Shown: piece by piece, positions 1 through 50,140 of the stretch | Layout of the letters: the number at the start of each line of letters is the position of its first letter | Numbering within the stretch: position 1 is the stretch's first letter | Assembly: GCA_036517855.1 (NCBI GenBank) | Contig: DATDSR010000021.1 | Location: 1 to 50,140, forward strand | Direction: 5' to 3' | Length of the DNA stretch: 50,140 nt | DNA from: Minisyncoccota bacterium | Lineage (GTDB): Bacteria > Patescibacteriota > Minisyncoccia > Phycocordibacterales > DATDSR01 | Notes under the pieces: model-generated | The model's input: the letters and a program-made list of their open reading frames with translations, nothing else | Database searches by the model: none | Told to the model about the DNA's origin: nothing | Made by a program: the position numbers and the translations under genes

Positions 1-177
1 TGCTTTTTACCTGCAATGCTAGTAGTTTTGGGGTATGGCACACAAAATTTTGATACGAACACTTGTCTTAACCTGCTACGGCACTAATTCCCAGCAAGCC
101 TCCCAAAGCGCCACCGTGAGCGTTTACTAAATTTGCAACGAAGCGCCTTTCGCGCTAGTTTTAACTTGGGAGGGTCT

Positions 178-537
178 ATGCAAGTCGAGAGGTTCGAAGA
201 GCAGACGAGGAAGATTACTTTCGTAATCAAGGGCGAAGGAGGGGTAGACATAACCCGGGTTGCGATAGTTCTCATACCGCCAGTGGAGGGCAAGGTGCCG
301 TATGTGTTGCTGGTGGACGTTTGTGCCGACCAGGCGCACCGCACCGGCGGGCCCATCAAGGAAGTTTTGCGCGAGGCTTTCACCACTGCTCGAGAACTTG
401 GGTTTGCGCAAGTGAAGGCAAACATCAAGGATCTTGAGGCGACCGGATTGCCCAACGAAGTGTTAATTCGTTGGTACAGACAATTCGGTTTCAATCGCTA
501 TGCCGAACAGCTCGTGCTCGAGCTTAACGGCAAGTGA
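178..537 (+). CDS. small GNAT-like acetyltransferase-fold protein (hypothetical)
   Basis: ORF 133..537. The internal ATG at 178 is preceded by GGGAGG. The pattern YVLLVDVCADQAHRTGGPIKEVL...A.ELGF...WYRQFGF resembles the GNAT acetyl-CoA binding core. The antisense ORF 84..494 is judged spurious. Confidence 0.45.
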   Translation: MQVERFEEQTRKITFVIKGEGGVDITRVAIVLIPPVEGKVPYVLLVDVCADQAHRTGGPIKEVLREAFTTARELGFAQVKANIKDLEATGLPNEVLIRWYRQFGFNRYAEQLVLELNGK

Positions 538-575
538 CCTTGTCTCCCAACCGGGACAGGGTCACAATACTTTAT

Positions 576-1538
576 ATGAAGAAAAAAATTAAAATCGCAG
601 TTCTCTTCGGCGGGCCATCAAGTGAGCACGAAGTGTCGCTTGCCTCGGGTGCGAATATTGTGAGGGCTTTGCGCACGGGGGAGAATGCGCGTCGTTATCA
701 AGTTATGCCAATCAGGTTTCGTGAACCAGAGGAGCTTTTGAAAAAGTTGGTGGGTAAAAAGTTTGCAAACAATAAAATAGATTGCGTGTTCCCTGTCCTG
801 CACGGCAAGTTCGGCGAAGACGGCACTTTGCAAGCTTTGCTTGAGACGCTCGGCTTGCCCTATGTCGGTTGTGGTGTACTTGCCTCTGCACTTTGCATGG
901 ATAAAGTTCTGTCGAGCGAGTTAGTTGCGGGATTGGGTATGAAGGTGCCAAACAAATTGGGGCCTTCCCTGCTCACGGCCTCCAAGGGACATTCGCGAGG
1001 AAGGCCCAACTTGCTTTGGCACCAAGCCGTGGTTAAACCTAGGTTTGGTGGTTCGAGCGTGGGTGTTTCGGTTGTAAAAAGTAATAAAGAATTAGCAAGT
1101 GCGATTAAGAAGGCAAGTAAAGAAGGTGAAGTGCTTGTGCAGAAATATCTGCAAGGCCGCGAGTTCACTTGCGGGGTCTTTGAGTTTGAGAATGGCAAAC
1201 CGTTTGCTCTGCCAGTGACAGAGATAGTACCCAAGTCAGAATTCTTTGACTACAAAGCTAAATATACCAAAGGCGGGAGTGACGAAATATGCCCAGCCCA
1301 AATCCCTGCCAAACTCACCCACGAGATTCAGAGTGCAGCCCTGCTTGCCCACAAAACTTTAGGTTGCCGCCACATCTCGCGAAGCGATTTTATCTTTTCA
1401 AAAAATAGACTCTACTACCTCGAGACCAACACAATGCCTGGTATGACAAACACCAGCCTAGTACCCCAAGCCGCCGCCGTAGCCGGCATAAGTATGCCCG
1501 ACCTAACCCATCGCCTAGCGCAGTCATCTTTGATATAA
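576..1538 (+). CDS. ddl: D-alanine--D-alanine ligase
   Basis: ORF 534..1538, with the start moved to ATG 576 (MKKKIKIAVLFGGPSSEHEVSLASG). It has an ATP-grasp body and the C-terminal YYLETNTMPGMT motif typical of Ddl. Confidence 0.9.
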   Translation: MKKKIKIAVLFGGPSSEHEVSLASGANIVRALRTGENARRYQVMPIRFREPEELLKKLVGKKFANNKIDCVFPVLHGKFGEDGTLQALLETLGLPYVGCGVLASALCMDKVLSSELVAGLGMKVPNKLGPSLLTASKGHSRGRPNLLWHQAVVKPRFGGSSVGVSVVKSNKELASAIKKASKEGEVLVQKYLQGREFTCGVFEFENGKPFALPVTEIVPKSEFFDYKAKYTKGGSDEICPAQIPAKLTHEIQSAALLAHKTLGCRHISRSDFIFSKNRLYYLETNTMPGMTNTSLVPQAAAVAGISMPDLTHRLAQSSLI

Positions 1539-1545
1539 TAACCAA

Positions 1546-2553
1546 ATGGCGAAGCAATATGATTTTGTGGCTATTGGGGATATCGTGATGGATGCTTTTA
1601 TACGTTTGCAGATTGCCGATGAGCATATGGATAAAGAAACGCGGGAGATTTGCATGCCTTTTGCTACCAAGATACCTTTCGAGTTTGTGGTTGAGATACC
1701 GGCCGTGGGCAATTGCGCCAACGCCGCTGTCGCCGCCGCGCGTTTGGGCTTAACTTCGGCTCTTGTCACCAATCAAGGCAATGACGAAACAGGTGCCAAG
1801 AACCTGAAAGCACTTGAGACCGAACACGTGGCTACCGACTTTGTGAAAGTGCACGAGGGCAAGAAGAGTAACTATCATTACGTTCTTTGGTACAAAGACG
1901 AACGCACCATACTTGTTAAGCACGAGGAGTATCCATACGAGATGCCCGACGTGGAGGCCAAATGGATTTACCTAACTTCGCTCTCGTCGACATCAGCCGA
2001 GTTCCACGACAAGATTGCCGATTATCTTGATAAGTACCCAGAGACTAAACTTGCTTTTCAACCCGGCACCTTCCAAATAAAATTAGGCAAAGAGAGATTG
2101 AAGAGGTTGTACGAACATTCAGACATCTTCTTTTGTAACGTGCAGGAGGCGCAGCAGATTTTGGGGAGCACAGAATCTGATATAAAAAAGTTGCTCGAGC
2201 AGATGCACGCACTCGGTCCCAAATTCGTGGTAATCACTGATGGGCCCACGGGCGCATACGCGCGCGACCCCTCGACCGCGCTCGGGGCAGGCGAAGCGAC
2301 CTACTGGTTCCAACCCCCATACCCCGATGTGGTCGCGCCTTACGATCGCACTGGCGCGGGAGATGCTTTCGCCTCCACATTTACCATTGCCATCGAAATG
2401 GGCAAGAGTGTCCCCGAGGCTTTATCTTGGGCCCCCATCAACTCAATGAGCGTAGTGCAGAAAGTGGGAGCTCGTGAAGGTCTGTTAACTAAACAACAAC
2501 TCGAAGAGTATCTCTCCAAAGCTCCCGCTGAATACAAAGCCAAGCGTATCTAG
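1546..2553 (+). CDS. PfkB-family carbohydrate/nucleoside kinase
   Basis: The N-terminus is YDFVAIGDIVMD and the C-terminal signature DRTGAGDAFASTF is the ribokinase/PfkB DTxGAGD motif. The substrate cannot be assigned. Confidence 0.85.
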   Translation: MAKQYDFVAIGDIVMDAFIRLQIADEHMDKETREICMPFATKIPFEFVVEIPAVGNCANAAVAAARLGLTSALVTNQGNDETGAKNLKALETEHVATDFVKVHEGKKSNYHYVLWYKDERTILVKHEEYPYEMPDVEAKWIYLTSLSSTSAEFHDKIADYLDKYPETKLAFQPGTFQIKLGKERLKRLYEHSDIFFCNVQEAQQILGSTESDIKKLLEQMHALGPKFVVITDGPTGAYARDPSTALGAGEATYWFQPPYPDVVAPYDRTGAGDAFASTFTIAIEMGKSVPEALSWAPINSMSVVQKVGAREGLLTKQQLEEYLSKAPAEYKAKRI

Positions 2554-2585
2554 CCACATTTGGTTTTTAAGTTATCCTAAAACCC

Positions 2586-2624
2586 AATGTCTAATTCTCT
2601 TGCTATAGCAGGCAATTTAGACAT
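2586..2624. repeat. 39-bp structured direct repeat, copy 1 (AATGTCTAATTCTCTTGCTATAGCAGGCAATTTAGACAT)
   Basis: Identical to 3246..3284. The outer arms ATGTCTAA/TTAGACAT and inner arms CTTGC/GCAGG around a TATA loop can form a two-tier hairpin. It abuts the stop codon of the PaaX-like gene. Confidence 0.9.
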
Positions 2625-3217
2625 CAGCGGAGGAAGAAAATATCTCGGAGCCAATGGTCATTCTCGAGAGTATCAACTTCCAAATAAAGTATTTCCTTGC
2701 CAAGCTCGAATCTCCTTTTCAAGATCGTGATGACATCTGAGCATTGGTAGGGATAGGCCCACACGCTTTTCTGAATCGAGACAAAGCCGAGTCCTGTAAG
2801 AAGTGAGCGAAGCTCTTCGCGTACATGCTTTAGGCGCTCGGGAACATCGGAGATGACCAATCTCCATTTGCCATCCCAACGAAATGGTTTGGGTATCGAA
2901 AGGGTTTGCAATTCATAGGCAAGAGCCAGGTCCTCGCCTTTTTCGGTTAATTTGTAAATTGTCTGTGTGCCACTTTTCTCTTTATGTAGGATTTTGCGAC
3001 AGGTGAGATTTTCTAAAACTTCCCGCATATACCACTCTTTTTGACGGGTGCGCTTGTTGTCCCAAAGTTGCACAACGGCCGGAGCCATAAGAGCTGCGGC
3101 AAGGAATCCAGCGGAACTTGCTACCTGTATAACTCCGCGGGCGATGCGACCAAGCTTCTGCTTGCGCTTAAGTTTCCTGACTTCTTCAAGAGACAACTTT
3201 TTATTCTTTTTCTTCAT
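2624..3217 (-). CDS. PaaX-family-like regulator (winged helix plus Cas2/VapD-like ferredoxin fold) with N-terminal membrane segment
   Basis: 197 aa. It has a basic N-terminus and a hydrophobic stretch (VIQVASSAGFLAAALMAPAVV). A wHTH-like KILHKEKSGTQTIYKLTEKG follows. The segment WRLVISDVPERLKHVREELRSLLTGLGFVSIQKSVWAYPY matches the Cas2/PaaX middle-domain pattern. Confidence 0.7.
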   Translation of the reverse strand: MKKKNKKLSLEEVRKLKRKQKLGRIARGVIQVASSAGFLAAALMAPAVVQLWDNKRTRQKEWYMREVLENLTCRKILHKEKSGTQTIYKLTEKGEDLALAYELQTLSIPKPFRWDGKWRLVISDVPERLKHVREELRSLLTGLGFVSIQKSVWAYPYQCSDVITILKRRFELGKEILYLEVDTLENDHWLRDIFFLR

Positions 3218-3245
3218 CCTACTATTTTAGCACTTGCTATACCCG

Positions 3246-3284
3246 AATGTCTAATTCTCTTGCTATAGCAGGCAATTTAGACAT
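3246..3284. repeat. 39-bp structured direct repeat, copy 2
   Basis: Exact copy of 2586..2624, lying in the divergent region between the PaaX-like gene (start 3217) and the CDS starting at 3354. Confidence 0.9.
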
Positions 3285-3353
3285 TTGACAACAGATTTGG
3301 GAGAGATAGTATGGCTAGTGGAAGGCGAGCCTGTCTCGCTAAGGAGGCTTAAC

Positions 3354-3971
3354 ATGACCGGAACTTTTTGGGCGGGGTTCGTTTTGGCCTTGGTTGGTCT
3401 TGGTATCATTGCCACTCTCGCAATCGAGAACTGGCGGCACAGGAGGGGCTTGATCTCCCTCTTGGGCACGGGGGAATGGTTGGAGTCTGATCTCACCGAC
3501 TTTCTTCCTTCGAAGTACTGCGGACGAAGTGAGGAAGCGCTTACAGAACTTTTGCGGATGGGCGCATTTTCGGCAGTAATGCAGACACTGCTCCATCACC
3601 CAAGACCTCTTGGGAGGTGGAACGTCCTTCTCACTGACCCCGAGGGGCTTCGGCACATCGTCGGATACCACACGAGGCTCGACGGAGGGCTTGTGTGGCT
3701 CGTGCCGTTCATGCATCGGATACCCCGCTCGGTCAACGAACACGCGATTGGGGGACTCGTCCTGCTCATCTGCGAGAAGGCGAAGCAAGACGAACTGCTG
3801 AAGTTCCTCGAGCAGTCAATCGCCTCGTCGCCCCGGCTTGTGAGGGTTCTGCTTTCCCAGGCCTCCGACGACTTTATCAAGCTCGCAGCTAAGGAGAGTA
3901 CCGTTCTCGAACTGCAGCAGACGGCACAAGCCGAACTCACGGACCGAGCTGAGGCTCGCAGTCCAGTATAA
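3354..3971 (+). CDS. hypothetical membrane-anchored protein
   Basis: ORF 3285..3971. The ATG at 3354 is preceded by AAGGAGG with 6-nt spacing. There is an N-terminal TM segment (FWAGFVLALVGLGIIATLAI). I recognise no family. Confidence 0.6.
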   Translation: MTGTFWAGFVLALVGLGIIATLAIENWRHRRGLISLLGTGEWLESDLTDFLPSKYCGRSEEALTELLRMGAFSAVMQTLLHHPRPLGRWNVLLTDPEGLRHIVGYHTRLDGGLVWLVPFMHRIPRSVNEHAIGGLVLLICEKAKQDELLKFLEQSIASSPRLVRVLLSQASDDFIKLAAKESTVLELQQTAQAELTDRAEARSPV

Positions 3972-3978
3972 CGACCGG

Positions 3979-4020
3979 CCCCCGCCGACGCAGTTTGTCG
4001 GCGCGGGGCTTTTCTCTTTT
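3979..4020 (+). terminator. rho-independent terminator
   Basis: A GC-rich stem CCCCGCCGAC/GTCGGCGCGGGG (one bulge) is followed by CTTTTCTCTTTT. Confidence 0.7.
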
Positions 4021-4036
4021 ATGTTATGCTCTTCGT

Positions 4037-4582
4037 ATGCTTGGGAGAGTTTTTAGAAAAGTATTTGGCAGAGGAGGGGATGGGGCGAAGTCTATTTTGT
4101 TTGCTTTGTTTTTTGCCTGTGCTTTGCTCTTCTTAATCGTTTGGTTGCCAAATATTACGCTCATACGCATTGTGCACGAGTCTGTGATACCAGCGGGGGA
4201 GAAGTTCGCTTTTATCTTGTCATTTTTTACTAGTTTACCGCTTACTTATGGCTGGCCGACAGCCGCATCCCTCTATCTGGTTGTAATTATTTTTGGGATA
4301 AACGGCTCCTTGCTCCTTTTCTACATCAACCAAGCTGGTGGTTTGCGAAGAGAGGCTCACAAAAGCTTGCTTCGACAGATTGGAGCTGTGTTGGCCTCCT
4401 TGCTTGGTGTGGGTTGCGCGGCTTGTGGCACACTCTTCCTCGCGCCAGTTTTGGGTACGGCCTTCTCTGGATATTTACTACTTTTGCCCTTCCGCGGATT
4501 TGAATTTTCAATTATTGGCTTGGCTGTCCTCATCTGGTCGCTTTACGCTACTGCCAAAAGAATAGATAATCCATATGTATGA
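4037..4582 (+). CDS. polytopic membrane protein with intramembrane CxxC (GVGCAACG) motif
   Basis: ORF 3995..4582. The start is placed at ATG 4037, downstream of the preceding terminator. It has about 5 hydrophobic segments, with a CAAC pair inside one of them. Its stop overlaps the next start (ATGA). Confidence 0.6.
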   Translation: MLGRVFRKVFGRGGDGAKSILFALFFACALLFLIVWLPNITLIRIVHESVIPAGEKFAFILSFFTSLPLTYGWPTAASLYLVVIIFGINGSLLLFYINQAGGLRREAHKSLLRQIGAVLASLLGVGCAACGTLFLAPVLGTAFSGYLLLLPFRGFEFSIIGLAVLIWSLYATAKRIDNPYV

Positions 4583-5118
4583 AAGAAGTTTCAAATAAAG
4601 AGTTGATTGAAAAAATAAAGGGTGGAGAGCATGTTAAAGTAAGTCCCCGAAACTACAAATTTGCATTTAGATATATTTCACTCATTGGGCTCATTATCTG
4701 CGCCTTGCTCATTGCAAATTACACTCATTTTGACTCTAGTTCGCAAATCATTTCAGAAAACTCAATCCACGGGCACGCGCATTTGCTCATCACCATCAAG
4801 GGCAAGCACATCATTATCCCGGCCGGTGTTGGTTTGACACAGCAAGTCGAGCATCCAGATATTTTGCATACCCACTTGGCAGATAACGAAATTCATATGG
4901 AGATGGACCCGCCGATTTACGATAAGCAGATAACAGTGGGCGAGTTCTTCAAAGTCTGGGGACAAAGATTCACCAAGCGCTGTATCTTCGACAACTGTAC
5001 TTCGACTTCGCTCAGCACAGGTGGCGGGCTGCACTTCCTAGTCAATGGTCGCCTTAACAACGACTTCGATAAGTATATTATGAGAGATGGCGACGAGATT
5101 GAGATCTTATTCGAATAG
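4579..5118 (+). CDS. membrane-anchored His-rich hypothetical protein
   Basis: It has one TM segment (YISLIGLIICALLIANY) followed by the His cluster HGHAHLL...HPDILHTHLADNEIHME. It is translationally coupled to the CxxC membrane protein. It contains an in-frame copy of the CTTCGACTTCGCTCAG repeat seed. Confidence 0.6.
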   Translation: MKEVSNKELIEKIKGGEHVKVSPRNYKFAFRYISLIGLIICALLIANYTHFDSSSQIISENSIHGHAHLLITIKGKHIIIPAGVGLTQQVEHPDILHTHLADNEIHMEMDPPIYDKQITVGEFFKVWGQRFTKRCIFDNCTSTSLSTGGGLHFLVNGRLNNDFDKYIMRDGDEIEILFE

Positions 5119-5139
5119 TCTGTAAGAGTTTGGTATAAT
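5110..5139 (+). promoter_or_regulatory. putative sigma-70-type promoter (TTCGAA-N18-TGgTATAAT)
   Basis: An extended -10 TGGTATAAT lies at 5131..5139, upstream of the SIMPL gene. Confidence 0.4.
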
Positions 5140-5178
5140 GGCCGTCAGTAGAGGCATAATACTAACTAATTATAAAAT

Positions 5179-6024
5179 ATGGACCAATTAAGTTCGGCTA
5201 AGATGCGTCTCTTTCAGACACTTTCTGTCTTTATGGCAGTTTTGTGTTTGGTGGGTGCGGCCTCTCTCGTTTTCATTATTAAAGCTAACAAGTCGCTCCC
5301 AACGAGTAACAACACCATAAGTGTGGAGGGTAAGGCCGAACGTTACGTGGAGCCCGATATTGCCAAACTTTCTTTTAGCGTAAGCGGTAAGGCTGCCACC
5401 GTTGTGGAGGCTCAAAAGATTGCCACCGATAAAATCAATGCCGCCGTTAAGTATCTTAAGGACCAAGATGTGTCCGACAAAGATGTCAAAACTTCAAGCT
5501 ACCAAGTTTATCCAGAATACAAGTATTATTACGCTCGCCCAGCTGACGCTATTGGTGGTGCCGAAATTCTCTGTTACGTTGACTACTGCCCGCCACCCTA
5601 CAATCAAGAACAAAAAGTTGTGGGTTACCGCGTTGAACAGAGCATCGACCTAACCATCCGCGGCATAAAGAACACGGGCACAATACTTGCTGGTCTTGGC
5701 ACCACCGGTATCCAAAACTTGAATGGCCCTTCGTTTGAGATTGAGGCCTACGAGAAGGTTGCCGAAGAAGTTAAGAACGAGGCTATCAAGGACGCTCGGG
5801 CCAAGGCCAAAGAGCGTGCCAAGTCACTTGGTGTCTCAATCGGCAAGCTCGTGAGTGTGTCGGATGGTTACTACGGTGGTTACGGTTATGCTCGTGCCGA
5901 TGTTAGTATGGCCCAAAACGCTGGCATGGAGGTCAAAGCAGTAGCTCCTTCAGTCGCCCCCGAACTCCCAACCGGTCAAAACAAGATAGTCCAAACCATA
6001 AGCGTCGTCTACGAGATCAACTAA
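5179..6024 (+). CDS. SIMPL/DUF541-family secreted protein
   Basis: It has an N-terminal signal anchor. ISVEGKAERYVEPDIAKLSFSV and the C-terminal LPTGQNKIVQTISVVYEI are typical of SIMPL-domain proteins. Confidence 0.8.
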   Translation: MDQLSSAKMRLFQTLSVFMAVLCLVGAASLVFIIKANKSLPTSNNTISVEGKAERYVEPDIAKLSFSVSGKAATVVEAQKIATDKINAAVKYLKDQDVSDKDVKTSSYQVYPEYKYYYARPADAIGGAEILCYVDYCPPPYNQEQKVVGYRVEQSIDLTIRGIKNTGTILAGLGTTGIQNLNGPSFEIEAYEKVAEEVKNEAIKDARAKAKERAKSLGVSIGKLVSVSDGYYGGYGYARADVSMAQNAGMEVKAVAPSVAPELPTGQNKIVQTISVVYEIN

Positions 6025-6042
6025 GCAAGGTTGACTAAAAGG

Positions 6043-6086
6043 CCCCTCCTAGGGTAGTATATGGCTACCCCGGGAGGGGTTTTTTA
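6043..6086 (+). terminator. rho-independent terminator
   Basis: A long two-tier hairpin (CCCCTCC...GGAGGGG outer, GGGTAG...CTACCC inner) is followed by TTTTTT. Confidence 0.8.
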
Positions 6087-6118
6087 CTAGGAAGTAGTAC
6101 GGGGGAAAATATACACTT

Positions 6119-6301
6119 ATGGCTAAAATTATAGAATTTATAAAGGAAACACGGGGCGAGCTTAAGCACGTTTCTTGGCCTACCCGCAGTCAGACGGTGA
6201 ATGCCACAGCCTTGGTTATTGGTCTTTCGCTTGCCGTGGCTCTCTTCCTCGCTTTCTTTGACTGGCTATTTAGCTTGGCGCTCAAGGCGATAATCTCCTA
6301 A
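6119..6301 (+). CDS. secE: preprotein translocase subunit SecE
   Basis: 60 aa. It shows the FIKETRGELKHVSWPTR motif plus a single TM, and sits immediately upstream of nusG. Confidence 0.85.
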   Translation: MAKIIEFIKETRGELKHVSWPTRSQTVNATALVIGLSLAVALFLAFFDWLFSLALKAIIS

Positions 6302-6302
6302 T

Positions 6303-6866
6303 ATGCCTAAAGCTGTTAGCCCAACAAAACAAGAGTATACCGGCGAGCGTCATTGGTACGCTATCCACACTTACGCTGGATATGAGAACACTGTTTTGCG
6401 CAATTTGAAACAGCGCATTGAGAGCTTGGGTATGCAAGACAAGATCTTCGCCGTACTCGTGCCCACCGAGAAAAAGATTAAGATTAAAGGCGGTAAGCGA
6501 GCCGAGGCGGAGGAGAAGGTCTACCCCGGCTATGTGCTGGTAGACATGATTGTGGATGATGAGAGTTGGTACGTGGTGAGGAACACCCCGCGCGTGACAG
6601 GTTTCGTCGGTTCGGGTACTACGCCTGTGCCACTCTCGCAGAAGGAGATTGATGACCTCTTCGGCCGTATGGGTGCCTCTGTTACCAAACACAATATCGA
6701 CCTTGAAGTTGGTGAGGAGGTCAAGATTGAGGACGGCCCCTTCAAAGAGCTTGAGGGCAAAGTGGCCGAAGTAGACGACGTGCGTGGCAAAGTGAAGGTG
6801 CTCGTGAATATGTTTGGCCGCGAAACCCCAGTGGAGTTAGACTTTTTGCAGGTTAAGAAAATCTAA
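6303..6866 (+). CDS. nusG: transcription termination/antitermination factor NusG
   Basis: It has an NGN domain (HWYAIHTYAGYENTV, YPGYVLVDM) and a KOW domain (GPFKELEGKVAEVD...VLVNMFGRETPVEL). Confidence 0.95.
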   Translation: MPKAVSPTKQEYTGERHWYAIHTYAGYENTVLRNLKQRIESLGMQDKIFAVLVPTEKKIKIKGGKRAEAEEKVYPGYVLVDMIVDDESWYVVRNTPRVTGFVGSGTTPVPLSQKEIDDLFGRMGASVTKHNIDLEVGEEVKIEDGPFKELEGKVAEVDDVRGKVKVLVNMFGRETPVELDFLQVKKI

Positions 6867-6890
6867 CTCGAAATGAGCAATGTACCAATG

Positions 6891-6965
6891 TGCAATTTGC
6901 AAACAATGAACAAAATGAATAAATTTTTAAACATTGAGTCATTGAATCATTGTTTTCAAATTGCA
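6891..6965. repeat. AT-rich long hairpin built from AAATTGC-type heptads (nusG-rplK intergenic)
   Basis: TGCAATTTGCAAACAATGA (6891..6909) pairs with TCATTGTTTTCAAATTGCA (6947..6965) at 18 of 19 positions. The adjacent 6957..6990 sequence recurs inside ileS. Confidence 0.75.
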
Positions 6966-6993
6966 AATTAAAACATTCTAACATTAAACCAAA

Positions 6994-7416
6994 ATGGCAA
7001 AGAAAGTTATAAAGAGACTCAAGATTCTGGCTCCCGGTGGTGCGGCAACTCCTGCACCTCCTATTGGCCCCACCCTTGGTCAAGCGGGTATCAACATCGG
7101 CGAGTTCGTAAAGCGCTTCAACGAGGCCACCAAAGATATGCGAGGCGAGACCATCCCAGCCGAGATTACTGTGTACGAAGATCGTTCGTTCGACTTTGTA
7201 CTCAAAACTCCGCCCGCGGCCGCCCTCATACTGAAGGCCATCGGCAAAGAGAAGGGTAGTGGCACACCCAACACGGCCAAGATAGGCAAACTCACTAAAG
7301 CTCAGGTTAAGGAAATTGCCGAGAAGAAAATGCCTGACCTAAACGTCACTTCCATCGAAGCCGCTATGAGAGTCATCGAAGGCACTGCCCGTTCTATGGG
7401 CGTGGAAGTTAAGTAG
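6994..7416 (+). CDS. rplK: 50S ribosomal protein L11
   Basis: The motifs [24 protein letters not shown] and [18 protein letters not shown] are a full-length uL11 signature. Confidence 0.95.
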
Positions 7417-7439
7417 AACTTATGTGCTAAGATGCCGGT

Positions 7440-7697
7440 GTGCTTATTCGCTTTACCAAACATGCTGAAAGAAAGTTTGGCCTGTTGCGCTTGCACGGCG
7501 TGAATGTTTCCCAAGAGCAAGTCATCGAGACAATCGAAAAACCAGACCGCCTCGACGTTGTTTCGAGGTATCCGCTGGCCATTGCCCAAGGTGAGTTAGA
7601 CAAAAGGCATGTTCTTAGGGTAGTATACAGACATGAAAGGGGCGGGGTGGCTGTGATAACCTTTTACCCTGGTCGTAAGTCGCAATATGAAAAATAA
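7440..7697 (+). CDS. DUF4258-family toxin-like protein
   Basis: GTG start. FTKHAERKFGLLRLHGVNVSQEQVIETIEKPD matches the DUF4258 pattern. It overlaps the downstream partner by 11 nt. Confidence 0.65.
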   Translation: MLIRFTKHAERKFGLLRLHGVNVSQEQVIETIEKPDRLDVVSRYPLAIAQGELDKRHVLRVVYRHERGGVAVITFYPGRKSQYEK

Positions 7698-7920
7698 AGA
7701 AACTAAAATCTCATACGATCCTGATGCTGATGTTTTGAGTATGGAAGTGCCAGGTAATAAAAAAATTGATTACGCCACAGAGGCTGGCGACTTTGTGGTA
7801 CATTTTTCCAAAGAAAACATTCCGGTACTTGTGGAAGTTTTACAGGCTTCTCGTTTTCTCAAGCGCAGTCGCAAAGAAGTAATACACGCAAGCCCGATGC
7901 TTGCTCGTGCTTTGGCATAA
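7687..7920 (+). CDS. DUF2283-family antitoxin-like protein
   Basis: KISYDPDADVLSMEV is the hallmark YDxxxDxL motif of DUF2283. The gene is paired with the DUF4258 gene. Confidence 0.65.
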   Translation: MKNKETKISYDPDADVLSMEVPGNKKIDYATEAGDFVVHFSKENIPVLVEVLQASRFLKRSRKEVIHASPMLARALA

Positions 7921-7950
7921 TTGCCACGGTTTTGCCCCCCGCCTGCGGAA

Positions 7951-8015
7951 GCATCGAAGGCGCTATGAGAGTCATCGAAGGTACTGCCCGCTCCATGGGT
8001 GTGGAGGTGAAGTAG
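7951..8015 (+). pseudogene. orphan duplicate of the last ~21 codons of rplK
   Basis: It aligns to 7352..7416 with 57/65 identities by hand alignment. It translates to [20 protein letters not shown]-stop, against [20 protein letters not shown]-stop in rplK, and has no upstream rplK body. Confidence 0.85.
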
Positions 8016-8041
8016 GCTTCAGAACACAATATAAAATTAAG

Positions 8042-8080
8042 ACGACCACGGGGAGGCCCGTGGTCGTTTGTGTTTGTGTG
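8042..8080. terminator. bidirectional hairpin terminator
   Basis: An 11-bp stem ACGACCACGGG/CCCGTGGTCGT with a GAGG loop is followed by a T-rich run on the plus strand and by CTTAATTTTAT on the minus strand. Confidence 0.75.
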
Positions 8081-8095
8081 CGCTAGGGTTGAGGT

Positions 8096-8650
8096 TCAGG
8101 CGACAGGGGCCTCCTTGTTTGCACCCAGCGAGACCTGCTCGACCACTACCATGCAGTGGTCTGGCCGGTTGCCGGTTACCAACAGGCATTGGCCGAGCTC
8201 TCCCATGACCTGGCCATTCAGGCCGCCGATGATTATGCCAGACACGGGCCTTCCGCAAACAATGCGGCCGTTTTCATGCCGGTGCATCTTCGGACAAGGG
8301 GCGAAGATCTCCGCCTTGCGACTCGCCTGAGTGGTGTCGACTCTGATAGCTGCCCGCTCGCGCCCTTGAGTCTCCTCCGGTCGGGTCTGCCTCAAAAGTT
8401 CCTGGGCTTGTTTCAAGTCACCCACGGGGAAGACCACGTAACTCTTGACCAGTGTCCTAACTCTCTTTGGTGGCTTTATCGACTTAGCGATCGAATCGGC
8501 CGGGTTTATGTGAACGAAATCTCCTCCTTTCATCATGCGTCTGAATCTGGCTGCCACCGAAAGGGTGGCCGTGCCGACGAGCACGTGTGATTCGATGATT
8601 GGCAACCGCACGTGCCCATGGCGGACCCGAGTTGAACCGTTCAGCCCCAT
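8096..8650 (-). CDS. hypothetical protein (no family recognised)
   Basis: 184 aa. A strong SD (AGAGGAGGT) lies 7 nt upstream of ATG 8650. It has a possible C/H cluster, CPKMHRHENGRIVC. The overlapping plus-strand ORF 8156..8590 is judged less likely. Confidence 0.55.
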   Translation of the reverse strand: MGLNGSTRVRHGHVRLPIIESHVLVGTATLSVAARFRRMMKGGDFVHINPADSIAKSIKPPKRVRTLVKSYVVFPVGDLKQAQELLRQTRPEETQGRERAAIRVDTTQASRKAEIFAPCPKMHRHENGRIVCGRPVSGIIIGGLNGQVMGELGQCLLVTGNRPDHCMVVVEQVSLGANKEAPVA

Positions 8651-8783
8651 TGTCCTGACCTCCTCTTTACCGAAAGTGAGACCTTGTCTTCCCCGTTTGC
8701 AAATCTACTCCAGGCGTTCCGAAATTACAAGCTTGTGCGTGGGACGGAAATAGTTTAAGGTGATGATGGAAAGGGGAACACAA

Positions 8784-9422
8784 ATGTTCAAAGGCAAATA
8801 TATAGTGCTCGAAGGTATCGAAGGTTCGGGCAAAGGCACCCAAGCTACGAGACTCGTGCAATGGCTTGGAGACTTTGCCAAGGTGATCAAGGTCCGTGAG
8901 CCGGGCCAGACGCCGACAGGCTTGAAGATACGGGAAATCCTTCTGGATAAGAATTCTGATTTAGCCACCACAGAAGAGCTACTCTTGTTTTTCGCCGACA
9001 GGGGGATGACCATGCGTGGCATGATCGTGCCAGCTCTCGAGCGTGGAGAGTACGTGGTGGCAGATCGTAGCTATCTCTCCACTTTTGCTTACCAGATAGC
9101 GGGACGCGAGAATAAGGGTCTCCTGCCGCTTTTCGAGGATTTGCTGACCCGCGTAGCTCACAAGATTGATCTGGCCCTTGTGCTAGATTTGCCTGCCGAA
9201 CAAGGGCTCGCACGTGTGAATCTGCGACAAGTGCAAACAGGACAGGCCATCGACCGTTTCGAGCAGGAGCAAATTGCCTTCCATGAGAGAGTGCGCAATG
9301 GGTATTTGGAGGGCGCTAGACGCTACGCGACCGTTACCGAAGTTATCGATGCTTCTGTCCCCGAAGAGGCGGTTTGGAGGCAAGTAATTCTACACGTCCG
9401 TCGGCACATGCTCGATGAGTAA
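8784..9422 (+). CDS. tmk: thymidylate (dTMP) kinase
   Basis: It has the P-loop LEGIEGSGKGTQ, then REPGQTPTG, then the DRSYLSTFAYQ (DRY/F) motif. ATG 8784 follows GGAAAGGGGA. The ORF could also start at 8760. Confidence 0.9.
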   Translation: MFKGKYIVLEGIEGSGKGTQATRLVQWLGDFAKVIKVREPGQTPTGLKIREILLDKNSDLATTEELLLFFADRGMTMRGMIVPALERGEYVVADRSYLSTFAYQIAGRENKGLLPLFEDLLTRVAHKIDLALVLDLPAEQGLARVNLRQVQTGQAIDRFEQEQIAFHERVRNGYLEGARRYATVTEVIDASVPEEAVWRQVILHVRRHMLDE

Positions 9423-9430
9423 AAGAAATA

Positions 9431-9471
9431 GGGCCCCAACCGTTCCGTGAGTTACGGAATGGAAGGGGCCC
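9431..9471. terminator. bidirectional hairpin between convergent tmk and thyX-like genes
   Basis: GGGCCCC...GGGGCCC outer arms enclose CCGTTCCGT/ACGGAATGG inner arms. Confidence 0.6.
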
Positions 9472-9477
9472 TTCAAG

Positions 9478-10830
9478 CTACCTCACTGTGATGTCATGTT
9501 CGCCGCGCCGGATGTCGAAGCGAGATGGTTCCTTGTCGAGATGGAGCACAAGGCCGTGTGGACCGAATTGCTCCTCCAGACTCCTCGCAATCAGGCCCGC
9601 CTTCTGGGCCAGGGTCGGGTGTACAAAACGGCTTGCGCGTAACTCCGCGAGGTAAACCAGCGAGGGCAAGCCTCCGGTAACCATGTTTGGTATCCGGTAA
9701 CCCATTGGCAAATAGTATTGCGCCTCCTTGCTACCAGCTCCCAGCTTCTCGAGTCTCTCCTTACTGCTTGATATAAAGCCGAGTGCTCTGGTTTGCAGAT
9801 CAGCAGGAAGTTCAGAGAGATACCAAGGATGGAAACCGTGACGGGTGGAGAGCAAGGGCATGCGCTGGTACACACCCCGATGCCTTTGGATGTCACGATA
9901 TGACCCAAAATCGAGAAGGAATTCGTACCTTACCATCCCCAAGTCGCCAAGGAAAGCGGGCAACTCGGTCTTGGCTGGGCGCTTGGAAAGTAGCCGCTCG
10001 AAGGTCTTAAGGTCGGAGCTGTGGATGTCGCACCGCGAGAGCCCGAACTCGGGGCACTCCCAGTCGCTGTATCCGTATTCCGGCATCCACCAAGAGTTGT
10101 AGTCCTCCTTGTCTTGGTATCGTTTGCTCGAGAAGGAGGATGGCGCGGCCTCCTTCAAGGCGTCCTCGATCGCTTCTGCCACAGTCCGGACTTCCGCTAG
10201 TGGGTGATGCCGCAGCAGATCGAGTTTGTCGGCAAACTGGCGCAGATTCGAATGCCAGGAGACGTTGGTGGCGGCTCCGGCGGGCAGAAAAGCTCGCATA
10301 ATGTCGAAAGCGCGAGCTCGGATAGCCTTCTCCCAGACGCTTTCTTTTTCACCCTCTTGTCTCGGGTATCTAAGCGCCAAGGCAGACACCACTTGGTTCA
10401 GACCTTCCAGATAGAAGTGCCGCCAGTTTTCCTGGATTCTTGCGCCCTCGGAATTCCCCAGCGGATCGACGAAGGGTTGTTTGCTGAAGTCCAGGTAGCG
10501 TGTAGACGACTCCTGACCGGAATATAGGCGATTGTCCTGCACCGCCTTAGCCACGGGCATCGACACACGCTCGATGAAAATTGTGGCGCTCCCGCAGTCA
10601 CCGATGGACTTGTGGCCGTAGCCTACATAGTAGGTGGCCATGAACTTCTCCGGACCCTTCTCGGCCAAGACTGTTAGGTTGTCTTCAACCTTTTCAACTG
10701 AGCGCGAGTAGAGAGCCTGGAGCATGGCGTCCGCTTCCGGACCGATCAGTGCCCCTGTGTTTAGCACCACGACTCTTCCTCCGCCCGGCAAATCCCGTGT
10801 TACATGTTTGAGATCTTTGATTGTGGCCAT
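9478..10830 (-). CDS. thyX: ThyX-like flavin-dependent thymidylate synthase, internally duplicated (two ThyX-like halves in one chain)
   Basis: ORF 9478..10875. The start is set at ATG 10830, preceded by GGAAAGGGGGTGG. Half 1 has GHKSIGDCGSATIFIE...YSGQESSTRY (the S..S.RY part of the ThyX motif). Half 2 has YRDIQRHRGVYQRM (the RHR part). Both halves carry a ThyX-like C-terminal helix block (NVSWHSNLRQF..., MVTGGLPSLVYLAELRASRFVHP). Confidence 0.7.
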   Translation of the reverse strand: MATIKDLKHVTRDLPGGGRVVVLNTGALIGPEADAMLQALYSRSVEKVEDNLTVLAEKGPEKFMATYYVGYGHKSIGDCGSATIFIERVSMPVAKAVQDNRLYSGQESSTRYLDFSKQPFVDPLGNSEGARIQENWRHFYLEGLNQVVSALALRYPRQEGEKESVWEKAIRARAFDIMRAFLPAGAATNVSWHSNLRQFADKLDLLRHHPLAEVRTVAEAIEDALKEAAPSSFSSKRYQDKEDYNSWWMPEYGYSDWECPEFGLSRCDIHSSDLKTFERLLSKRPAKTELPAFLGDLGMVRYEFLLDFGSYRDIQRHRGVYQRMPLLSTRHGFHPWYLSELPADLQTRALGFISSSKERLEKLGAGSKEAQYYLPMGYRIPNMVTGGLPSLVYLAELRASRFVHPTLAQKAGLIARSLEEQFGPHGLVLHLDKEPSRFDIRRGEHDITVR

Positions 10831-10928
10831 GAGCCACCCCCTTTCCTGTCGAGAGGCTAGCACAAGCAGTTTCAAAATGCTATGCTCTTTTCAGAATTGA
10901 TCGCCGAAAACAGGCGACAGGAGGAACC

Positions 10929-12029
10929 TTGAACGAATTTGGAGCATTGCCTAGACAAGCACTTGCTGGCCTTATCGAGGCCGGCAGGATTAAAGGTATA
11001 GACACAGCACTTGCCCAACCGGCATCGCTCGACTTGCCGGTTTCGGAGGAGTGGTACAGGGTCAACAGCATCTTCCTCCCGCGAACGGGTGAGCCGGTGC
11101 GCGATTGTCTCGCTCGTCTCGACGCCCAAGAGCATTCGGTCGGGACGATACTTGAGCGTGGCGTCAACTATCTCTCGCGGGTAGCGGGAGAGTTTGCCTT
11201 CGTGCCGAGCGTCTACGGCTACACCAATCCGAAGTCAACCACAGGTCGTACCGACGTGCATGTGCGCGTGGTAGCCGATGGAGTGCCAAGTTACGATTCA
11301 GCGGCTCCTGCAGGGTGGAAGGGCGAGTTGTGGCTCTTGGTGACACCCAAATCGTTCCCTGTGTTGGTGCCGGTTGGCACGGCTCTGGCCCAGTTGCGTT
11401 TGTGCAACCACAACACCAAGCTTGCGCGGACGGAACTTGAGCTCGAAGTGGAGAGACGCAAGCTCCTCTGGACGCTCGCTGGCGAAACTATCCACTGTGA
11501 GGACCAGTTAGTGCGGGTGGATGAAGGCTCGCTCGTGCTCACAGTGAATCTCTCTGGAGAGACCATTGGTTGGGAGTGCCTTGAGCCTTCAACCACTTTT
11601 GATTTCGGGGCACCTAAGGGCACGATTGATCCCAGCGAGTTCTTCGTCCCTCTCATTGGCCATAACGGTTCTCTGCGTTTGAGAGAGGGGCGTTTCTACA
11701 TCCTCTCAACACGTGAAGCTGTGCGCGTACCGCCCGAACTTGCCTGTGAGATGAGACCGCTTGATCCACGTTGGGGCGAGCTACGCACTCACTACGCAGG
11801 CTTCATCGATCCGGGTTGGGGTTGGGGCAAAAAGGGTGAAGGCAAAGGCCGGCCGATTACCCTTGAAGTGCGACCGTTCGAGAATATGACCCTCACCCAC
11901 GGCCAACCCATCGGGAGAATCCGGTTCGAGCGGATGATGGACGTGCCTGACGTACTCTATGACGCTGGCACTTCTCACTACTCTGTTCAGTCGGGACCTC
12001 GGCTGGCCAAGCAATTCAAGCACCCGTGA
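10929..12029 (+). CDS. long double-domain dCTP deaminase-like protein (DCD family)
   Basis: TTG start after AGGAGGAA. The C-terminal half has ILSTREAVRVPPELACEM...HYAGFIDPGWGWG...ITLEVRPFENMTLTHGQPIGRIRFERM, the dCTP deaminase/dUTPase-fold pattern. The N-terminal half repeats the fold in degenerate form. Confidence 0.7.
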   Translation: MNEFGALPRQALAGLIEAGRIKGIDTALAQPASLDLPVSEEWYRVNSIFLPRTGEPVRDCLARLDAQEHSVGTILERGVNYLSRVAGEFAFVPSVYGYTNPKSTTGRTDVHVRVVADGVPSYDSAAPAGWKGELWLLVTPKSFPVLVPVGTALAQLRLCNHNTKLARTELELEVERRKLLWTLAGETIHCEDQLVRVDEGSLVLTVNLSGETIGWECLEPSTTFDFGAPKGTIDPSEFFVPLIGHNGSLRLREGRFYILSTREAVRVPPELACEMRPLDPRWGELRTHYAGFIDPGWGWGKKGEGKGRPITLEVRPFENMTLTHGQPIGRIRFERMMDVPDVLYDAGTSHYSVQSGPRLAKQFKHP

Positions 12030-12040
12030 GTTTCGGGATA

Positions 12041-12074
12041 GGGCCTGGTGTTCGCACTGGGCCCGCCTTTTTTG
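12041..12074 (+). terminator. rho-independent terminator
   Basis: A 10-bp stem GGGCCTGGTG/CACTGGGCCC closed by a TTCG tetraloop is followed by GCCTTTTTT. Confidence 0.8.
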
Positions 12075-12095
12075 TATACTGGTTGAAAGAAGATT

Positions 12096-13856
12096 ATGAC
12101 GGTTTCTGAAACTATAAAAAAGCAAATAGGGGAGGCGCTTACTAAGCTGGGCCTTTTGGAGGTGCCTGCACCGAGCGAAGTCGAGGTGGAATTGGCCAAG
12201 GATATGGCACATGGGGATTATGCCAGCAATGTGGCTTTGATTTTGGGCAAGCAGTTGGGTAAGGATCCTAAAGAGTTGGCCGAGCAGATTTGCAAAGAGA
12301 TAGGATCTGATGCGCAGGGTTATATTGAGAGATGTGAAGTGGCCGGAGCGGGCTTCATCAACTTTTGGTTGTCTGAAAAATTTTACGCTGATACTCTTAA
12401 AGATGCTTTAGGCGAAAACCCCACTTCGCCAAGGCTTCGCGGGGCGAGGTTTGGGTGGGCGAGTGAGTTGAGAGGGAAAAAGGTTATGATTGAATTTTCA
12501 CAGGCCAATCCATTTAAGCAACTACACATCGGACACTTTGTCGGTACTGTTTTGGGTGAGTGTTACGCGCGGCTCCATGAGGCATCAGGGGCAAGTGTGT
12601 TGCGTGCCAATTACCAAGGTGATGTGGGAGTGCATGTGGCCTGCTCTTTGTATGGTATGCGCGAAATGCGGGAGACGTTACCAAATGAGGGGGCGGAGTT
12701 GACGGAGAAGACAGAGTTTTTAGGTAAGGCGTATGCTTTTGGAGCGAAGCAGTATAAGGAGAGCCCGGATATTAAAAGTGAGATAGATGAGATAAATAAG
12801 AAGCTTTATCAGAAGAGTGATCAAGAATTGAATGAACTTTATGAAATGGGAAAGCGTTGGAGCCTTGCTCATTTCGATACCATATACAAGCGATTGGGTA
12901 CTCGTTTTGACCACCTTTTCTTTGAGAGCGAGATGGCTCCCAAAGGCCTTGAGGTAATTGCGGCCCATCGGGAGGTTTTTGAAGATAGCGAAGGCGCGGT
13001 AGTTTTCCATGCTGAGAAATATGGTTTACACACAAGAGTATTTATTTCGTCCGCTGGTTTGCCCGTGTACGAGGCCAAGGAGCTAGGTCTTAATAAACAC
13101 AAATTTGATGTTGCCCCACTTGACCTATCTATCGTAGATACTGGTAATGAGATCAATGACTACTTCAAGGTCTTGATGAAAGTAATGGAGCTAACAATCC
13201 CCGAAGTGGCCAAGCGTACCAAACACGTTTCGCATGGCATGTTGCGACTGTCTACTGGCAAAATGAGCTCACGTACCGGTAACGTAATCACGGGTGAATC
13301 TGTGATGAACGACGCGGTGGCCAATTTACCCCCGAGCGAAATTTCTCTGGAGGATAAGGACGTCATTGCTATAGGCGCCATTAAGTATTCGATACTCAAG
13401 CAGGCCCCTGGGCGAGACATAATATTTGATATGGAGAAGTCGCTCTCACTTGAAGGGGATTCGGGGCCTTACATCCAGTACGCATACACAAGAGCACAAA
13501 GCGTGCTCTTGAAAGCTCAAGCACCAAAGTTCAAAGTTCAAACAAATCCCAATCTTCAAAACTTAAACGATAGCGAGAAAAAGTTAATGAGATTGATTGG
13601 CAGATTTCCTGAAATAGTTAATGAGGCACAAAAACTACTCGCTCCCCAGGTTGTTTGCACCTACTTGATAGAACTAGCAGGGGAGTTCCATCATTTTTAC
13701 GCTACTACCCGTATTGCCGACCCCTCGACAGAGCTCGGGGCAGGTGCCAATGTTGGCGAGATACGTACCCGTAGATTAGCCCTCACTGCCGCCCTGGCTC
13801 AAACCATCCAAAACGGCTTGTGGATATTGGGCATCGGCACAGTTGACAAAATGTAG
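12096..13856 (+). CDS. argS: arginine--tRNA ligase
   Basis: A class I enzyme with ANPFKQLHIGHFVG (HIGH region) and an anticodon-binding C-terminus ending in ...DKM. It contains a low-complexity insert, TSPRLRGARFGWAS. Confidence 0.95.
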   Translation: MTVSETIKKQIGEALTKLGLLEVPAPSEVEVELAKDMAHGDYASNVALILGKQLGKDPKELAEQICKEIGSDAQGYIERCEVAGAGFINFWLSEKFYADTLKDALGENPTSPRLRGARFGWASELRGKKVMIEFSQANPFKQLHIGHFVGTVLGECYARLHEASGASVLRANYQGDVGVHVACSLYGMREMRETLPNEGAELTEKTEFLGKAYAFGAKQYKESPDIKSEIDEINKKLYQKSDQELNELYEMGKRWSLAHFDTIYKRLGTRFDHLFFESEMAPKGLEVIAAHREVFEDSEGAVVFHAEKYGLHTRVFISSAGLPVYEAKELGLNKHKFDVAPLDLSIVDTGNEINDYFKVLMKVMELTIPEVAKRTKHVSHGMLRLSTGKMSSRTGNVITGESVMNDAVANLPPSEISLEDKDVIAIGAIKYSILKQAPGRDIIFDMEKSLSLEGDSGPYIQYAYTRAQSVLLKAQAPKFKVQTNPNLQNLNDSEKKLMRLIGRFPEIVNEAQKLLAPQVVCTYLIELAGEFHHFYATTRIADPSTELGAGANVGEIRTRRLALTAALAQTIQNGLWILGIGTVDKM

Positions 13857-13919
13857 TAATTGTGATAAGCTCCCAATCGGTCTGGGCCAACAAACAAAAC
13901 CCAGAGAAGGAGGCCAGCA

Positions 13920-14243
13920 ATGGCGGTAGCATACTTCGGTAAGTGCAAAAACTGCGGGGCAACGAACGAGGCTGTCAGCCAGCCCCGTTGCCAGTTCTGC
14001 CAGGGCGATCTCGAGCACGACGAGAAAACGTGCGAGTGCGAACCCTGCCAAACCAAGCGCGACATAGAAGCGGGTCGGCAAGGCTGGAGCTTGCTCATGC
14101 AGATGAAGCGCGACAAGCAGGATCTCAAGGCTCGCGAACGGCAGCTCGAACGCAACCAGTCGCAGGTCACTTGTCCGTCGTGCGCCGCAAGCCAGCCGAC
14201 AACGGCAAACTTCTGCGGCAACTGCGGGCAGAAGCTCAAGTAG
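13920..14243 (+). CDS. double zinc-ribbon protein with central coiled coil
   Basis: AGAAGGAGG lies 7 nt upstream. CKNCG...CQFC is at the N-terminus and CPSC...CGNCG at the C-terminus. Confidence 0.65.
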   Translation: MAVAYFGKCKNCGATNEAVSQPRCQFCQGDLEHDEKTCECEPCQTKRDIEAGRQGWSLLMQMKRDKQDLKARERQLERNQSQVTCPSCAASQPTTANFCGNCGQKLK

Positions 14244-14289
14244 TTCTCAAGCAGATTATCCCAAATCCATGAACTAAGCCCGGGAGGAT

Positions 14290-14492
14290 TCGTAAAGAAC
14301 CTCGATAACACGGAGCGTGTCATGGGTTTCTACTATGCCGTTAAGTGGAGGACCGCAACCGCAACGAAACGAAAGTTTCGCCAAAGACCACAAAGGCATG
14401 GACACTTTTTTCAAAAAGTGCTGGAGCAATCCAGGGTTGATGATCGCGCGTTTAGAAAAGAAGCCACCAAAATGGCTTCTTTTTCGATTTTA
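14290..14492 (+). ncRNA. candidate structured RNA or leader (unclassified)
   Basis: Plus-strand hairpins are capped by GNRA loops: CGAAAC-GAAA-GTTTCG (14365..14380) and CTGGA-GCAA-TCCAG (14421..14434). There is also CACTTTT/AAAAGTG (14403..14420). A terminator-like stem GAAAAGAAGCCA/TGGCTTCTTTTTC plus GATTTT lies at 14455..14492. ORFs in this interval look non-coding. Confidence 0.3.
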
Positions 14493-14551
14493 CCTTCGGC
14501 CTGTGGATACTGGGCAGTGGGGTTCCCGAGAAGATGTAGTACAATGGAAGC

Positions 14552-14654
14552 GTAAATGGCAAATGGCAAATGGCAAATGTTTGGCGGTAGGATTTTGGTT
14601 TTAATCAGTATTTTTGTTTTCACATTTACCATTTACCATTCCACATTTACCATT
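14552..14654. repeat. heptad-periodic inverted repeat element, (AAATGGC)n ... (CATTTAC)n, copy A
   Basis: The left arm is GTAAATGGCAAATGGCAAATGGCAAATGT. The right arm is CACATTTACCATTTACCATTCCACATTTACCATT. It overlaps the 5-prime end of the CDS at 14556. Confidence 0.8.
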
Positions 14655-15677
14655 GCTCGAGCGGAGACTTGCACCCCCAACTTGCCAAAAGTTGTGGCTC
14701 ACACGGGAGATATCACGGGTGGTCTCGATTCACTCGTTACCAAAGATGGCCAAGGGGTAGTAATTAAGAACGGTTCTTTGATCATAGACTTGGGTTGTTT
14801 TGCCGACCACTCGAGTTCAGATTTACGTTTGTACGTGATTGGCCGTTCGCACGGGGCGGAGGTCTCTGTGGGGCAGAAGCTGGGCCAGTGGCTTGCCATC
14901 CCAGCCACCATCCCACCCCACTACAAGCCTTACGTATGCACGCGCAGTGAATGTGCCGGGTATAAGCCAAGCACTGTGTCAGAGTTTTGCGACGGCAAAG
15001 AGACTTTGCCCGAGGCGACAGATGGTTGTGTCACTGGTGACCAATGGTTTAATTTAGACATTGGTTCGACTTCCTTCGACTTCGCTCAGGATAAATCGCT
15101 CACCACAAGTGGTAATCATCAATACCGTTATGTTTATATTTCAAGTGACAAAGGCGTGCACATAGACGCGATTGAGACAATCGCCCCCAGCCAGTCGGTT
15201 GATTTGTATATATTAAATGGTTCGACTTCGCTCACCACAAGTGGTAATAACCACTTGCAATTTCTCGATGGCACGGTGGCTGGAGTTTACAAATTAGGCG
15301 CCACGCTTGTTGGTATACCCGCCGGCAAGTATGCGTACACCTTCAGTTGTAATCTCAATCATGCTGTACCCACTAAAGGCGATATCGTCGTGCAATCTGG
15401 CCAAGAATCAAAAGAAGTTGGTCCCCTTACTTGCAGTTACGGCCAGGACGGCAGTTATCAAGCAAGTCTCACCATAGATAGTCCGTCAGGGGCCGTGAGC
15501 GATAGCGCGAGTATTGTCATCGGTAAACCAAGCGGAGCAAATGCCCAAGCTGGCGGTGTCAAAGCAGGCCCTGCGAGCAAAAAAGTTCTTGTCCTCCTCG
15601 GCCTGCTCATCGCCCTGGCCGTAATCTTTGAACTCGTGCATCGTGCTCGTCGCCCCGCCCCTCCCAACGTTACTTGA
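14556..15677 (+). CDS. secreted/membrane-anchored hypothetical protein
   Basis: 373 aa with an N-terminal hydrophobic signal (ILVLISIFVFTFTI) and a C-terminal TM (VLVLLGLLIALAVIF). An alternative start is at 14577. It carries two in-frame copies of the GGTTCGACTTCGCTCACCACAAGTGG-type repeat. Confidence 0.6.
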   Translation: MANGKWQMFGGRILVLISIFVFTFTIYHSTFTIARAETCTPNLPKVVAHTGDITGGLDSLVTKDGQGVVIKNGSLIIDLGCFADHSSSDLRLYVIGRSHGAEVSVGQKLGQWLAIPATIPPHYKPYVCTRSECAGYKPSTVSEFCDGKETLPEATDGCVTGDQWFNLDIGSTSFDFAQDKSLTTSGNHQYRYVYISSDKGVHIDAIETIAPSQSVDLYILNGSTSLTTSGNNHLQFLDGTVAGVYKLGATLVGIPAGKYAYTFSCNLNHAVPTKGDIVVQSGQESKEVGPLTCSYGQDGSYQASLTIDSPSGAVSDSASIVIGKPSGANAQAGGVKAGPASKKVLVLLGLLIALAVIFELVHRARRPAPPNVT

Positions 15678-15709
15678 CTCCCTCGACCACCTCCCCCATA
15701 ATCCCCTTA

Positions 15710-18700
15710 ATGAAACGAGCGGCTCTACTCTGTGCCCTCATCCTTGTAATACCGGCCTCCGCCCTGGCCAAAACTCCCGACTCCCGCGCCACACACAAAG
15801 CGCGTGCCTCGGCCGTCCAAGTAACCTCGACCAGCTCCGACTCTCCCTCAAGCCTCACCCAATCGGGCACTCTCACACTCTCAAGCGACCGCAAGCTTGA
15901 AGCCGAGATTGACCTATACAACGACCTCTCGTTCATCCGCGTTGAGGGAGCGCGTCCGTGGCGCGTCTTCAGTCGCCCAAGCGAACTCACCCTCACTATC
16001 TCCGGCCTCATTCCCGGCAAGACATACTATCTATACAAAGAGAAGCTCCGCAATCCTGAAACGTTCACCGCTTCGCCCACAGGCAGTTATTCTCTCACCC
16101 TCCCCACACCCACCCACAGATACCTCATCCTCAAAACCAAACCTTCCACCTACCACATAGACAACAGTGCCACCGGTGGTGACTGCCCAAGCATCGGCAC
16201 GTGGAGCACCACCACCAAAACCTGCACCCTCTCCGCCACCGCTCCCATCAACCAAACTATCGAGATAGACGACGGCGACATCACTCTCGATGGGGTAGGT
16301 CGTGTCATTAGCCACAGCGACTCCATCGGCGTCTATGCCAACAAAGATCCCATTTTCGACGACGCCATGGCCAACATCGTCATCAAGAACCTCACCCTCT
16401 TGGGCCCCACTGTGGGCGTGCACCTAGTGGACGTACCCGGCCACAGAGTGGAGAACGTGACCGTGAGGAGCACCGTCACCGGCATTGATCTGAAGGATGA
16501 CATCAACATCACGCTCACCGGCAACAGTGTCGAGGGCTCAAGTGGCACAGGCCTCATCATCCGCAACACGGCCGGTGTGACGGTCACCCGCAATAACTTC
16601 ATCGCCAACGTGACAGATCTTGAGGTGAGTGGCTCAAGCGGAGTGGTGCTAGACACCCCAACCAACCGAGGCAACTACTGGAGCAAGTTCACGGAGTGTA
16701 CCCAAGCCCCCGCTCCGGCCAACCCCAACCACTGCACCAACTCTCATGATGCTGGTCCCGTCACCGACCACCTCCCGTGGGCTTGCAAAGATGGCTGGAA
16801 GGCGGGGAAGGTGTGCGACGTGGTGGATGTGCCGCCACCGCCAGGGGGAGGAGGTGGCGGAGCCACGGATTTAATATCCCAATACAATGTTTGTGCCCCG
16901 GGCGGTAGTTATGCCGAGATCATTTCAACTTTAAATCAGGCCCCAATCTATACCACCGCTGATTTAACTAGTGTGAAATTGAAGCAAGTTCCGCCTGCTT
17001 GGGTGGTTCAAGTTACAGATTCAACCGGTGCAACCTTCTGGAAGATTAAAGATTTGTCTGATAACACAGTGGGGTATGTGGAGAAATCAAAACTGTGCAC
17101 AAATCCTGGTCGTGAAGAAGAGTTTTTAGCCAAGACTAAACTTTGGAATAATGACGCAGACACTGCTGACAGGAAGAGCATTGTGGTGGACGCAATTAAC
17201 CAGTACTACAACAATACTGACGCTCGATCACTACTCTACACAATCGGTGGGGGTGATGGCGGTAACAATTTCGGAAGTATAAATTCTAGTTCACTATTTA
17301 GACCTATCATTGGATCAATTCTACAAGACGAGACCGGCCTTTCTGCAAAATATGACAACAGAATTTGCGGCTCAAATGGTGACGGCGGTACTGGCCTAAT
17401 GCAACTAACCAATTTGCTGGGTATCGGTGGGGTTGTATTTGAGCCGAAGGGCATGGGTAGTGGATTAGTACAAAAGATACCCGGTAATGACAATTGCCGT
17501 AAAAATAATGGTTATATCGCAAAGTACTACGGTAATTCTGAGCAAGGGATAATGGCAAACGTCAAAGATGGAATTCGTGTTTTCGCAGACAAGTGGGCAC
17601 TTGCAGACAACGCAGAAGCTGTGCCAGGAGTATCTGCCCAAGAAATGCGCCTTGCCTCGGCCATCTATAGGTATAATCAGGGATCACCATTTAAGGCTCA
17701 GTTTGCCTACTATGCGTGGGCTACTTCAACAACTCCGACGAAGTTATTGAACTACCTGATAGCTAACGGATACAATAATCTACTAACAAATTCGGGCCTT
17801 ATCGGAACTACAACCGAGGCTCGAATCACATGGCTACAGCATGTTCAAACAAAGTGCGTTGGGATTACTCAAACTCGAGAGTGTTTGGAAGTACTCACAA
17901 AGGATAAATCCTTTTTTAATGGTTTTACAGCCCCACCTCTTTATCTTGAGCGCATCGGTAAGGAGATGATGGCCAATGACCTGGGTTCCACGTTCGAAAA
18001 TGCCACTTTTGGCCAGAAGCTAATTGACATAAATAATTCTCAGTTAATACTGTCGCTTGCTTCTCCGGCAGAAATACAAGTGGTTGATTCATCCGGAAGG
18101 AAGGCGGGTTCATTTGATGGTTCAGTTATTACTAAAATTCCAAATTCTGTTTATACCCCTGAGGCTGAATCGTTGACACTATTTTCGCCAGGCTCATCAA
18201 ACTTGTACAAGGTCGTGGGTAAGGCAGACGGTACGTACTCATTTTCTGTTTTATATACAAGTAGCTTGGGTGTATTCCGTGTAATTGCTGCTGGTATCCA
18301 TACCAAACTAGGGCAGATTGATACTTATAGCTTTGATTGGGATAATATCGCCTCTGGTGGCAACGGTGTGACAGTTAAGATTGATACCAATGGGGATGGT
18401 ATCCCGGAGCGAACTATCGTCCAGAACAACGAAATCACTGCTTCAGAGCTGGGCTATGGTTCAAATGGCAATGATGGGATAAAAGACAAAGTCAATATTT
18501 GCCACAAGCCACCGGGTAACCCCGGTAACGCTCATACGATCACCATAGGAGCATCGGCTATTAAAGCGCACATTGCTCATGGCGACACAGTGGGGAAATG
18601 TGATGACGATGGGAAAGATAAGGGCGACAAAGAGGACGAGGTCGAAAACAACGAGAATGGAGACAAGGATGACAAGCACGAAGAAGATGATAAAAGTGAG

Positions 18701-18796
18701 AAGGGAGGAAAGAACAAGAAGGACGATAAGCAGGACGGTGATAAAGGTAAATCATCCGAGTCTCAGCCCAAAAAAGATAAGAAAAATAAACAATGA
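15710..18796 (+). CDS. large secreted protein: right-handed beta-helix repeats, SLT-like lytic transglycosylase region and K/D/E-rich tail
   Basis: The signal peptide is MKRAALLCALILVIPASALA. Parallel beta-helix-type repeats are present (ITLTGNSVEGSSGTGLIIRNTAGVTVTRNNFIAN). GTGLMQLT resembles the SLT motif. A Cys/His motif ICHKPPGNPGNAHTITIG..AHIAHGD precedes a lysine/acidic tail. Confidence 0.75.
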   Translation: MKRAALLCALILVIPASALAKTPDSRATHKARASAVQVTSTSSDSPSSLTQSGTLTLSSDRKLEAEIDLYNDLSFIRVEGARPWRVFSRPSELTLTISGLIPGKTYYLYKEKLRNPETFTASPTGSYSLTLPTPTHRYLILKTKPSTYHIDNSATGGDCPSIGTWSTTTKTCTLSATAPINQTIEIDDGDITLDGVGRVISHSDSIGVYANKDPIFDDAMANIVIKNLTLLGPTVGVHLVDVPGHRVENVTVRSTVTGIDLKDDINITLTGNSVEGSSGTGLIIRNTAGVTVTRNNFIANVTDLEVSGSSGVVLDTPTNRGNYWSKFTECTQAPAPANPNHCTNSHDAGPVTDHLPWACKDGWKAGKVCDVVDVPPPPGGGGGGATDLISQYNVCAPGGSYAEIISTLNQAPIYTTADLTSVKLKQVPPAWVVQVTDSTGATFWKIKDLSDNTVGYVEKSKLCTNPGREEEFLAKTKLWNNDADTADRKSIVVDAINQYYNNTDARSLLYTIGGGDGGNNFGSINSSSLFRPIIGSILQDETGLSAKYDNRICGSNGDGGTGLMQLTNLLGIGGVVFEPKGMGSGLVQKIPGNDNCRKNNGYIAKYYGNSEQGIMANVKDGIRVFADKWALADNAEAVPGVSAQEMRLASAIYRYNQGSPFKAQFAYYAWATSTTPTKLLNYLIANGYNNLLTNSGLIGTTTEARITWLQHVQTKCVGITQTRECLEVLTKDKSFFNGFTAPPLYLERIGKEMMANDLGSTFENATFGQKLIDINNSQLILSLASPAEIQVVDSSGRKAGSFDGSVITKIPNSVYTPEAESLTLFSPGSSNLYKVVGKADGTYSFSVLYTSSLGVFRVIAAGIHTKLGQIDTYSFDWDNIASGGNGVTVKIDTNGDGIPERTIVQNNEITASELGYGSNGNDGIKDKVNICHKPPGNPGNAHTITIGASAIKAHIAHGDTVGKCDDDGKDKGDKEDEVENNENGDKDDKHEEDDKSEKGGKNKKDDKQDGDKGKSSESQPKKDKKNKQ

Positions 18797-19413
18797 CCAG
18801 CCATTCAAATAAATATTTGATTTTTGGAGTGCTTCTTGTTGTTTTGGCTATTTTGTTAGTTGCTATACCAACGAGGCCGGGAGATGCTGGGGTAGGTGAT
18901 AAGTGGCTAACAGCGACCATGAAAAGTATTGACGGGACTGTTCAACTATCATTTAGTTACCCCGATAAATCATACGACAATGGTCCTAATCTTTGGCAGG
19001 ACAGGGTTGAGTTTAATACAAGGATAAATGATCCTAATTACACGGATACCGAAGAATTTCACCTGACATTACTAAATATTGATGCTACCTCGAGTGGTTC
19101 TTGGATGTCAAAACAGATAGAGGATGCACTAAGAGAAGATGCACCACCGCAACACACGAGTAGCACAATGATTGGTAGAGTGGCGGAGGTTTTTGAATGG
19201 AATTACAGTGATGGTCACAGTGCAAGGATCATTGATATTATTTTGTCTGAACACACTGTACTAGAAATATATGAAAAACTACCCGAAATCGGGAAAGACC
19301 CAATGACGGATGAGCAAAAGAGACTCGCTGCCGAATACGATGCTCACTTCGCAAGATATCATGCGACTGTCCGAAAGATAATCGATTCCATCAGGATTGA
19401 GAAAATAAATTAG
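18793..19413 (+). CDS. membrane-anchored hypothetical protein
   Basis: It overlaps the previous stop (ATGA). It has an N-terminal TM segment (LIFGVLLVVLAILLVAI). Confidence 0.6.
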   Translation: MTSHSNKYLIFGVLLVVLAILLVAIPTRPGDAGVGDKWLTATMKSIDGTVQLSFSYPDKSYDNGPNLWQDRVEFNTRINDPNYTDTEEFHLTLLNIDATSSGSWMSKQIEDALREDAPPQHTSSTMIGRVAEVFEWNYSDGHSARIIDIILSEHTVLEIYEKLPEIGKDPMTDEQKRLAAEYDAHFARYHATVRKIIDSIRIEKIN

Positions 19414-19425
19414 TAATCGCAGAGC

Positions 19426-19457
19426 CCATCTGACTTATCCACAGGTGGTTGTTTTTT
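19426..19457 (+). terminator. rho-independent terminator (loop contains TTATCCACA)
   Basis: A 7-bp stem CCATCTG/CAGGTGG is followed by TTGTTTTTT. Confidence 0.6.
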
Positions 19458-19587
19458 GCTCTTGACACGTGATACTATCGAATTAGTGAAGTAGCCCTCG
19501 GTCTTTGTTTTTCACCTTTTCCCCTGTTTTATCCCGCAAAGCCTTGGCGGCGTGGGACAGCGGGGCGGCACCGAAAGGAGCCAAGTC

Positions 19588-20064
19588 ATGAAGACGTCAG
19601 GTCGGTTTTCCTTGGTGGCCTTCGCGGCCGCCCTCGTTCTCGCAGGATGTGGTGGTCAGTCCATCACCGGCCCGTCGACTATCGAAAAGTCGGTCATCAG
19701 CGCGGAAGGCACCACTGCCACGCCCTCCCCGGCTGATTCCCCCGACTGGTTCGTTGTCCACATCGCCGCCTCCGGTCCGTACTGGAGCGTTGGTACGCCC
19801 GCTAACGCATCCTTGTTTTGTGAGGACCCCAACGAGCCTCTCACAAAGCGGGGTTCCAGTTTGGACTTCCTGATGCCTGGTGATGGGATAGTGAAACTTC
19901 CCCCGCCAGGCACCACGGCCTGTGGCACCTGTAAGCTTCAGATTTTGTCCTTCTCCTCTCAGATACCAAAGGGTGGTACAGCTACTGAGGGGGTGGAAAA
20001 GCTGACCAAGGAAGTGAGCATTCCGTGCCCTGCGGGCCAGACACCTGTGACCGCAGGCAAGTAA
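19588..20064 (+). CDS. lipoprotein (hypothetical)
   Basis: ORF 19552..20064. ATG 19588 is preceded by AAAGGAG. The lipobox LVLAGC is present. Confidence 0.7.
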   Translation: MKTSGRFSLVAFAAALVLAGCGGQSITGPSTIEKSVISAEGTTATPSPADSPDWFVVHIAASGPYWSVGTPANASLFCEDPNEPLTKRGSSLDFLMPGDGIVKLPPPGTTACGTCKLQILSFSSQIPKGGTATEGVEKLTKEVSIPCPAGQTPVTAGK

Positions 20065-20074
20065 GCGCAATCAT

Positions 20075-20104
20075 CGCCGGCTACAGGACATCCTGTGGCC
20101 GGCG
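20075..20104 (+). terminator. strong GC hairpin without U-tract (possible terminator)
   Basis: CGCCGGCTACAGG/CCTGTGGCCGGCG forms about 13 bp with one G-T pair. Confidence 0.45.
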
Positions 20105-20153
20105 CAACAATTACACTATTGTCCACACGCAAAGATTTTAGGCATAGTTTCTG

Positions 20154-20162
20154 TGGTATCAT
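20154..20162 (+). promoter_or_regulatory. extended -10 (TGgTATCAT) 8 nt upstream of ATG 20171
   Basis: There is no SD between this hexamer and the start codon, so the mRNA could be leaderless or near-leaderless. Confidence 0.4.
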
Positions 20163-20170
20163 TTGTACAT

Positions 20171-22945
20171 ATGAAGAAGTTTTTCTTTCTTGCCCCTCTC
20201 TTTGTTTTGATAATAAATTTTGCCACTCCTACTCCAAGTTTCGCCGTCAAGAATGCTCTATCGGACGCTCTTTGGGTGAGCTATTCGGGTGTTCCCGATA
20301 CGATGGTTGTGGGTGAGAGCAAAACTGTCTCTGTCACTTTCAAAAACGATTATTGGGAGAATGACGAAAACACATATTATTTAGCTGTTTGGAAGAGTGC
20401 CTTCAACGCAATTCGGCCGACTGGCTACGGGTGGGGGGTGGTAGAAGTTTCACTCGGCAAAGACGTTGATCCCCTTAAAAATTATACTTTCACCTTCACT
20501 ATCAAGGCACCCAACACGCCGGGTACTTATGATTTTGCTTGGCGGATGTACCGCGCAGACTTCAAGCCACTGGGTTTTTTCGGCCAGCCGGGGGTAATAA
20601 AAAAGATTGTTGTGACAGCCCCTCCCACGGTTGCGATTACGGCCAATGGTAAGGGGGGTTCTATTACCATCGACTATGGCACGGCGGCTGCACTTAAGTG
20701 GACTTCGACAGGAGCTACCAAGTGTACAGCTCAACCGCCAGACTGGAGTGGGGGCAAAGCGCTTAACGGTGGTGAATCAACGGGCAATCTCACATCCAAG
20801 AAGACGTACACCCTCAAATGTGAGAACGCCGCCGGCCAGTTTGATACTGACACAGTGGTAGTGAACGTTAGTGGTGGCGGCGGAGGCGGGGGTGGTGGAG
20901 GGGGAGGCGAGCAAAACAAAGCGCCTGTTGTTAATGCCGGGCCGGATCAAACTATCACTTTGCCAGCAAACGCTCAACTTGATGGCAAGGCCACGGATGA
21001 TGGTTTGCCCAACCCACCCAAGTCACTCTACTATATTTGGAGCAAAGTGGATGGTCCGGGCACGGTCACTTGGAGCAACAAAAACATTCCCAAACCTACC
21101 GCCACTTTTTCCATTGAGGGTATTTATAAGCTCAAACTTACCGCTTGTGATAATTTTAAGAACGGCTCGTGTGAAGGCCTTTCGGGCAGTGCCAATGTCC
21201 AAATTACCGTAAACAAGTCCGACGGCGGAGATAATGATCCCCCCCCCGAGCCACCCGCTTGCCCTATCTCACCCGAGACTCCGCCTGATTCACTTGGACG
21301 CACTATCGTCAACTTCACCGATGCCTATTCACCAACTTTGGCTTGGATGGGCACAAAGGAGAGCGAGTCCCACTCTCAAGCTTCGCAAAACGTTTCGCTC
21401 ACTGCCGGCAATTACCGTGTTACCCTGGCCGAGTGGGATGACCACACCGGCCAAAAGAATTGTTGGCAGAGTGGTAACTGTCCGAAGGAGGGTTGGCAAC
21501 AACCAAACGAAGCCTACCACTTAAGTATCAACGACGGACAGTTGGCTACCCCCGATACAGGTGACTTGACTGACGATGAGGACCTGCGTGTGGATGTGGT
21601 TAACACAGTTTTGACTTTGACCGACGTTACGACTGTCCAACCCTTCCACGCGCCAACCTACCCAGATAACTCCAACTCCAACTCCGTCGTGGCCATCTGC
21701 GCCTCCTTCGACAGGCTCGCCCCGCCAGAGATTACATTTGACGCCAATCCCACCAACGTGCCAGAGGGGGGCACCACTTCTCTTACCTGGACAAGCACAC
21801 ACACCGACTCTTGCGCGAGTTCCCAAGGCTCCGAGGACTGGGCAAATGGGTTCCGTCCCACGGAGGGCGAGTGGTCCTCGCAGGCACTTACCCCCGGAGA
21901 GTACACATATATCTTAAGTTGCGTTGGCCCGGGAGGCCTGACCTCCGCGAGTGTCACCGTCACTGTGGGCCCCATATTCCCGCCCACTCTTACCTTCACG
22001 GCCGATCCCACGAGTGTAGACTCTGGCGAAACGACCACTCTCACTTGGGATAGTAGTTACGCGGAGAGTTGCTTAGCCACAGATGGTTCGCAAGGTTGGC
22101 CCGGCGTGTATCAAGCCGATGGCGAGTGGACCTCTGGCCCTCTCACTCAAACCACCACCTTCACCCTTACCTGCACCGGAGCAAAGGGTGAAGTTATCAA
22201 GGACGCAACAGTGACAGTCAAAGATAAAAGCCAAGACCCCACCCTCACCTTCACCGCCGACCCCACCTCGGTTCTATCTGGCGAGACAACTACTCTCACG
22301 TGGACCACTGATAACGTAGAGAGTTGCACGGCCTCGAGTGTGCCCCCAGATCCTTTGTGGACGGGTGCTGTACCGCCAAACGGCAACAGAGAGACAAGTC
22401 CAATCAACCAAACCACTATTTACACGCTCACCTGTTTGGGCACCAACGGCGATACGATTGTAAAAGATGTGCAGGTCACCGTGAGCCCCTTCACCTTCTC
22501 GGTGGATTTGAAGGCTCGGGCAGGTGGTGCTTATGGTGATACAGCAGAGGGGGTTGTGCCACTTAATGACCTTGATTTGCGAGCGATTATTGCAGGCACT
22601 GCCAAAGGTCCGATTGATTATGTGTTTGACTGTGGCAACGGTGACCCGCTCATCAATAAAGTAGACAACACGGGTACCTCGCCCTACGATGTACTAGATG
22701 TATGCAGTTACCCAGAGGAGGGTAAATTTACCGTGGAGGTAACCGCCACGCGCAGTGGCATAGTCGACAGTGACACAGCCGAGGTTACCGTAGCCTTGGC
22801 CTGTCAGCTTGACCTTGGTATTGGTATGGCTACGCCGCCGCGCTCTGATCGTTTTGCTGTCCTGGCATCTCTAGACTATCGAGAGCTTTTTCGGCCTCTG
22901 CGGCAATCTCTTCTAGCAACTGTGCCTTTCTTGTTTCGGCTCTAG
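20171..22945 (+). CDS. large secreted multi-domain surface protein (NBR1-like N-terminal domain, Ig/PKD-like repeats, poly-Gly linker)
   Basis: The signal peptide is MKKFFFLAPLFVLIINFATPTPSFA. There is an 11-Gly run at 20873..20908. NKAPVVNAGPDQTITLP is a PKD/Ig-like segment. Three tandem ~85-aa repeats follow. The C-terminal 40-50 aa look unstructured and overlap a convergent ORF. Confidence 0.8.
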   Translation: MKKFFFLAPLFVLIINFATPTPSFAVKNALSDALWVSYSGVPDTMVVGESKTVSVTFKNDYWENDENTYYLAVWKSAFNAIRPTGYGWGVVEVSLGKDVDPLKNYTFTFTIKAPNTPGTYDFAWRMYRADFKPLGFFGQPGVIKKIVVTAPPTVAITANGKGGSITIDYGTAAALKWTSTGATKCTAQPPDWSGGKALNGGESTGNLTSKKTYTLKCENAAGQFDTDTVVVNVSGGGGGGGGGGGGEQNKAPVVNAGPDQTITLPANAQLDGKATDDGLPNPPKSLYYIWSKVDGPGTVTWSNKNIPKPTATFSIEGIYKLKLTACDNFKNGSCEGLSGSANVQITVNKSDGGDNDPPPEPPACPISPETPPDSLGRTIVNFTDAYSPTLAWMGTKESESHSQASQNVSLTAGNYRVTLAEWDDHTGQKNCWQSGNCPKEGWQQPNEAYHLSINDGQLATPDTGDLTDDEDLRVDVVNTVLTLTDVTTVQPFHAPTYPDNSNSNSVVAICASFDRLAPPEITFDANPTNVPEGGTTSLTWTSTHTDSCASSQGSEDWANGFRPTEGEWSSQALTPGEYTYILSCVGPGGLTSASVTVTVGPIFPPTLTFTADPTSVDSGETTTLTWDSSYAESCLATDGSQGWPGVYQADGEWTSGPLTQTTTFTLTCTGAKGEVIKDATVTVKDKSQDPTLTFTADPTSVLSGETTTLTWTTDNVESCTASSVPPDPLWTGAVPPNGNRETSPINQTTIYTLTCLGTNGDTIVKDVQVTVSPFTFSVDLKARAGGAYGDTAEGVVPLNDLDLRAIIAGTAKGPIDYVFDCGNGDPLINKVDNTGTSPYDVLDVCSYPEEGKFTVEVTATRSGIVDSDTAEVTVALACQLDLGIGMATPPRSDRFAVLASLDYRELFRPLRQSLLATVPFLFRL
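21731..22485 (+). repeat. three tandem ~255-nt (about 85-aa) domain repeats inside the surface protein
   Basis: The repeats are ITFDANPTNVPEGGTTSLTWTS...C, LTFTADPTSVDSGETTTLTWDS...C and LTFTADPTSVLSGETTTLTWTT...C. Each ends in ...VTV. Confidence 0.8.
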
Positions 22946-23090
22946 CTAGAGCTCCCTTGGCTTGTCTCCACGTATCATCTTTTAGTTGCATTTTTTCTTT
23001 TGTCTCTATCGTGCGTTTGGCGATTCCCACATTGAAATCAATGCTTTTTAGAATCTCGGGACCCGAATTTTTTGCTAGTTCGTTATTCAT
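22830..23090 (-). CDS. small coiled-coil protein (uncertain)
   Basis: 86 aa with plausible heptad-rich sequence (RQAKGALARAETRKAQLLEEIAAEAEKAL). It has no SD and overlaps the 3-prime end of the surface-protein ORF by 116 nt. Confidence 0.35.
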   Translation of the reverse strand: MNNELAKNSGPEILKSIDFNVGIAKRTIETKEKMQLKDDTWRQAKGALARAETRKAQLLEEIAAEAEKALDSLEMPGQQNDQSAAA

Positions 23091-23132
23091 AGTTTTTGGT
23101 GTGTTTAATTATGTTATATTGTATGTCTAAAT

Positions 23133-26100
23133 ATGGCAGATAACAAGACAAATAAAGATATAAAATCAGACGTGGCTAAGCGCGAGGAGGAGACTCTGCG
23201 CTTTTGGCAAGAGAAAGGCATATTTGAAGCCACTTTGTCAAATAGACAAGGCAAACCCGAGTTTGTCTTCTACGATGGGCCGCCTTTCGCAACCGGTTTG
23301 CCTCATACGGGATCATTGCTCTCTTCGGTCATAAAAGATGTTATCCCGCGCTATAAAACAATGCGCGGTTTCTATGTGCGTCGCCGTTGGGGTTGGGATA
23401 CCCACGGTCTACCTATCGAGAATATGGTTGAGAAGGATTTGGGTTTGAAGAGTAAGAAGGATATCGAGGCGATGGGCATCGAGAAGTTCAACGAGCTTTG
23501 TCGTGCCCAAGTGCTTGAATATGTGAATGATTGGAAGCGCTACATTGACCGCATTGGTCGCTGGGTAGACTTCGACAACTCATACAAAACGATGGATGCC
23601 ACTTACACAGAGAGTGTGTGGTGGGCGCTTAAGCAAATGCACGAAAAAGGTTTGCTCTATGAAGGGCGCAAGGTACTTATGTATTGTCCGCACTGTGAGA
23701 CGCCATTGGCCAAAGCCGAGATAGCGATGGATAACAGCTACAAGGATGTAACCGAAGAAGCCGTGACTGTTAAATTTAAATTGCAAATTGCAAATTCAAA
23801 ACATTTCAACATTGCAGATACGCCCACGTATCTGCTGGCCTGGACCACTACGCCGTGGACTCTGCCCGCAAATGTAGCTTTGGCTGTCGGGCCTGAAATT
23901 GAATACTCACTGGTATCCCTCCCCGAACCCTCCCTTAATTTAAGGGAGGGCAGGGTGGGATATGTAGTCGCCTCTGCCCTTGTCCCCAAAATCTTTGGCG
24001 AAAATATAAAAATAGAGAAAACTTTCTTTGGCAAAGAGCTGGAGGGACTTGAATATGAGCCTCTCTATGAACTTGATGCGGTGAAGAAAACTGGCAAGCG
24101 CTCGCACTACGTTGCCCTTGCAGATTTTGTGAACACGGAGGATGGGACGGGCATAGTGCATACGGCTGTTATATATGGCGAGGATGACTATCAGTTGGGG
24201 CTCAAACAGGATTTGCCCATGGTGCCACTCTTAAATCCAAACGGTACTTATAATAACGATGCGCCCGAGTTTCTGCGTGGGCAATATATAAAGAAAGCCG
24301 ACAAGATGGTTATTGAGGACCTCGAGAGGCCGGAGCGAAATCTTTTATTCGCAAAAGCGCCCAACACTCACAGCTATCCGCATTGCTATCGATGTGGCAC
24401 AGCCCTCATATATAACGCCCTCTCAAGTTGGTTTATAAATATCCAAAAGATTAAGGCGCGGATGTTAGAGCTTAACGAAAATATTAATTGGGTGCCAGAG
24501 CACTTAAAGCACGGCCGTTTTAAAAACATCGTGGAGAGTGCCCCCGACTGGACAATCTCACGCAATCGTTATTGGGCCAGCCCTTTGCCGATATGGAAGT
24601 GCGCCGAGTGTAAAAAAGTTGAAGTGGTTGGCTCGCTGGAGGAGCTTAGCGGCAAGGCGGCTAAGTCGGGAAACACATATCTCTTAATGCGGCACGGTGA
24701 GTCGGTGTCTAATTTGGGAGAGTTGATAGACGCGATACCAGGCGGTTCTGGTGATGTGCTGACAGAGAGAGGCAAAGAGCAAGTCACTAAAAGTGCAATT
24801 AAGTTGAGCAAAGTGGATTACATATTCCACTCACCTTTCAATCGTTCCAAGCAAAGCGCGCAGATTGCAGCGCAAGTTCTTGGAGTTTCGCCAGAGAATA
24901 TTGTAGAAGACGATCGTGTAGGTGAGTACCAGGCACCTGGTTGGGAGGGTCGTACATGGTCGCAACTATGGGCAGAAGTTTCAAATGCGAGAGATAATCT
25001 TCCACATACACTAGGTCGTATGTTTTCTTTCCTGGGAGGAATTGATAACAAGTATCGCGGCAAAAAAATTCTTGTGATCTCTCACGGTCTGCCAATTTGT
25101 CTGTTGATGGGGATTGATCGAGAACTCGCCAATGCAGAAGTAAACGAGTTCAAATACATACCAACCCCGCGCAACGCTCGCGGAGAGCTCGACTTCCATC
25201 GGCCATACATAGATGAGATAAAACTCAAGTGCCCTTGTGGTGGCGAGATGGTAAGGATACCTGAAGTGGTGGACTGTTGGGTAGAGTCCGGCTCGATGCC
25301 TTTTGCCGAGTATCATTACCCGTTTGAAAACAAGAGCGAGTTTGAGAAGCGTAGCCCAGGAGATTTCATAGCTGAATATGTGGGTCAAACACGCACGTGG
25401 TTTTATTATTTGCACACCCTTTCAACTTTGCTATTCGGCCATGAAGCATTTAAGAATGTTGTTGTGACTGGTAATATCCTTGCCGCCGATGGGGGCAAGA
25501 TGAGCAAGAGCAAGGGTAATTACACCGATCCACTTGAACTCATAGCCCGCTACGGCGCGGACGCCTATCGTTACCACTTGATGACAAGTGTGGTAATGGC
25601 TGCTGAGGACTTCAACTTTACCGACGATGGAGTGAAGGAAGTGCAGCAGCGTCTGGTGAACATCCTTTGGAACTCACTCCAGTTTTACCTAATGTACGCA
25701 GGAGAAACTCAAAAGGCAAAAGGCAAAGGTCAAAATTACAATTCAAAATCTGAAAATGTTTTGGATAAGTGGATTCTCGCTCGCTTGGTCGAGCTGCACA
25801 AGGAAGTAACAGAGAATTTGGATAAATACGATACGATTAAAGCTGGTCGCCCAATAAAAGATTTCGTCACCGATTTTTCAACCTGGTACATCCGCCGCTC
25901 ACGCGATCGCTTCAAGAGTGATGACGTGGCAGATAGGGAAGCGGCAATCGGCACAACCCGCTTTGTGCTCCTCGAACTCTCTAAACTCATAGCTCCCTTT
26001 ATGCCCTTCCTCGCCGAGCAAATCTACAAAGCCGTCGGCGGCCCACTCGATTCAGTCCACCTCGAAAACTGGAGTGAATTTAAGGTTGAGGAAGAACATT

Positions 26101-26576
26101 CCAACATTCTTAAGAACATGAGAGTGTCACGTGAGGTGGTAACCCTTGCGCTTGATGCACGTTCGGCCGCGAACATAAAAGTGAGACAGCCTCTGCAGTA
26201 TTTAAGATATCAAACAAACAAACTCGAGGCAGAATACGAAAAGATAATCGCGGACGAAGTAAACGTAAAGGAAGCCAAGCATACAGAGGAAATTCGTGAG
26301 CAAGACGGTCGGGTGATTAAAGAATCAAATGGTGTGCGCGTTGGCCTTAACATAGAAATCACCCCAGAACTCAAACTCGAAGGCGATATGCGTGATTTAG
26401 TGCGCCAAATTCAAGAAAAGCGCAAAGAAATGGGCCTTGCTCCCGGCGACAAAATCACTGTCACCTTGCCCCAATCACTGAGCGACCTGGTCGCTAAGTA
26501 TGAGGCAGAAATCAAAAAAGCCGTCCACGCCAATGGTTTGACCATGGGCGACGAACTTAAAATAGAAAAAGCATGA
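23133..26576 (+). CDS. ileS: isoleucine--tRNA ligase with nested histidine-phosphatase-like domain
   Basis: PPFATGLPHTGS is the HIGH region and WTTTPWTLPAN the editing-domain motif. WKCAECKK ... KCPCGG are the zinc knuckles, followed by CWVESGSMPF and GGKMSKSKGN (KMSKS). At 1147 aa it is longer than the conserved parts account for. Confidence 0.95.
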   Translation: MADNKTNKDIKSDVAKREEETLRFWQEKGIFEATLSNRQGKPEFVFYDGPPFATGLPHTGSLLSSVIKDVIPRYKTMRGFYVRRRWGWDTHGLPIENMVEKDLGLKSKKDIEAMGIEKFNELCRAQVLEYVNDWKRYIDRIGRWVDFDNSYKTMDATYTESVWWALKQMHEKGLLYEGRKVLMYCPHCETPLAKAEIAMDNSYKDVTEEAVTVKFKLQIANSKHFNIADTPTYLLAWTTTPWTLPANVALAVGPEIEYSLVSLPEPSLNLREGRVGYVVASALVPKIFGENIKIEKTFFGKELEGLEYEPLYELDAVKKTGKRSHYVALADFVNTEDGTGIVHTAVIYGEDDYQLGLKQDLPMVPLLNPNGTYNNDAPEFLRGQYIKKADKMVIEDLERPERNLLFAKAPNTHSYPHCYRCGTALIYNALSSWFINIQKIKARMLELNENINWVPEHLKHGRFKNIVESAPDWTISRNRYWASPLPIWKCAECKKVEVVGSLEELSGKAAKSGNTYLLMRHGESVSNLGELIDAIPGGSGDVLTERGKEQVTKSAIKLSKVDYIFHSPFNRSKQSAQIAAQVLGVSPENIVEDDRVGEYQAPGWEGRTWSQLWAEVSNARDNLPHTLGRMFSFLGGIDNKYRGKKILVISHGLPICLLMGIDRELANAEVNEFKYIPTPRNARGELDFHRPYIDEIKLKCPCGGEMVRIPEVVDCWVESGSMPFAEYHYPFENKSEFEKRSPGDFIAEYVGQTRTWFYYLHTLSTLLFGHEAFKNVVVTGNILAADGGKMSKSKGNYTDPLELIARYGADAYRYHLMTSVVMAAEDFNFTDDGVKEVQQRLVNILWNSLQFYLMYAGETQKAKGKGQNYNSKSENVLDKWILARLVELHKEVTENLDKYDTIKAGRPIKDFVTDFSTWYIRRSRDRFKSDDVADREAAIGTTRFVLLELSKLIAPFMPFLAEQIYKAVGGPLDSVHLENWSEFKVEEEHSNILKNMRVSREVVTLALDARSAANIKVRQPLQYLRYQTNKLEAEYEKIIADEVNVKEAKHTEEIREQDGRVIKESNGVRVGLNIEITPELKLEGDMRDLVRQIQEKRKEMGLAPGDKITVTLPQSLSDLVAKYEAEIKKAVHANGLTMGDELKIEKA
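24650..25190 (+). other. in-frame histidine phosphatase (PGAM/His_Phos_1-like) domain inserted in IleRS
   Basis: The motifs are YLLMRHGESVSN (RHG), LTERGKEQ, FHSPFNRSKQSAQIAA, DDRVGEYQAPGWEGRTW and KILVISHGLPI (SHG). They fall at about aa 507-685 of the ileS product. Confidence 0.7.
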
Positions 26577-27139
26577 AGCGTGCAATCGTTGTGCATCAAT
26601 GGGGAGCTAATCCGAGTCGTGATTGGCACCCCTGGTTGAAGGGGCAGCTGGAGGAGAAAGGTTTCGAGGTTCTTGTGCCCGAAATGCCGGATACTGACGC
26701 ACCAGAGATAGACAAATGGGTTGGGCGGTTAGCTGAAGTGGTTGGCAAAGCCAGTAAAGATACGATTTTGATTGGCCATTCGGTTGGTTGTCAAACAATA
26801 TTACGTTATCTGCAAACTCTTGGGACGGGGGAGAGGGTTAATAAAGTAGTATTGGTCGCTCCATGGCTCGAGCTTTCGTCAGAAGTTATGCAAGAGCCAG
26901 CCTACGGACCCCTGGCCAAATCTTGGTTGGAAACGCCTATTGATTGGGACAAGGTCAAACAGCATTCTGATTCCTTCACCTGCTTCTTTTCCAAAGACGA
27001 TCCATATGTACCGATTGCCAATGCAGAAATTTTCGGCAAGCTACTGGGTGCTAAAATAATAATCGAAGATGATATGGGCCACTACGAAGATGACAGCAAT
27101 GTCAAAGAAGTCCCTCAAGTTTTGAAAGAAATAATCTGA
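26573..27139 (+). CDS. alpha/beta serine hydrolase, YdeN/RBBP9-like
   Basis: 188 aa with a GHSVGC nucleophile elbow. The start overlaps the ileS stop (ATGA). Confidence 0.75.
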   Translation: MKRAIVVHQWGANPSRDWHPWLKGQLEEKGFEVLVPEMPDTDAPEIDKWVGRLAEVVGKASKDTILIGHSVGCQTILRYLQTLGTGERVNKVVLVAPWLELSSEVMQEPAYGPLAKSWLETPIDWDKVKQHSDSFTCFFSKDDPYVPIANAEIFGKLLGAKIIIEDDMGHYEDDSNVKEVPQVLKEII

Positions 27140-27612
27140 TGGCAGAACGGGTAATTACAACTGAAGCTTTGGTGGTGGGGTCGCGGCCGAGTGGGGAGGC
27201 AAGCTTAGTACTTACCCTATTCACGCGGGAGATGGGGTTGGTGCAGGCTTATGCTCGCGGGGTGCGTTTGCACAAGGCCAAGTTGCGATATCACGTGCAG
27301 GATTATTCTTTTGCCAATGTCACACTAGTGCCTGGAGTTGAGTATTGGCGCCTCATTGGTGCCATTCCCTCGAGTATTGGCGTTAATCAAGCCACAACCT
27401 ACTTAGCTCAGGCATCGGGGCTCATAAATCGCTTTATGGGTTTGCACCAGGCGCATCCGGAGATATTTGACTTACTTGATGGTTGTGAAGGTGATTCACA
27501 GCGTTTCTCGTTGGGGATGCTTGACCATTTGGGTTATGTGGGTGTGGAAGCACGTTCGCCTGTGCACGCCACAGCTCTCATTGAGCGGGCGTATCGCGAG
27601 AGCCACCTTTAG
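27139..27612 (+). CDS. recO: short RecO-like DNA repair protein
   Basis: An N-terminal OB-like pattern (TEALVVGSRPSGEASLVLTLFTREMGLVQAYARGVR) is present. The protein is shorter than canonical RecO. Confidence 0.55.
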   Translation: MAERVITTEALVVGSRPSGEASLVLTLFTREMGLVQAYARGVRLHKAKLRYHVQDYSFANVTLVPGVEYWRLIGAIPSSIGVNQATTYLAQASGLINRFMGLHQAHPEIFDLLDGCEGDSQRFSLGMLDHLGYVGVEARSPVHATALIERAYRESHL

Positions 27613-27634
27613 CCCCGACCGAGGCGTCGGGGTG

Positions 27635-27643
27635 TGTTATAAT
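27635..27643 (+). promoter_or_regulatory. extended -10 TGtTATAAT exactly 6 nt upstream of ATG 27650
   Basis: It follows a CCCCGAC/GTCGGGG hairpin (27613..27632). No SD is present, which suggests a leaderless mRNA. Confidence 0.45.
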
Positions 27644-27649
27644 TTGCCA

Positions 27650-29560
27650 ATGCCTCCAGAGGGAAGTCAGAATTTAATAGATAGGATGAAAGAGCGTCTA
27701 TACAGACGTGGTGCATTTAAGGCAGATGTGTCACGTTCCAAATTTTCCCAAGCGCGCGACGATGTACCCACAGCTTTCACCCCATCCGAAGATACAAGTG
27801 GCAGTGGCATGCTAACACCTAAGTTACTAAAAAAATTACTTATCTTCGCAACTGCCTTTTTCGTGATGGCTGTAATGGCCGCGATATACATTGTGTGGTC
27901 TGGCTCAAATGTGGTCTCTTCTAGTAACCTCGACATTGCTCTTAAGGGCCCGGTTTCGATTAAAGCTGGCGAAGAGCTCTCGCTCGGTGTTATCATTTCC
28001 AACAATAACAGTATAAATCTTGAGGGTGCTGATTTGCTGGTGACTTTTCCCCCAGGCACACGTACCCCAGGTAATCTTGAGCAAGAGCAGCAACATTACC
28101 GCAAAGACCTTGGTGTCATTACACAAGGGCAAGTGCGCAACGAGAGGATTAAGGCCGTCTTGTTCGGTCCTGCTGGGAGCACCCAAGATATCAAGATCGT
28201 ATTGGAATATCGGACGGCTGGTAGCAATGCGATTTTTGAAAAAACCGTTACTTACAAAGCGAATATAAGTTCGGCTCCACTCGACATTGTTCTTGTTATG
28301 CCAGATGAGGTCACGGCCGGTGGCCAGATCGATTTATCATTTGATCTCTCAACGGGCAGTGCCGAGGGGCTCTCGGGTGTTCTCTTGCAACTTACGTACC
28401 CGTCAGGCTTTAAGTTCGTCTCGGCTACCCCTAAACCAGTTGCAGGTAACAATGTGTGGGGTATCGGCACTTTGAGCTCGCACGCTCCAAGGCATATTAG
28501 CGTTTCGGGTATACTCGACGGTCAGGATGGGGAAGAGAAGCTCTTCAAAGCTTTGGCCGGCTCCGCCTCTGCCCAATCAGAAAGCAAAGTGGGGGTGCCT
28601 TATGCTAGCGCTTTGCACACTGTTAGTATGCGCAAATCGTTTGTCGGTCTATCGTCCACCCTAAACGGTGAAGCAGGGGCGGAACTTGTAGCAAATCCTG
28701 CCACCACAATCCGTGGCGACATAACCTGGGTCAATAATTTGCCTGATAAGATACAAGATGCGCAAGTGCACGTAAGTTTCGCTGGCAGCGCTTTCGATCA
28801 GGCGAGTGTAGTACCGGGTAATGGCGCGTATGCTTCGATTAATAATACGATTGAGTGGAAGCAACAACACGAACAAAGCCTCGGCATTATTGATGCCGGC
28901 GGTACCTCGCATGTTAATTTTGACTTCAACACACTGCCAGTATCGGCTCTCACAAATTCGGATGCCAAGAATCCCTATGTTGACCTCACAATTACGTTTG
29001 ACGGTACGCGCGTGATAAACGGAGCGCCTGGCTCGTCCGTTCATGCGAGAGTTACCAAGCGCGTCAAAGTTAATTCCAAACTCGACTTGGTGACCCGAGC
29101 GGTTTACTCAAGTGGCCCCTTCTTAAACACGGGCCCACTACCACCCAAGGCCAATGTGGAGACTACCTACACCGTGCTCTGGTCGGCGGTCAACACCTCT
29201 AATGAGGTCGACAATCTTACCGTCACAGCCGTGCTCCCCAGCCACTCTCGCTTTGCGAACAACATATCACCAGCCGCCGCCAATCTAAAGTATGATCCAA
29301 CCCGTGGCACCATTACGTGGAACATTGGTCGCTTGCCTGCGGGCAACTTGGGTGCGCCAGGTGCGGAGGTTGCCTTTCAGATTGCCCTCCTGCCTTCCGT
29401 AACCCAGGTGGGTCAGACCTTGCCCCTTGTCACCAACATGGCGGCCCAAGGCACCGACCTCTTTACAGGCACGACCTTGCAGGATAGTGTAAACCTCATA
29501 GATATGCGCGTATCCACTGACCCCAACTTCCAAGAGGAGTGGGCCAGGGTCTCACAGTAA
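27650..29560 (+). CDS. membrane-anchored protein with repeated beta-sandwich (DUF11/CARDB-like) regions
   Basis: ORF 27467..29560 trimmed to ATG 27650, because the upstream part overlaps recO. It has a TM segment (LLIFATAFFVMAVMAAIYIVW) and then a long Ser/Thr/Asn/Val-rich extracellular part. Confidence 0.65.
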   Translation: MPPEGSQNLIDRMKERLYRRGAFKADVSRSKFSQARDDVPTAFTPSEDTSGSGMLTPKLLKKLLIFATAFFVMAVMAAIYIVWSGSNVVSSSNLDIALKGPVSIKAGEELSLGVIISNNNSINLEGADLLVTFPPGTRTPGNLEQEQQHYRKDLGVITQGQVRNERIKAVLFGPAGSTQDIKIVLEYRTAGSNAIFEKTVTYKANISSAPLDIVLVMPDEVTAGGQIDLSFDLSTGSAEGLSGVLLQLTYPSGFKFVSATPKPVAGNNVWGIGTLSSHAPRHISVSGILDGQDGEEKLFKALAGSASAQSESKVGVPYASALHTVSMRKSFVGLSSTLNGEAGAELVANPATTIRGDITWVNNLPDKIQDAQVHVSFAGSAFDQASVVPGNGAYASINNTIEWKQQHEQSLGIIDAGGTSHVNFDFNTLPVSALTNSDAKNPYVDLTITFDGTRVINGAPGSSVHARVTKRVKVNSKLDLVTRAVYSSGPFLNTGPLPPKANVETTYTVLWSAVNTSNEVDNLTVTAVLPSHSRFANNISPAAANLKYDPTRGTITWNIGRLPAGNLGAPGAEVAFQIALLPSVTQVGQTLPLVTNMAAQGTDLFTGTTLQDSVNLIDMRVSTDPNFQEEWARVSQ

Positions 29561-29561
29561 A

Positions 29562-30893
29562 ATGGAAAAAGAAAACAACAAACTCGAGAAGATAGTTGCC
29601 CTCTGCAAGAGGAGAGGCTTCGTCTTTCAAGGTTCCGAAATCTATGGTGGCTTGGCAGGTACTTGGGACTTTGGCCACCTTGGCTCTAAACTCTCACACA
29701 ATATCAAGGAGTTGTGGTGGAACAGGTTTGTTGAAAGTCGGGACGACATGTACGGCCTCGAGGCAAGTTCTATGATGCCCGAGAGCGTGTGGAAGGCGAG
29801 TGGTCACTTGGGAGAAGGATTTACTGATCCGATGATTGAGTGTACTAAATGTAAACGTAGATTTAGAGCGGACCACCTGGAAGACAAAGTTAAATGTCCC
29901 GAATGCGGGGGCAAACTTGGTGAAGAAAGGAAATTCAACACCATGTTCCCTGTCTCAGTTGGTAGCGCGGCCGGCTCCGCGAACACCGCCTATTTGCGGG
30001 GAGAATTGGCCCAGGCAATGTTTGTAAACTTTCGTAACTACATGGATACCGAGAGACCGAAGTTGCCGTTCGGTATCGCACAGATTGGAAGAGCGTATCG
30101 CAACGAGATTGCCGCGCGAGATTTTATCTTCCGTGTGCGTGAATGGAATTTGGCTGAGTTTGAGTATTTCGTGCGGGAGAAAGATTGGGAGGAGACCTTT
30201 GAAATGTGGCGCAAAGAAATGTGGGCCTGGATAGAGGAGGTAGGTATCGATAAAGACAAAGTACACGAGCTGGAGGTTGCTCCGGAAGACCGCGCCCATT
30301 ACTCCAAGCGTACTGTAGACTTTGAGTACGATTTCTCATTTGGCCGCAAGGAGCTTTATGGCCTGGCGTATAGGACTGATTTTGATCTTTCCAACCACGC
30401 TAAACACTCTGGTGTGGATATGAGTTACGCAGATCAGGAAGCAGGAGAGAAGTTTGTCCCGCATGTCATAGAACCTACCTTTGGTTTAGGAAGGACCATG
30501 TTGGCCATACTAGATAGTGCATTTACCGAGGATGAGCTTGGGGGTGAACCTCGCACATACCTCAAACTTTCGTCCAAGATCGCCCCAGTTAAAGCAGCCG
30601 TGTTTCCATTGCTCAAGAATAAACCCGAACTGGTTGAGAAAGCTCGGGAGGTTTATAAAATGCTGAAGAAGGAGATTCCACAGGTGGTGTGGGATGACAA
30701 CGGCAACATAGGCAAACGCTACCGCCGCCAAGACGAAATCGGCACCCCATTTTGTATCACTATTGACTTCGACACCCTCGGCGAAAAACCCGAACTCAAA
30801 GACACTGTGACATTACGTCACCGTGACACCGGCGAGCAGGAGCGTTTGCTACTGTCCGAGCTGGCTAATTTCATTTCCGAAAAAATAAAATGA
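29562..30893 (+). CDS. glyQS: glycine--tRNA ligase (alpha2 type)
   Basis: LCKRRGFVFQGSEIYGGLAGTWDFGHLG is the characteristic N-terminus. Class II motifs and a C-terminal anticodon-binding domain are present. Confidence 0.95.
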   Translation: MEKENNKLEKIVALCKRRGFVFQGSEIYGGLAGTWDFGHLGSKLSHNIKELWWNRFVESRDDMYGLEASSMMPESVWKASGHLGEGFTDPMIECTKCKRRFRADHLEDKVKCPECGGKLGEERKFNTMFPVSVGSAAGSANTAYLRGELAQAMFVNFRNYMDTERPKLPFGIAQIGRAYRNEIAARDFIFRVREWNLAEFEYFVREKDWEETFEMWRKEMWAWIEEVGIDKDKVHELEVAPEDRAHYSKRTVDFEYDFSFGRKELYGLAYRTDFDLSNHAKHSGVDMSYADQEAGEKFVPHVIEPTFGLGRTMLAILDSAFTEDELGGEPRTYLKLSSKIAPVKAAVFPLLKNKPELVEKAREVYKMLKKEIPQVVWDDNGNIGKRYRRQDEIGTPFCITIDFDTLGEKPELKDTVTLRHRDTGEQERLLLSELANFISEKIK

Positions 30894-31678
30894 GTCGTGA
30901 ACTTGTTTTTCTCGGTACTGGCAATGGTATGCCCAAGAGATCAAGCTGTAGTTCTATTTTGTTAAGAGATGGTACGCAAAATTTACTTATTGATACGGGT
31001 GGTGGTCAAGACCTTGTCCGTAACTTATTTGCTGCTGGTATTGACCCGAAGAGTATCTCCGATGTTTTTATCAGTCACTATGATAGTGACCACATATTGG
31101 GCATTGTGCCCCTAGTTAGAACATTCAACCGTGGCGGAAGAAATCATACTATACATTGTTCGGCGGATGTTAAAAAGGCCGTGGATTCATTGTTTCAGTA
31201 TGTTGCAGCCGACCATCACAAGGAGATGGGTGACAGATTGACAGTGAATGTGGCTAACGATCGTTCCAAAGTTAAGATTGGGAATTGGGCAGTTACCTTC
31301 TTTGATATAAAGAGCCCGGATGGTAGCCCGCAACTCGGTTTGGTTGTGGAATTTGCAGAGGGGAAGAAACTTGTTTTTCTTGGAGATGAGCCCATGCGTA
31401 ACCATTATCTTGACTTGGTGCAAGGTGCAGACGTTATGATTCACGATGCCTTTTGTCTTGCGAGGGACGAAGCCAAGTTCGAGCCACATCCGAAGAACCA
31501 TAGCACGGTGGCTGAAGCTGCAATGAATGCGGTGCAAGCTGGCACGAAGAGCCTGCTGTTGTTCCACATGGAAGATGACACACTAGCTACGCGTAAAGAG
31601 GAGTACGCAAAAGAAGCCAAGGCCTACTTTCAAGGTGAGGTCTTTGTGCCTATCGATTTAGATGTGTATACTTTCTGA
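30890..31678 (+). CDS. MBL-fold metallo-hydrolase (RNase Z/RNase BN-like)
   Basis: The metal-binding motif is ISHYDSDH (an HxHxDH variant). Downstream His/Asp residues (HDAF, FHM) are present. Confidence 0.75.
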   Translation: MSRELVFLGTGNGMPKRSSCSSILLRDGTQNLLIDTGGGQDLVRNLFAAGIDPKSISDVFISHYDSDHILGIVPLVRTFNRGGRNHTIHCSADVKKAVDSLFQYVAADHHKEMGDRLTVNVANDRSKVKIGNWAVTFFDIKSPDGSPQLGLVVEFAEGKKLVFLGDEPMRNHYLDLVQGADVMIHDAFCLARDEAKFEPHPKNHSTVAEAAMNAVQAGTKSLLLFHMEDDTLATRKEEYAKEAKAYFQGEVFVPIDLDVYTF

Positions 31679-31680
31679 TT

Positions 31681-31941
31681 ATGAAAATAGAGAAGAAATG
31701 TTGGCCTGAATACTTCCAGAAAGTTGTTGATGGTACAAAGAAATTTGAACTACGCCTTGCTGATTGGGAGATAGCGGAGGGGGATACTTTGGTTCTAAAG
31801 GAGTGGGATCCTGAAAATAAGAGTTACACCGGAAGGGAGATTTCGAAAGTTGCCACTTGCGTGGTCAAGACCAAGGGGCAGAAATTCTGGTCTGAGGATG
31901 ATGTTGTCAGGCACGGATTCCAAGTAATAGGTTTTAAATAA
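31681..31941 (+). CDS. DUF3850/ASCH-like small protein, paralog 1
   Basis: MKIEKKCWPEYFQKVVDGTKKFELRLAD...GDTLVLKEWD. It is similar to the paralog at 32326..32586. Confidence 0.65.
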   Translation: MKIEKKCWPEYFQKVVDGTKKFELRLADWEIAEGDTLVLKEWDPENKSYTGREISKVATCVVKTKGQKFWSEDDVVRHGFQVIGFK

Positions 31942-31942
31942 T

Positions 31943-32329
31943 ATGAGAACAATCGAGAAATTAGTTTTGAAGCATCTTCGAGATCGGGGGTGGGACAAAC
32001 TGCGGCCTTCTGACCTTGCCAAGTCTATTAGTATTGAGGCGGCTGAGCTGCTTGAGCTCTTTCAGTGGGTGAGTGTGACACTTGAAGAGACAAAGAAGGA
32101 TAAAGGAAAGATTAAGGCAATCAAAAATGAGTTGGCCGATGTTTTAATATATTGCCTTGAGATGTCAGTGCTACTTGGTTTAGATACAGAAAAGATTGTA
32201 AAGACCAAACTTGCTTATGTGGCGAAAAAGTACCCGGCCAAACTTATGAAAAAGCGCCAAGTCGAGGCAGGGTCAGACTCTGACGTGTATTGGAAGATTA
32301 AGAAGGCTTATAGAATGAAAGGCTTATGA
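31943..32329 (+). CDS. MazG-like nucleoside triphosphate pyrophosphohydrolase (dCTPase-type)
   Basis: The all-alpha NTP-PPase motifs are EAAELLELFQW and ELADVLIYCLEMS. Confidence 0.8.
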   Translation: MRTIEKLVLKHLRDRGWDKLRPSDLAKSISIEAAELLELFQWVSVTLEETKKDKGKIKAIKNELADVLIYCLEMSVLLGLDTEKIVKTKLAYVAKKYPAKLMKKRQVEAGSDSDVYWKIKKAYRMKGL

Positions 32330-32586
32330 AGATTGAGAAGAAGTGTTGGCCGGAGCAGTTTACGGGGCTTTTGAGTGGGGGACGAAGGCTTAATTTAAGA
32401 TTGGCGGATTTTAAGGTCAAGGCGGGGGACACTCTCATTCTGCGCGAGTGGGACAGGCGTACTCGCAAGTACACAGGCCGGGAACTTAAGCGCAAGGTGG
32501 GGGAGGTCCTGCCGGTGAGGCCTGACCCCTATTATGACCCAAAGATAGCCGAGCATTATGGTTTTAACGTGCTTCTGTTAGAATAA
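32326..32586 (+). CDS. DUF3850/ASCH-like small protein, paralog 2
   Basis: MKIEKKCWPEQFTGLLSGGRRLNLRLAD...GDTLILREWD. The start overlaps the mazG-like stop. Confidence 0.65.
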   Translation: MKIEKKCWPEQFTGLLSGGRRLNLRLADFKVKAGDTLILREWDRRTRKYTGRELKRKVGEVLPVRPDPYYDPKIAEHYGFNVLLLE

Positions 32587-32591
32587 GGGGT

Positions 32592-33659
32592 ATGAGCCTG
32601 GCTCCTCAACCTATCCAGATCAACATCACCGCGGGCACTATTGCCAAAGCTATATTGCTTGTGGTTTGTGTTGTGGCCCTGTATTTGGTGCGCGATGTGG
32701 TGATGATTATGCTAACTTCGCTTGTCATAGCCTCGGCCATTGAGCCTCTTGTGCGCGGACTCAACAAACGTCTACGCTTGCCTCGCGTGCTCTCGGTGCT
32801 TGCCATATACCTACTTGTCATCGGTGTGATACTTTTCATAACCATAATATTTATCCCGCCGATGCTCACAGAGATATCACATTTGGCCGATGTCATCCCA
32901 CAGTATCTCCAAAATTTCAGCATCTCCGATGTAATTCCAGGCCAGGTTACTCTAACTGGCACACAGCTTTTCAACGCTTCGTCAATTAAAGATGTGATAG
33001 GCGAGATCCAAGGCGCACTGGCTGGTCTTTCGCACGGCTTCTTCCAGACTGCCACCATCATCTTCGGCGGGGCGATGTCGGCTGTGCTAATACTCGTCAT
33101 TTCCTTTTACCTCGCCGTGGAGGAGAGGGGGATCGAGAACTTCCTCCGTGTGGTGATACCCTTCGAGCACGAGAAGTACGTCATCAGCCTGTGGAAGCGC
33201 TCACAAGAGAAGATTGGTAAATGGCTCCAAGGACAGTTGATGCTTGCCATCGTGGTGGGCGTGCTCGTGTACCTTGGCCTGCTCATCCTCCAAGTGCCTT
33301 ACGCCACCACGCTGGCTGCTATCGCCGCCATACTCGAGATTATCCCCGTTTTTGGCCCAGTGATCTCGGCAATCCCCGCGGCTATTGTGGGGTTTGGCAT
33401 TAGCCCGGCGATGGGCCTGATGGTCATTGGTCTGTATGTTATCATCCAGCAGTTTGAGAACCACCTCATTGTGCCGCTTGTGATTACCAAGATAGTCGGC
33501 ATCCCGAGCATCATAGTCATCGTGGCTTTGCTCGTGGGGGCAAAACTAGCCGGCTTCCTGGGCATTATCTTGGCCGTGCCGCTTACCACTATCCTAGTGG
33601 AACTTTTCAACGATCGCGATAGAGCAAAGGCCGCCAGAGCAAGTGCCGTCTCCACATAA
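32592..33659 (+). CDS. AI-2E family transporter (PerM/UPF0118)
   Basis: It has about 8 hydrophobic segments and an ILEIIPVFGPVISAIPAAIVG motif. Confidence 0.85.
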   Translation: MSLAPQPIQINITAGTIAKAILLVVCVVALYLVRDVVMIMLTSLVIASAIEPLVRGLNKRLRLPRVLSVLAIYLLVIGVILFITIIFIPPMLTEISHLADVIPQYLQNFSISDVIPGQVTLTGTQLFNASSIKDVIGEIQGALAGLSHGFFQTATIIFGGAMSAVLILVISFYLAVEERGIENFLRVVIPFEHEKYVISLWKRSQEKIGKWLQGQLMLAIVVGVLVYLGLLILQVPYATTLAAIAAILEIIPVFGPVISAIPAAIVGFGISPAMGLMVIGLYVIIQQFENHLIVPLVITKIVGIPSIIVIVALLVGAKLAGFLGIILAVPLTTILVELFNDRDRAKAARASAVST

Positions 33660-35126
33660 ATGCCCGACAAGTTTTACATTACAACCACCACGCCGTATGT
33701 AAATGGCGAACCGCATATCGGTTTCGCGCGAGAGATTGTGGTGGCGGATGTTATCGCAAGGTGGCGAGCACTCATGGGTGACGAGGTCAAATTTAACACC
33801 GGCGCGGATGAGCACGGCCAAAAAGTTTACGAAAAGGCCAAAGAGTTGGGTAAAGACCCTCAAACTTACACCGACGAATTGGCTCCTCGTTTTGAGCGAC
33901 TCAAGAGCTTGCTCGACTTATCCTTCACAAACTTTACCAGGACAACCGATCCGCACCACAAGGCAGCGGCCCAAGAGTTTTGGCGACGTTGCGACAAGAG
34001 TGGCTACATCTATAAAGGCAAGCATAAGATTAAATATTGCATTGGTTGCGAGCTAGAGAAGACGGACTCGGAGCTTGAGGATGATAAGTGCCCCATACAC
34101 CCCAACAAGGAACTGGAAATACGCGAGGAGGAAAATTACTTTTTTAAATTCTCTGCTTTTGCAGAACCCTTACTATCTCTGTACGCTCACAACCCAAACC
34201 TAGTATTGCCTGACTTTCGCTTTAACGAGATTAAGAAGTTTGTGGGGAGTGGCTTGCAAGACTTCAGCATTTCGCGCTTGAAGGAAAAAATGTCTTGGGG
34301 AGTGCCTGTACCTGGGGATGATGCGCACGTTATGTACGTATGGTTTGATGCGCTTGTTAACTATATCTCCACGCTTGGTTGGCCAGAGCGAGAGGACTTC
34401 GGCGGCTTTTGGCCCGGAGTGCAGGTGTATGGTAAAGATAACCTGCGTCAACAAACTGCCATGTGGCAGGCCATGCTTATGGCTGCAAAGTTGCCTAACA
34501 CAAAACAATTCCTAACCCTCGGATTTATCACAGGGGATGGTGGTATTAAGATGAGCAAGAGTTTGGGGAATGTGGTTGACCCCGAATCGCTGACGACCGA
34601 GTACGGTACCGACCCGCTTCGCTACTTTCTCTTACGCGAACTTTCGCTCTGGGAGGACAGCCCGTTCACCCCAGAGCGCTTTAAAGAAGCCTACAACGCC
34701 AACCTGGCCAACGGCCTGGGCAACCTTGCCAGTCGCATTATGAAAATGGCGGAGACCCACCTTTCAGGAGGCGTAGCCTCCTTACCCCAAGGCCAGTCCT
34801 CGGGTCCGACAGCTGACGGATCCGGAGGTCTGGCCTTTGATTCCGAATTCACCGACCTCATGTCCCACTACGAGCTTTCGAAAGCGATGGATTATATTTG
34901 GAAGGAAATTGGCCGGCTGGATACTCTTATCCAACAGAGCGAGCCATTCAAACTTGTGAAAGCAGATCCAGCGAAGGGCAAAGAACTTATTGCCGAACTC
35001 GTCATTAACCTCCACGCCATTTGCCAAATGCTCGCCCCCTTCCTACCCGCCACCGCCGAAGCTATCAAAACTGCCATCAAAGCAAACAAAAGTTTCACCA
35101 CCCCGCTCTTCCCCCGCAAGGATTGA
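33660..35126 (+). CDS. metG: methionine--tRNA ligase (short form)
   Basis: TPYVNGEPHIGFA is the HIGH region and IKMSKSLGN the KMSKS motif. It contains a 45-nt near-palindromic in-frame insert at 34791..34835. Confidence 0.95.
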   Translation: MPDKFYITTTTPYVNGEPHIGFAREIVVADVIARWRALMGDEVKFNTGADEHGQKVYEKAKELGKDPQTYTDELAPRFERLKSLLDLSFTNFTRTTDPHHKAAAQEFWRRCDKSGYIYKGKHKIKYCIGCELEKTDSELEDDKCPIHPNKELEIREEENYFFKFSAFAEPLLSLYAHNPNLVLPDFRFNEIKKFVGSGLQDFSISRLKEKMSWGVPVPGDDAHVMYVWFDALVNYISTLGWPEREDFGGFWPGVQVYGKDNLRQQTAMWQAMLMAAKLPNTKQFLTLGFITGDGGIKMSKSLGNVVDPESLTTEYGTDPLRYFLLRELSLWEDSPFTPERFKEAYNANLANGLGNLASRIMKMAETHLSGGVASLPQGQSSGPTADGSGGLAFDSEFTDLMSHYELSKAMDYIWKEIGRLDTLIQQSEPFKLVKADPAKGKELIAELVINLHAICQMLAPFLPATAEAIKTAIKANKSFTTPLFPRKD

Positions 35127-35128
35127 TT

Positions 35129-35950
35129 ATGGTTATTGATATCCACTCCCATTTGTTTGAGAAGCGGTTTGACGACGATCGAGACGAGACTTTCGCGCGG
35201 ATGAAGGCGGCTGATGTGGCTACTATCACAGTGGGCAATGATTACGTTGAGAGCGTAAAGTCAATTGAGCTCGCCGAGAAATATAACATGTGGGCCACAG
35301 TTGGTTTGCATCCTACCGATAATATGACTGAGGTATTTGATTACGATAAGTACAAATCGCTTGCGCAGAATAAAAGGGTGGTGGCGATAGGTGAGTGTGG
35401 CCTAGATTACTTCCACGGGAAGAATAATGAATTAGGAATTATGAATTATGAGGGAGAGAAGAATAGACAGAAAGAACTTTTCAAAAAACAAATAGAACTC
35501 GCACTTGAGGTAGATAAACCGCTAATGCTGCACTGTCGCGATGCATACGAAGATGTCTTAGAGATTCTTAATTCATACTTCACAATTCATAATTCACGCT
35601 TGCGGGGTAACGTCCACTTCTTTGCCGGTGACTGGGTCACGGCCAGTAAGTTCCTCGATATTGGGTTTACGCTCTCATTCACTGGAGTGCTGACTTTTCA
35701 GCCAAAGGCTGACCAGCCTCTGGCTGGTGCCCACTCATTGATTGAGGTGGTTAAGAACGTGCCCAGCGATTGCTTTATGGTCGAAACGGACGCTCCCTAT
35801 GTTGCCCCGGTGCCCTATCGGGGTAAGCGCAATGAGCCAGTTTATGTGCTCGAGACGCTCAAACGTGTGGCCGAAATACGTGGCATAAGTCCGCAAGAGG
35901 CGGCAAGGCTCACCACGGCTACGGCTAAGCGGACATTTGCCTTATCCTAA
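35129..35950 (+). CDS. tatD: TatD-family metal-dependent hydrolase
   Basis: ORF 35021..35950 trimmed to ATG 35129 (MVIDIHSHL). GECGLDYF, LHCRDA, HFFAGD and ETDAPY motifs are present. It carries three small in-frame inserts. Confidence 0.9.
   Translation: MVIDIHSHLFEKRFDDDRDETFARMKAADVATITVGNDYVESVKSIELAEKYNMWATVGLHPTDNMTEVFDYDKYKSLAQNKRVVAIGECGLDYFHGKNNELGIMNYEGEKNRQKELFKKQIELALEVDKPLMLHCRDAYEDVLEILNSYFTIHNSRLRGNVHFFAGDWVTASKFLDIGFTLSFTGVLTFQPKADQPLAGAHSLIEVVKNVPSDCFMVETDAPYVAPVPYRGKRNEPVYVLETLKRVAEIRGISPQEAARLTTATAKRTFALS
35698..35727. repeat. 30-nt GC-rich double-hairpin element (reverse orientation), in frame in tatD
   Basis: The reverse complement reads CCAGCC-AGA-GGCTGG TCAGCC-TTT-GGCTGA followed by AAAA. 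This is the same architecture as the two ftsK copies. Confidence 0.8.
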
Positions 35951-35971
35951 GCAATTTGGTAGGATTGCCGC

Positions 35972-36496
35972 ATGTCCGATTTGAATGATAGCGACAACGA
36001 TAAGCCTTTCGACGATGCTCAAGGTAAAGAGCCCATGCTATACGAGCTTGCCTACATTCTCGACCCTGGCATTGCCGAGGAGCGTTTGGCCGAGCATGCG
36101 GGCAAGATTACGGGTGTAATAGAGAAGCACAAAGGCGCTCTCGTGCTTGCTGATAACCCTAAGCTTCGCGGTTTGGCCTACACAATAGAGCGCGCTACTG
36201 GCGGCAAGAGGCAAAAGTACAATCAAGGTTACTTCGGCTGGGTTAAGTTCACAGTGAGTCCCACATCCATCCCTGATATCGAAAAAGAAGTTAAGGGTAT
36301 GACGGAAGTGATTCGCCACATGCTCATCCACACGTTTAAGAGTGTGCCTGCCTACGTGCCACGCCGACCGGCTGATGCTCCTCGCGCTGACTCGAGTGAC
36401 AAGCCAGTGGTAAAGCCTACCGAGGCAGAGCTTGATAAGGAGGTTGATGAGTTAATCGCTAGTGCCGCTCCGACAGCGGCCACATTGCCACTTTAA
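35972..36496 (+). CDS. rpsF: 30S ribosomal protein S6 with N- and C-terminal extensions
   Basis: The core is MLYELAYILDP...GLAYTIE...GYFGWVKF. An alternative start is ATG 36035. The N-terminal extension contains a PFDDAQGK repeat-derived segment. Confidence 0.85.
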   Translation: MSDLNDSDNDKPFDDAQGKEPMLYELAYILDPGIAEERLAEHAGKITGVIEKHKGALVLADNPKLRGLAYTIERATGGKRQKYNQGYFGWVKFTVSPTSIPDIEKEVKGMTEVIRHMLIHTFKSVPAYVPRRPADAPRADSSDKPVVKPTEAELDKEVDELIASAAPTAATLPL

Positions 36497-36501
36497 TATA
36501 A

Positions 36502-36948
36502 ATGGATTACAACAGAGTCATAATCGTCGGCAGACTAACCCGGGACCCAGAGCTTAAGGCCTTGCCTATGGGTGGGTCGGTCACGACTTTCTCGGTAGCC
36601 ACTGGTAGGGTTTGGAAGGATCGCGATGGCAACAAGAAGGAGGATACCCAATTCCACAACGTAGTCGTGTTTGGCAAACAAGCCGAGACGGTAGCCCAAT
36701 ATTTGAAGAAGGGCCAAGAGGTGTTGGTGGAAGGTCGTCTGCAAACTCGTAGTTGGGATGATAAGACAAGCGGCGAGAAGAAGTACCGCACCGAGATTGT
36801 GGCCGACCGTGTGCAGTTTGGCGCCAAGTCTGGAGGTGCCGGTGGTCCAAGCGAGCACATAACTGCTAAGGGTGCCAAGGGCCCAGGTGAGAGTGACGCT
36901 GTTGAATACCCAGAAGAGAACATTAACCCCGAGGATATCCCTTTTTAA
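36502..36948 (+). CDS. ssb: single-stranded DNA-binding protein
   Basis: It has the OB-fold motifs NRVIIVGRLTRDPELK and TQFHNVVVFGKQAE, a Gly-rich linker and an acidic tip ending in DIPF. Confidence 0.95.
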   Translation: MDYNRVIIVGRLTRDPELKALPMGGSVTTFSVATGRVWKDRDGNKKEDTQFHNVVVFGKQAETVAQYLKKGQEVLVEGRLQTRSWDDKTSGEKKYRTEIVADRVQFGAKSGGAGGPSEHITAKGAKGPGESDAVEYPEENINPEDIPF

Positions 36949-36956
36949 TGTTAAAT

Positions 36957-37041
36957 CTTAAATGGCAAATGGTAAAAGTAGATTTTAAAATTATTTGTTC
37001 AGGCGGGGTTCACATTTACTATTCTACATTTACCATTTAAC
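36957..37041. repeat. heptad-periodic inverted repeat element, copy B (ssb-rpsR spacer)
   Basis: The left arm is CTTAAATGGCAAATGGTAAAAGTAG. The right arm is CACATTTACTATTCTACATTTACCATTTAAC, ending at the rpsR ATG. It belongs to the same family as 14552..14654. Confidence 0.8.
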
Positions 37042-37248
37042 ATGCCCACCATGCAATGCCCATTTTGCGCAAATAACGTAGAGCACATCGATTACAAAGA
37101 TATTGAGACACTCAAGAAGTATCTCGACACCTTTGCCCGCATAGGGAGAAAGCGCAACACCAACGTGTGTTCGCTCCACCAACGCAAGCTAGCGCGTGCC
37201 GTCAAGCAAGCCCGCTTCATGGCCCTCCTTCCCTTCGTCGCTTACTAA
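37042..37248 (+). CDS. rpsR: 30S ribosomal protein S18
   Basis: The bS18 signature is CPFC...IDYKD...LKKYL...GRI..RR.T..C..HQRKLA.A.K.AR. Confidence 0.9.
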   Translation: MPTMQCPFCANNVEHIDYKDIETLKKYLDTFARIGRKRNTNVCSLHQRKLARAVKQARFMALLPFVAY

Positions 37249-37268
37249 ATCGAATATTTAAATTGACT

Positions 37269-37302
37269 CGGCCCCCTCCCAGAACTGCTGGGGAGGGGGC
37301 CG
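37269..37302. terminator. bidirectional GC hairpin between convergent genes
   Basis: CGGCCCCCTCCC / GGGAGGGGGCCG form 12-bp arms. Confidence 0.6.
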
Positions 37303-37314
37303 TTGCCTGGTCAG

Positions 37315-37704
37315 TCACCAGGCGATGTTGATGCCGCGGTTTGCGCGCGGTTCCTTGACCTTGACTTTTTCGTCCATCTTGGCCTTGTCGTGGGCTGCGT
37401 CCTTCTTCGCCACGTCCTCTGCGGCTTTTGTAATCGCCGCGCTGTCGAGTTTCGCCTCGTCGCACGGCTTCTCATTGCCGATGATGGCGAGGAACTCCTC
37501 AAAGGTGCCGGCGGCTTCGATGGCCCGGACGTTGATCGTTATCTCGGCCTTGGCCTGCTTGTCGTCCGCGATTGTGTCACCCGGCAACGTTTTACTGGGG
37601 GTGTCCTGGTTGTCGACGTTCTGCTGTGCAGTCGCAACCACCGGCCCCGTAAGGAGCAGGATGGTAACGATGGCGAGTGCCAGCTTCATCCTGGTGAGTT
37701 TCAT
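37315..37704 (-). CDS. small secreted hypothetical protein
   Basis: GCGGAGGT lies 8 nt upstream. The signal peptide is MKLALAIVTILLLTGPVVATA and the mature part is charged. Overlapping plus-strand ORFs are rejected. Confidence 0.6.
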   Translation of the reverse strand: MKLTRMKLALAIVTILLLTGPVVATAQQNVDNQDTPSKTLPGDTIADDKQAKAEITINVRAIEAAGTFEEFLAIIGNEKPCDEAKLDSAAITKAAEDVAKKDAAHDKAKMDEKVKVKEPRANRGINIAW

Positions 37705-37817
37705 CCCCTATGACCTCCGCTTTGATTGCGGGAGCGCATCATTGGCCTGGTGTGGCCTTTGCAATACACTCTCCAACTGAAAGGCTACCCCTGTGTAGGG
37801 TTTTCTGCAAGTGCTTA

Positions 37818-38399
37818 TTAAACCCTGCTGCCGTATTCGCCGGTCTCGGTGTTGATGACTATTACGTCTCCTTCGTTTACAAAGAGGGGCACGTTGATCT
37901 GCGCTCCTGTTTCGAGGGTGACAACCTTGTTGCCTCCTTGGGCGGTGTTGCCTTTGATCGAGGGCGGAGCCTCTGTCACTTTGAGTTCAACTTTGATTGG
38001 TAGTTTAACCCCGAGTAATTTGCCTTCAAACTCAAGTAGGTCCACAAGCATATTAGCTTTCAAAAATTGGCCGGGCTCACCGATGACGTCGGCAGAGAGC
38101 TCGAAGCGCTTGGCCGGGTCGTTTTGCTCGCAGAACCAATATTCACCCTGCCTGCCGGCAGGCAGGCTTTGCTTACTATACAAAAATTTAACCGTGCGGG
38201 TGTCGAGCTCGGCCTCCGCTACCTTCTCGTTTTGATGAAATGAAATCTCGGCCACTTTGCCAGTGATGAGATTGCGCAACTTGGTATCGTTAACAGGCTT
38301 TCGTTGTTGTTTGCGAAACACGTGCGAGCCAAGTACCTCGTAAGGAACGCCATCGAGCACAATAAACTTATGCGGTTTTACTTCGCTGTAATCTAGCAT
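37818..38399 (-). CDS. efp: elongation factor P
   Basis: Three-domain EF-P (FIVLDGVPYEVL..., C-terminal GAQINVPLFVNEGDVIVINTETGEY). It has an unusual loop, RKQQRKP, in place of KPGKG, and a 20-nt perfect palindrome in frame. Confidence 0.95.
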   Translation of the reverse strand: MLDYSEVKPHKFIVLDGVPYEVLGSHVFRKQQRKPVNDTKLRNLITGKVAEISFHQNEKVAEAELDTRTVKFLYSKQSLPAGRQGEYWFCEQNDPAKRFELSADVIGEPGQFLKANMLVDLLEFEGKLLGVKLPIKVELKVTEAPPSIKGNTAQGGNKVVTLETGAQINVPLFVNEGDVIVINTETGEYGSRV

Positions 38400-38466
38400 A
38401 GCAGAGCTATCCTAACCAAAATAGCCCTACTTTGCAACCTTTGGGAGGGGAGGCGGGTTGTAGTTT

Positions 38467-39081
38467 ATGAGCACACAATATAGGATATTAATAATGGCTT
38501 ATCTAGAAGATACAACTGAACAGGCGGAACTGGCGGATGAGGAGGTTTTGGCACGGTCCATTAGCGAGCCTCACCTTTTTGGGATGCTGGTGGATCGATA
38601 CCAGGAGGCCTTTTTACGCAAGGCCAGACGCGTTTTGGGCGATAGGCCCGAGGTTCACGATGCCGTGCAGGAGACCTTCACCAAGATTTACCTTTATGGC
38701 TCACGATTTAAAACGCAGGAGGGAGCCACCTTCTCCTCCTGGGGTTACAAGATACTTATTAATACAACCTTAACGTATTATCAGAAGTTAAAGAGGAGAG
38801 GAGAGATCAGTGTGAATGTGGACGAAGAGATACTAGTGCTCGCGGCCGACAAGAGTGACACGCACGAGAAGCATGTGGCCAAAGATATGGTGGCCTCGGT
38901 ACTCACGAGGATGCCCGAGCCACTCGCTAAGATTCTCTCACTCCACTTCATTGAGGATCTCTCGCAACAAGAGATAGCCGATCGCGAGGGCTTGAGCGTA
39001 GCGGCGGTTAAGACAAGAGTGCACAGAGCTAAGAAGATATTTAAACAAATAAGCGATGGATACAACTTACTCACAATCTAA
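38467..39081 (+). CDS. ECF-type RNA polymerase sigma-70 family factor
   Basis: Region 2 is DAVQETFTKIY...FSSWGYKILIN. Region 4 HTH is LSQQEIADREGLSVAAVKTRVHRAKK. An alternative start is at 38494. Confidence 0.8.
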   Translation: MSTQYRILIMAYLEDTTEQAELADEEVLARSISEPHLFGMLVDRYQEAFLRKARRVLGDRPEVHDAVQETFTKIYLYGSRFKTQEGATFSSWGYKILINTTLTYYQKLKRRGEISVNVDEEILVLAADKSDTHEKHVAKDMVASVLTRMPEPLAKILSLHFIEDLSQQEIADREGLSVAAVKTRVHRAKKIFKQISDGYNLLTI

Positions 39082-39412
39082 CCCAAATCCTAACTCGCAG
39101 TTTAAGGCGAGGGTTATGCGGCGTATTTATATCGTGACGTACTTGCGCCGAGCGCTAAGCCCGTTTGCTATCAAGTGCTACCTGGCTCTTGGATTGTTTT
39201 GGCAGATTGGCCAGTACGTGTGGGTAGATCGCGTGGTCCAAAACGCCCCCGGCTTTGCCCATCCACTGGCCACCGCTTCCTTCTTCGCTAATGCTTTTTC
39301 GCAGACCGAAGCGCTTGTGCAAGTCCTCTCCCTAGGTGTTCTTGCCTGCGTCCTCTGGCTAGTAGCCGACCTAATGTACAAAGGCCGCCACGTGCTGACC
39401 CCAGCGTTTTAA
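39056..39412 (+). CDS. membrane protein in anti-sigma position (hypothetical)
   Basis: It overlaps the sigma gene by 26 nt and has two or three hydrophobic segments. No zf-HC2 motif was seen. Confidence 0.5.
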
Positions 39413-40431
39413 GCCGGGGTGTTAAACACCTCTTTGATTTTCTTTATGAGTTCGTTTTTGATTTTTGTGTTGGCTTTGAGGAACTCGCGCGCGGCGTCAT
39501 AGCCACGGCCCATTTTCATGTCACCATATTCATATGAACCGCCACCACTCTTGGTGATAAGTTTGTACTTCTCACCCAAGGCTAGCACTTCGCCTTCAGG
39601 GCTGATGCCCTCGTTATAGAGGATATCGAACTCGGCTTGTTTGAAGGGGGCGGCCACTTTGTTCTTGACTACTTTCACTCGGTGACGCCCACCCACAGTC
39701 TCCTCACCCTTTTTAATCTGGGCGATGCGGCGGATGTCTAGTCGTACAGAGGCGTAAAACTTGAGGGCCTTGCCGCCCGGTGTCGTCTCTGGGTTGCCGA
39801 ACATTACGCCGATTTGCATCCGTATCTGATTTATAAAGATCACGAGGCACTTAGATTTCGCCACAATGGGTGTGAGCTTGCGCAAAGCCTGGCTCATCAA
39901 GCGCGCTTGCTTGCCCACGTGCATAGCACCCATATCTCCCTCAATTTCGTCTTTAGGAGTAAGGGCCGCTACCGAATCAATCACTATCACATCAATCTTG
40001 CCTGAGCGCACCAGCGATTCGGTAATGTCGAGAGCTTGTTCACCATAGTCTGGTTGGCTGATTAAGAGTTCATCTATGTTCACGCCCAACTTCTTAGAGT
40101 AATCAGGGTCCATGGCGTGTTCGGCATCGATGTAGGCGCAGATGCCGCCTTTCTTTTGCGCTTCGGCCACCACGTGCAAACTCAAAGTGGTTTTGCCGCT
40201 AGACTCTGGTCCAAAGATTTCCACAATGCGTCCACGAGGCATCCCACCTACGCCGAGGGCCATATCAAGGCCCAAACTGCCAGTAGGTATGGCGTCAATG
40301 CCCACCTTCGGCCGCTCACCCAATTTCAAAATCGAGCCTTCGCCAAACTTGGCTTGGATGGCCCGGATAGCATTATCCACCCCAGTGTTAATAACCCGAT
40401 CCTCCTTCTTCTCTTTAGGTTTGCGTACCAT
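39409..40431 (-). CDS. recA: recombinase RecA
   Basis: Walker A is GPESSGKTT. The L1/L2 regions and the [20 protein letters not shown] motif are present. Confidence 0.97.
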
Positions 40432-40448
40432 ATATTATGTCTATTTAT

Positions 40449-40838
40449 TCAATAATTATTTATGGCTACTGAAGTGGTCGCGCTATCTTTGGGTCGATAG
40501 ACGAGTTCGAGTGTCTGGCTACGTTCGCGGTTAAAGCGGTCAAGCGAATCAACCTCTATTACATTATATCCCAAGCCAAGTAAGAGTTCCTTCTCGAAGT
40601 TGCCCGCGGCGTCTGTGAGCACCTTGGCCCCATTTACGGTTAAGAGCGCGCTATCTGGTGCTGTACCCTTAATCACCACGAAGGCGCTCGAGAGTGTGCT
40701 GCCATTTTTGGGGGACTCGATCTTGATGCTTGTACCCCACACTAGGTCGTGAGTTTTGAAGACGGCGAAGATGGCAAGCGAGCTTAATAAAATTATGCCG
40801 AGGGTTATTTGCAATGTTTTACCTGCACTTATGTTCAT
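40449..40838 (-). CDS. membrane-anchored Ig-like-fold hypothetical protein
   Basis: An N-terminal TM is followed by a beta-rich segment, IESPKNGSTLSSAFVVIKGTA...LTVNG. The gene is coupled to ftsK (4-nt overlap). Confidence 0.55.
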   Translation of the reverse strand: MNISAGKTLQITLGIILLSSLAIFAVFKTHDLVWGTSIKIESPKNGSTLSSAFVVIKGTAPDSALLTVNGAKVLTDAAGNFEKELLLGLGYNVIEVDSLDRFNRERSQTLELVYRPKDSATTSVAINNY

Positions 40839-43150
40839 AGTTTTTCTTCGGTTTGCTTTTCCCAGCCCGAGGCTGGTCCGCCTTGGGCGGAAAATTCCTC
40901 GCCATACTCATCTGTGGCACTCGGTGTTGAGCCGAAGACCTCGCGTGGTTTTGCTCCGGAGCCCGCGCCCACCACTCCGCGTTCTTCAAGCATGTCGAGC
41001 AAACGTGCGGCCCGAGCGTAACCGACTTTAAGTTTGCGCTGGAGTAAGGACGAAGATGCTCGGCCAATCTTTTGCACAATCTCCTTCGCTTGCTCAAATA
41101 GCTCGTCATCGTCATCGCTTGTTTCGTCGTTCCAGCCAGAGGCTGGTCCGCCTCCGGCGGAAAAACCTTCACCGCCCTCGGCCGCGATCTCAAGAGCCGA
41201 CGTTTCGGTGGGTGATTCGTTGTGACCGCTTATAAAGCTCACTACCTTCTTCACCTCGGCTTCAGACACGAAAGCTGATTGCAAGCGGACAGGCTTTGAG
41301 GTCTCGCCGGAGAGGTAGAGCATATCGCCTGCGCCCAAGAGCTTCTCAGCGCCAGGCATATCAATAATAGTGCGCGAGTCTATTTGCGATGGTACCTGCA
41401 AAGCCACACGTGACGGGATATTTGCCTTAATCAGGCCAGTGATTACTTCAGTGGATGGCCGTTGAGTGGAGAGTATCAAGTGGATACCAACCGCACGTGA
41501 CATTTGGGCCACACGTACAATAGCCGACTCGAGTTCGCGCGGGTAGGAGGACATAATGTCAGCAAGTTCATCGATGACTATCACTATATATGGCATTGCC
41601 TCTGGCAACGAAGGAGGATCGAGTTGGCCACTCTTTCCGCCCGAGGCGGATCGGCCTAGGGCCGAATTGTATTTATCTAAGGCCGGGTTGTAGACGTTCT
41701 CATGGTAACTCTTGATGTCACGGGCGGCTTCGGCCTCAAGGATGTCGTAACGCCGGTCCATCTCCTTAGCCGCCCATTTAAGGGCGAGGATGGCCTTTTT
41801 AGGATTGGTGATAACCGGCGTAAGTAAGTGGGGGGTGTTGTTGTAGAGAGTTAGTTCAACCCGCTTAGGGTCAATCATAATGAAGCGCAAATTGGACGGA
41901 GCGTTGCGATAGAGGAGTGAGATGATGAGTGCGTGGATGGTCACAGATTTGCCCGAGCCTGTGGTGCCGGCGATAAGTAGGTGAGGTGATTTGGCTACAT
42001 CAGTAAAGGTGACAGCGCCCGTGATGTCTTTACCCATTGCCACAAGGAGAGGCTTATCTGATTTGGCGAAGTTTTGGTCGGCCAGGAGTGAGCCTAGACG
42101 CACGGTTGTTTTGACCGAGTTGGGGACTTCAATACCAACCAGTGACTTACCCGGTATGGGTGCCTCGACTCGGAGTGGGTGAGCGGCAAGCGAAAGGGCC
42201 AAGTCATTTTGCAAAGCTACAATGCGCGAGAGCTTTACTCCTTCGGCCGGCTTGAGCGCGTAACGAGTAATAGAAGGGCCGATAGAAATTTCGTCCATCT
42301 CCACCTCGATGCCGAAGTTAGAGAGTGTGCGTTTTATAATGTTTGAATTCGCCTTGATATCGCCAGCGCCCGGCTTGCCACTGTCGCGACCAAGTAACTC
42401 GAGCGGGGGAGGGGTGTAAGGGGTTTGATCAGCGCGCACTAAAGGCACGAATTCTTCACGAGTATCTTTACCTAAGCCAAACATGCCTTTGACCTTGCTT
42501 GCGGTTGTCTCTTGTGGTCTCTGGGTTGGCTCGGCTGGGGTTTTGTCTTCGGCCACCTCTTCTATCTCATCTGCAACTTCGTCTACGACCTCTTCCATGT
42601 CATCCTCCACTACTCCCTTTCTGTTTCTCCACAAGGTTAAGATTTTTTCAAATGATAATGTTGTTTCAAATATAAGCACCAGTGAGATTAGAAATACTGC
42701 CACAAATATCGCCCAACTGGCTGTGCCGAAAAGCCTACTGCTCACACTCGCTATGCCGTAGCCAATGATACCTCCGGGGTGATTAACCTCGTCTCCAAAC
42801 CCACGCTCTATAATACCCAAACCCGAAAGCACAAAAAATAGGCTACCCACAGCCCGCACAAGGACTAATCGTGGTTGATGCGAGCGGAAGAAGGACACAG
42901 CCACGAGCAGGGAGATTGTCGGCACGAGGTAGAAGCCTGCTCCCAAGAGGTAGCGCAGAACCTCGTATGTCTTATTGCCAATGAAGCCAGCTAAGCCCCT
43001 AGAGGATAACAGGAGGAATACGGAAAAGGCTAAAAAGGCTATGCCCCAGATGGTGTGTCGCACCCCGTCCTTTAGCCCGCCACCGCCATTCTTTGAGACA
43101 TCTTGGGGTTGTTTAAAACTAGATTTAGCTTTCTTCTTCACAACCCACAT
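40835..43150 (-). CDS. ftsK: DNA translocase FtsK/SpoIIIE
   Basis: It has N-terminal TM segments, the Walker A GTTGSGKS and a gamma wHTH (LLQRKLKVGYARAARLLDMLEERGVV). Two in-frame repeat inserts translate as SAGGGPASGW and SAQGGPASGW. Confidence 0.95.
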   Translation of the reverse strand: MWVVKKKAKSSFKQPQDVSKNGGGGLKDGVRHTIWGIAFLAFSVFLLLSSRGLAGFIGNKTYEVLRYLLGAGFYLVPTISLLVAVSFFRSHQPRLVLVRAVGSLFFVLSGLGIIERGFGDEVNHPGGIIGYGIASVSSRLFGTASWAIFVAVFLISLVLIFETTLSFEKILTLWRNRKGVVEDDMEEVVDEVADEIEEVAEDKTPAEPTQRPQETTASKVKGMFGLGKDTREEFVPLVRADQTPYTPPPLELLGRDSGKPGAGDIKANSNIIKRTLSNFGIEVEMDEISIGPSITRYALKPAEGVKLSRIVALQNDLALSLAAHPLRVEAPIPGKSLVGIEVPNSVKTTVRLGSLLADQNFAKSDKPLLVAMGKDITGAVTFTDVAKSPHLLIAGTTGSGKSVTIHALIISLLYRNAPSNLRFIMIDPKRVELTLYNNTPHLLTPVITNPKKAILALKWAAKEMDRRYDILEAEAARDIKSYHENVYNPALDKYNSALGRSASGGKSGQLDPPSLPEAMPYIVIVIDELADIMSSYPRELESAIVRVAQMSRAVGIHLILSTQRPSTEVITGLIKANIPSRVALQVPSQIDSRTIIDMPGAEKLLGAGDMLYLSGETSKPVRLQSAFVSEAEVKKVVSFISGHNESPTETSALEIAAEGGEGFSAGGGPASGWNDETSDDDDELFEQAKEIVQKIGRASSSLLQRKLKVGYARAARLLDMLEERGVVGAGSGAKPREVFGSTPSATDEYGEEFSAQGGPASGWEKQTEEKL
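40862..40891. repeat. 30-nt GC-rich double-hairpin element, in frame in the ftsK C-terminal tail
   Basis: CCAGCC-CGA-GGCTGG TCCGCC-TTG-GGCGGA followed by AAAA. Confidence 0.8.
41132..41161. repeat. 30-nt GC-rich double-hairpin element, in frame in ftsK upstream of the gamma domain
   Basis: CCAGCC-AGA-GGCTGG TCCGCC-TCC-GGCGGA followed by AAAA. Confidence 0.8.
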
Positions 43151-43274
43151 TTTAGCAAGATAATTAGATATTGCCTAAGTAGTTTGTGAATAAATCGATG
43201 CAAGCCAGAGGAGAACTATTGCATTGTCGTTTGCATTCTCTTTTTATGGCGCATATACTTGACCTTAACAGAAT

Positions 43275-43919
43275 ATGAACTTCGCTCTAGGACAAAACAA
43301 GTTAGTAGCTGAAGCCGAATCCGGTCTCTTAAATCGGGCCAAAAGGCTTTCGATTGCCCTTTACAGACTAACCAGTTACTTCGAACCAAATGAACCGATG
43401 CGGGAGAGTCTAAGGGCCAAGGCTATTTCGCTAATGGACACAGTTTTAGTCATAAAGGACATTAGAAAACCGCTAAAAGAGCTATTGTCCTATACAGATG
43501 TCCTATTATATTCAGGTCTTGTCTCTGAGACGAACATAAAAATCTTAAAGGACGAATTAATGTCCCTGACAAACCAAGCCCAACAATTAACTAGCGAGGA
43601 GCCATCCCCCTTTTTTGGTCTCACGGATTTGATCCCGGATTTACCCAAAACGCTTGTGCCTCCGAGTAATCATTTGATTGGGCTAAATTTAGCTACAGCA
43701 CAACTAGCGACGAGTAGTCAAAAGGATAAGCGCCGGGTGGCCATAGTGGATTTCATCAGAAAGAATGGGGGGGCAAGTGTGCGCGATTTGATGGCTGTAG
43801 TTAGGGGCTGTAGCGAAAAGACGATACAAAGAGAGTTGGCTTTACTTATTGCCCACGGTGAACTCAAGCGCGAGGGAGAGCGCAGGTGGAGTAAGTATTT
43901 GCTCGCACGAGCGTCTTAA
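43275..43919 (+). CDS. winged-helix (DeoR-like HTH) DNA-binding protein
   Basis: The C-terminal VAIVDFIRKNGGASVRDLMAVVRGCSEKTIQRELALLIAHGELKREG is a wHTH pattern. The N-terminal half is helical. Confidence 0.6.
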   Translation: MNFALGQNKLVAEAESGLLNRAKRLSIALYRLTSYFEPNEPMRESLRAKAISLMDTVLVIKDIRKPLKELLSYTDVLLYSGLVSETNIKILKDELMSLTNQAQQLTSEEPSPFFGLTDLIPDLPKTLVPPSNHLIGLNLATAQLATSSQKDKRRVAIVDFIRKNGGASVRDLMAVVRGCSEKTIQRELALLIAHGELKREGERRWSKYLLARAS

Positions 43920-44221
43920 CGCATAGGTCCTTAGCCACGGATTGACCCGAGGAGGCGAATATGCTAGCTTATCCACATAGCATATTTGGCTATAAAGCTC
44001 TGTAACTATATACTTATTGAAGTAGTTGCGGCTTTTCTTTGTACGGCCATAGGCCGTGTGATTGTTTGGCAGAAAGGAGGACTTTGAAAACTGAATAGTC
44101 TCTGCGAAAACGGAGACAGTTATCCTACTTATTTTGTTCCACAAAACGTTCTTTCGTTTGTATGAAAGGGCGGGTATGGAAATTATTAATTGAGATTATT
44201 ATTAATCACGAATTAGATTAT

Positions 44222-47200
44222 ATGACCAAAACCTCTATGGGTAAGGTCGCAAGAATCGCTTCGATAGTTCTCGGTGTTGCGATGTTCGCAACTGTGGCTC
44301 TGCCAGCTTCGGCCGCCACCATCGATGATCTGTTGGCGCAGATTGCTGCGTTGCAGGCTCAACTCCTTGCTATGCAAGGTGGTTCGACCTCAACTTCTTG
44401 CAACTTTACGATGAATTTATCAATGGGTATGCAGAACTCGCAAGTCATGGACTTGCAGAAGTATCTGAACGCCAAAGGTGCCACGGTTTCCCTCACGGGA
44501 GCCGGTGCTCCAGGTCAGGAGACAAGCTACTTTGGTGCTCGCACCAAGGCCGCTGTCATGGTCTGGCAGAATATGCACGCCGCTCAAGTTCTCGCTCCGG
44601 CGGGACTTAGCGGAGGCACAGGCTTCTGGGGAATGTTCTCACGCACTTACGCCAACACAACTTGTGGCGGTGTAGTGACTCCTCCCCCAGGCCAAAACCC
44701 TCCTCCAGTTCCTCCAGCCACTGGCGGCATCTCGGTTTCAGCTGCCGCACAGCCCGCCAACTCGCTAGCTCCTGAAAGTGCAGCTCGTGTACCTTTCACC
44801 AACTTTACGGTGACAGCTGGTGCGCAAGATGCCACCCTCAACTCTGTAGTGGTTGAACGTCAAGGTCTAGGTGCCGACGCTGCTTTCGACAGTGTGGTGC
44901 TTATAGACGAGACTGGTGCTCAAGTTGGTAATTCCAAGACTCTCAACTCTGATCACCGAGCCACTATTGGCGAGAACGTGGTCATCAAGGCTGGTACTTC
45001 GCGCACCTTTACTGTGGCCGGCAATATGGTCGCCGACAACAGTGGTCGCGCTGGTCAGGTTGCTTCTCTTGCCCTTGTGGCAGTGAACGCCTCTGGTTCG
45101 GTTTCGGGTAGCTTCCCCATCGTTGGCGCCACTCACACGATCAATGCCACTTTGGACATTGGTACCGTGACTATGGGCCGTGGATCTTATGATCCTGGCT
45201 CTGCTCTGACTAAGGAAGTAGGTGTTGTGGGTTACAACTTCTCGTCTGTCAGGGTTACAGCTGGCTCGAACGAGGATATGTACCTCCGCTCCATCCGTTG
45301 GAACCAGACTGGTTCAGCGGCTCCTAGTGATCTTGCCAACCTAACGACTGTGGTTGATGGCGTGTCTTACTCCACAGTCATCTCGTCTGACAGCAAGTAT
45401 TACAGCACCGTCTTCCCAGCTCCTGGCCTCTTGATCGTCAAGGGCGCATCCAAGGATATCACCATCAAGGGTGACATTGTGGGTGGCTCTGGCCGCACAA
45501 TAGCCTTTGATCTCGCCAAGAGGATTGACATCAACTTGGTTGGTAAAGACCATGGCTACGGCACCACTCCTCCCCAGACAACTGGCAACTCTAACAACTG
45601 CGGCGCGACCACTGGTACCTCGTGCTTTACTACAACCGAGGATCCTTGGTATGACGGCGCTGTCGTGACCGTGTCGGCTGGTACTATGAACGTCAGTTCG
45701 TGGTCGGCCGGTGTTCCTTCGGCAAACATCGCTGAAGGAGTGTCTGATGTTCCGATCGCTGGCTTCACCGTTGACGTTAAGGGCGAAGGTATCTCTGTTG
45801 GTTCGATGATCTTCGGTGTTGGTGTGACTGGCACCGTTGCTTCGGGCGGCATTGATTCTGTCAAACTTATCGACGAAACGGGCAAGACCCTCGCTGGCCC
45901 TACCGACGTCACCCAGATAACCACGGGTTACGGAACAGTCACCCTCTCTAACTCGATAACATTCAAAACGGGTGTTACCAAAGTTAAATTGGTGGCCAAG
46001 GTTGATACTAGTGCTGCCAACAACGACACTGTTGTAGCCTCTACCACCCCTGGTAGCGGTTGGACAAGCGTCAAGGGCGAAACTACGGGGAATACCATTA
46101 CTCCTTCCCCCTCTTCCGCCATCTCTGGTTCTACTCAAACAGTTAAGGCTGGAACATTAACGATTACGGTTTCCACTCTACCTCCGGCTCAGAACGTGGT
46201 CGCCGGTTCCAAGCAGTTCACCTTCGCCAACTACATCTTCGATGGTTCTGCCTCTGGCGAGGATGTGCGTATGAACACGGTGCCTCTCTACTTCGACACC
46301 ACAGGTACGCGCACCGATCTTACCAACTGTTCGCTCTACGATGGAGCCACGGCTCTTAACACCGGTTCTAATGTTAAGAACCCAGCTACCACCGACACAG
46401 CTTCATCCACCTCTCTTACCTTCGATGGTACAGGTTTGATTGTCACTAAGGGGACAAGCAAGACCCTCTCTATGAAGTGTGATCTCAAAACTGGTGTTAC
46501 CACTAAGTATTGGTGGGGTGTTGATGCGGGCGCTACCTTCACAGCCACCGGTCTAACAAGTGGTACCACGATTACGCCTACGGCTACTGATGCTAACGGT
46601 CAAATTATGACCGCCGTTGCTGGTGGTGGTTACAGCGTGGTGAATTCGGCTGATTCCTCGGTGCTCTACCGCGCAGTCCAGGCCGGAGCCACAGACGTGA
46701 TTTTGGCCAAGTACATCTTCACCGCTTCTACGTCTGAGGATGTTACTATCAAGCAAATTGTCTTAGCTCTTGGCAACACCGCTTCCAACTCGCCGGCTGA
46801 CCTTGTTGGTCAACAGGTAACAGTATGGAAGGGTACTACCCAGGTTGGTATAGGCCAGTTCGGTGTCGGCGGTACTGCCGATGTCGCCACCTCAACGCTT
46901 TCGGCTCCGTTCAACGTCCCCAAGGGTGAATCTGTGACTATTACAGTCAAGGGTTCGCTTACGGCCCAGGATTCTATTAATGGTACCCCGGGCGCCTTCA
47001 TTGTAGTCAACTACGATGGTGGTGTGGGTAATAACGGTAGTTCCTCAAGCGCCACTGGTAACTATGGTACGGGCGTTGATTCGGGCTCGACCATTGGCGG
47101 TAGCTACGCTGCTGTCACCAACACCAACGGTGTGCGTGTATTCCGTGGAGTTCCGACTATCTCGGTCCTCTCAAGCGGTTGCGCCACTTGTCTACAGACT

Positions 47201-47740
47201 GGCGTGGATCTCTACAAGATTCGCGTTACCGCTCCCGCCGCTCGCGGTATTGGTCTCCGTGCTGTCAGCTTCAACGTGAGTTCGATTGGTATTGGAGTCA
47301 CTGGCTGGCAACTCGTTGGTCCTAATGGCGCGGTTAATGCCACAGCAGTTGCTTCTACCACCAATAATCGCTTGATCATCAACTTCGACAACTCGTCTAC
47401 GGACAGTTTGGTTGATGCTGGTGATTCCAAGGATTACGCGGTTCGAGCCACTGGCTTTAGTTCGGCCCTCACTTCGGCAAACACAGAGACGGTAAGCATC
47501 AACCTGGTGTCTGACACCACAACCCCAAGCTACTTGGCAACAGGCACGCTTATGGGCTCGGTGTACTCAATCCAGAACAGTGCTTCAAGCTCTGACAAGT
47601 TCGTGTGGACACCGTTCTCAAGCACCACCCCGGCGGTATTGACAGCAGCGATGCAGCTCAATGCTGACTGGACGAACAGTTACGGAGTGCCCGGCTTCAA
47701 TGTAAGTCAGGATCTCCCAGCTCAAAGCTTCAGCAACTAA
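44222..47740 (+). CDS. very large surface protein: signal anchor, LQAQL coiled segment, PG_binding_1-like domain, long Thr/Ser/Gly/Val-rich beta region
   Basis: ORF 44162..47740 with the start set at ATG 44222 (MTKTSMGKVARIASIVLGVAMFATVALPASA). The PG-binding-like segment is QVMDLQKYLNAKG...GQETSYFGARTKAAVMVWQ. Confidence 0.8.
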   Translation: MTKTSMGKVARIASIVLGVAMFATVALPASAATIDDLLAQIAALQAQLLAMQGGSTSTSCNFTMNLSMGMQNSQVMDLQKYLNAKGATVSLTGAGAPGQETSYFGARTKAAVMVWQNMHAAQVLAPAGLSGGTGFWGMFSRTYANTTCGGVVTPPPGQNPPPVPPATGGISVSAAAQPANSLAPESAARVPFTNFTVTAGAQDATLNSVVVERQGLGADAAFDSVVLIDETGAQVGNSKTLNSDHRATIGENVVIKAGTSRTFTVAGNMVADNSGRAGQVASLALVAVNASGSVSGSFPIVGATHTINATLDIGTVTMGRGSYDPGSALTKEVGVVGYNFSSVRVTAGSNEDMYLRSIRWNQTGSAAPSDLANLTTVVDGVSYSTVISSDSKYYSTVFPAPGLLIVKGASKDITIKGDIVGGSGRTIAFDLAKRIDINLVGKDHGYGTTPPQTTGNSNNCGATTGTSCFTTTEDPWYDGAVVTVSAGTMNVSSWSAGVPSANIAEGVSDVPIAGFTVDVKGEGISVGSMIFGVGVTGTVASGGIDSVKLIDETGKTLAGPTDVTQITTGYGTVTLSNSITFKTGVTKVKLVAKVDTSAANNDTVVASTTPGSGWTSVKGETTGNTITPSPSSAISGSTQTVKAGTLTITVSTLPPAQNVVAGSKQFTFANYIFDGSASGEDVRMNTVPLYFDTTGTRTDLTNCSLYDGATALNTGSNVKNPATTDTASSTSLTFDGTGLIVTKGTSKTLSMKCDLKTGVTTKYWWGVDAGATFTATGLTSGTTITPTATDANGQIMTAVAGGGYSVVNSADSSVLYRAVQAGATDVILAKYIFTASTSEDVTIKQIVLALGNTASNSPADLVGQQVTVWKGTTQVGIGQFGVGGTADVATSTLSAPFNVPKGESVTITVKGSLTAQDSINGTPGAFIVVNYDGGVGNNGSSSSATGNYGTGVDSGSTIGGSYAAVTNTNGVRVFRGVPTISVLSSGCATCLQTGVDLYKIRVTAPAARGIGLRAVSFNVSSIGIGVTGWQLVGPNGAVNATAVASTTNNRLIINFDNSSTDSLVDAGDSKDYAVRATGFSSALTSANTETVSINLVSDTTTPSYLATGTLMGSVYSIQNSASSSDKFVWTPFSSTTPAVLTAAMQLNADWTNSYGVPGFNVSQDLPAQSFSN

Positions 47741-47777
47741 TACTTCTATCGGGTCGATACGATTTAAGTAGCGATTA

Positions 47778-47813
47778 CCCCCTCCGCCTTTGGCGAGAGG
47801 GGGTTTTCGTTTT
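47778..47813 (+). terminator. rho-independent terminator
   Basis: CCCCCTC-CGCC-TTT-GGCG-A-GAGGGGG is followed by TTTTCGTTTT. Confidence 0.8.
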
Positions 47814-47837
47814 ACCCAGAGTCCGACGAAAGGTTGC

Positions 47838-47865
47838 TTGCAAAAGTTTTTTATGTCTGTAAAAT
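47838..47865 (+). promoter_or_regulatory. putative promoter TTGCAA-N16-TAAAAT, with the -10 ending 6 nt before ATG 47872
   Basis: The spacing suggests a transcript that starts at, or 1 codon-pair upstream of, the coding start (MNKNN...). Confidence 0.45.
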
Positions 47866-48534
47866 ATGATTATGAACAAAAATAATCTAACTATCATAGT
47901 AGTTCTGCTTGTCATAATTGGCGGTTTTTGGTTTTGGCAATCCCAGCCTGCGGGTGTGGTTGCACCTAGCGGAGTCGTGTCTAGCTCCACCCCATTTACG
48001 GCCACAACCAGTGCCAGCGATCCCAAGATTGAACTTGGCACGTCCTCGGCGCCCAGGGTTACCAAAGGGGTGGTACCCAATCTTGGCCACCAAGTGGTCT
48101 ACAAAACAGGCCTTACCGTCGAACAGAAGAAGGCAATAGTAAGTAGTATCGAACAGGCGAGAGGCGTGCTTGCCAGTGATAAGTTCAATTTTGACGCATG
48201 GATAGATTTGGCCAATGTTACTTCAGGAGCGGGCGATGACAACTATGCCATAGAGATATTAAAATTTGTGTCGCTCAATACACCTAAATGGGCCCTACCC
48301 GAGAGCAATCTCGGTATGATTTATGGTTACCACATTCACGACAACACGACGGCCGAAAGCCACTTCAGAATAGCTCTCGAGCGCGAACCCAATGTCGCCT
48401 ACTACTGGATTCAAACGGCCCAATTCTTCATTGATATTGACAATGAGGCCGAAGCCCGGAGGGTTCTCCAAACAGGCAAAAATAAAAAAGTAACTGACTA
48501 TCAGAGGCTAGAGCAGATGCTAAAAAGCCTGTAG
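47866..48534 (+). CDS. membrane-anchored TPR-like repeat protein
   Basis: It has an N-terminal TM (LTIIVVLLVIIGGFWFW) and a C-terminal helical repeat pattern (AESHFRIALEREPNVAYYWIQTAQFFIDIDNEAEARRVL). The start may be 47872. Confidence 0.65.
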   Translation: MIMNKNNLTIIVVLLVIIGGFWFWQSQPAGVVAPSGVVSSSTPFTATTSASDPKIELGTSSAPRVTKGVVPNLGHQVVYKTGLTVEQKKAIVSSIEQARGVLASDKFNFDAWIDLANVTSGAGDDNYAIEILKFVSLNTPKWALPESNLGMIYGYHIHDNTTAESHFRIALEREPNVAYYWIQTAQFFIDIDNEAEARRVLQTGKNKKVTDYQRLEQMLKSL

Positions 48535-48674
48535 CAGGGGTAACGTGAGTTATCCACTTTTAGGCCTTTAACCTATAACACATCTGGTAACATACGGGTT
48601 ACAATAGTAGTTGGATAAATTTATTATTATTAACCCCGACAGGGGATAGCTCTTTTGTAGAGTATTAACTAAAT

Positions 48675-49352
48675 ATGAAGCAGAAAAATATTACGGCTCT
48701 CGCGTTCTCGGCTGGGGTGCTTACAGCCGCAGTGCTTTTGATTGGCCAAGTAGTGGGTGCCTCAAGCACCATCAGCACCAACATAAGTACTGATGGTACA
48801 CTTTCGGTAACCGGCATAGTCAACGCCTCAAGCACTTTGCAAGCCACGGGCGATATTACCACGTATGGTGGCGGGACTTTCGGTAACTCAGCCACAGCAG
48901 ACCAGTATGTTTTTGTTGGCACTTTGCAGGCTTCGTCCACGGCACTTTTTGGTGGACAGGCCAACTTCTATGATTCCATTGGCGTGGGTACCGCTACCCC
49001 TGCCACCACAGTAGGTATAGTGGGTACAACAACGATGACACGAGGTCTCGTGGTTGGGGGAGCGACCACTGGTACCCCAATAAGCGCCGTTATGATGGGC
49101 ACGTGCACCTACAACCCAGGCGCGGCTATTGTCGCTAGCACCACTCTCTCCACCAACTGTACAGGTGCGACTGGCGTGCGCAATGGTGATCGAGTGTTTG
49201 TTACCCCGCGCTCATTGGCAAATTACCTTACTTTGACGAGCGCCTCTTCGACCGCTACTGACGATGTTGTTCAGGTAAGCGTGTACAATATGGGATATGG
49301 TGGCCCCATTACCCCCGCGTCAGCCACTTGGAGTTGGATGGCTATCCGATAA
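48675..49352 (+). CDS. secreted Ser/Thr/Gly-rich hypothetical protein
   Basis: A signal anchor is followed by degenerate repeats (TLSVTGIVNASSTLQATGDI..., TLQASSTALFGG...). Confidence 0.6.
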   Translation: MKQKNITALAFSAGVLTAAVLLIGQVVGASSTISTNISTDGTLSVTGIVNASSTLQATGDITTYGGGTFGNSATADQYVFVGTLQASSTALFGGQANFYDSIGVGTATPATTVGIVGTTTMTRGLVVGGATTGTPISAVMMGTCTYNPGAAIVASTTLSTNCTGATGVRNGDRVFVTPRSLANYLTLTSASSTATDDVVQVSVYNMGYGGPITPASATWSWMAIR

Positions 49353-49379
49353 CTTTAGCAGCTTAAAAAATATGCTGCT

Positions 49380-50140
49380 ATGAAAAAAATAAACAAAATC
49401 ATCCTTGCCGTAGGCTTGTTTGCCTTGCCCGTATTTACCTTCGCCGCTTACAACGATGTGTCACTACAAACCGGAGGGGTGATAAGTTCCAATGGCATAA
49501 ACATCGACGTAAGTGGCACCGATAGCGTGATTGAGAGTATTACTGTAAATTCCGGTAGTTTTACGATGCAAATGAGAGCAAATTCGTACGTAAAATTATC
49601 AGTCCCTACGTACAATCAATTATCTTACGAAGACTCATATGACACGGGGAGCTCTATAGAATATACCTGCAATGCCAGTAATTCAGTACTTCAAATCAGA
49701 AGGTCCGACGACAGTCAGCCGACCACAATCACCGTAACCCCGTCGTCGACTATATGTAGCAATTCAACTACCAGTAGTGGCAACGGTGGTATTGTGGGCG
49801 GTGGTGGAGGCGGAGGCGGTAGTTACACCTACATACCACCCGTGACTGCTACTACATCAGCAAACACAACAGGCACTTTGCAGGCCCAATTACTTGCCCT
49901 GCAGTCCCAGCTGGCTGGTATGGGCGGTAGCGCAAAGAGTGCTCTTACCCTCCGTCTCACCCTCGGTTCCACCGGTCCTGAAGTTAAGATTCTCCAGCAA
50001 ATCCTTAACACCGATCCTGAAACCCAAGTTTCCCTCTCTGGCGCCGGTTCCCCAGGTAACGAGACCACTCTCTTTGGAGGCGCTACCTTAGCCGCCCTCA
50101 AGAAGTTCCAAGTTAAGTGGGGCATAGTTTCTGAAGGTAA
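49380..50140 (+). CDS. secreted PG_binding_1-domain protein (3-prime partial, runs off the window)
   Basis: It is not in the ORF track because no stop is reached. My own translation from ATG 49380 is open to the end of the window. It reads [22 protein letters not shown] (signal), a poly-Gly run, [17 protein letters not shown], then [15 protein letters not shown]...[24 protein letters not shown]. Confidence 0.75.

Follow-up and report, generated by a model that had tools for sequence, protein, structure and literature searches.

We conclude that the region at 8016–12074 encodes, with high probability, the native housekeeping pathway by which this organism makes its thymidine nucleotides, located in its ancestral Patescibacteria position. 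Four ORFs are read in it, ORF184, tmk, thyX and dcd (Table 1), and both the ORF list and direct reading of the sequence bear out the initial annotation as to these ORFs, the hairpins and the Shine-Dalgarno sites. Profile searches in Pfam and NCBIfam confidently identified tmk, thyX and dcd. The three reactions that had been proposed, dCTP to dUTP by a Dcd-type enzyme, dUMP to dTMP by ThyX and dTMP to dTDP by Tmk, are backed by these family matches and by conserved neighbourhoods. In the resulting pathway, the two-domain DCD would deaminate dCTP to dUTP, a dUTPase encoded elsewhere would yield dUMP (as relatives appear to do with a classical Dut encoded beside tmk), the long ThyX would methylate dUMP to dTMP with FAD, NAD(P)H and methylene-tetrahydrofolate, and Tmk would phosphorylate dTMP to dTDP. 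The initial annotation had set an ordinary housekeeping cluster against its own idea of acquisition, and the former is largely what we see: synteny is lineage-wide, inheritance looks vertical and the canonical catalytic residues are present, with the motifs split between duplicated halves.

Gene copy number was judged from the window, i.e. the whole 50,140-nt stretch (50 kb of the genome) that was analysed; no dut, thyA, short dcd or dCMP deaminase gene was found in it. The window also holds a MazG-like gene.

Table 1. Features of the thymidylate gene region and its borders, with positions in the window
Feature	Position	Strand	Basis
rplK (L11), closing gene of secE-nusG-rplK; conserved left-hand neighbour	6994..7416	+	Pfam Ribosomal_L11_N, Ribosomal_L11
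64-nt direct repeat, copy 1 (functional rplK 3' end)	7353..7416	+	89% identity to 7952-8015
Two-gene cassette: DUF4258-like ORF (7440-7697), DUF2283 ORF (7687-7920)	7440..7920	+	Pfam
64-nt direct repeat, copy 2 (orphaned rplK 3' end, last 21 codons + stop)	7952..8015	+	repeat search
13-bp GC-rich hairpin, terminator-like on both strands	8040..8069	.	between rplK remnant and ORF184 3' end
ORF184, orphan ORF, 184 aa	8096..8650	-	strong Shine-Dalgarno site, codon score
Conserved block 5' of tmk, resembling a promoter (AAATTACAAGCTTGTG...GAAATAGTTTAAG)	8722..8759	+	aligns with L091
tmk, dTMP kinase	8784..9422	+	PF02223 2e-35; TIGR00041 131 bits
Hairpin GGGCCCC...GGGGCCC between convergent tmk and thyX	9431..9471	.	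direct reading
thyX, flavin-dependent thymidylate synthase, 450 aa, two ThyX-fold halves	9478..10830	-	PF02511, homologues, AF2
dcd, two-domain dCTP deaminase, 366 aa	10929..12029	+	DCD_N, DCD, DCD_C; PDB 2R9Q
Intrinsic-terminator-like hairpin and T-run, 3' of dcd	12041..12064	+	direct reading
argS, conserved right-hand neighbour	12096..13856	+	Pfam Arg_tRNA_synt_N, tRNA-synt_1d, DALR_1

Conserved neighbourhood of thyX

Across a comparison set of 80 related genome loci, thyX typically lies 0.05–8 kb from secE-nusG-rplK. L11 is found near it in 48 of the 80 (53–78% identical to the rplK product here), NusG in 47, tmk in 37 (at a median distance of 121 bp), argS in 26 (about 3 kb median) and a dU-supplying deaminase in 70. 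When only the 42 loci with >5 kb on both flanks are considered, the deaminase is present in 41 and L11/NusG in 31. The deaminase beside thyX is a long DCD, a short Dcd or a dCMP deaminase, and these are mutually exclusive, two never occurring together. Short Dcd genes (178–225 aa) fill the same locus as alternatives, and the long DCD adjoins thyX in 17/80 relatives, including the closest one (53% identity). A classical dut is carried beside tmk by ten of these 17 long-DCD loci; where dut, tmk and long DCD are combined, the genes stand as dut-tmk-thyX-dcd, with rplK next wherever the flank extends that far (e.g. L030, L054, L064, L085). Flanked by secE-nusG-rplK and, nearby, argS, the cluster most probably stands at the ancestral site known from Patescibacteria (Paceibacteria-type CPR).

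The closest relative (ThyX 69%, NusG 86% and L11 78% identical) has the order SIMPL-secE-nusG-rplK, terminator, thyX (convergent) and dcd (divergent). ThyX, L11, NusG and SIMPL find their best match in one and the same genome, and ThyX similarity tracks NusG similarity (Spearman 0.45, p = 0.0015). The long ThyX itself has >3,372 homologues of ~450 aa at 55–68% identity, the named ones being Patescibacteria (Uhrbacteria, Lloydbacteria, Harrisonbacteria, Paceibacterota and similar), and PMC12455944 counts dTMP synthesis as part of the minimal gene set of Patescibacteria. The earlier premise that CPR organisms usually depend on salvage therefore does not hold for dTMP.

Local changes and the question of acquisition

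ORF184 and a toxin-antitoxin-like insertion are the only local additions beside the cluster. The insertion, a DUF4258/DUF2283 cassette, entered at the rplK 3' end and left a 64-bp duplicate behind: the duplication of the rplK 3' end flanks the gene pair, whose GC content of 0.45 makes it AT-richer than its surroundings and which is missing from all 80 related genome loci. The pair resembles a toxin-antitoxin system, with DUF2283 scoring above its cut-off (30.5 bits, cut-off 23) and DUF4258 below (18.7 bits, cut-off 25). The repeat copies differ at seven positions, six of them synonymous third-position changes and one an Ala to Gly replacement, and the L11 C-termini of relatives match copy 2 in tblastn. 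The dT genes do not break the L11 operon. The other local change is the placement of tmk between rplK and thyX, with the orphan ORF184 divergent from tmk.

It is possible, albeit rather doubtful, that only thyX and dcd are ancestral and that the ORF184-tmk segment (about 8070–9475) was recently acquired or rearranged, in which case transfer from outside the CPR may have displaced or relocated the native tmk. In the closest relative thyX directly follows rplK with neither tmk nor ORF184 between them, and most relatives have tmk on the opposite flank of thyX, in divergent orientation. Outside genus-level relatives, beyond one match of 66%, the nearest named Tmk homologues are from non-CPR bacteria (45–47% identity; mainly Nitrospirota, Kiritimatiellia and Thermodesulfobacteriota), one top match sits on a contig carrying LptD, and the CPR Tmks adjoining thyX are 26–43% identical to the one here. 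Further to that, GC3 in the region peaks at ORF184 (0.69), which has no homologue in the databases searched, and several contigs of this population end within or beside ORF184 and tmk. Against this, Tmk is fast-evolving, so that 45% versus 40–43% fails to discriminate, and a Parcubacteria Tmk (41%) is also among the matches. The tmk(+)-thyX(-) order is shared with L091, the locus encoding the 66% identical Tmk, which means that the event was not very recent. Positions 8722–8759 are the sole part of the ORF184-tmk spacer alignable with that locus. No integrase, tRNA or flanking repeat was found at the segment. ORF184 and the relocated tmk are specific to the organism's close relatives, and tmk may have been replaced or relocated; even a partial acquisition would amount to a rearranged housekeeping gene with no new function.

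Acquisition of the entire four-gene block as a self-contained dT module displacing rplA-rplJ-rplL, which had been proposed on the view that the block is inserted at a broken L11 operon, is very improbable. GC content does rise by 3–8 points across 8–12 kb, both borders of the block bear hairpins, tblastn finds no rplA in the 50-kb window, and a Pfam scan of ten of its mid-sized ORFs gave no ribosomal L1, L10 or L7/L12 domains. However, the arrangement secE-nusG-rplK ... thyX, dcd, tmk ... argS recurs in dozens of Patescibacteria genomes, the closest relative included, and ThyX divergence follows that of NusG. In no related locus that was inspected is rplK followed by rplJ-rplL. Only Moran- and Buchananbacteria have rplA at that place, and they too carry thyX further downstream (rplK-rplA, kinases, dCMP deaminase, (dut), thyX). 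The four genes have GC contents of 0.53–0.59 against 0.50 for the window, an excess larger than in relatives, but equally GC-rich stretches exist elsewhere in the window, and the rise is largely gene-intrinsic because thyX is GC-richer than its own flanks in 42/60 relatives too.

ORF184, the dUTP to dUMP step and other roles

ORF184 is probably a real gene, with a Shine-Dalgarno site (GAGGAGG) 8 nt before its ATG and a codon score slightly above zero (+0.057 per codon, highest in its own frame), and it stands outside the conserved dT cluster. It has no match in Pfam, NCBIfam, PHROG, PADLOC or the PDB, no homologue in 5.8e9 clusters or, by exhaustive HMMER, in 1.84e9 representatives (one extra match was a repeat artefact), and no counterpart in the 80 related loci or in L091, despite the tmk-thyX order shared with the latter. 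The suggestion that this protein performs the dUTP to dUMP step finds little favour, and we regard it as highly unlikely that it is the missing dUTPase or another pathway enzyme. Its place beside tmk is that of dut in relatives, its Shine-Dalgarno site is strong and the C-terminal half of a low-confidence AF2 model is beta-rich; yet hhalign against a profile of 33 Dut sequences from relatives scored 10.5, below the shuffled controls (12.7±2.2), and neither Pfam nor NCBIfam gave a dUTPase match. In addition, it lies on the strand opposite to tmk, is not conserved at the same position in L091, and one would hardly expect an essential enzyme to occur in a single population only. By analogy with relatives, the step is probably filled by a dut of the kind seen there next to tmk. 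The long DCD, for its part, appears to be monofunctional, as suggested by the dut genes that frequently adjoin it in relatives.

That the trio might serve pyrimidine hypermodification or nucleotide-pool defence instead of plain dTTP supply, as had also been raised, is extremely unlikely: the long ThyX is divergent (under its equivalog cut-off, with a split motif) and has 33% identical homologues in jumbo phages of Vibrio, and Tmk weakly matches the candidate PADLOC family PDC-M51B (46 bits), but this is far exceeded by its score on the canonical dTMP-kinase equivalog, PADLOC gives no match for DCD, ThyX or ORF184, no phage homologue of the long DCD was found at E <= 1e-5, no glycosyl-, amino-, pyrophosphoryl-transferase or other modification gene adjoins the cluster (flanked by rplK and argS), and the cluster is near-universal in the lineage, where it adjoins core genes of translation and has an ordinary dut or dCMP deaminase as its partner.

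Comparison with known enzymes

The tmk ORF spans 8760–9422(+) with extra start codons (GTG, ATG) upstream at 8760 and 8766; the true start is likely the ATG at 8784, which is preceded by the Shine-Dalgarno site AAAGGGGA and gives a product of 212 aa (MFKGKYIVLEG...). Like known dTMP kinases, Tmk passes the NCBI equivalog TIGR00041 (cut-off 83 bits) and shows a P-loop (GIEGSGKGT) and a DR motif (DRS...AYQ); all that sets it apart is where it lies and how it is oriented with respect to thyX, and the ambiguity of its nearest neighbours.

The dcd gene starts at a TTG behind the Shine-Dalgarno site AGGAGGA, and the 12041–12064 hairpin at its 3' end overlaps a promoter-like site for argS (12051–12080). 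Its product matches PF06559, PF22769 and PF22569 (each ~1e-35 to 1e-37) and shares with the two-domain deaminases (DCD_N PF06559 + DCD_C PF22569), represented by the Agrobacterium structure 2R9Q, the domain order and a full-length match (7e-53 over residues 23–364). It differs in falling below the NCBI NF005734 equivalog cut-off (253.7 vs 283) and in belonging to a Patescibacteria clade (43–53% identity among relatives). The literature searched held no mention of 2R9Q or PF06559. With the homotrimeric Dcd (E. coli type, TIGR02274) and the bifunctional DCD-DUT, the protein shares the IDPGW and T-L-E core and the K-S-x-x-G-R loop, and the reaction is presumably the same. Unlike in these, the motifs are spread over two fused halves, K-S-x-x-G-R being in the N half and IDPGW with T-L-E in the C half.

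The thyX ORF (9478–10875, minus strand), if read from its TTG, would encode 465 aa; the 450-aa gene as called begins at ATG 10830 (MATIKDL), behind the Shine-Dalgarno site AAGGGGGTG, in agreement with all homologues. PF02511 matches residues 62–246 of the 465-aa ORF, i.e. 47–231 of the 450-aa protein (1.7e-18). With the ThyX enzymes of this family (T. maritima TM0449, M. tuberculosis Rv2754c) the protein shares this Thy1 match in its N half, the top Foldseek matches (the best 50 listed for the AF2 model in the PDB were all ThyX structures), invariant catalytic residues (equivalents of M. tuberculosis H69, S105, R107, Y108 and R172 in the N half) and a gene context of dUMP supply and tmk. It differs in having about twice the length, two ThyX-like halves with identical secondary-structure order (pLDDT 86), a score of 43 bits against the TIGR02170 cut-off of 87.9, and a split RHRxxSxxxxSxR signature: in the N half Q-D-(W/N)-x replaces RHR and S...S-T-R-Y is kept, and the C half has an invariant R-H-R and a TG...LRAS..H block and lacks the Ser/Arg part. 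To judge by this architecture, we expect a dimer of pseudo-dimers with two sites in place of a homotetramer with four. To our knowledge, no member of the long clade has been assayed; another long form, of roughly 530 aa, is the ThyX of chlamydiae.

Of modest novelty is that both ThyX and DCD would be pseudo-dimers built from a single chain, the catalytic motif being divided between its two halves. The subsets kept by the halves are complementary, so that every chain probably assembles a single composite site. The two-half architecture of ThyX is shared, over 84–93% of the length, with the long ThyX-like proteins of the Vibrio jumbo phages, BONAISHI ORF269 and that of vB_VmeM-Yong. In the BONAISHI phage paper the best match of ORF269 is from Parcubacteria and no DNA-modification genes adjoin it. 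These phage proteins differ from the ThyX described here in being viral, much more divergent and set in another gene context.

Thymidylate synthesis genes behind rplK

The four ORFs of the region, with their Shine-Dalgarno sequences and bordering hairpins, are present as first described, as judged from ORF calling and reading of the sequence (see table). Family searches assigned three of them (tmk, thyX and dcd), leaving the 184-aa ORF184 without a match. We conclude that the region is an ordinary, lineage-typical housekeeping cluster, rather than the acquired dT island in place of rplA-rplJ-rplL proposed in the initial annotation. In the closest relative, GCA_964348575.1 (69% identity in ThyX, 86% in NusG and 78% in L11), the genes SIMPL-secE-nusG-rplK are followed by a terminator, a convergent thyX and a divergent dcd, with no genes in the rplK-thyX gap, so that both thyX and dcd are found at the same site. 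We further fetched 80 Patescibacteria loci bearing the long ThyX and searched them by tblastn for the proteins of the window. L11 was found near thyX in 48 of these loci, NusG in 47, tmk in 37 (median 121 bp) and argS in 26; of the 42 loci whose flanks both exceed 5 kb, 31 carried L11/NusG and 41 a dU-supplying deaminase. Across the lineage, thyX, tmk and one deaminase stand at the corresponding site, and only ORF184 and the position of tmk are absent from the relatives' sites. Because these gene neighbourhoods are common to the relatives, the link between secE-nusG-rplK and dT synthesis is old.

Features of the region and of the surrounding window
Feature	Position (nt)	Strand	Basis or remark
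48-nt direct repeat	2577-2624, 3237-3284		94% identical copies
PaaX_M-domain gene	2624-3217	-	flanked by the 48-nt repeat
A/T-rich tandem motifs	6955-6985, 14553-14580, 23775-23805, 36952-36979, 14619-14653, 37009-37057
64-nt direct repeat	7353-7416, 7952-8015		rplK 3' end, 89% identity
DUF4258/DUF2283 pair	7440-7920		between the 64-nt repeats
ORF184	8096-8650	-	ORF call
Block 5' of tmk (~38 bp)	8722-8759		positions 324-361 in L091
tmk	8760/8784-9422	+	ORF call and family scans
thyX	9478-10830	-	450 aa from ATG; ORF extends to TTG at 10875
dcd	10929-12029	+	366 aa; family scans
Hairpins	8040-8069, 9431-9471, 12041-12064		bordering/intergenic
MazG-like gene	31943-32329	+	128 aa; PF12643 at 6.8e-13

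Several further lines of evidence argue against acquisition. ThyX divergence correlates with NusG divergence (Spearman 0.45, p = 0.0015), and ThyX, L11, NusG and SIMPL all have their best match in one and the same genome. No tRNA was found in the window and no integrase or recombinase domain in the region's genes (Pfam, NCBIfam), while the only flanking repeat, of 64 nt, encloses a toxin-antitoxin (TA)-like cassette at 7417-7951 and not the dT genes. Base composition points in both directions: the GC content of the four genes (0.53-0.59) is 3-8 points higher than that of the window (0.50), yet thyX also exceeds its flanks in GC in 42 of 60 relatives, and comparably GC-rich stretches occur elsewhere in the window. 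Given the synteny in the closest relative and across the lineage, the tracking of NusG by ThyX and the lack of these mobility hallmarks, the idea of an acquired island can be abandoned. Nor does the displacement of rplA-rplJ-rplL hold: the rplK-thyX gap of the relatives is occupied by a short Dcd (178-225 aa) or by a dCMP deaminase and a small kinase, with no rplA, and rplA comes after rplK only in Moranbacteria and Buchananbacteria, where rplK-rplA is followed by kinases, a dCMP deaminase, in some cases dut, and then thyX. In this lineage rplJ-rplL are not expected after rplK. The Moranbacteria and Buchananbacteria loci (L089 5522-9972 and L027 4920-9961) form a more extensive nucleotide-metabolism cluster at this point of the chromosome, with several paralogous small P-loop kinases of ~180 aa.

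A dT module had also been considered unexpected in a CPR organism, a premise that falls because a 2025 study (PMC12455944) counts dTMP synthesis among the minimal biosynthetic capacities of groundwater Patescibacteria. No support was found for a defence or base-hypermodification module: PADLOC gave no match for DCD, ThyX or ORF184 and for Tmk one of only 46 bits, to a candidate family, where the canonical dTMP-kinase model gives 131 bits; PHROGs matches were confined to thymidylate synthase, kinase and dCTP deaminase; no hydroxymethylase, 5-hmdU kinase or transferase was found, the neighbouring genes being rplK and argS; and a search for phage homologues of the long DCD returned none. The main value of the analysis is one of correction: dTMP synthesis belongs to the core genes of these reduced bacteria, and the place of the cluster after rplK is ancestral and does not point to gene transfer, to DNA modification of the phage type or to defence.

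The enzymes that supply dU beside thyX are subject to non-orthologous displacement within the conserved cluster. A dCMP deaminase is found there in 29 of the 80 loci, a short Dcd in 24 and the long DCD in 17, and two types never co-occur at one thyX locus; of the rest, 7 have neither deaminase nor dut and 3 have dut only. A conserved Patescibacteria neighbourhood of secE-nusG-rplK and dT synthesis, in which three non-homologous or distantly related dU suppliers interchange, is of modest interest in itself. Dut (~140 aa) is encoded in 36 of the 80 loci, 10 of them among the 17 that have the long DCD; where tmk is also present in the latter, the order is dut-tmk-thyX-dcd, then rplK if the flank extends so far. 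This co-occurrence and order suggest that the long DCD is monofunctional and that the dUTP-to-dUMP step would be carried out by a classical Dut. Genes for Dut, ThyA, a short Dcd and a dCMP deaminase are all absent from the 50-kb window, and the step is presumably encoded outside it in this organism. A MazG-like NTP pyrophosphohydrolase gene, whose product has no NCBIfam match, lies elsewhere in the window, and could be another candidate for house-cleaning dUTP hydrolysis, the window being without dut.

ORF184, tmk and the rplK end

ORF184 is a true orphan: Pfam, NCBIfam, PHROGs, PADLOC and PDB gave no match, and it has no homologue in a set of 5.8e9 clusters and none in 1.84e9 representatives searched exhaustively with HMMER, apart from a 7,361-aa protein (P0122) whose 42 weak matches to a repeat are an artefact. 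A counterpart is likewise missing from the 80 loci and from L091, a relative's contig with the same x(-), tmk(+), thyX(-) order and a 66%-identical Tmk. The codon score is weakly positive and highest in the ORF's own frame, and the Shine-Dalgarno sequence is strong. ORF184 is probably a real gene, young or fast-evolving, and could be lineage-restricted. It had been put forward as a possible dUTP-to-dUMP enzyme, which the comparison with a Dut profile contradicts (hhalign score 10.5, under the shuffled-control mean of 12.7; no Pfam match); a by-eye match of GIIIGGLNGQV to GVIDSGYRGE, which would have made it a degenerate dUTPase, failed the same hhalign test. When 6,700 ORFs from related loci were compared with 7900-8760 by tblastn, only the rplK 3' remnant matched, so that a remnant of the relatives' rplA, short dcd, dCMP deaminase or kinase is rejected. 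A structured RNA is equally rejected (no Rfam match; folding z-scores of -1.3 and -0.7). The AF2 model built without an alignment was unusable (pLDDT 36), and the 16 contigs bearing ORF184 encode an identical protein, as they were retrieved by exact-sequence look-up, and offer no variation for dN/dS.

Tmk itself is canonical, scoring above the cut-off of the TIGR00041 equivalog (131.3 against 83.25 bits) and matching Pfam PF02223 at 2e-35, with the P-loop GIEGSGKGT and the DR(Y/S) motif ADRSYLSTFAYQ visible in the translation. Beyond the one 66% match, its nearest named homologues come from non-CPR bacteria (45-47% identity; one adjoins LptD), whereas the CPR Tmks adjoining thyX are only 26-43% identical to it. 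Because of this difference it is possible, though unproven, that tmk was locally replaced or relocated together with ORF184.

A block of ~38 bp immediately 5' of tmk (AAATTACAAGCTTGTG...GAAAATAGTTTA) is shared with L091 and is conserved despite 66% Tmk identity, while the remaining ORF184-tmk spacer does not align; the block is likely to be a promoter or operator. Upstream of it the GC content is very high in both organisms (59-66%). Several metagenome contigs from the window's population (L003, L005, L006, L092 and L097) end inside or beside tmk or ORF184, which may be due to differences between strains or to problems of assembly at the nearby 64-nt repeat.

None of the 80 related loci has the TA-like cassette at the rplK end. 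The two genes of the cassette overlap by 11 nt; the DUF2283 product scores above its cut-off (30.5 against 23 bits) and the DUF4258-like one below (18.7 against 25 bits). The enclosing copies of the rplK end show 7 differences, and because 6 of these are synonymous both copies must have been evolving under coding constraint before being brought together. After the second copy comes the apparent original rplK terminator. The orphaned copy derives from a functional, diverged rplK allele, as the footprint of an incoming cassette that brought its own replacement gene end. A small TA-like cassette between duplicated gene ends is of modest value as a clear trace of the way in which such cassettes are inserted.

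Other repeats occur in the window. Each copy of the 48-nt repeat contains an imperfect palindrome, TTGCTATAGCAGGCAA, and the repeat may be a duplicated operator/promoter or an insertion footprint. Short A/T-rich tandem motifs of the types AAATGGCAAATGGCAAATG and CATTTACCATTTACCAT recur, several of them in or bordering intergenic regions (e.g. immediately 5' of rplK and where ORF 14556 begins); the copy at 23775-23805 lies within ORF 23133-26576.

Split catalytic motifs in ThyX and DCD

The cluster offers some novelty only in its ThyX and DCD, as pseudo-dimers whose motifs are split. The long ThyX is a member of Pfam PF02511 (Thy1; 67.5 bits, gathering score 24.8, E = 1.7e-18, residues 62-246 of the 465-aa ORF), and falls below the cut-off of the NCBIfam equivalog TIGR02170 (43 against 87.9 bits). 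The RHRxxSxxxxSxR motif is not contiguous in one domain and is instead split between the halves: the N half reads QD(W/N)xLYSGQESSTRY and the C half RDIQRHRxxxQRMP, both invariant across 25 homologues. In alignment with M. tuberculosis ThyX, the N-half profile keeps the equivalents of H69, S105, R107, Y108 and R172 and has Q-D-(W/N)-x at the RHR position, while the C half has an invariant R-H-R and misses the Ser/Arg part of the motif. The complementary split therefore agrees with each chain being a fused pseudo-heterodimer that carries a single composite site, as we infer from the motifs and the predicted fold.

In the AF2 model (pLDDT 86.4) residues 82-228 and 300-425 share one order of secondary-structure elements, E-H-E-H-H-E-H-H, and the best 50 Foldseek matches in the PDB are all ThyX, with a target-normalised TM of ~0.5-0.58. 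Support for the fold of the C half alone is weaker: its E-value against Pfam Thy1 is 0.2, and its TG...LRAS..H block aligns only weakly with the canonical VTGN...MRASEH (hhalign, E = 0.3). Against PDB sequences, ThyX was retrieved with the N-half profile and not with the full-length one. Since profile-profile comparison of the two halves (hhalign) gave nothing significant, the case for duplication rests on predicted structure and motifs.

A similar arrangement is apparent in the long DCD, which matches Pfam PF06559, PF22769 and PF22569, each at ~1e-35 to 1e-37, passes the gathering cut-offs for DCD_N (121 against 21 bits) and DCD_C (127 against 22 bits), resembles PDB 2R9Q over its full length (7e-53), and scores below the NCBIfam equivalog NF005734 (253.7 bits, cut-off 283). 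The Dcd catalytic residues, whose roles we presume to be those of E. coli Dcd (Ser/Arg loop, Asp of IDPGW, catalytic Glu of TLE), occur once per chain: K-S-T-T-G-R in the N half, and IDPGW with TLE in the C half. In long DCDs the N halves retain K-S-x-x-G-R, the Asp and catalytic Glu having been lost, and the C halves retain IDPGW and T-L-E. The long DCD would hence have undergone complementary degeneration of the same kind as ThyX. Two enzymes of one pathway built as fused pseudo-dimers with split catalytic motifs are of possible interest to enzymologists working on ThyX as a drug target. Literature searches on tandem or long ThyX, 2R9Q, PF06559 and thyX in Patescibacteria turned up nothing specific.

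More than 3,372 homologues of the long ThyX were found, nearly all of ~450 aa and 55-68% identical, the named ones being Uhrbacteria, Lloydbacteria, Harrisonbacteria, Yonathbacteria, Buchananbacteria and Paceibacterota. Vibrio jumbo phages (vB_VmeM-Yong, BONAISHI; MK308674-MK308677 and MH595538, matches H1-H5) also encode a two-half ThyX, with 33% identity across 84-93% of the length of the Patescibacteria protein. For the BONAISHI ThyX, Parcubacteria are given as the best match in the paper on that phage, whose authors found no DNA-modification genes. We consider it an evenly balanced proposition that the ~450-aa ThyX of Patescibacteria and some Vibrio jumbo phages represents an uncharacterised architectural class of flavin-dependent thymidylate synthase, a single-chain pseudo-heterodimer forming a dimer with two sites. 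Of the substrate pocket, the N half would supply the side with Ser, Arg and Tyr and the C half the side with RHR, and the dimer would mimic the classical homotetramer, but with only two active sites.

What the first reader, a model, noticed from the sequence alone, without database searches (positions are those of the whole stretch)
24650..25190. A complete histidine-phosphatase (PGAM-like) domain is nested inside isoleucyl-tRNA synthetase
About 175 residues separate the first zinc-knuckle pair (PIWKCAECKKVEVVGSLEEL) from the conserved [38 protein letters not shown] block. Other IleRS sequences I know have only a short linker there. The insert carries the ordered hallmarks of the histidine phosphatase superfamily. 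These are LLMRHGES (catalytic RHG), LTERGKEQ and SPFNRSKQSAQIAA (the conserved Arg). EYQAPGWEGRTW and KILVISHG (the second catalytic His) complete the set. The reading frame is continuous and the flanking synthetase motifs are intact (HIGH-like, editing WTTTPW, KMSKS), so this is a domain insertion rather than a gene fusion artefact. A phosphatase embedded next to the tRNA acceptor or synthetic site could act on a phosphorylated nucleotide, a tRNA 3-prime or 2-prime phosphate, or a regulatory metabolite. I am not aware of this architecture being described.
Basis: partly seen in the sequence, partly recalled or inferred. Interest (0 to 1): 0.75.

Follow-up and report, generated by a model that had tools for sequence, protein, structure and literature searches.

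The report
Phosphatase domain nested inside isoleucyl-tRNA synthetase
The enzyme that loads isoleucine onto tRNA here carries a complete, apparently active phosphatase domain in the middle of its catalytic region; it is real, shared by hundreds of ultra-small Patescibacteria species, absent from every paper search made here, and its substrate is unknown.

Summary
ORF 23133-26576 (+) encodes a 1147-aa type-2 IleRS (TIGR00392, 858 bits). About 165 residues (aa 512-676, nt 24666-25160) replace a 5-residue linker of T. thermophilus IleRS. They match Pfam His_Phos_1 (E 3e-16 to 3e-18) and fold confidently (pLDDT 93) as a PhoE/PspA-like histidine phosphatase. The insert lies in the CP3 subdomain, between the two Cys pairs of its zinc knuckle.

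It is not a chimera. All 120 best IleRS relatives, at least 436 species genomes and one closed Nomurabacteria chromosome share the architecture. The catalytic residues Arg520, His521, Arg571 and His651 are invariant in 230/230 nested copies, and Glu598 is present in 223.

Three findings are new. The same domain sits at other IleRS loops, in tandem (up to 3 copies detected in IleRS, 4 in a ValRS) and fused to TsaC. In some lineages it is a separate gene immediately upstream of an insert-less ileS.

The best reading is an autonomous, active phosphomonoesterase kept yoked to IleRS. Its substrate is unresolved: tRNA-end, PPi/nucleotide and protein substrates remain open. No paper describing the architecture was found. 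I class it as a new variant of a known kind, interest about 0.6.

The parts
23133..26576 (+). ileS: type-2 isoleucyl-tRNA synthetase with a nested phosphatase, 1147 aa
   Evidence: ORF list. TIGR00392 ileS scores 857.8 bits against a cutoff of 621.4. Pfam finds tRNA-synt_1, Anticodon_1, DUF5915 and His_Phos_1. The AF2 full-length model has pLDDT 86.6 and pTM 0.77. Foldseek's lowest E-value is 2.2e-83 to P. megaterium IleRS2 entry 8C8V; the related entry 8C8U gives E 4.7e-81 with the highest TMt among the IleRS2 entries, 0.81.
23304..23315 (+). HIGH signature, here H-T-G-S (fourth His replaced by Ser)
   Evidence: Translation. Position 61 is Ser in 83/100 close relatives, His in 12 and Thr in 5.
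23841..23858 (+). Editing-domain motif WTTTPW
   Evidence: Translation. It is invariant in alignment A3.
24600..24611 (+). First Cys pair of the CP3 zinc knuckle (C490-A-E-C493), equivalent to T. thermophilus Cys461/Cys464
   Evidence: Alignment to 1ILE, translation, and CP3/Zn assignment from PMC7191050.
24666..25160 (+). Nested branch-1 histidine phosphatase domain (aa 512-676)
   Evidence: Pfam PF00300 at E 2.7e-16 and 2.9e-18. AF2 model pLDDT 93.1, pTM 0.90. Foldseek matches to PspA 4IJ6 (E 1e-10), Rv2419c, TIGAR and PhoE. Gap relative to 1ILE.
24690..24698 (+). RHG motif: Arg520 and the nucleophilic His521
   Evidence: R520 and H521 are present in 230/230 nested copies and G522 in 216/230. 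Coordinates.
24843..24845 (+). Arg571, second phosphate-pocket arginine (SPFNR)
   Evidence: Present in 230/230 copies.
24924..24926 (+). Glu598, general acid/base
   Evidence: Glu in 223/230 copies and Asp in 6.
25083..25085 (+). His651, second catalytic histidine (SHG)
   Evidence: Present in 230/230 copies.
25230..25238 (+). Second Cys pair of the CP3 zinc knuckle (C700-P-C702), equivalent to T. thermophilus Cys502/Cys504
   Evidence: Alignment to 1ILE and translation. Cys is kept in only 26-40% of relatives.
25497..25511 (+). KMSKS signature
   Evidence: Translation. K789, K792 and S793 are invariant.

Best explanation
SHOWN. The ORF is one genuine bifunctional protein. It is a complete type-2 IleRS with a self-folding branch-1 histidine-phosphatase domain of about 165 residues. 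The domain is nested in the CP3 subdomain, between the two Cys pairs of its zinc knuckle. This is an old, lineage-wide trait of Patescibacteria (Paceibacteria/'Parcubacteria' and relatives), not an assembly artefact. The whole catalytic set is under strict purifying selection.

INFERRED. The domain is an active phosphomonoesterase using the standard superfamily mechanism. His521 attacks the phosphate to form a phospho-histidine. Arg520, Arg571 and His651 (with Asn527 and Arg629) hold the phosphoryl group. Glu598 protonates the leaving group and then activates water.

COMMITTED GUESS. The domain works as a self-contained second enzyme of the PhoE/PspA kind, acting on a small or generically recognised phosphomonoester. 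It is kept physically or transcriptionally yoked to IleRS: nested in most lineages, and encoded by the gene immediately upstream in others. It is not a mechanistic part of the aminoacylation or editing chemistry. The physiological substrate is not identified.
For: Architecture and reality:
- HMM matches.
- About 170 residues replace a 5-residue linker of 1ILE.
- All 120 best IleRS relatives (52-73% identity, many independent assemblies) carry PF00133 plus PF00300.
- 192 clusters at 50% identity score E<=1e-30.
- At least 436 species genomes carry it, including a closed chromosome, CP060229.1, with an intact 1188-aa ORF.

Activity:
- R520, H521, R571 and H651 are present in 230/230 copies. E598 is in 223 (plus 6 Asp) and R629 in 229.
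- Every extra, tandem, ValRS, TsaC-fused or stand-alone copy that is complete keeps the set, with Asp for the Glu in stand-alone P0222; the one copy cut by a contig end (P0139 d4) shows only R-H-G-N-R.

Autonomous fold:
- The insert alone gives pLDDT 93.1 and pTM 0.90.
- In the full-length model the host body still superposes on IleRS2.

Small-substrate type:
- Foldseek and PDB sequence neighbours are metabolite phosphatases: PspA, Rv2419c, TIGAR, PhoE, CobC, HFP.
- The domain is mildly acidic, median pI 5.9.

Geometry does not matter:
- The same subfamily is inserted at three or more different IleRS loops, in tandem arrays.
- It also exists as a stand-alone gene 1 nt upstream of a 931-aa insert-less ileS in the same argS...ileS-recO synteny.
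- CPR proteins are promiscuous fusion hosts. TsaC is fused to Ogt, TruB, a 2H phosphoesterase, NUDIX or GNAT. IleRS also hosts GNAT or a P-loop kinase.
Against: - The recurrent partners are not random. IleRS (three sites), a ValRS and TsaC are all ATP-dependent adenylate-forming enzymes of tRNA metabolism. The TsaC fusion lies beside the CCA-adding enzyme, TGT and TruD. This hints at a substrate tied to tRNA or to adenylate/PPi chemistry.
- About 21 of 230 copies have lost almost the whole 'cap' (9-12 residues instead of 40) yet keep the catalytic core. That fits poorly with a specific metabolite pocket. It is more typical of open-site enzymes such as SixA.
- One relative co-nests a P-loop kinase-like domain, reminiscent of kinase-phosphatase RNA end-healing enzymes.
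- No enzymology exists.
- I could not obtain model coordinates, so I could not see where the active site points.
- The split-gene adjacency could reflect descent (fission) rather than selection for co-expression. It therefore supports autonomy but not any particular function.
Confidence: 0.5

Rival explanations
1. tRNA-directed phosphatase. The domain removes a 3'- or 2'-terminal phosphate (or another phosphomonoester) from tRNA. Damaged or processed tRNA ends would then be healed on, or next to, the synthetase that must charge them.
For: All hosts and partners belong to tRNA metabolism: IleRS, ValRS and TsaC. The TsaC fusion neighbours the CCA-adding enzyme with an HD domain, TGT and TruD. 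One IleRS co-nests a P-loop kinase-like domain with weak similarity to Pnkp1 and small-molecule kinases. CPR TsaC is also fused to 2H cyclic phosphodiesterases. Cap-less variants have an open active site.
Against: To my knowledge no branch-1 histidine phosphatase is known to act on RNA ends. The nearest structures are metabolite phosphatases. The domain is acidic rather than basic. Insertion sites are spread along the protein, including the loop before the anticodon-binding domain, which is hard to reconcile with cis action on the CCA end. There is no reason why tRNA(Ile) alone would need this. The kinase match is weak (E 0.02-0.05).
Confidence: 0.2
2. By-product processing. The domain hydrolyses a product of adenylate-forming reactions, either PPi (pulling activation forward) or AMP/other nucleotides. 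It would supply a housekeeping pyrophosphatase or nucleotidase activity in very small genomes.
For: IleRS, ValRS and TsaC all convert ATP to an acyl-adenylate plus PPi. ArgRS is the conserved upstream neighbour in the split form. Copy-number expansion, flexible position and a dispensable cap suit a tiny diffusible substrate recognised mainly through its phosphate. TsaC-NUDIX fusions exist in the same organisms.
Against: PPi hydrolysis is not an established activity of branch-1 histidine phosphatases (my own knowledge). I could not test whether these genomes lack ppa, because only 50 kb and short flanks were available. Nothing explains why IleRS rather than any other synthetase is the main host. 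The papers read did not say that CPR lack pyrophosphatase.
Confidence: 0.12
3. Protein phosphatase. The domain reverses inhibitory phosphorylation of IleRS itself or of other translation factors, for example by HipA- or Doc-like toxin kinases. It would be a built-in guard.
For: The superfamily includes protein phosphatases (SixA, PGAM5, Sts-1; my own knowledge). There is a weak SixA match. Cap-less open variants exist. A tethered domain at several loops or in several copies could reach sites in cis or in trans. The window's subclade has Ser in place of the fourth HIGH histidine.
Against: There is no evidence of phosphorylation. Most copies have a full cap like small-molecule enzymes. Divergent nested IleRS keep the canonical HxGH, so there is no correlation with the Ser. 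No kinase partner was seen.
Confidence: 0.08
4. Moonlighting glycolytic enzyme. The domain is a cofactor-dependent phosphoglycerate mutase hosted by IleRS.
For: Weak matches to the short archaeal dPGM model NF038349 (E 4e-12 for the insert; the top phosphatase-type match for the TsaC-fused copy).
Against: The score is far below the curated cutoff, 46 bits against 225. Residues that bind the second substrate group in dPGM are replaced (residue roles from my own knowledge). These are Arg and Tyr after the catalytic Glu and Asn after the second His. The consensus here is E-[IVL]-x-G..., H-G-x-P. The cap is dispensable.
Confidence: 0.05
5. Artefact or relic: an assembly chimera, or a decayed non-catalytic spacer.
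For: None, beyond the fact that the window is an uncultured-organism assembly.
Against: A 100% identical protein occurs on an independent ENA contig. More than 120 relatives from many assemblies, at least 436 species genomes and a closed chromosome share the architecture. Composition is flat across the junctions. The catalytic residues are invariant. The fold is confident.
Confidence: 0.01

Closest known systems
Broad-specificity and metabolite histidine phosphatases of branch 1: PhoE (1H2E/1EBB), PspA phosphoserine phosphatase (4IJ5/4IJ6), Rv2419c glucosyl-3-phosphoglycerate phosphatase, CobC, TIGAR
   Same: Same fold (Foldseek E 1e-10 to 1e-7, TM 0.6-0.69). Same catalytic residues in the same order. 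The phosphatase-type motif E-x-x-x-G-x-[FW]-E-G follows the catalytic Glu.
   Different: Only 17-22% identical. Never above any curated NCBIfam cutoff. Nested inside another enzyme rather than free-standing. Shorter: 165 aa here, with a 30-residue cap that is 9-12 residues in some relatives. Substrate unknown.
Type-2 IleRS (T. thermophilus 1ILE; Priestia megaterium IleRS2 8C8U/8C8V; yeast 8WND)
   Same: Full set of domains, with the C-terminal ARD2/ARD3 (DUF5915) and the CP-core zinc site. The IleRS2 entries give TMt 0.77-0.81.
   Different: CP3 carries a 165-residue enzyme domain where 1ILE has 5 residues. HIGH is H-T-G-S. The CP3 zinc ligands are kept here but lost in most relatives.
Bifunctional RNase H / acid phosphatase (NCBIfam NF005567, PRK07238; M. 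tuberculosis Rv2228c type)
   Same: A nucleic-acid enzyme joined to a branch-1 histidine phosphatase. It is the best NCBIfam phosphatase match of the insert (E 3.7e-13). In that case too the functional link between the two halves is unclear (my own knowledge).
   Different: That is an end-to-end fusion, not a nested domain. The score of 49.5 bits is far below the cutoff of 326. The host enzyme is different.
IleRS with a GNAT domain (NCBIfam NF040702 'ileS_w_GNAT')
   Same: Shows that IleRS hosting an accessory enzyme domain is a recognised variant. A CPR relative (P0168) carries GNAT at site B together with the site-A phosphatase.
   Different: The window protein has no GNAT and scores 325 bits against a cutoff of 1999. 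The accessory chemistry is different.
SixA phosphohistidine phosphatase (minimal, cap-less histidine phosphatase)
   Same: Small size and, in about 9% of nested copies, near absence of a cap. Weak HMM match.
   Different: 20.6 bits against a cutoff of 74.5. Most nested copies have a 40-residue cap.
Idiosyncratic insertions of class Ia synthetases (CP1 editing domain, LeuRS leucine-specific domain) and appended domains of eukaryotic synthetases
   Same: Surface-loop insertions into the Rossmann fold are the normal way this family acquires functions. CP3 differs in topology between known IleRS.
   Different: Apart from the universal CP1 editing domain, those insertions bind tRNA or partner proteins. 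None is a phosphatase, to my knowledge.

Membership tests
Histidine phosphatase superfamily, branch 1 (Pfam PF00300) | Significant match to the family HMM above the gathering score | tested here: met
   60.3 bits (whole protein) and 66.7 bits (insert) against a cutoff of 21.7; E 2.7e-16 and 2.9e-18.
Histidine phosphatase superfamily, branch 1 (Pfam PF00300) | N-terminal RHG motif with the nucleophilic His | tested here: met
   R520-H521-G522. R and H are in 230/230 nested copies and G in 216.
Histidine phosphatase superfamily, branch 1 (Pfam PF00300) | Second Arg and second His completing the phosphate pocket | tested here: met
   R571 in 230/230 and H651 in 230/230.
Histidine phosphatase superfamily, branch 1 (Pfam PF00300) | Acidic proton donor (Glu) after the third strand | tested here: met
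   E598 in 223/230 plus 6 Asp.
Histidine phosphatase superfamily, branch 1 (Pfam PF00300) | dPGM-like alpha/beta fold | tested here: met
   AF2 pLDDT 93.1 and pTM 0.90. 298 PDB matches at E<=1e-3; the 50 best listed are all histidine phosphatases or mutases, the best at E 1e-10 with TM 0.66.
Histidine phosphatase superfamily, branch 1 (Pfam PF00300) | Phosphatase or mutase activity through a phospho-His intermediate | not testable with these tools
   Needs enzymology: wild type versus H521A on pNPP and a substrate panel.
Cofactor-dependent phosphoglycerate mutase (dPGM) | Score above the curated equivalog cutoffs | tested here: not met
   NF038349 scores 46.4 bits against 225. The GpmB, GpmA and other dPGM models are all far below cutoff.
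Cofactor-dependent phosphoglycerate mutase (dPGM) | Substrate-binding Arg and Tyr after the catalytic Glu and Asn after the second His (residue roles from my own knowledge of dPGM) | tested here: not met
   The consensus is E-[IVL]-x-G-x-[FLY]-[ED]-G-K and S-H-G-x-P.
Isoleucyl-tRNA synthetase, type 2 | ileS equivalog HMM above cutoff | tested here: met
   TIGR00392 scores 857.8 bits against 621.4, in two stretches flanking the insert.
Isoleucyl-tRNA synthetase, type 2 | Class I signatures HIGH and KMSKS | tested here: inconclusive
   KMSKS is canonical. HIGH reads H-T-G-S, with Ser at position 4 in 83/100 close relatives. The effect on catalysis is unknown.
Isoleucyl-tRNA synthetase, type 2 | CP1 editing domain with the threonine-rich motif | tested here: met
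   WTTTPW at aa 237-242 is invariant in relatives. There are PDB matches to isolated IleRS editing domains.
Isoleucyl-tRNA synthetase, type 2 | Type-2 C-terminal organisation (ARD2/ARD3, no C-terminal zinc domain) and overall fold | tested here: met
   Pfam finds Anticodon_1 plus DUF5915. Foldseek E 2.2e-83 to IleRS2 entry 8C8V; entry 8C8U gives TMt 0.81.
Isoleucyl-tRNA synthetase, type 2 | Aminoacylation of tRNA(Ile) | not testable with these tools
   No second ileS lies in the 50-kb window. The whole genome is not available.
ileS_w_GNAT (NCBIfam NF040702) | Score above the cutoff and a GNAT domain | tested here: not met
   324.8 bits against 1999. There is no acetyltransferase Pfam hit in the window protein.
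Bifunctional RNase H/acid phosphatase (NF005567) | Score above the cutoff and an RNase H domain | tested here: not met
   49.5 bits against 326. No RNase H domain.
SixA phosphohistidine phosphatase (TIGR00249) | Score above the cutoff | tested here: not met
   20.6 bits against 74.5.

The most novel reading that the evidence does not exclude
The phosphatase is a genuine accessory catalytic activity of class Ia synthetases in Patescibacteria, and its substrate belongs to the charging cycle. It would either remove blocking 2'/3' phosphates from tRNA ends, or hydrolyse PPi or nucleotide by-products of adenylate formation. That would explain why the same subfamily recurs in IleRS (three loops, tandem arrays), in a ValRS, on TsaC, and as the gene immediately upstream of insert-less ileS. 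It would be a previously unknown kind of synthetase-linked repair or product-removal function, conserved across a phylum-scale lineage.
Probability: 0.3. Interest if true: 0.85.

Novelty: new variant of a known kind. Interest (0 to 1): 0.62.

Why it matters
Aminoacyl-tRNA synthetases are among the best-studied enzymes, and new catalytic domains inside their cores are rare. Here a second, apparently active enzyme sits in the catalytic body of IleRS throughout a huge, uncultivated bacterial lineage with minimal genomes. It is duplicated up to four times, moved between loops and, in some lineages, split off as an adjacent gene. That pattern says the phosphatase matters to these cells and is tied to IleRS.

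Identifying its substrate could do one of two things. It could reveal a new link between tRNA charging and RNA-end or nucleotide/PPi metabolism. Or it could fill a missing housekeeping step in Patescibacteria metabolism. The question is directly testable with one recombinant protein and two point mutants.

There is also a practical consequence for annotation. Such proteins are named 'class I tRNA ligase family protein' or 'hypothetical protein'. Pathway predictors may also read the nested domain as a phosphoglycerate mutase.

Tried and rejected
- **Chimera or frameshift artefact.** Rejected on flat composition, an identical protein on another contig, hundreds of relatives and a closed genome.
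- **Word-indexed search with the insert alone.** It found only 3 fragments and first suggested rarity. The full-length search and the exhaustive profile search corrected this.
- **'Stand-alone' hits P0001 and P0003.** These turned out to be pieces of ileS broken by in-frame TGA codons. True stand-alone genes were confirmed only after looking at their contigs.
- **Downstream Ser_hydrolase gene, which overlaps the ileS stop.** I tested it as a possible partner. It is present in only 2 of 82 related loci, so it is not part of the system. recO and the DUF11-like gene are the conserved neighbours.
- **Link between the HIGH His-to-Ser change and the nested phosphatase.** Rejected, because divergent nested IleRS keep HxGH.
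- **Basic surface for RNA binding.** Not supported; the median pI is 5.9.
- **Classifying the co-nested P-loop domain of P0239.** Only weak, unspecific kinase matches were found.
- **Rosetta-stone reasoning from the TsaC fusion.** Weakened, because only 4 clusters carry it and CPR TsaC is fused to many unrelated domains.
- **Literature.** Nine full-text searches and five papers read. One was a 96,219-sequence IleRS architecture survey with no mention of a phosphatase. None described the architecture, and none stated that CPR lack pyrophosphatase.
- **Rfam scan of the window.** No RNA features.
- **Orientation of the phosphatase pocket.** I could not obtain model coordinates, so its direction relative to the tRNA path is undetermined.
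Full report
**1. The observation**

The window has one long ORF at 23133-26576 (+), 1147 aa. Translating 24651-25190 gives GKAAKSGNTYLLMRHGES...PRNARGEL. NCBIfam names the protein isoleucine--tRNA ligase: TIGR00392 scores 857.8 bits against a cutoff of 621.4, matched in two stretches that flank the insert.

Pfam finds tRNA-synt_1, Anticodon_1 and DUF5915. Between them is His_Phos_1 at aa 517-660, E 2.7e-16, or 2.9e-18 for the excised piece. Against T. thermophilus IleRS (1ILE), residues 14-511 align to 10-482 and residues 686-1013 to 488-819. About 170 residues therefore stand where 1ILE has five. GC content is flat (0.46-0.50) across both junctions.

**2. Where the insert sits**

Counting along the 1ILE alignment, the flanking Cys pairs are C490/C493 and C700/C702. 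They correspond to T. thermophilus Cys461/464 and Cys502/504. The Candida IleRS structure paper calls this region the CP3 subdomain. It notes that only the Thermus CP3 has a zinc motif and that CP3 topology differs between the three solved IleRS (PMC7191050). So the phosphatase is nested in a known variable surface element of the Rossmann-fold insertions.

The other zinc site, C185/C188/C418/C421 at the CP core, is essentially invariant in relatives (Cys in 99-100 of 100). The CP3 cysteines survive in only 26-40%.

**3. Is it real, and how widespread?**

A word-indexed search with the insert alone found only three fragments. The full-length search showed that all 120 best IleRS relatives carry PF00133 plus PF00300. 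These are 52-73% identical, 1066-1209 aa, and come from NCBI, JGI, ENA and Logan assemblies. One ENA protein is 100% identical. Source names include Paceibacterota, Parcubacteria GW2011, Zambryskibacteria, Vogelbacteria and Minisyncoccia.

An exhaustive profile search of 1.84 billion cluster representatives gave 192 clusters at E<=1e-30. Nearly all are IleRS, or fragments of it, with the domain at about aa 460-720. The best 80 are nearly all labelled Patescibacteria (Kaiser-, Nomura-, Yonath- and Taylorbacteria, Elulimicrobium). They include the closed chromosome CP060229.1, where the gene is an intact 1188-aa ORF. A chimera is excluded.

**4. Is the phosphatase intact?**

I aligned 230 nested copies. 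R520, H521, S567, R571 and H651 are present in 230/230. R629 is in 229, E598 in 223 (plus 6 Asp), N527 in 218 and G522 in 216. The insert is only 32-51% identical between relatives whose whole proteins are 55-77% identical. It therefore drifts fast except at the catalytic set.

AlphaFold2 on the insert with 103 aligned sequences gives pLDDT 93.1 and pTM 0.90. Foldseek places it among branch-1 histidine phosphatases. The best hit is PspA phosphoserine phosphatase 4IJ6 (E 1e-10, TM 0.66). It is followed by Rv2419c, TIGAR, PhoE, Entamoeba PSP, HFP and CobC, all at 17-22% identity. By sequence the nearest solved proteins are PhoE and PspA, at E 5e-5. No NCBIfam equivalog cutoff is approached.

The residues that make dPGM a mutase are replaced, so a phosphatase is more likely than a mutase (residue roles from my own knowledge). 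The full-length model has pLDDT 86.6 and pTM 0.77. It superposes on Priestia IleRS2, with E 2.2e-83 for 8C8V and TMt 0.81 for 8C8U. The host enzyme is therefore complete.

**5. What the relatives add**

*(a) Position and copy number vary.* Mapping unusual hits onto the window protein shows the same domain at three places:
- Site A, aa 511|677, in CP3. This is the majority.
- Site B, about aa 730|741, the loop before DFIAEG.
- Site C, about aa 856-869|872-877, the low-confidence loop before the anticodon-binding domain.

There are tandem pairs at site A, and some proteins have copies at B and C but none at A. Copies at a given site are orthologous between proteins and are old, at 30-45% identity. 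Every complete copy keeps the catalytic set; the fourth P0139 copy is cut by the contig end and shows only R-H-G-N-R.

*(b) Other hosts exist.* P0139 is a ValRS (NF004349, E 1e-122) followed by four tandem copies. P0266 and three related clusters are TsaC (TIGR00057 above its cutoff) fused to the domain. On the P0274 contig, a member of this group, the gene lies near the CCA-adding enzyme, TGT, a queuosine-salvage gene and TruD.

*(c) Split forms exist.* True stand-alone genes of the subfamily (P0230, P0256, P0272) lie between argS and ileS. In L083 the phosphatase stop codon is 1 nt from the start of a 931-aa IleRS. That IleRS has only a 10-residue CP3 linker and no His_Phos, and is 48.5% identical to the window's. 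It is followed by the same recO, DUF11-like gene and class II synthetase as in the window. The window itself has argS about 9 kb upstream.

*(d) The cap is dispensable.* The segment between E598 and R629 is 40 residues in 155/230 copies and 30 in the window. It is only 9-12 in about 21 copies.

*(e) The domain is mildly acidic*, with median pI 5.9.

*(f) CPR IleRS and TsaC are general fusion hosts.* P0239 has a P-loop kinase-like domain at site B, with only weak kinase matches. P0168 has a GNAT at site B and an IS200-like domain in the editing region. TsaC is fused mostly to Ogt, and also to TruB, a 2H phosphoesterase, NUDIX, GNAT or MPG.

**6. Mechanism**

*Shown:* a complete, self-folding, selectively maintained histidine-phosphatase catalytic core inside a complete IleRS.

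*Inferred from the superfamily's established chemistry:* a phospho-His521 intermediate, a phosphate pocket of Arg520, Arg571 and His651, and Glu598 as acid/base.

*Committed reading (about 0.5):* the domain is an autonomous phosphomonoesterase of the PhoE/PspA type. It is kept yoked to IleRS but takes no part in aminoacylation chemistry. Four things support this. Its place in the host, its copy number and even its covalent attachment are all interchangeable. Its nearest structures are metabolite phosphatases. It is not basic. These organisms fuse many unrelated enzymes.

*Against this reading:* the repeated choice of adenylate-forming, tRNA-linked hosts and the cap-less variants point elsewhere. 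They suggest a substrate tied to tRNA ends (about 0.2) or to PPi/nucleotide by-products (about 0.12). A protein-phosphatase guard (about 0.08) and a dPGM role (about 0.05) are less likely. The adjacency of the split genes may simply reflect descent by fission. It proves that the phosphatase is needed and works untethered, but not what it does.

**7. Comparison with the known, and novelty**

By every sequence and fold criterion tested, the insert is a member of the histidine phosphatase superfamily, branch 1. It is not a member of any curated subfamily (dPGM, GpmB, CobC, PspA, SixA or RNase H/acid phosphatase). The host is a type-2 IleRS with an unusual H-x-G-S signature.

Two architectural precedents exist: NCBIfam's 'ileS_w_GNAT' and the RNase H-acid phosphatase fusion. 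Nine full-text searches found no description of a phosphatase in IleRS or in any synthetase. Neither did reading a 2026 survey of 96,219 IleRS architectures. The sequences and their Pfam domain pairs have been public for years. The novelty therefore lies in recognition and function, not in data. I class it as a new variant of a known kind, interest about 0.6.

**8. Limits**

- No enzymology was possible.
- No model coordinates were available, so the orientation of the pocket is unknown.
- No whole genomes were available, so phyletic complementarity (ppa, PGM and so on) could not be tested.
- The taxon labels are those of the records. Several 'Saccharibacteria', one 'Nanoarchaeia' and one 'Azotimanducaceae' label look unreliable.

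Noticed in passing
L001 ~8423-12010 (NCBI GCA_027024305.1, JALVSO010000054.1); same contig as L002: ileS with the same nested phosphatase is split into five called genes by 10 in-frame TGA codons. Nine of the ten align with a Trp that is invariant in 56 relatives, and one aligns with an invariant Asp. This genome therefore appears to read UGA as Trp (code-4-like), not as Gly (code 25) as in Gracilibacteria and Absconditabacteria. Other genes on the contig, such as DNA ligase, are fragmented too.
   Followed up: partly
Related proteins P0181, P0197, P0216, P0259, P0154, P0214, P0232, P0260, P0262 (window-protein numbering: site A 511|677, site B ~730|741, site C ~856-869|872-877): The same phosphatase subfamily is inserted at three different IleRS surface loops and in tandem arrays (two or three copies at site A). 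Some proteins carry copies at sites B and C but none at A. All these IleRS copies keep the catalytic residues, and copies at a given site are orthologous between proteins.
   Followed up: yes
P0139 (1161 aa, cut by the contig end): A valyl-tRNA synthetase (NF004349, E 1e-122) is followed from aa 426 by four tandem histidine-phosphatase domains of the same subfamily. The three complete copies keep the full catalytic set; the fourth is cut by the contig end. The insertion lies after Pfam tRNA-synt_1 position 198, a different place from CP3.
   Followed up: partly
P0266, P0273-P0275; loci L085-L087: TsaC (threonylcarbamoyl-AMP synthase) is fused C-terminally to the same phosphatase in four clusters. 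On the P0274 contigs the neighbours are the CCA-adding enzyme (with HD domain), TGT, a queuosine-salvage gene and TruD. Patescibacterial TsaC is otherwise fused mostly to the Ogt DNA-binding domain (PF01035), and also to TruB, a 2H phosphoesterase, NUDIX, GNAT or methylpurine glycosylase.
   Followed up: partly
L083 4303-9367, L084, L088 3327-7712: This is the split form: an argS, stand-alone phosphatase (189-196 aa), ileS operon. There is 1 nt between the phosphatase stop and the start of an insert-less 931-aa IleRS. That IleRS keeps the CP3 Cys pairs and a canonical HYGH. The downstream synteny (recO, DUF11-like gene, class II synthetase) matches the window.
   Followed up: yes
P0239 aa ~737-869; P0168 aa 340-461 and 935-1063: Other enzyme domains are nested in Patescibacteria IleRS. 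P0239 has a P-loop kinase-like domain (AAA_18/AAA_33, weak) at site B. P0168 has a GNAT acetyltransferase at site B and an IS200-like Y1 transposase domain inside the editing region. Both also carry the site-A phosphatase.
   Followed up: partly
window 23304-23315: The class I HIGH signature reads H-T-G-S. Position 4 is Ser in 83/100 close relatives (His 12, Thr 5), while more distant nested IleRS and the insert-less one keep H-x-G-H. The fourth His normally contacts ATP, so the consequence is unknown.
   Followed up: partly
window 24600-24611 and 25230-25238: The CP3 zinc-knuckle cysteines are present in the window protein but are replaced (mostly by Asp, Ser or Glu) in 60-74% of relatives. 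The CP-core zinc site (C185, C188, C418, C421) is invariant or nearly so (Cys in 99-100 of 100).
   Followed up: partly
relatives P0066, P0069, P0064, P0076, P0086, P0094 and others (about 21 of 230): The 'cap' segment between the catalytic Glu and the conserved Arg is 40 residues in most copies and 30 in the window. In this group it is cut down to 9-12 residues with all catalytic residues retained.
   Followed up: partly
window 26573-27139 (+): A 188-aa Ser_hydrolase (PF06821, alpha/beta hydrolase) gene overlaps the ileS stop codon by 4 nt. It is found in only 2 of 82 related loci, so it is a lineage-specific insertion between ileS and recO.
   Followed up: yes
window 15674-18796 and 20153-22945 (+): Two very large putative surface proteins lie between argS (12096-13856) and ileS. 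One is 1040 aa with a NosD/beta-helix domain. The other is 930 aa with a PKD domain, a Gly run and repeated Thr/Ser-rich modules. They interrupt the argS-ileS neighbourhood seen elsewhere.
   Followed up: no
window 9478-10875 (-): A ThyX-like ORF of 465 aa. The Thy1 domain covers only aa 62-246, so about 200 C-terminal residues have no Pfam match.
   Followed up: no
window 27139-27612 and 27467-29560 (+): The RecO_N-only ORF (157 aa) overlaps the listed TTG start of the next ORF (697 aa, weak DUF11 match) by 146 nt. The true start of the second gene is probably further downstream. Both genes are conserved downstream of ileS in 59 and 49 of 82 loci.
   Followed up: partly
L049 (DATGWK010000081.1) and L030 (JBLHGD010000014.1): Records labelled 'Nanoarchaeia archaeon' and 'Azotimanducaceae bacterium' carry a typical Patescibacteria-type IleRS with the nested phosphatase (a 1191-aa ORF in L049). 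They are probably mis-binned or mislabelled contigs. Many hits labelled 'uncultured Candidatus Saccharibacteria' may likewise be generic labels.
   Followed up: no
window 1-50140: No Rfam family reaches its gathering score anywhere in the 50-kb window: no tRNA, rRNA, riboswitch or T-box, including upstream of ileS, argS and metG.
   Followed up: no
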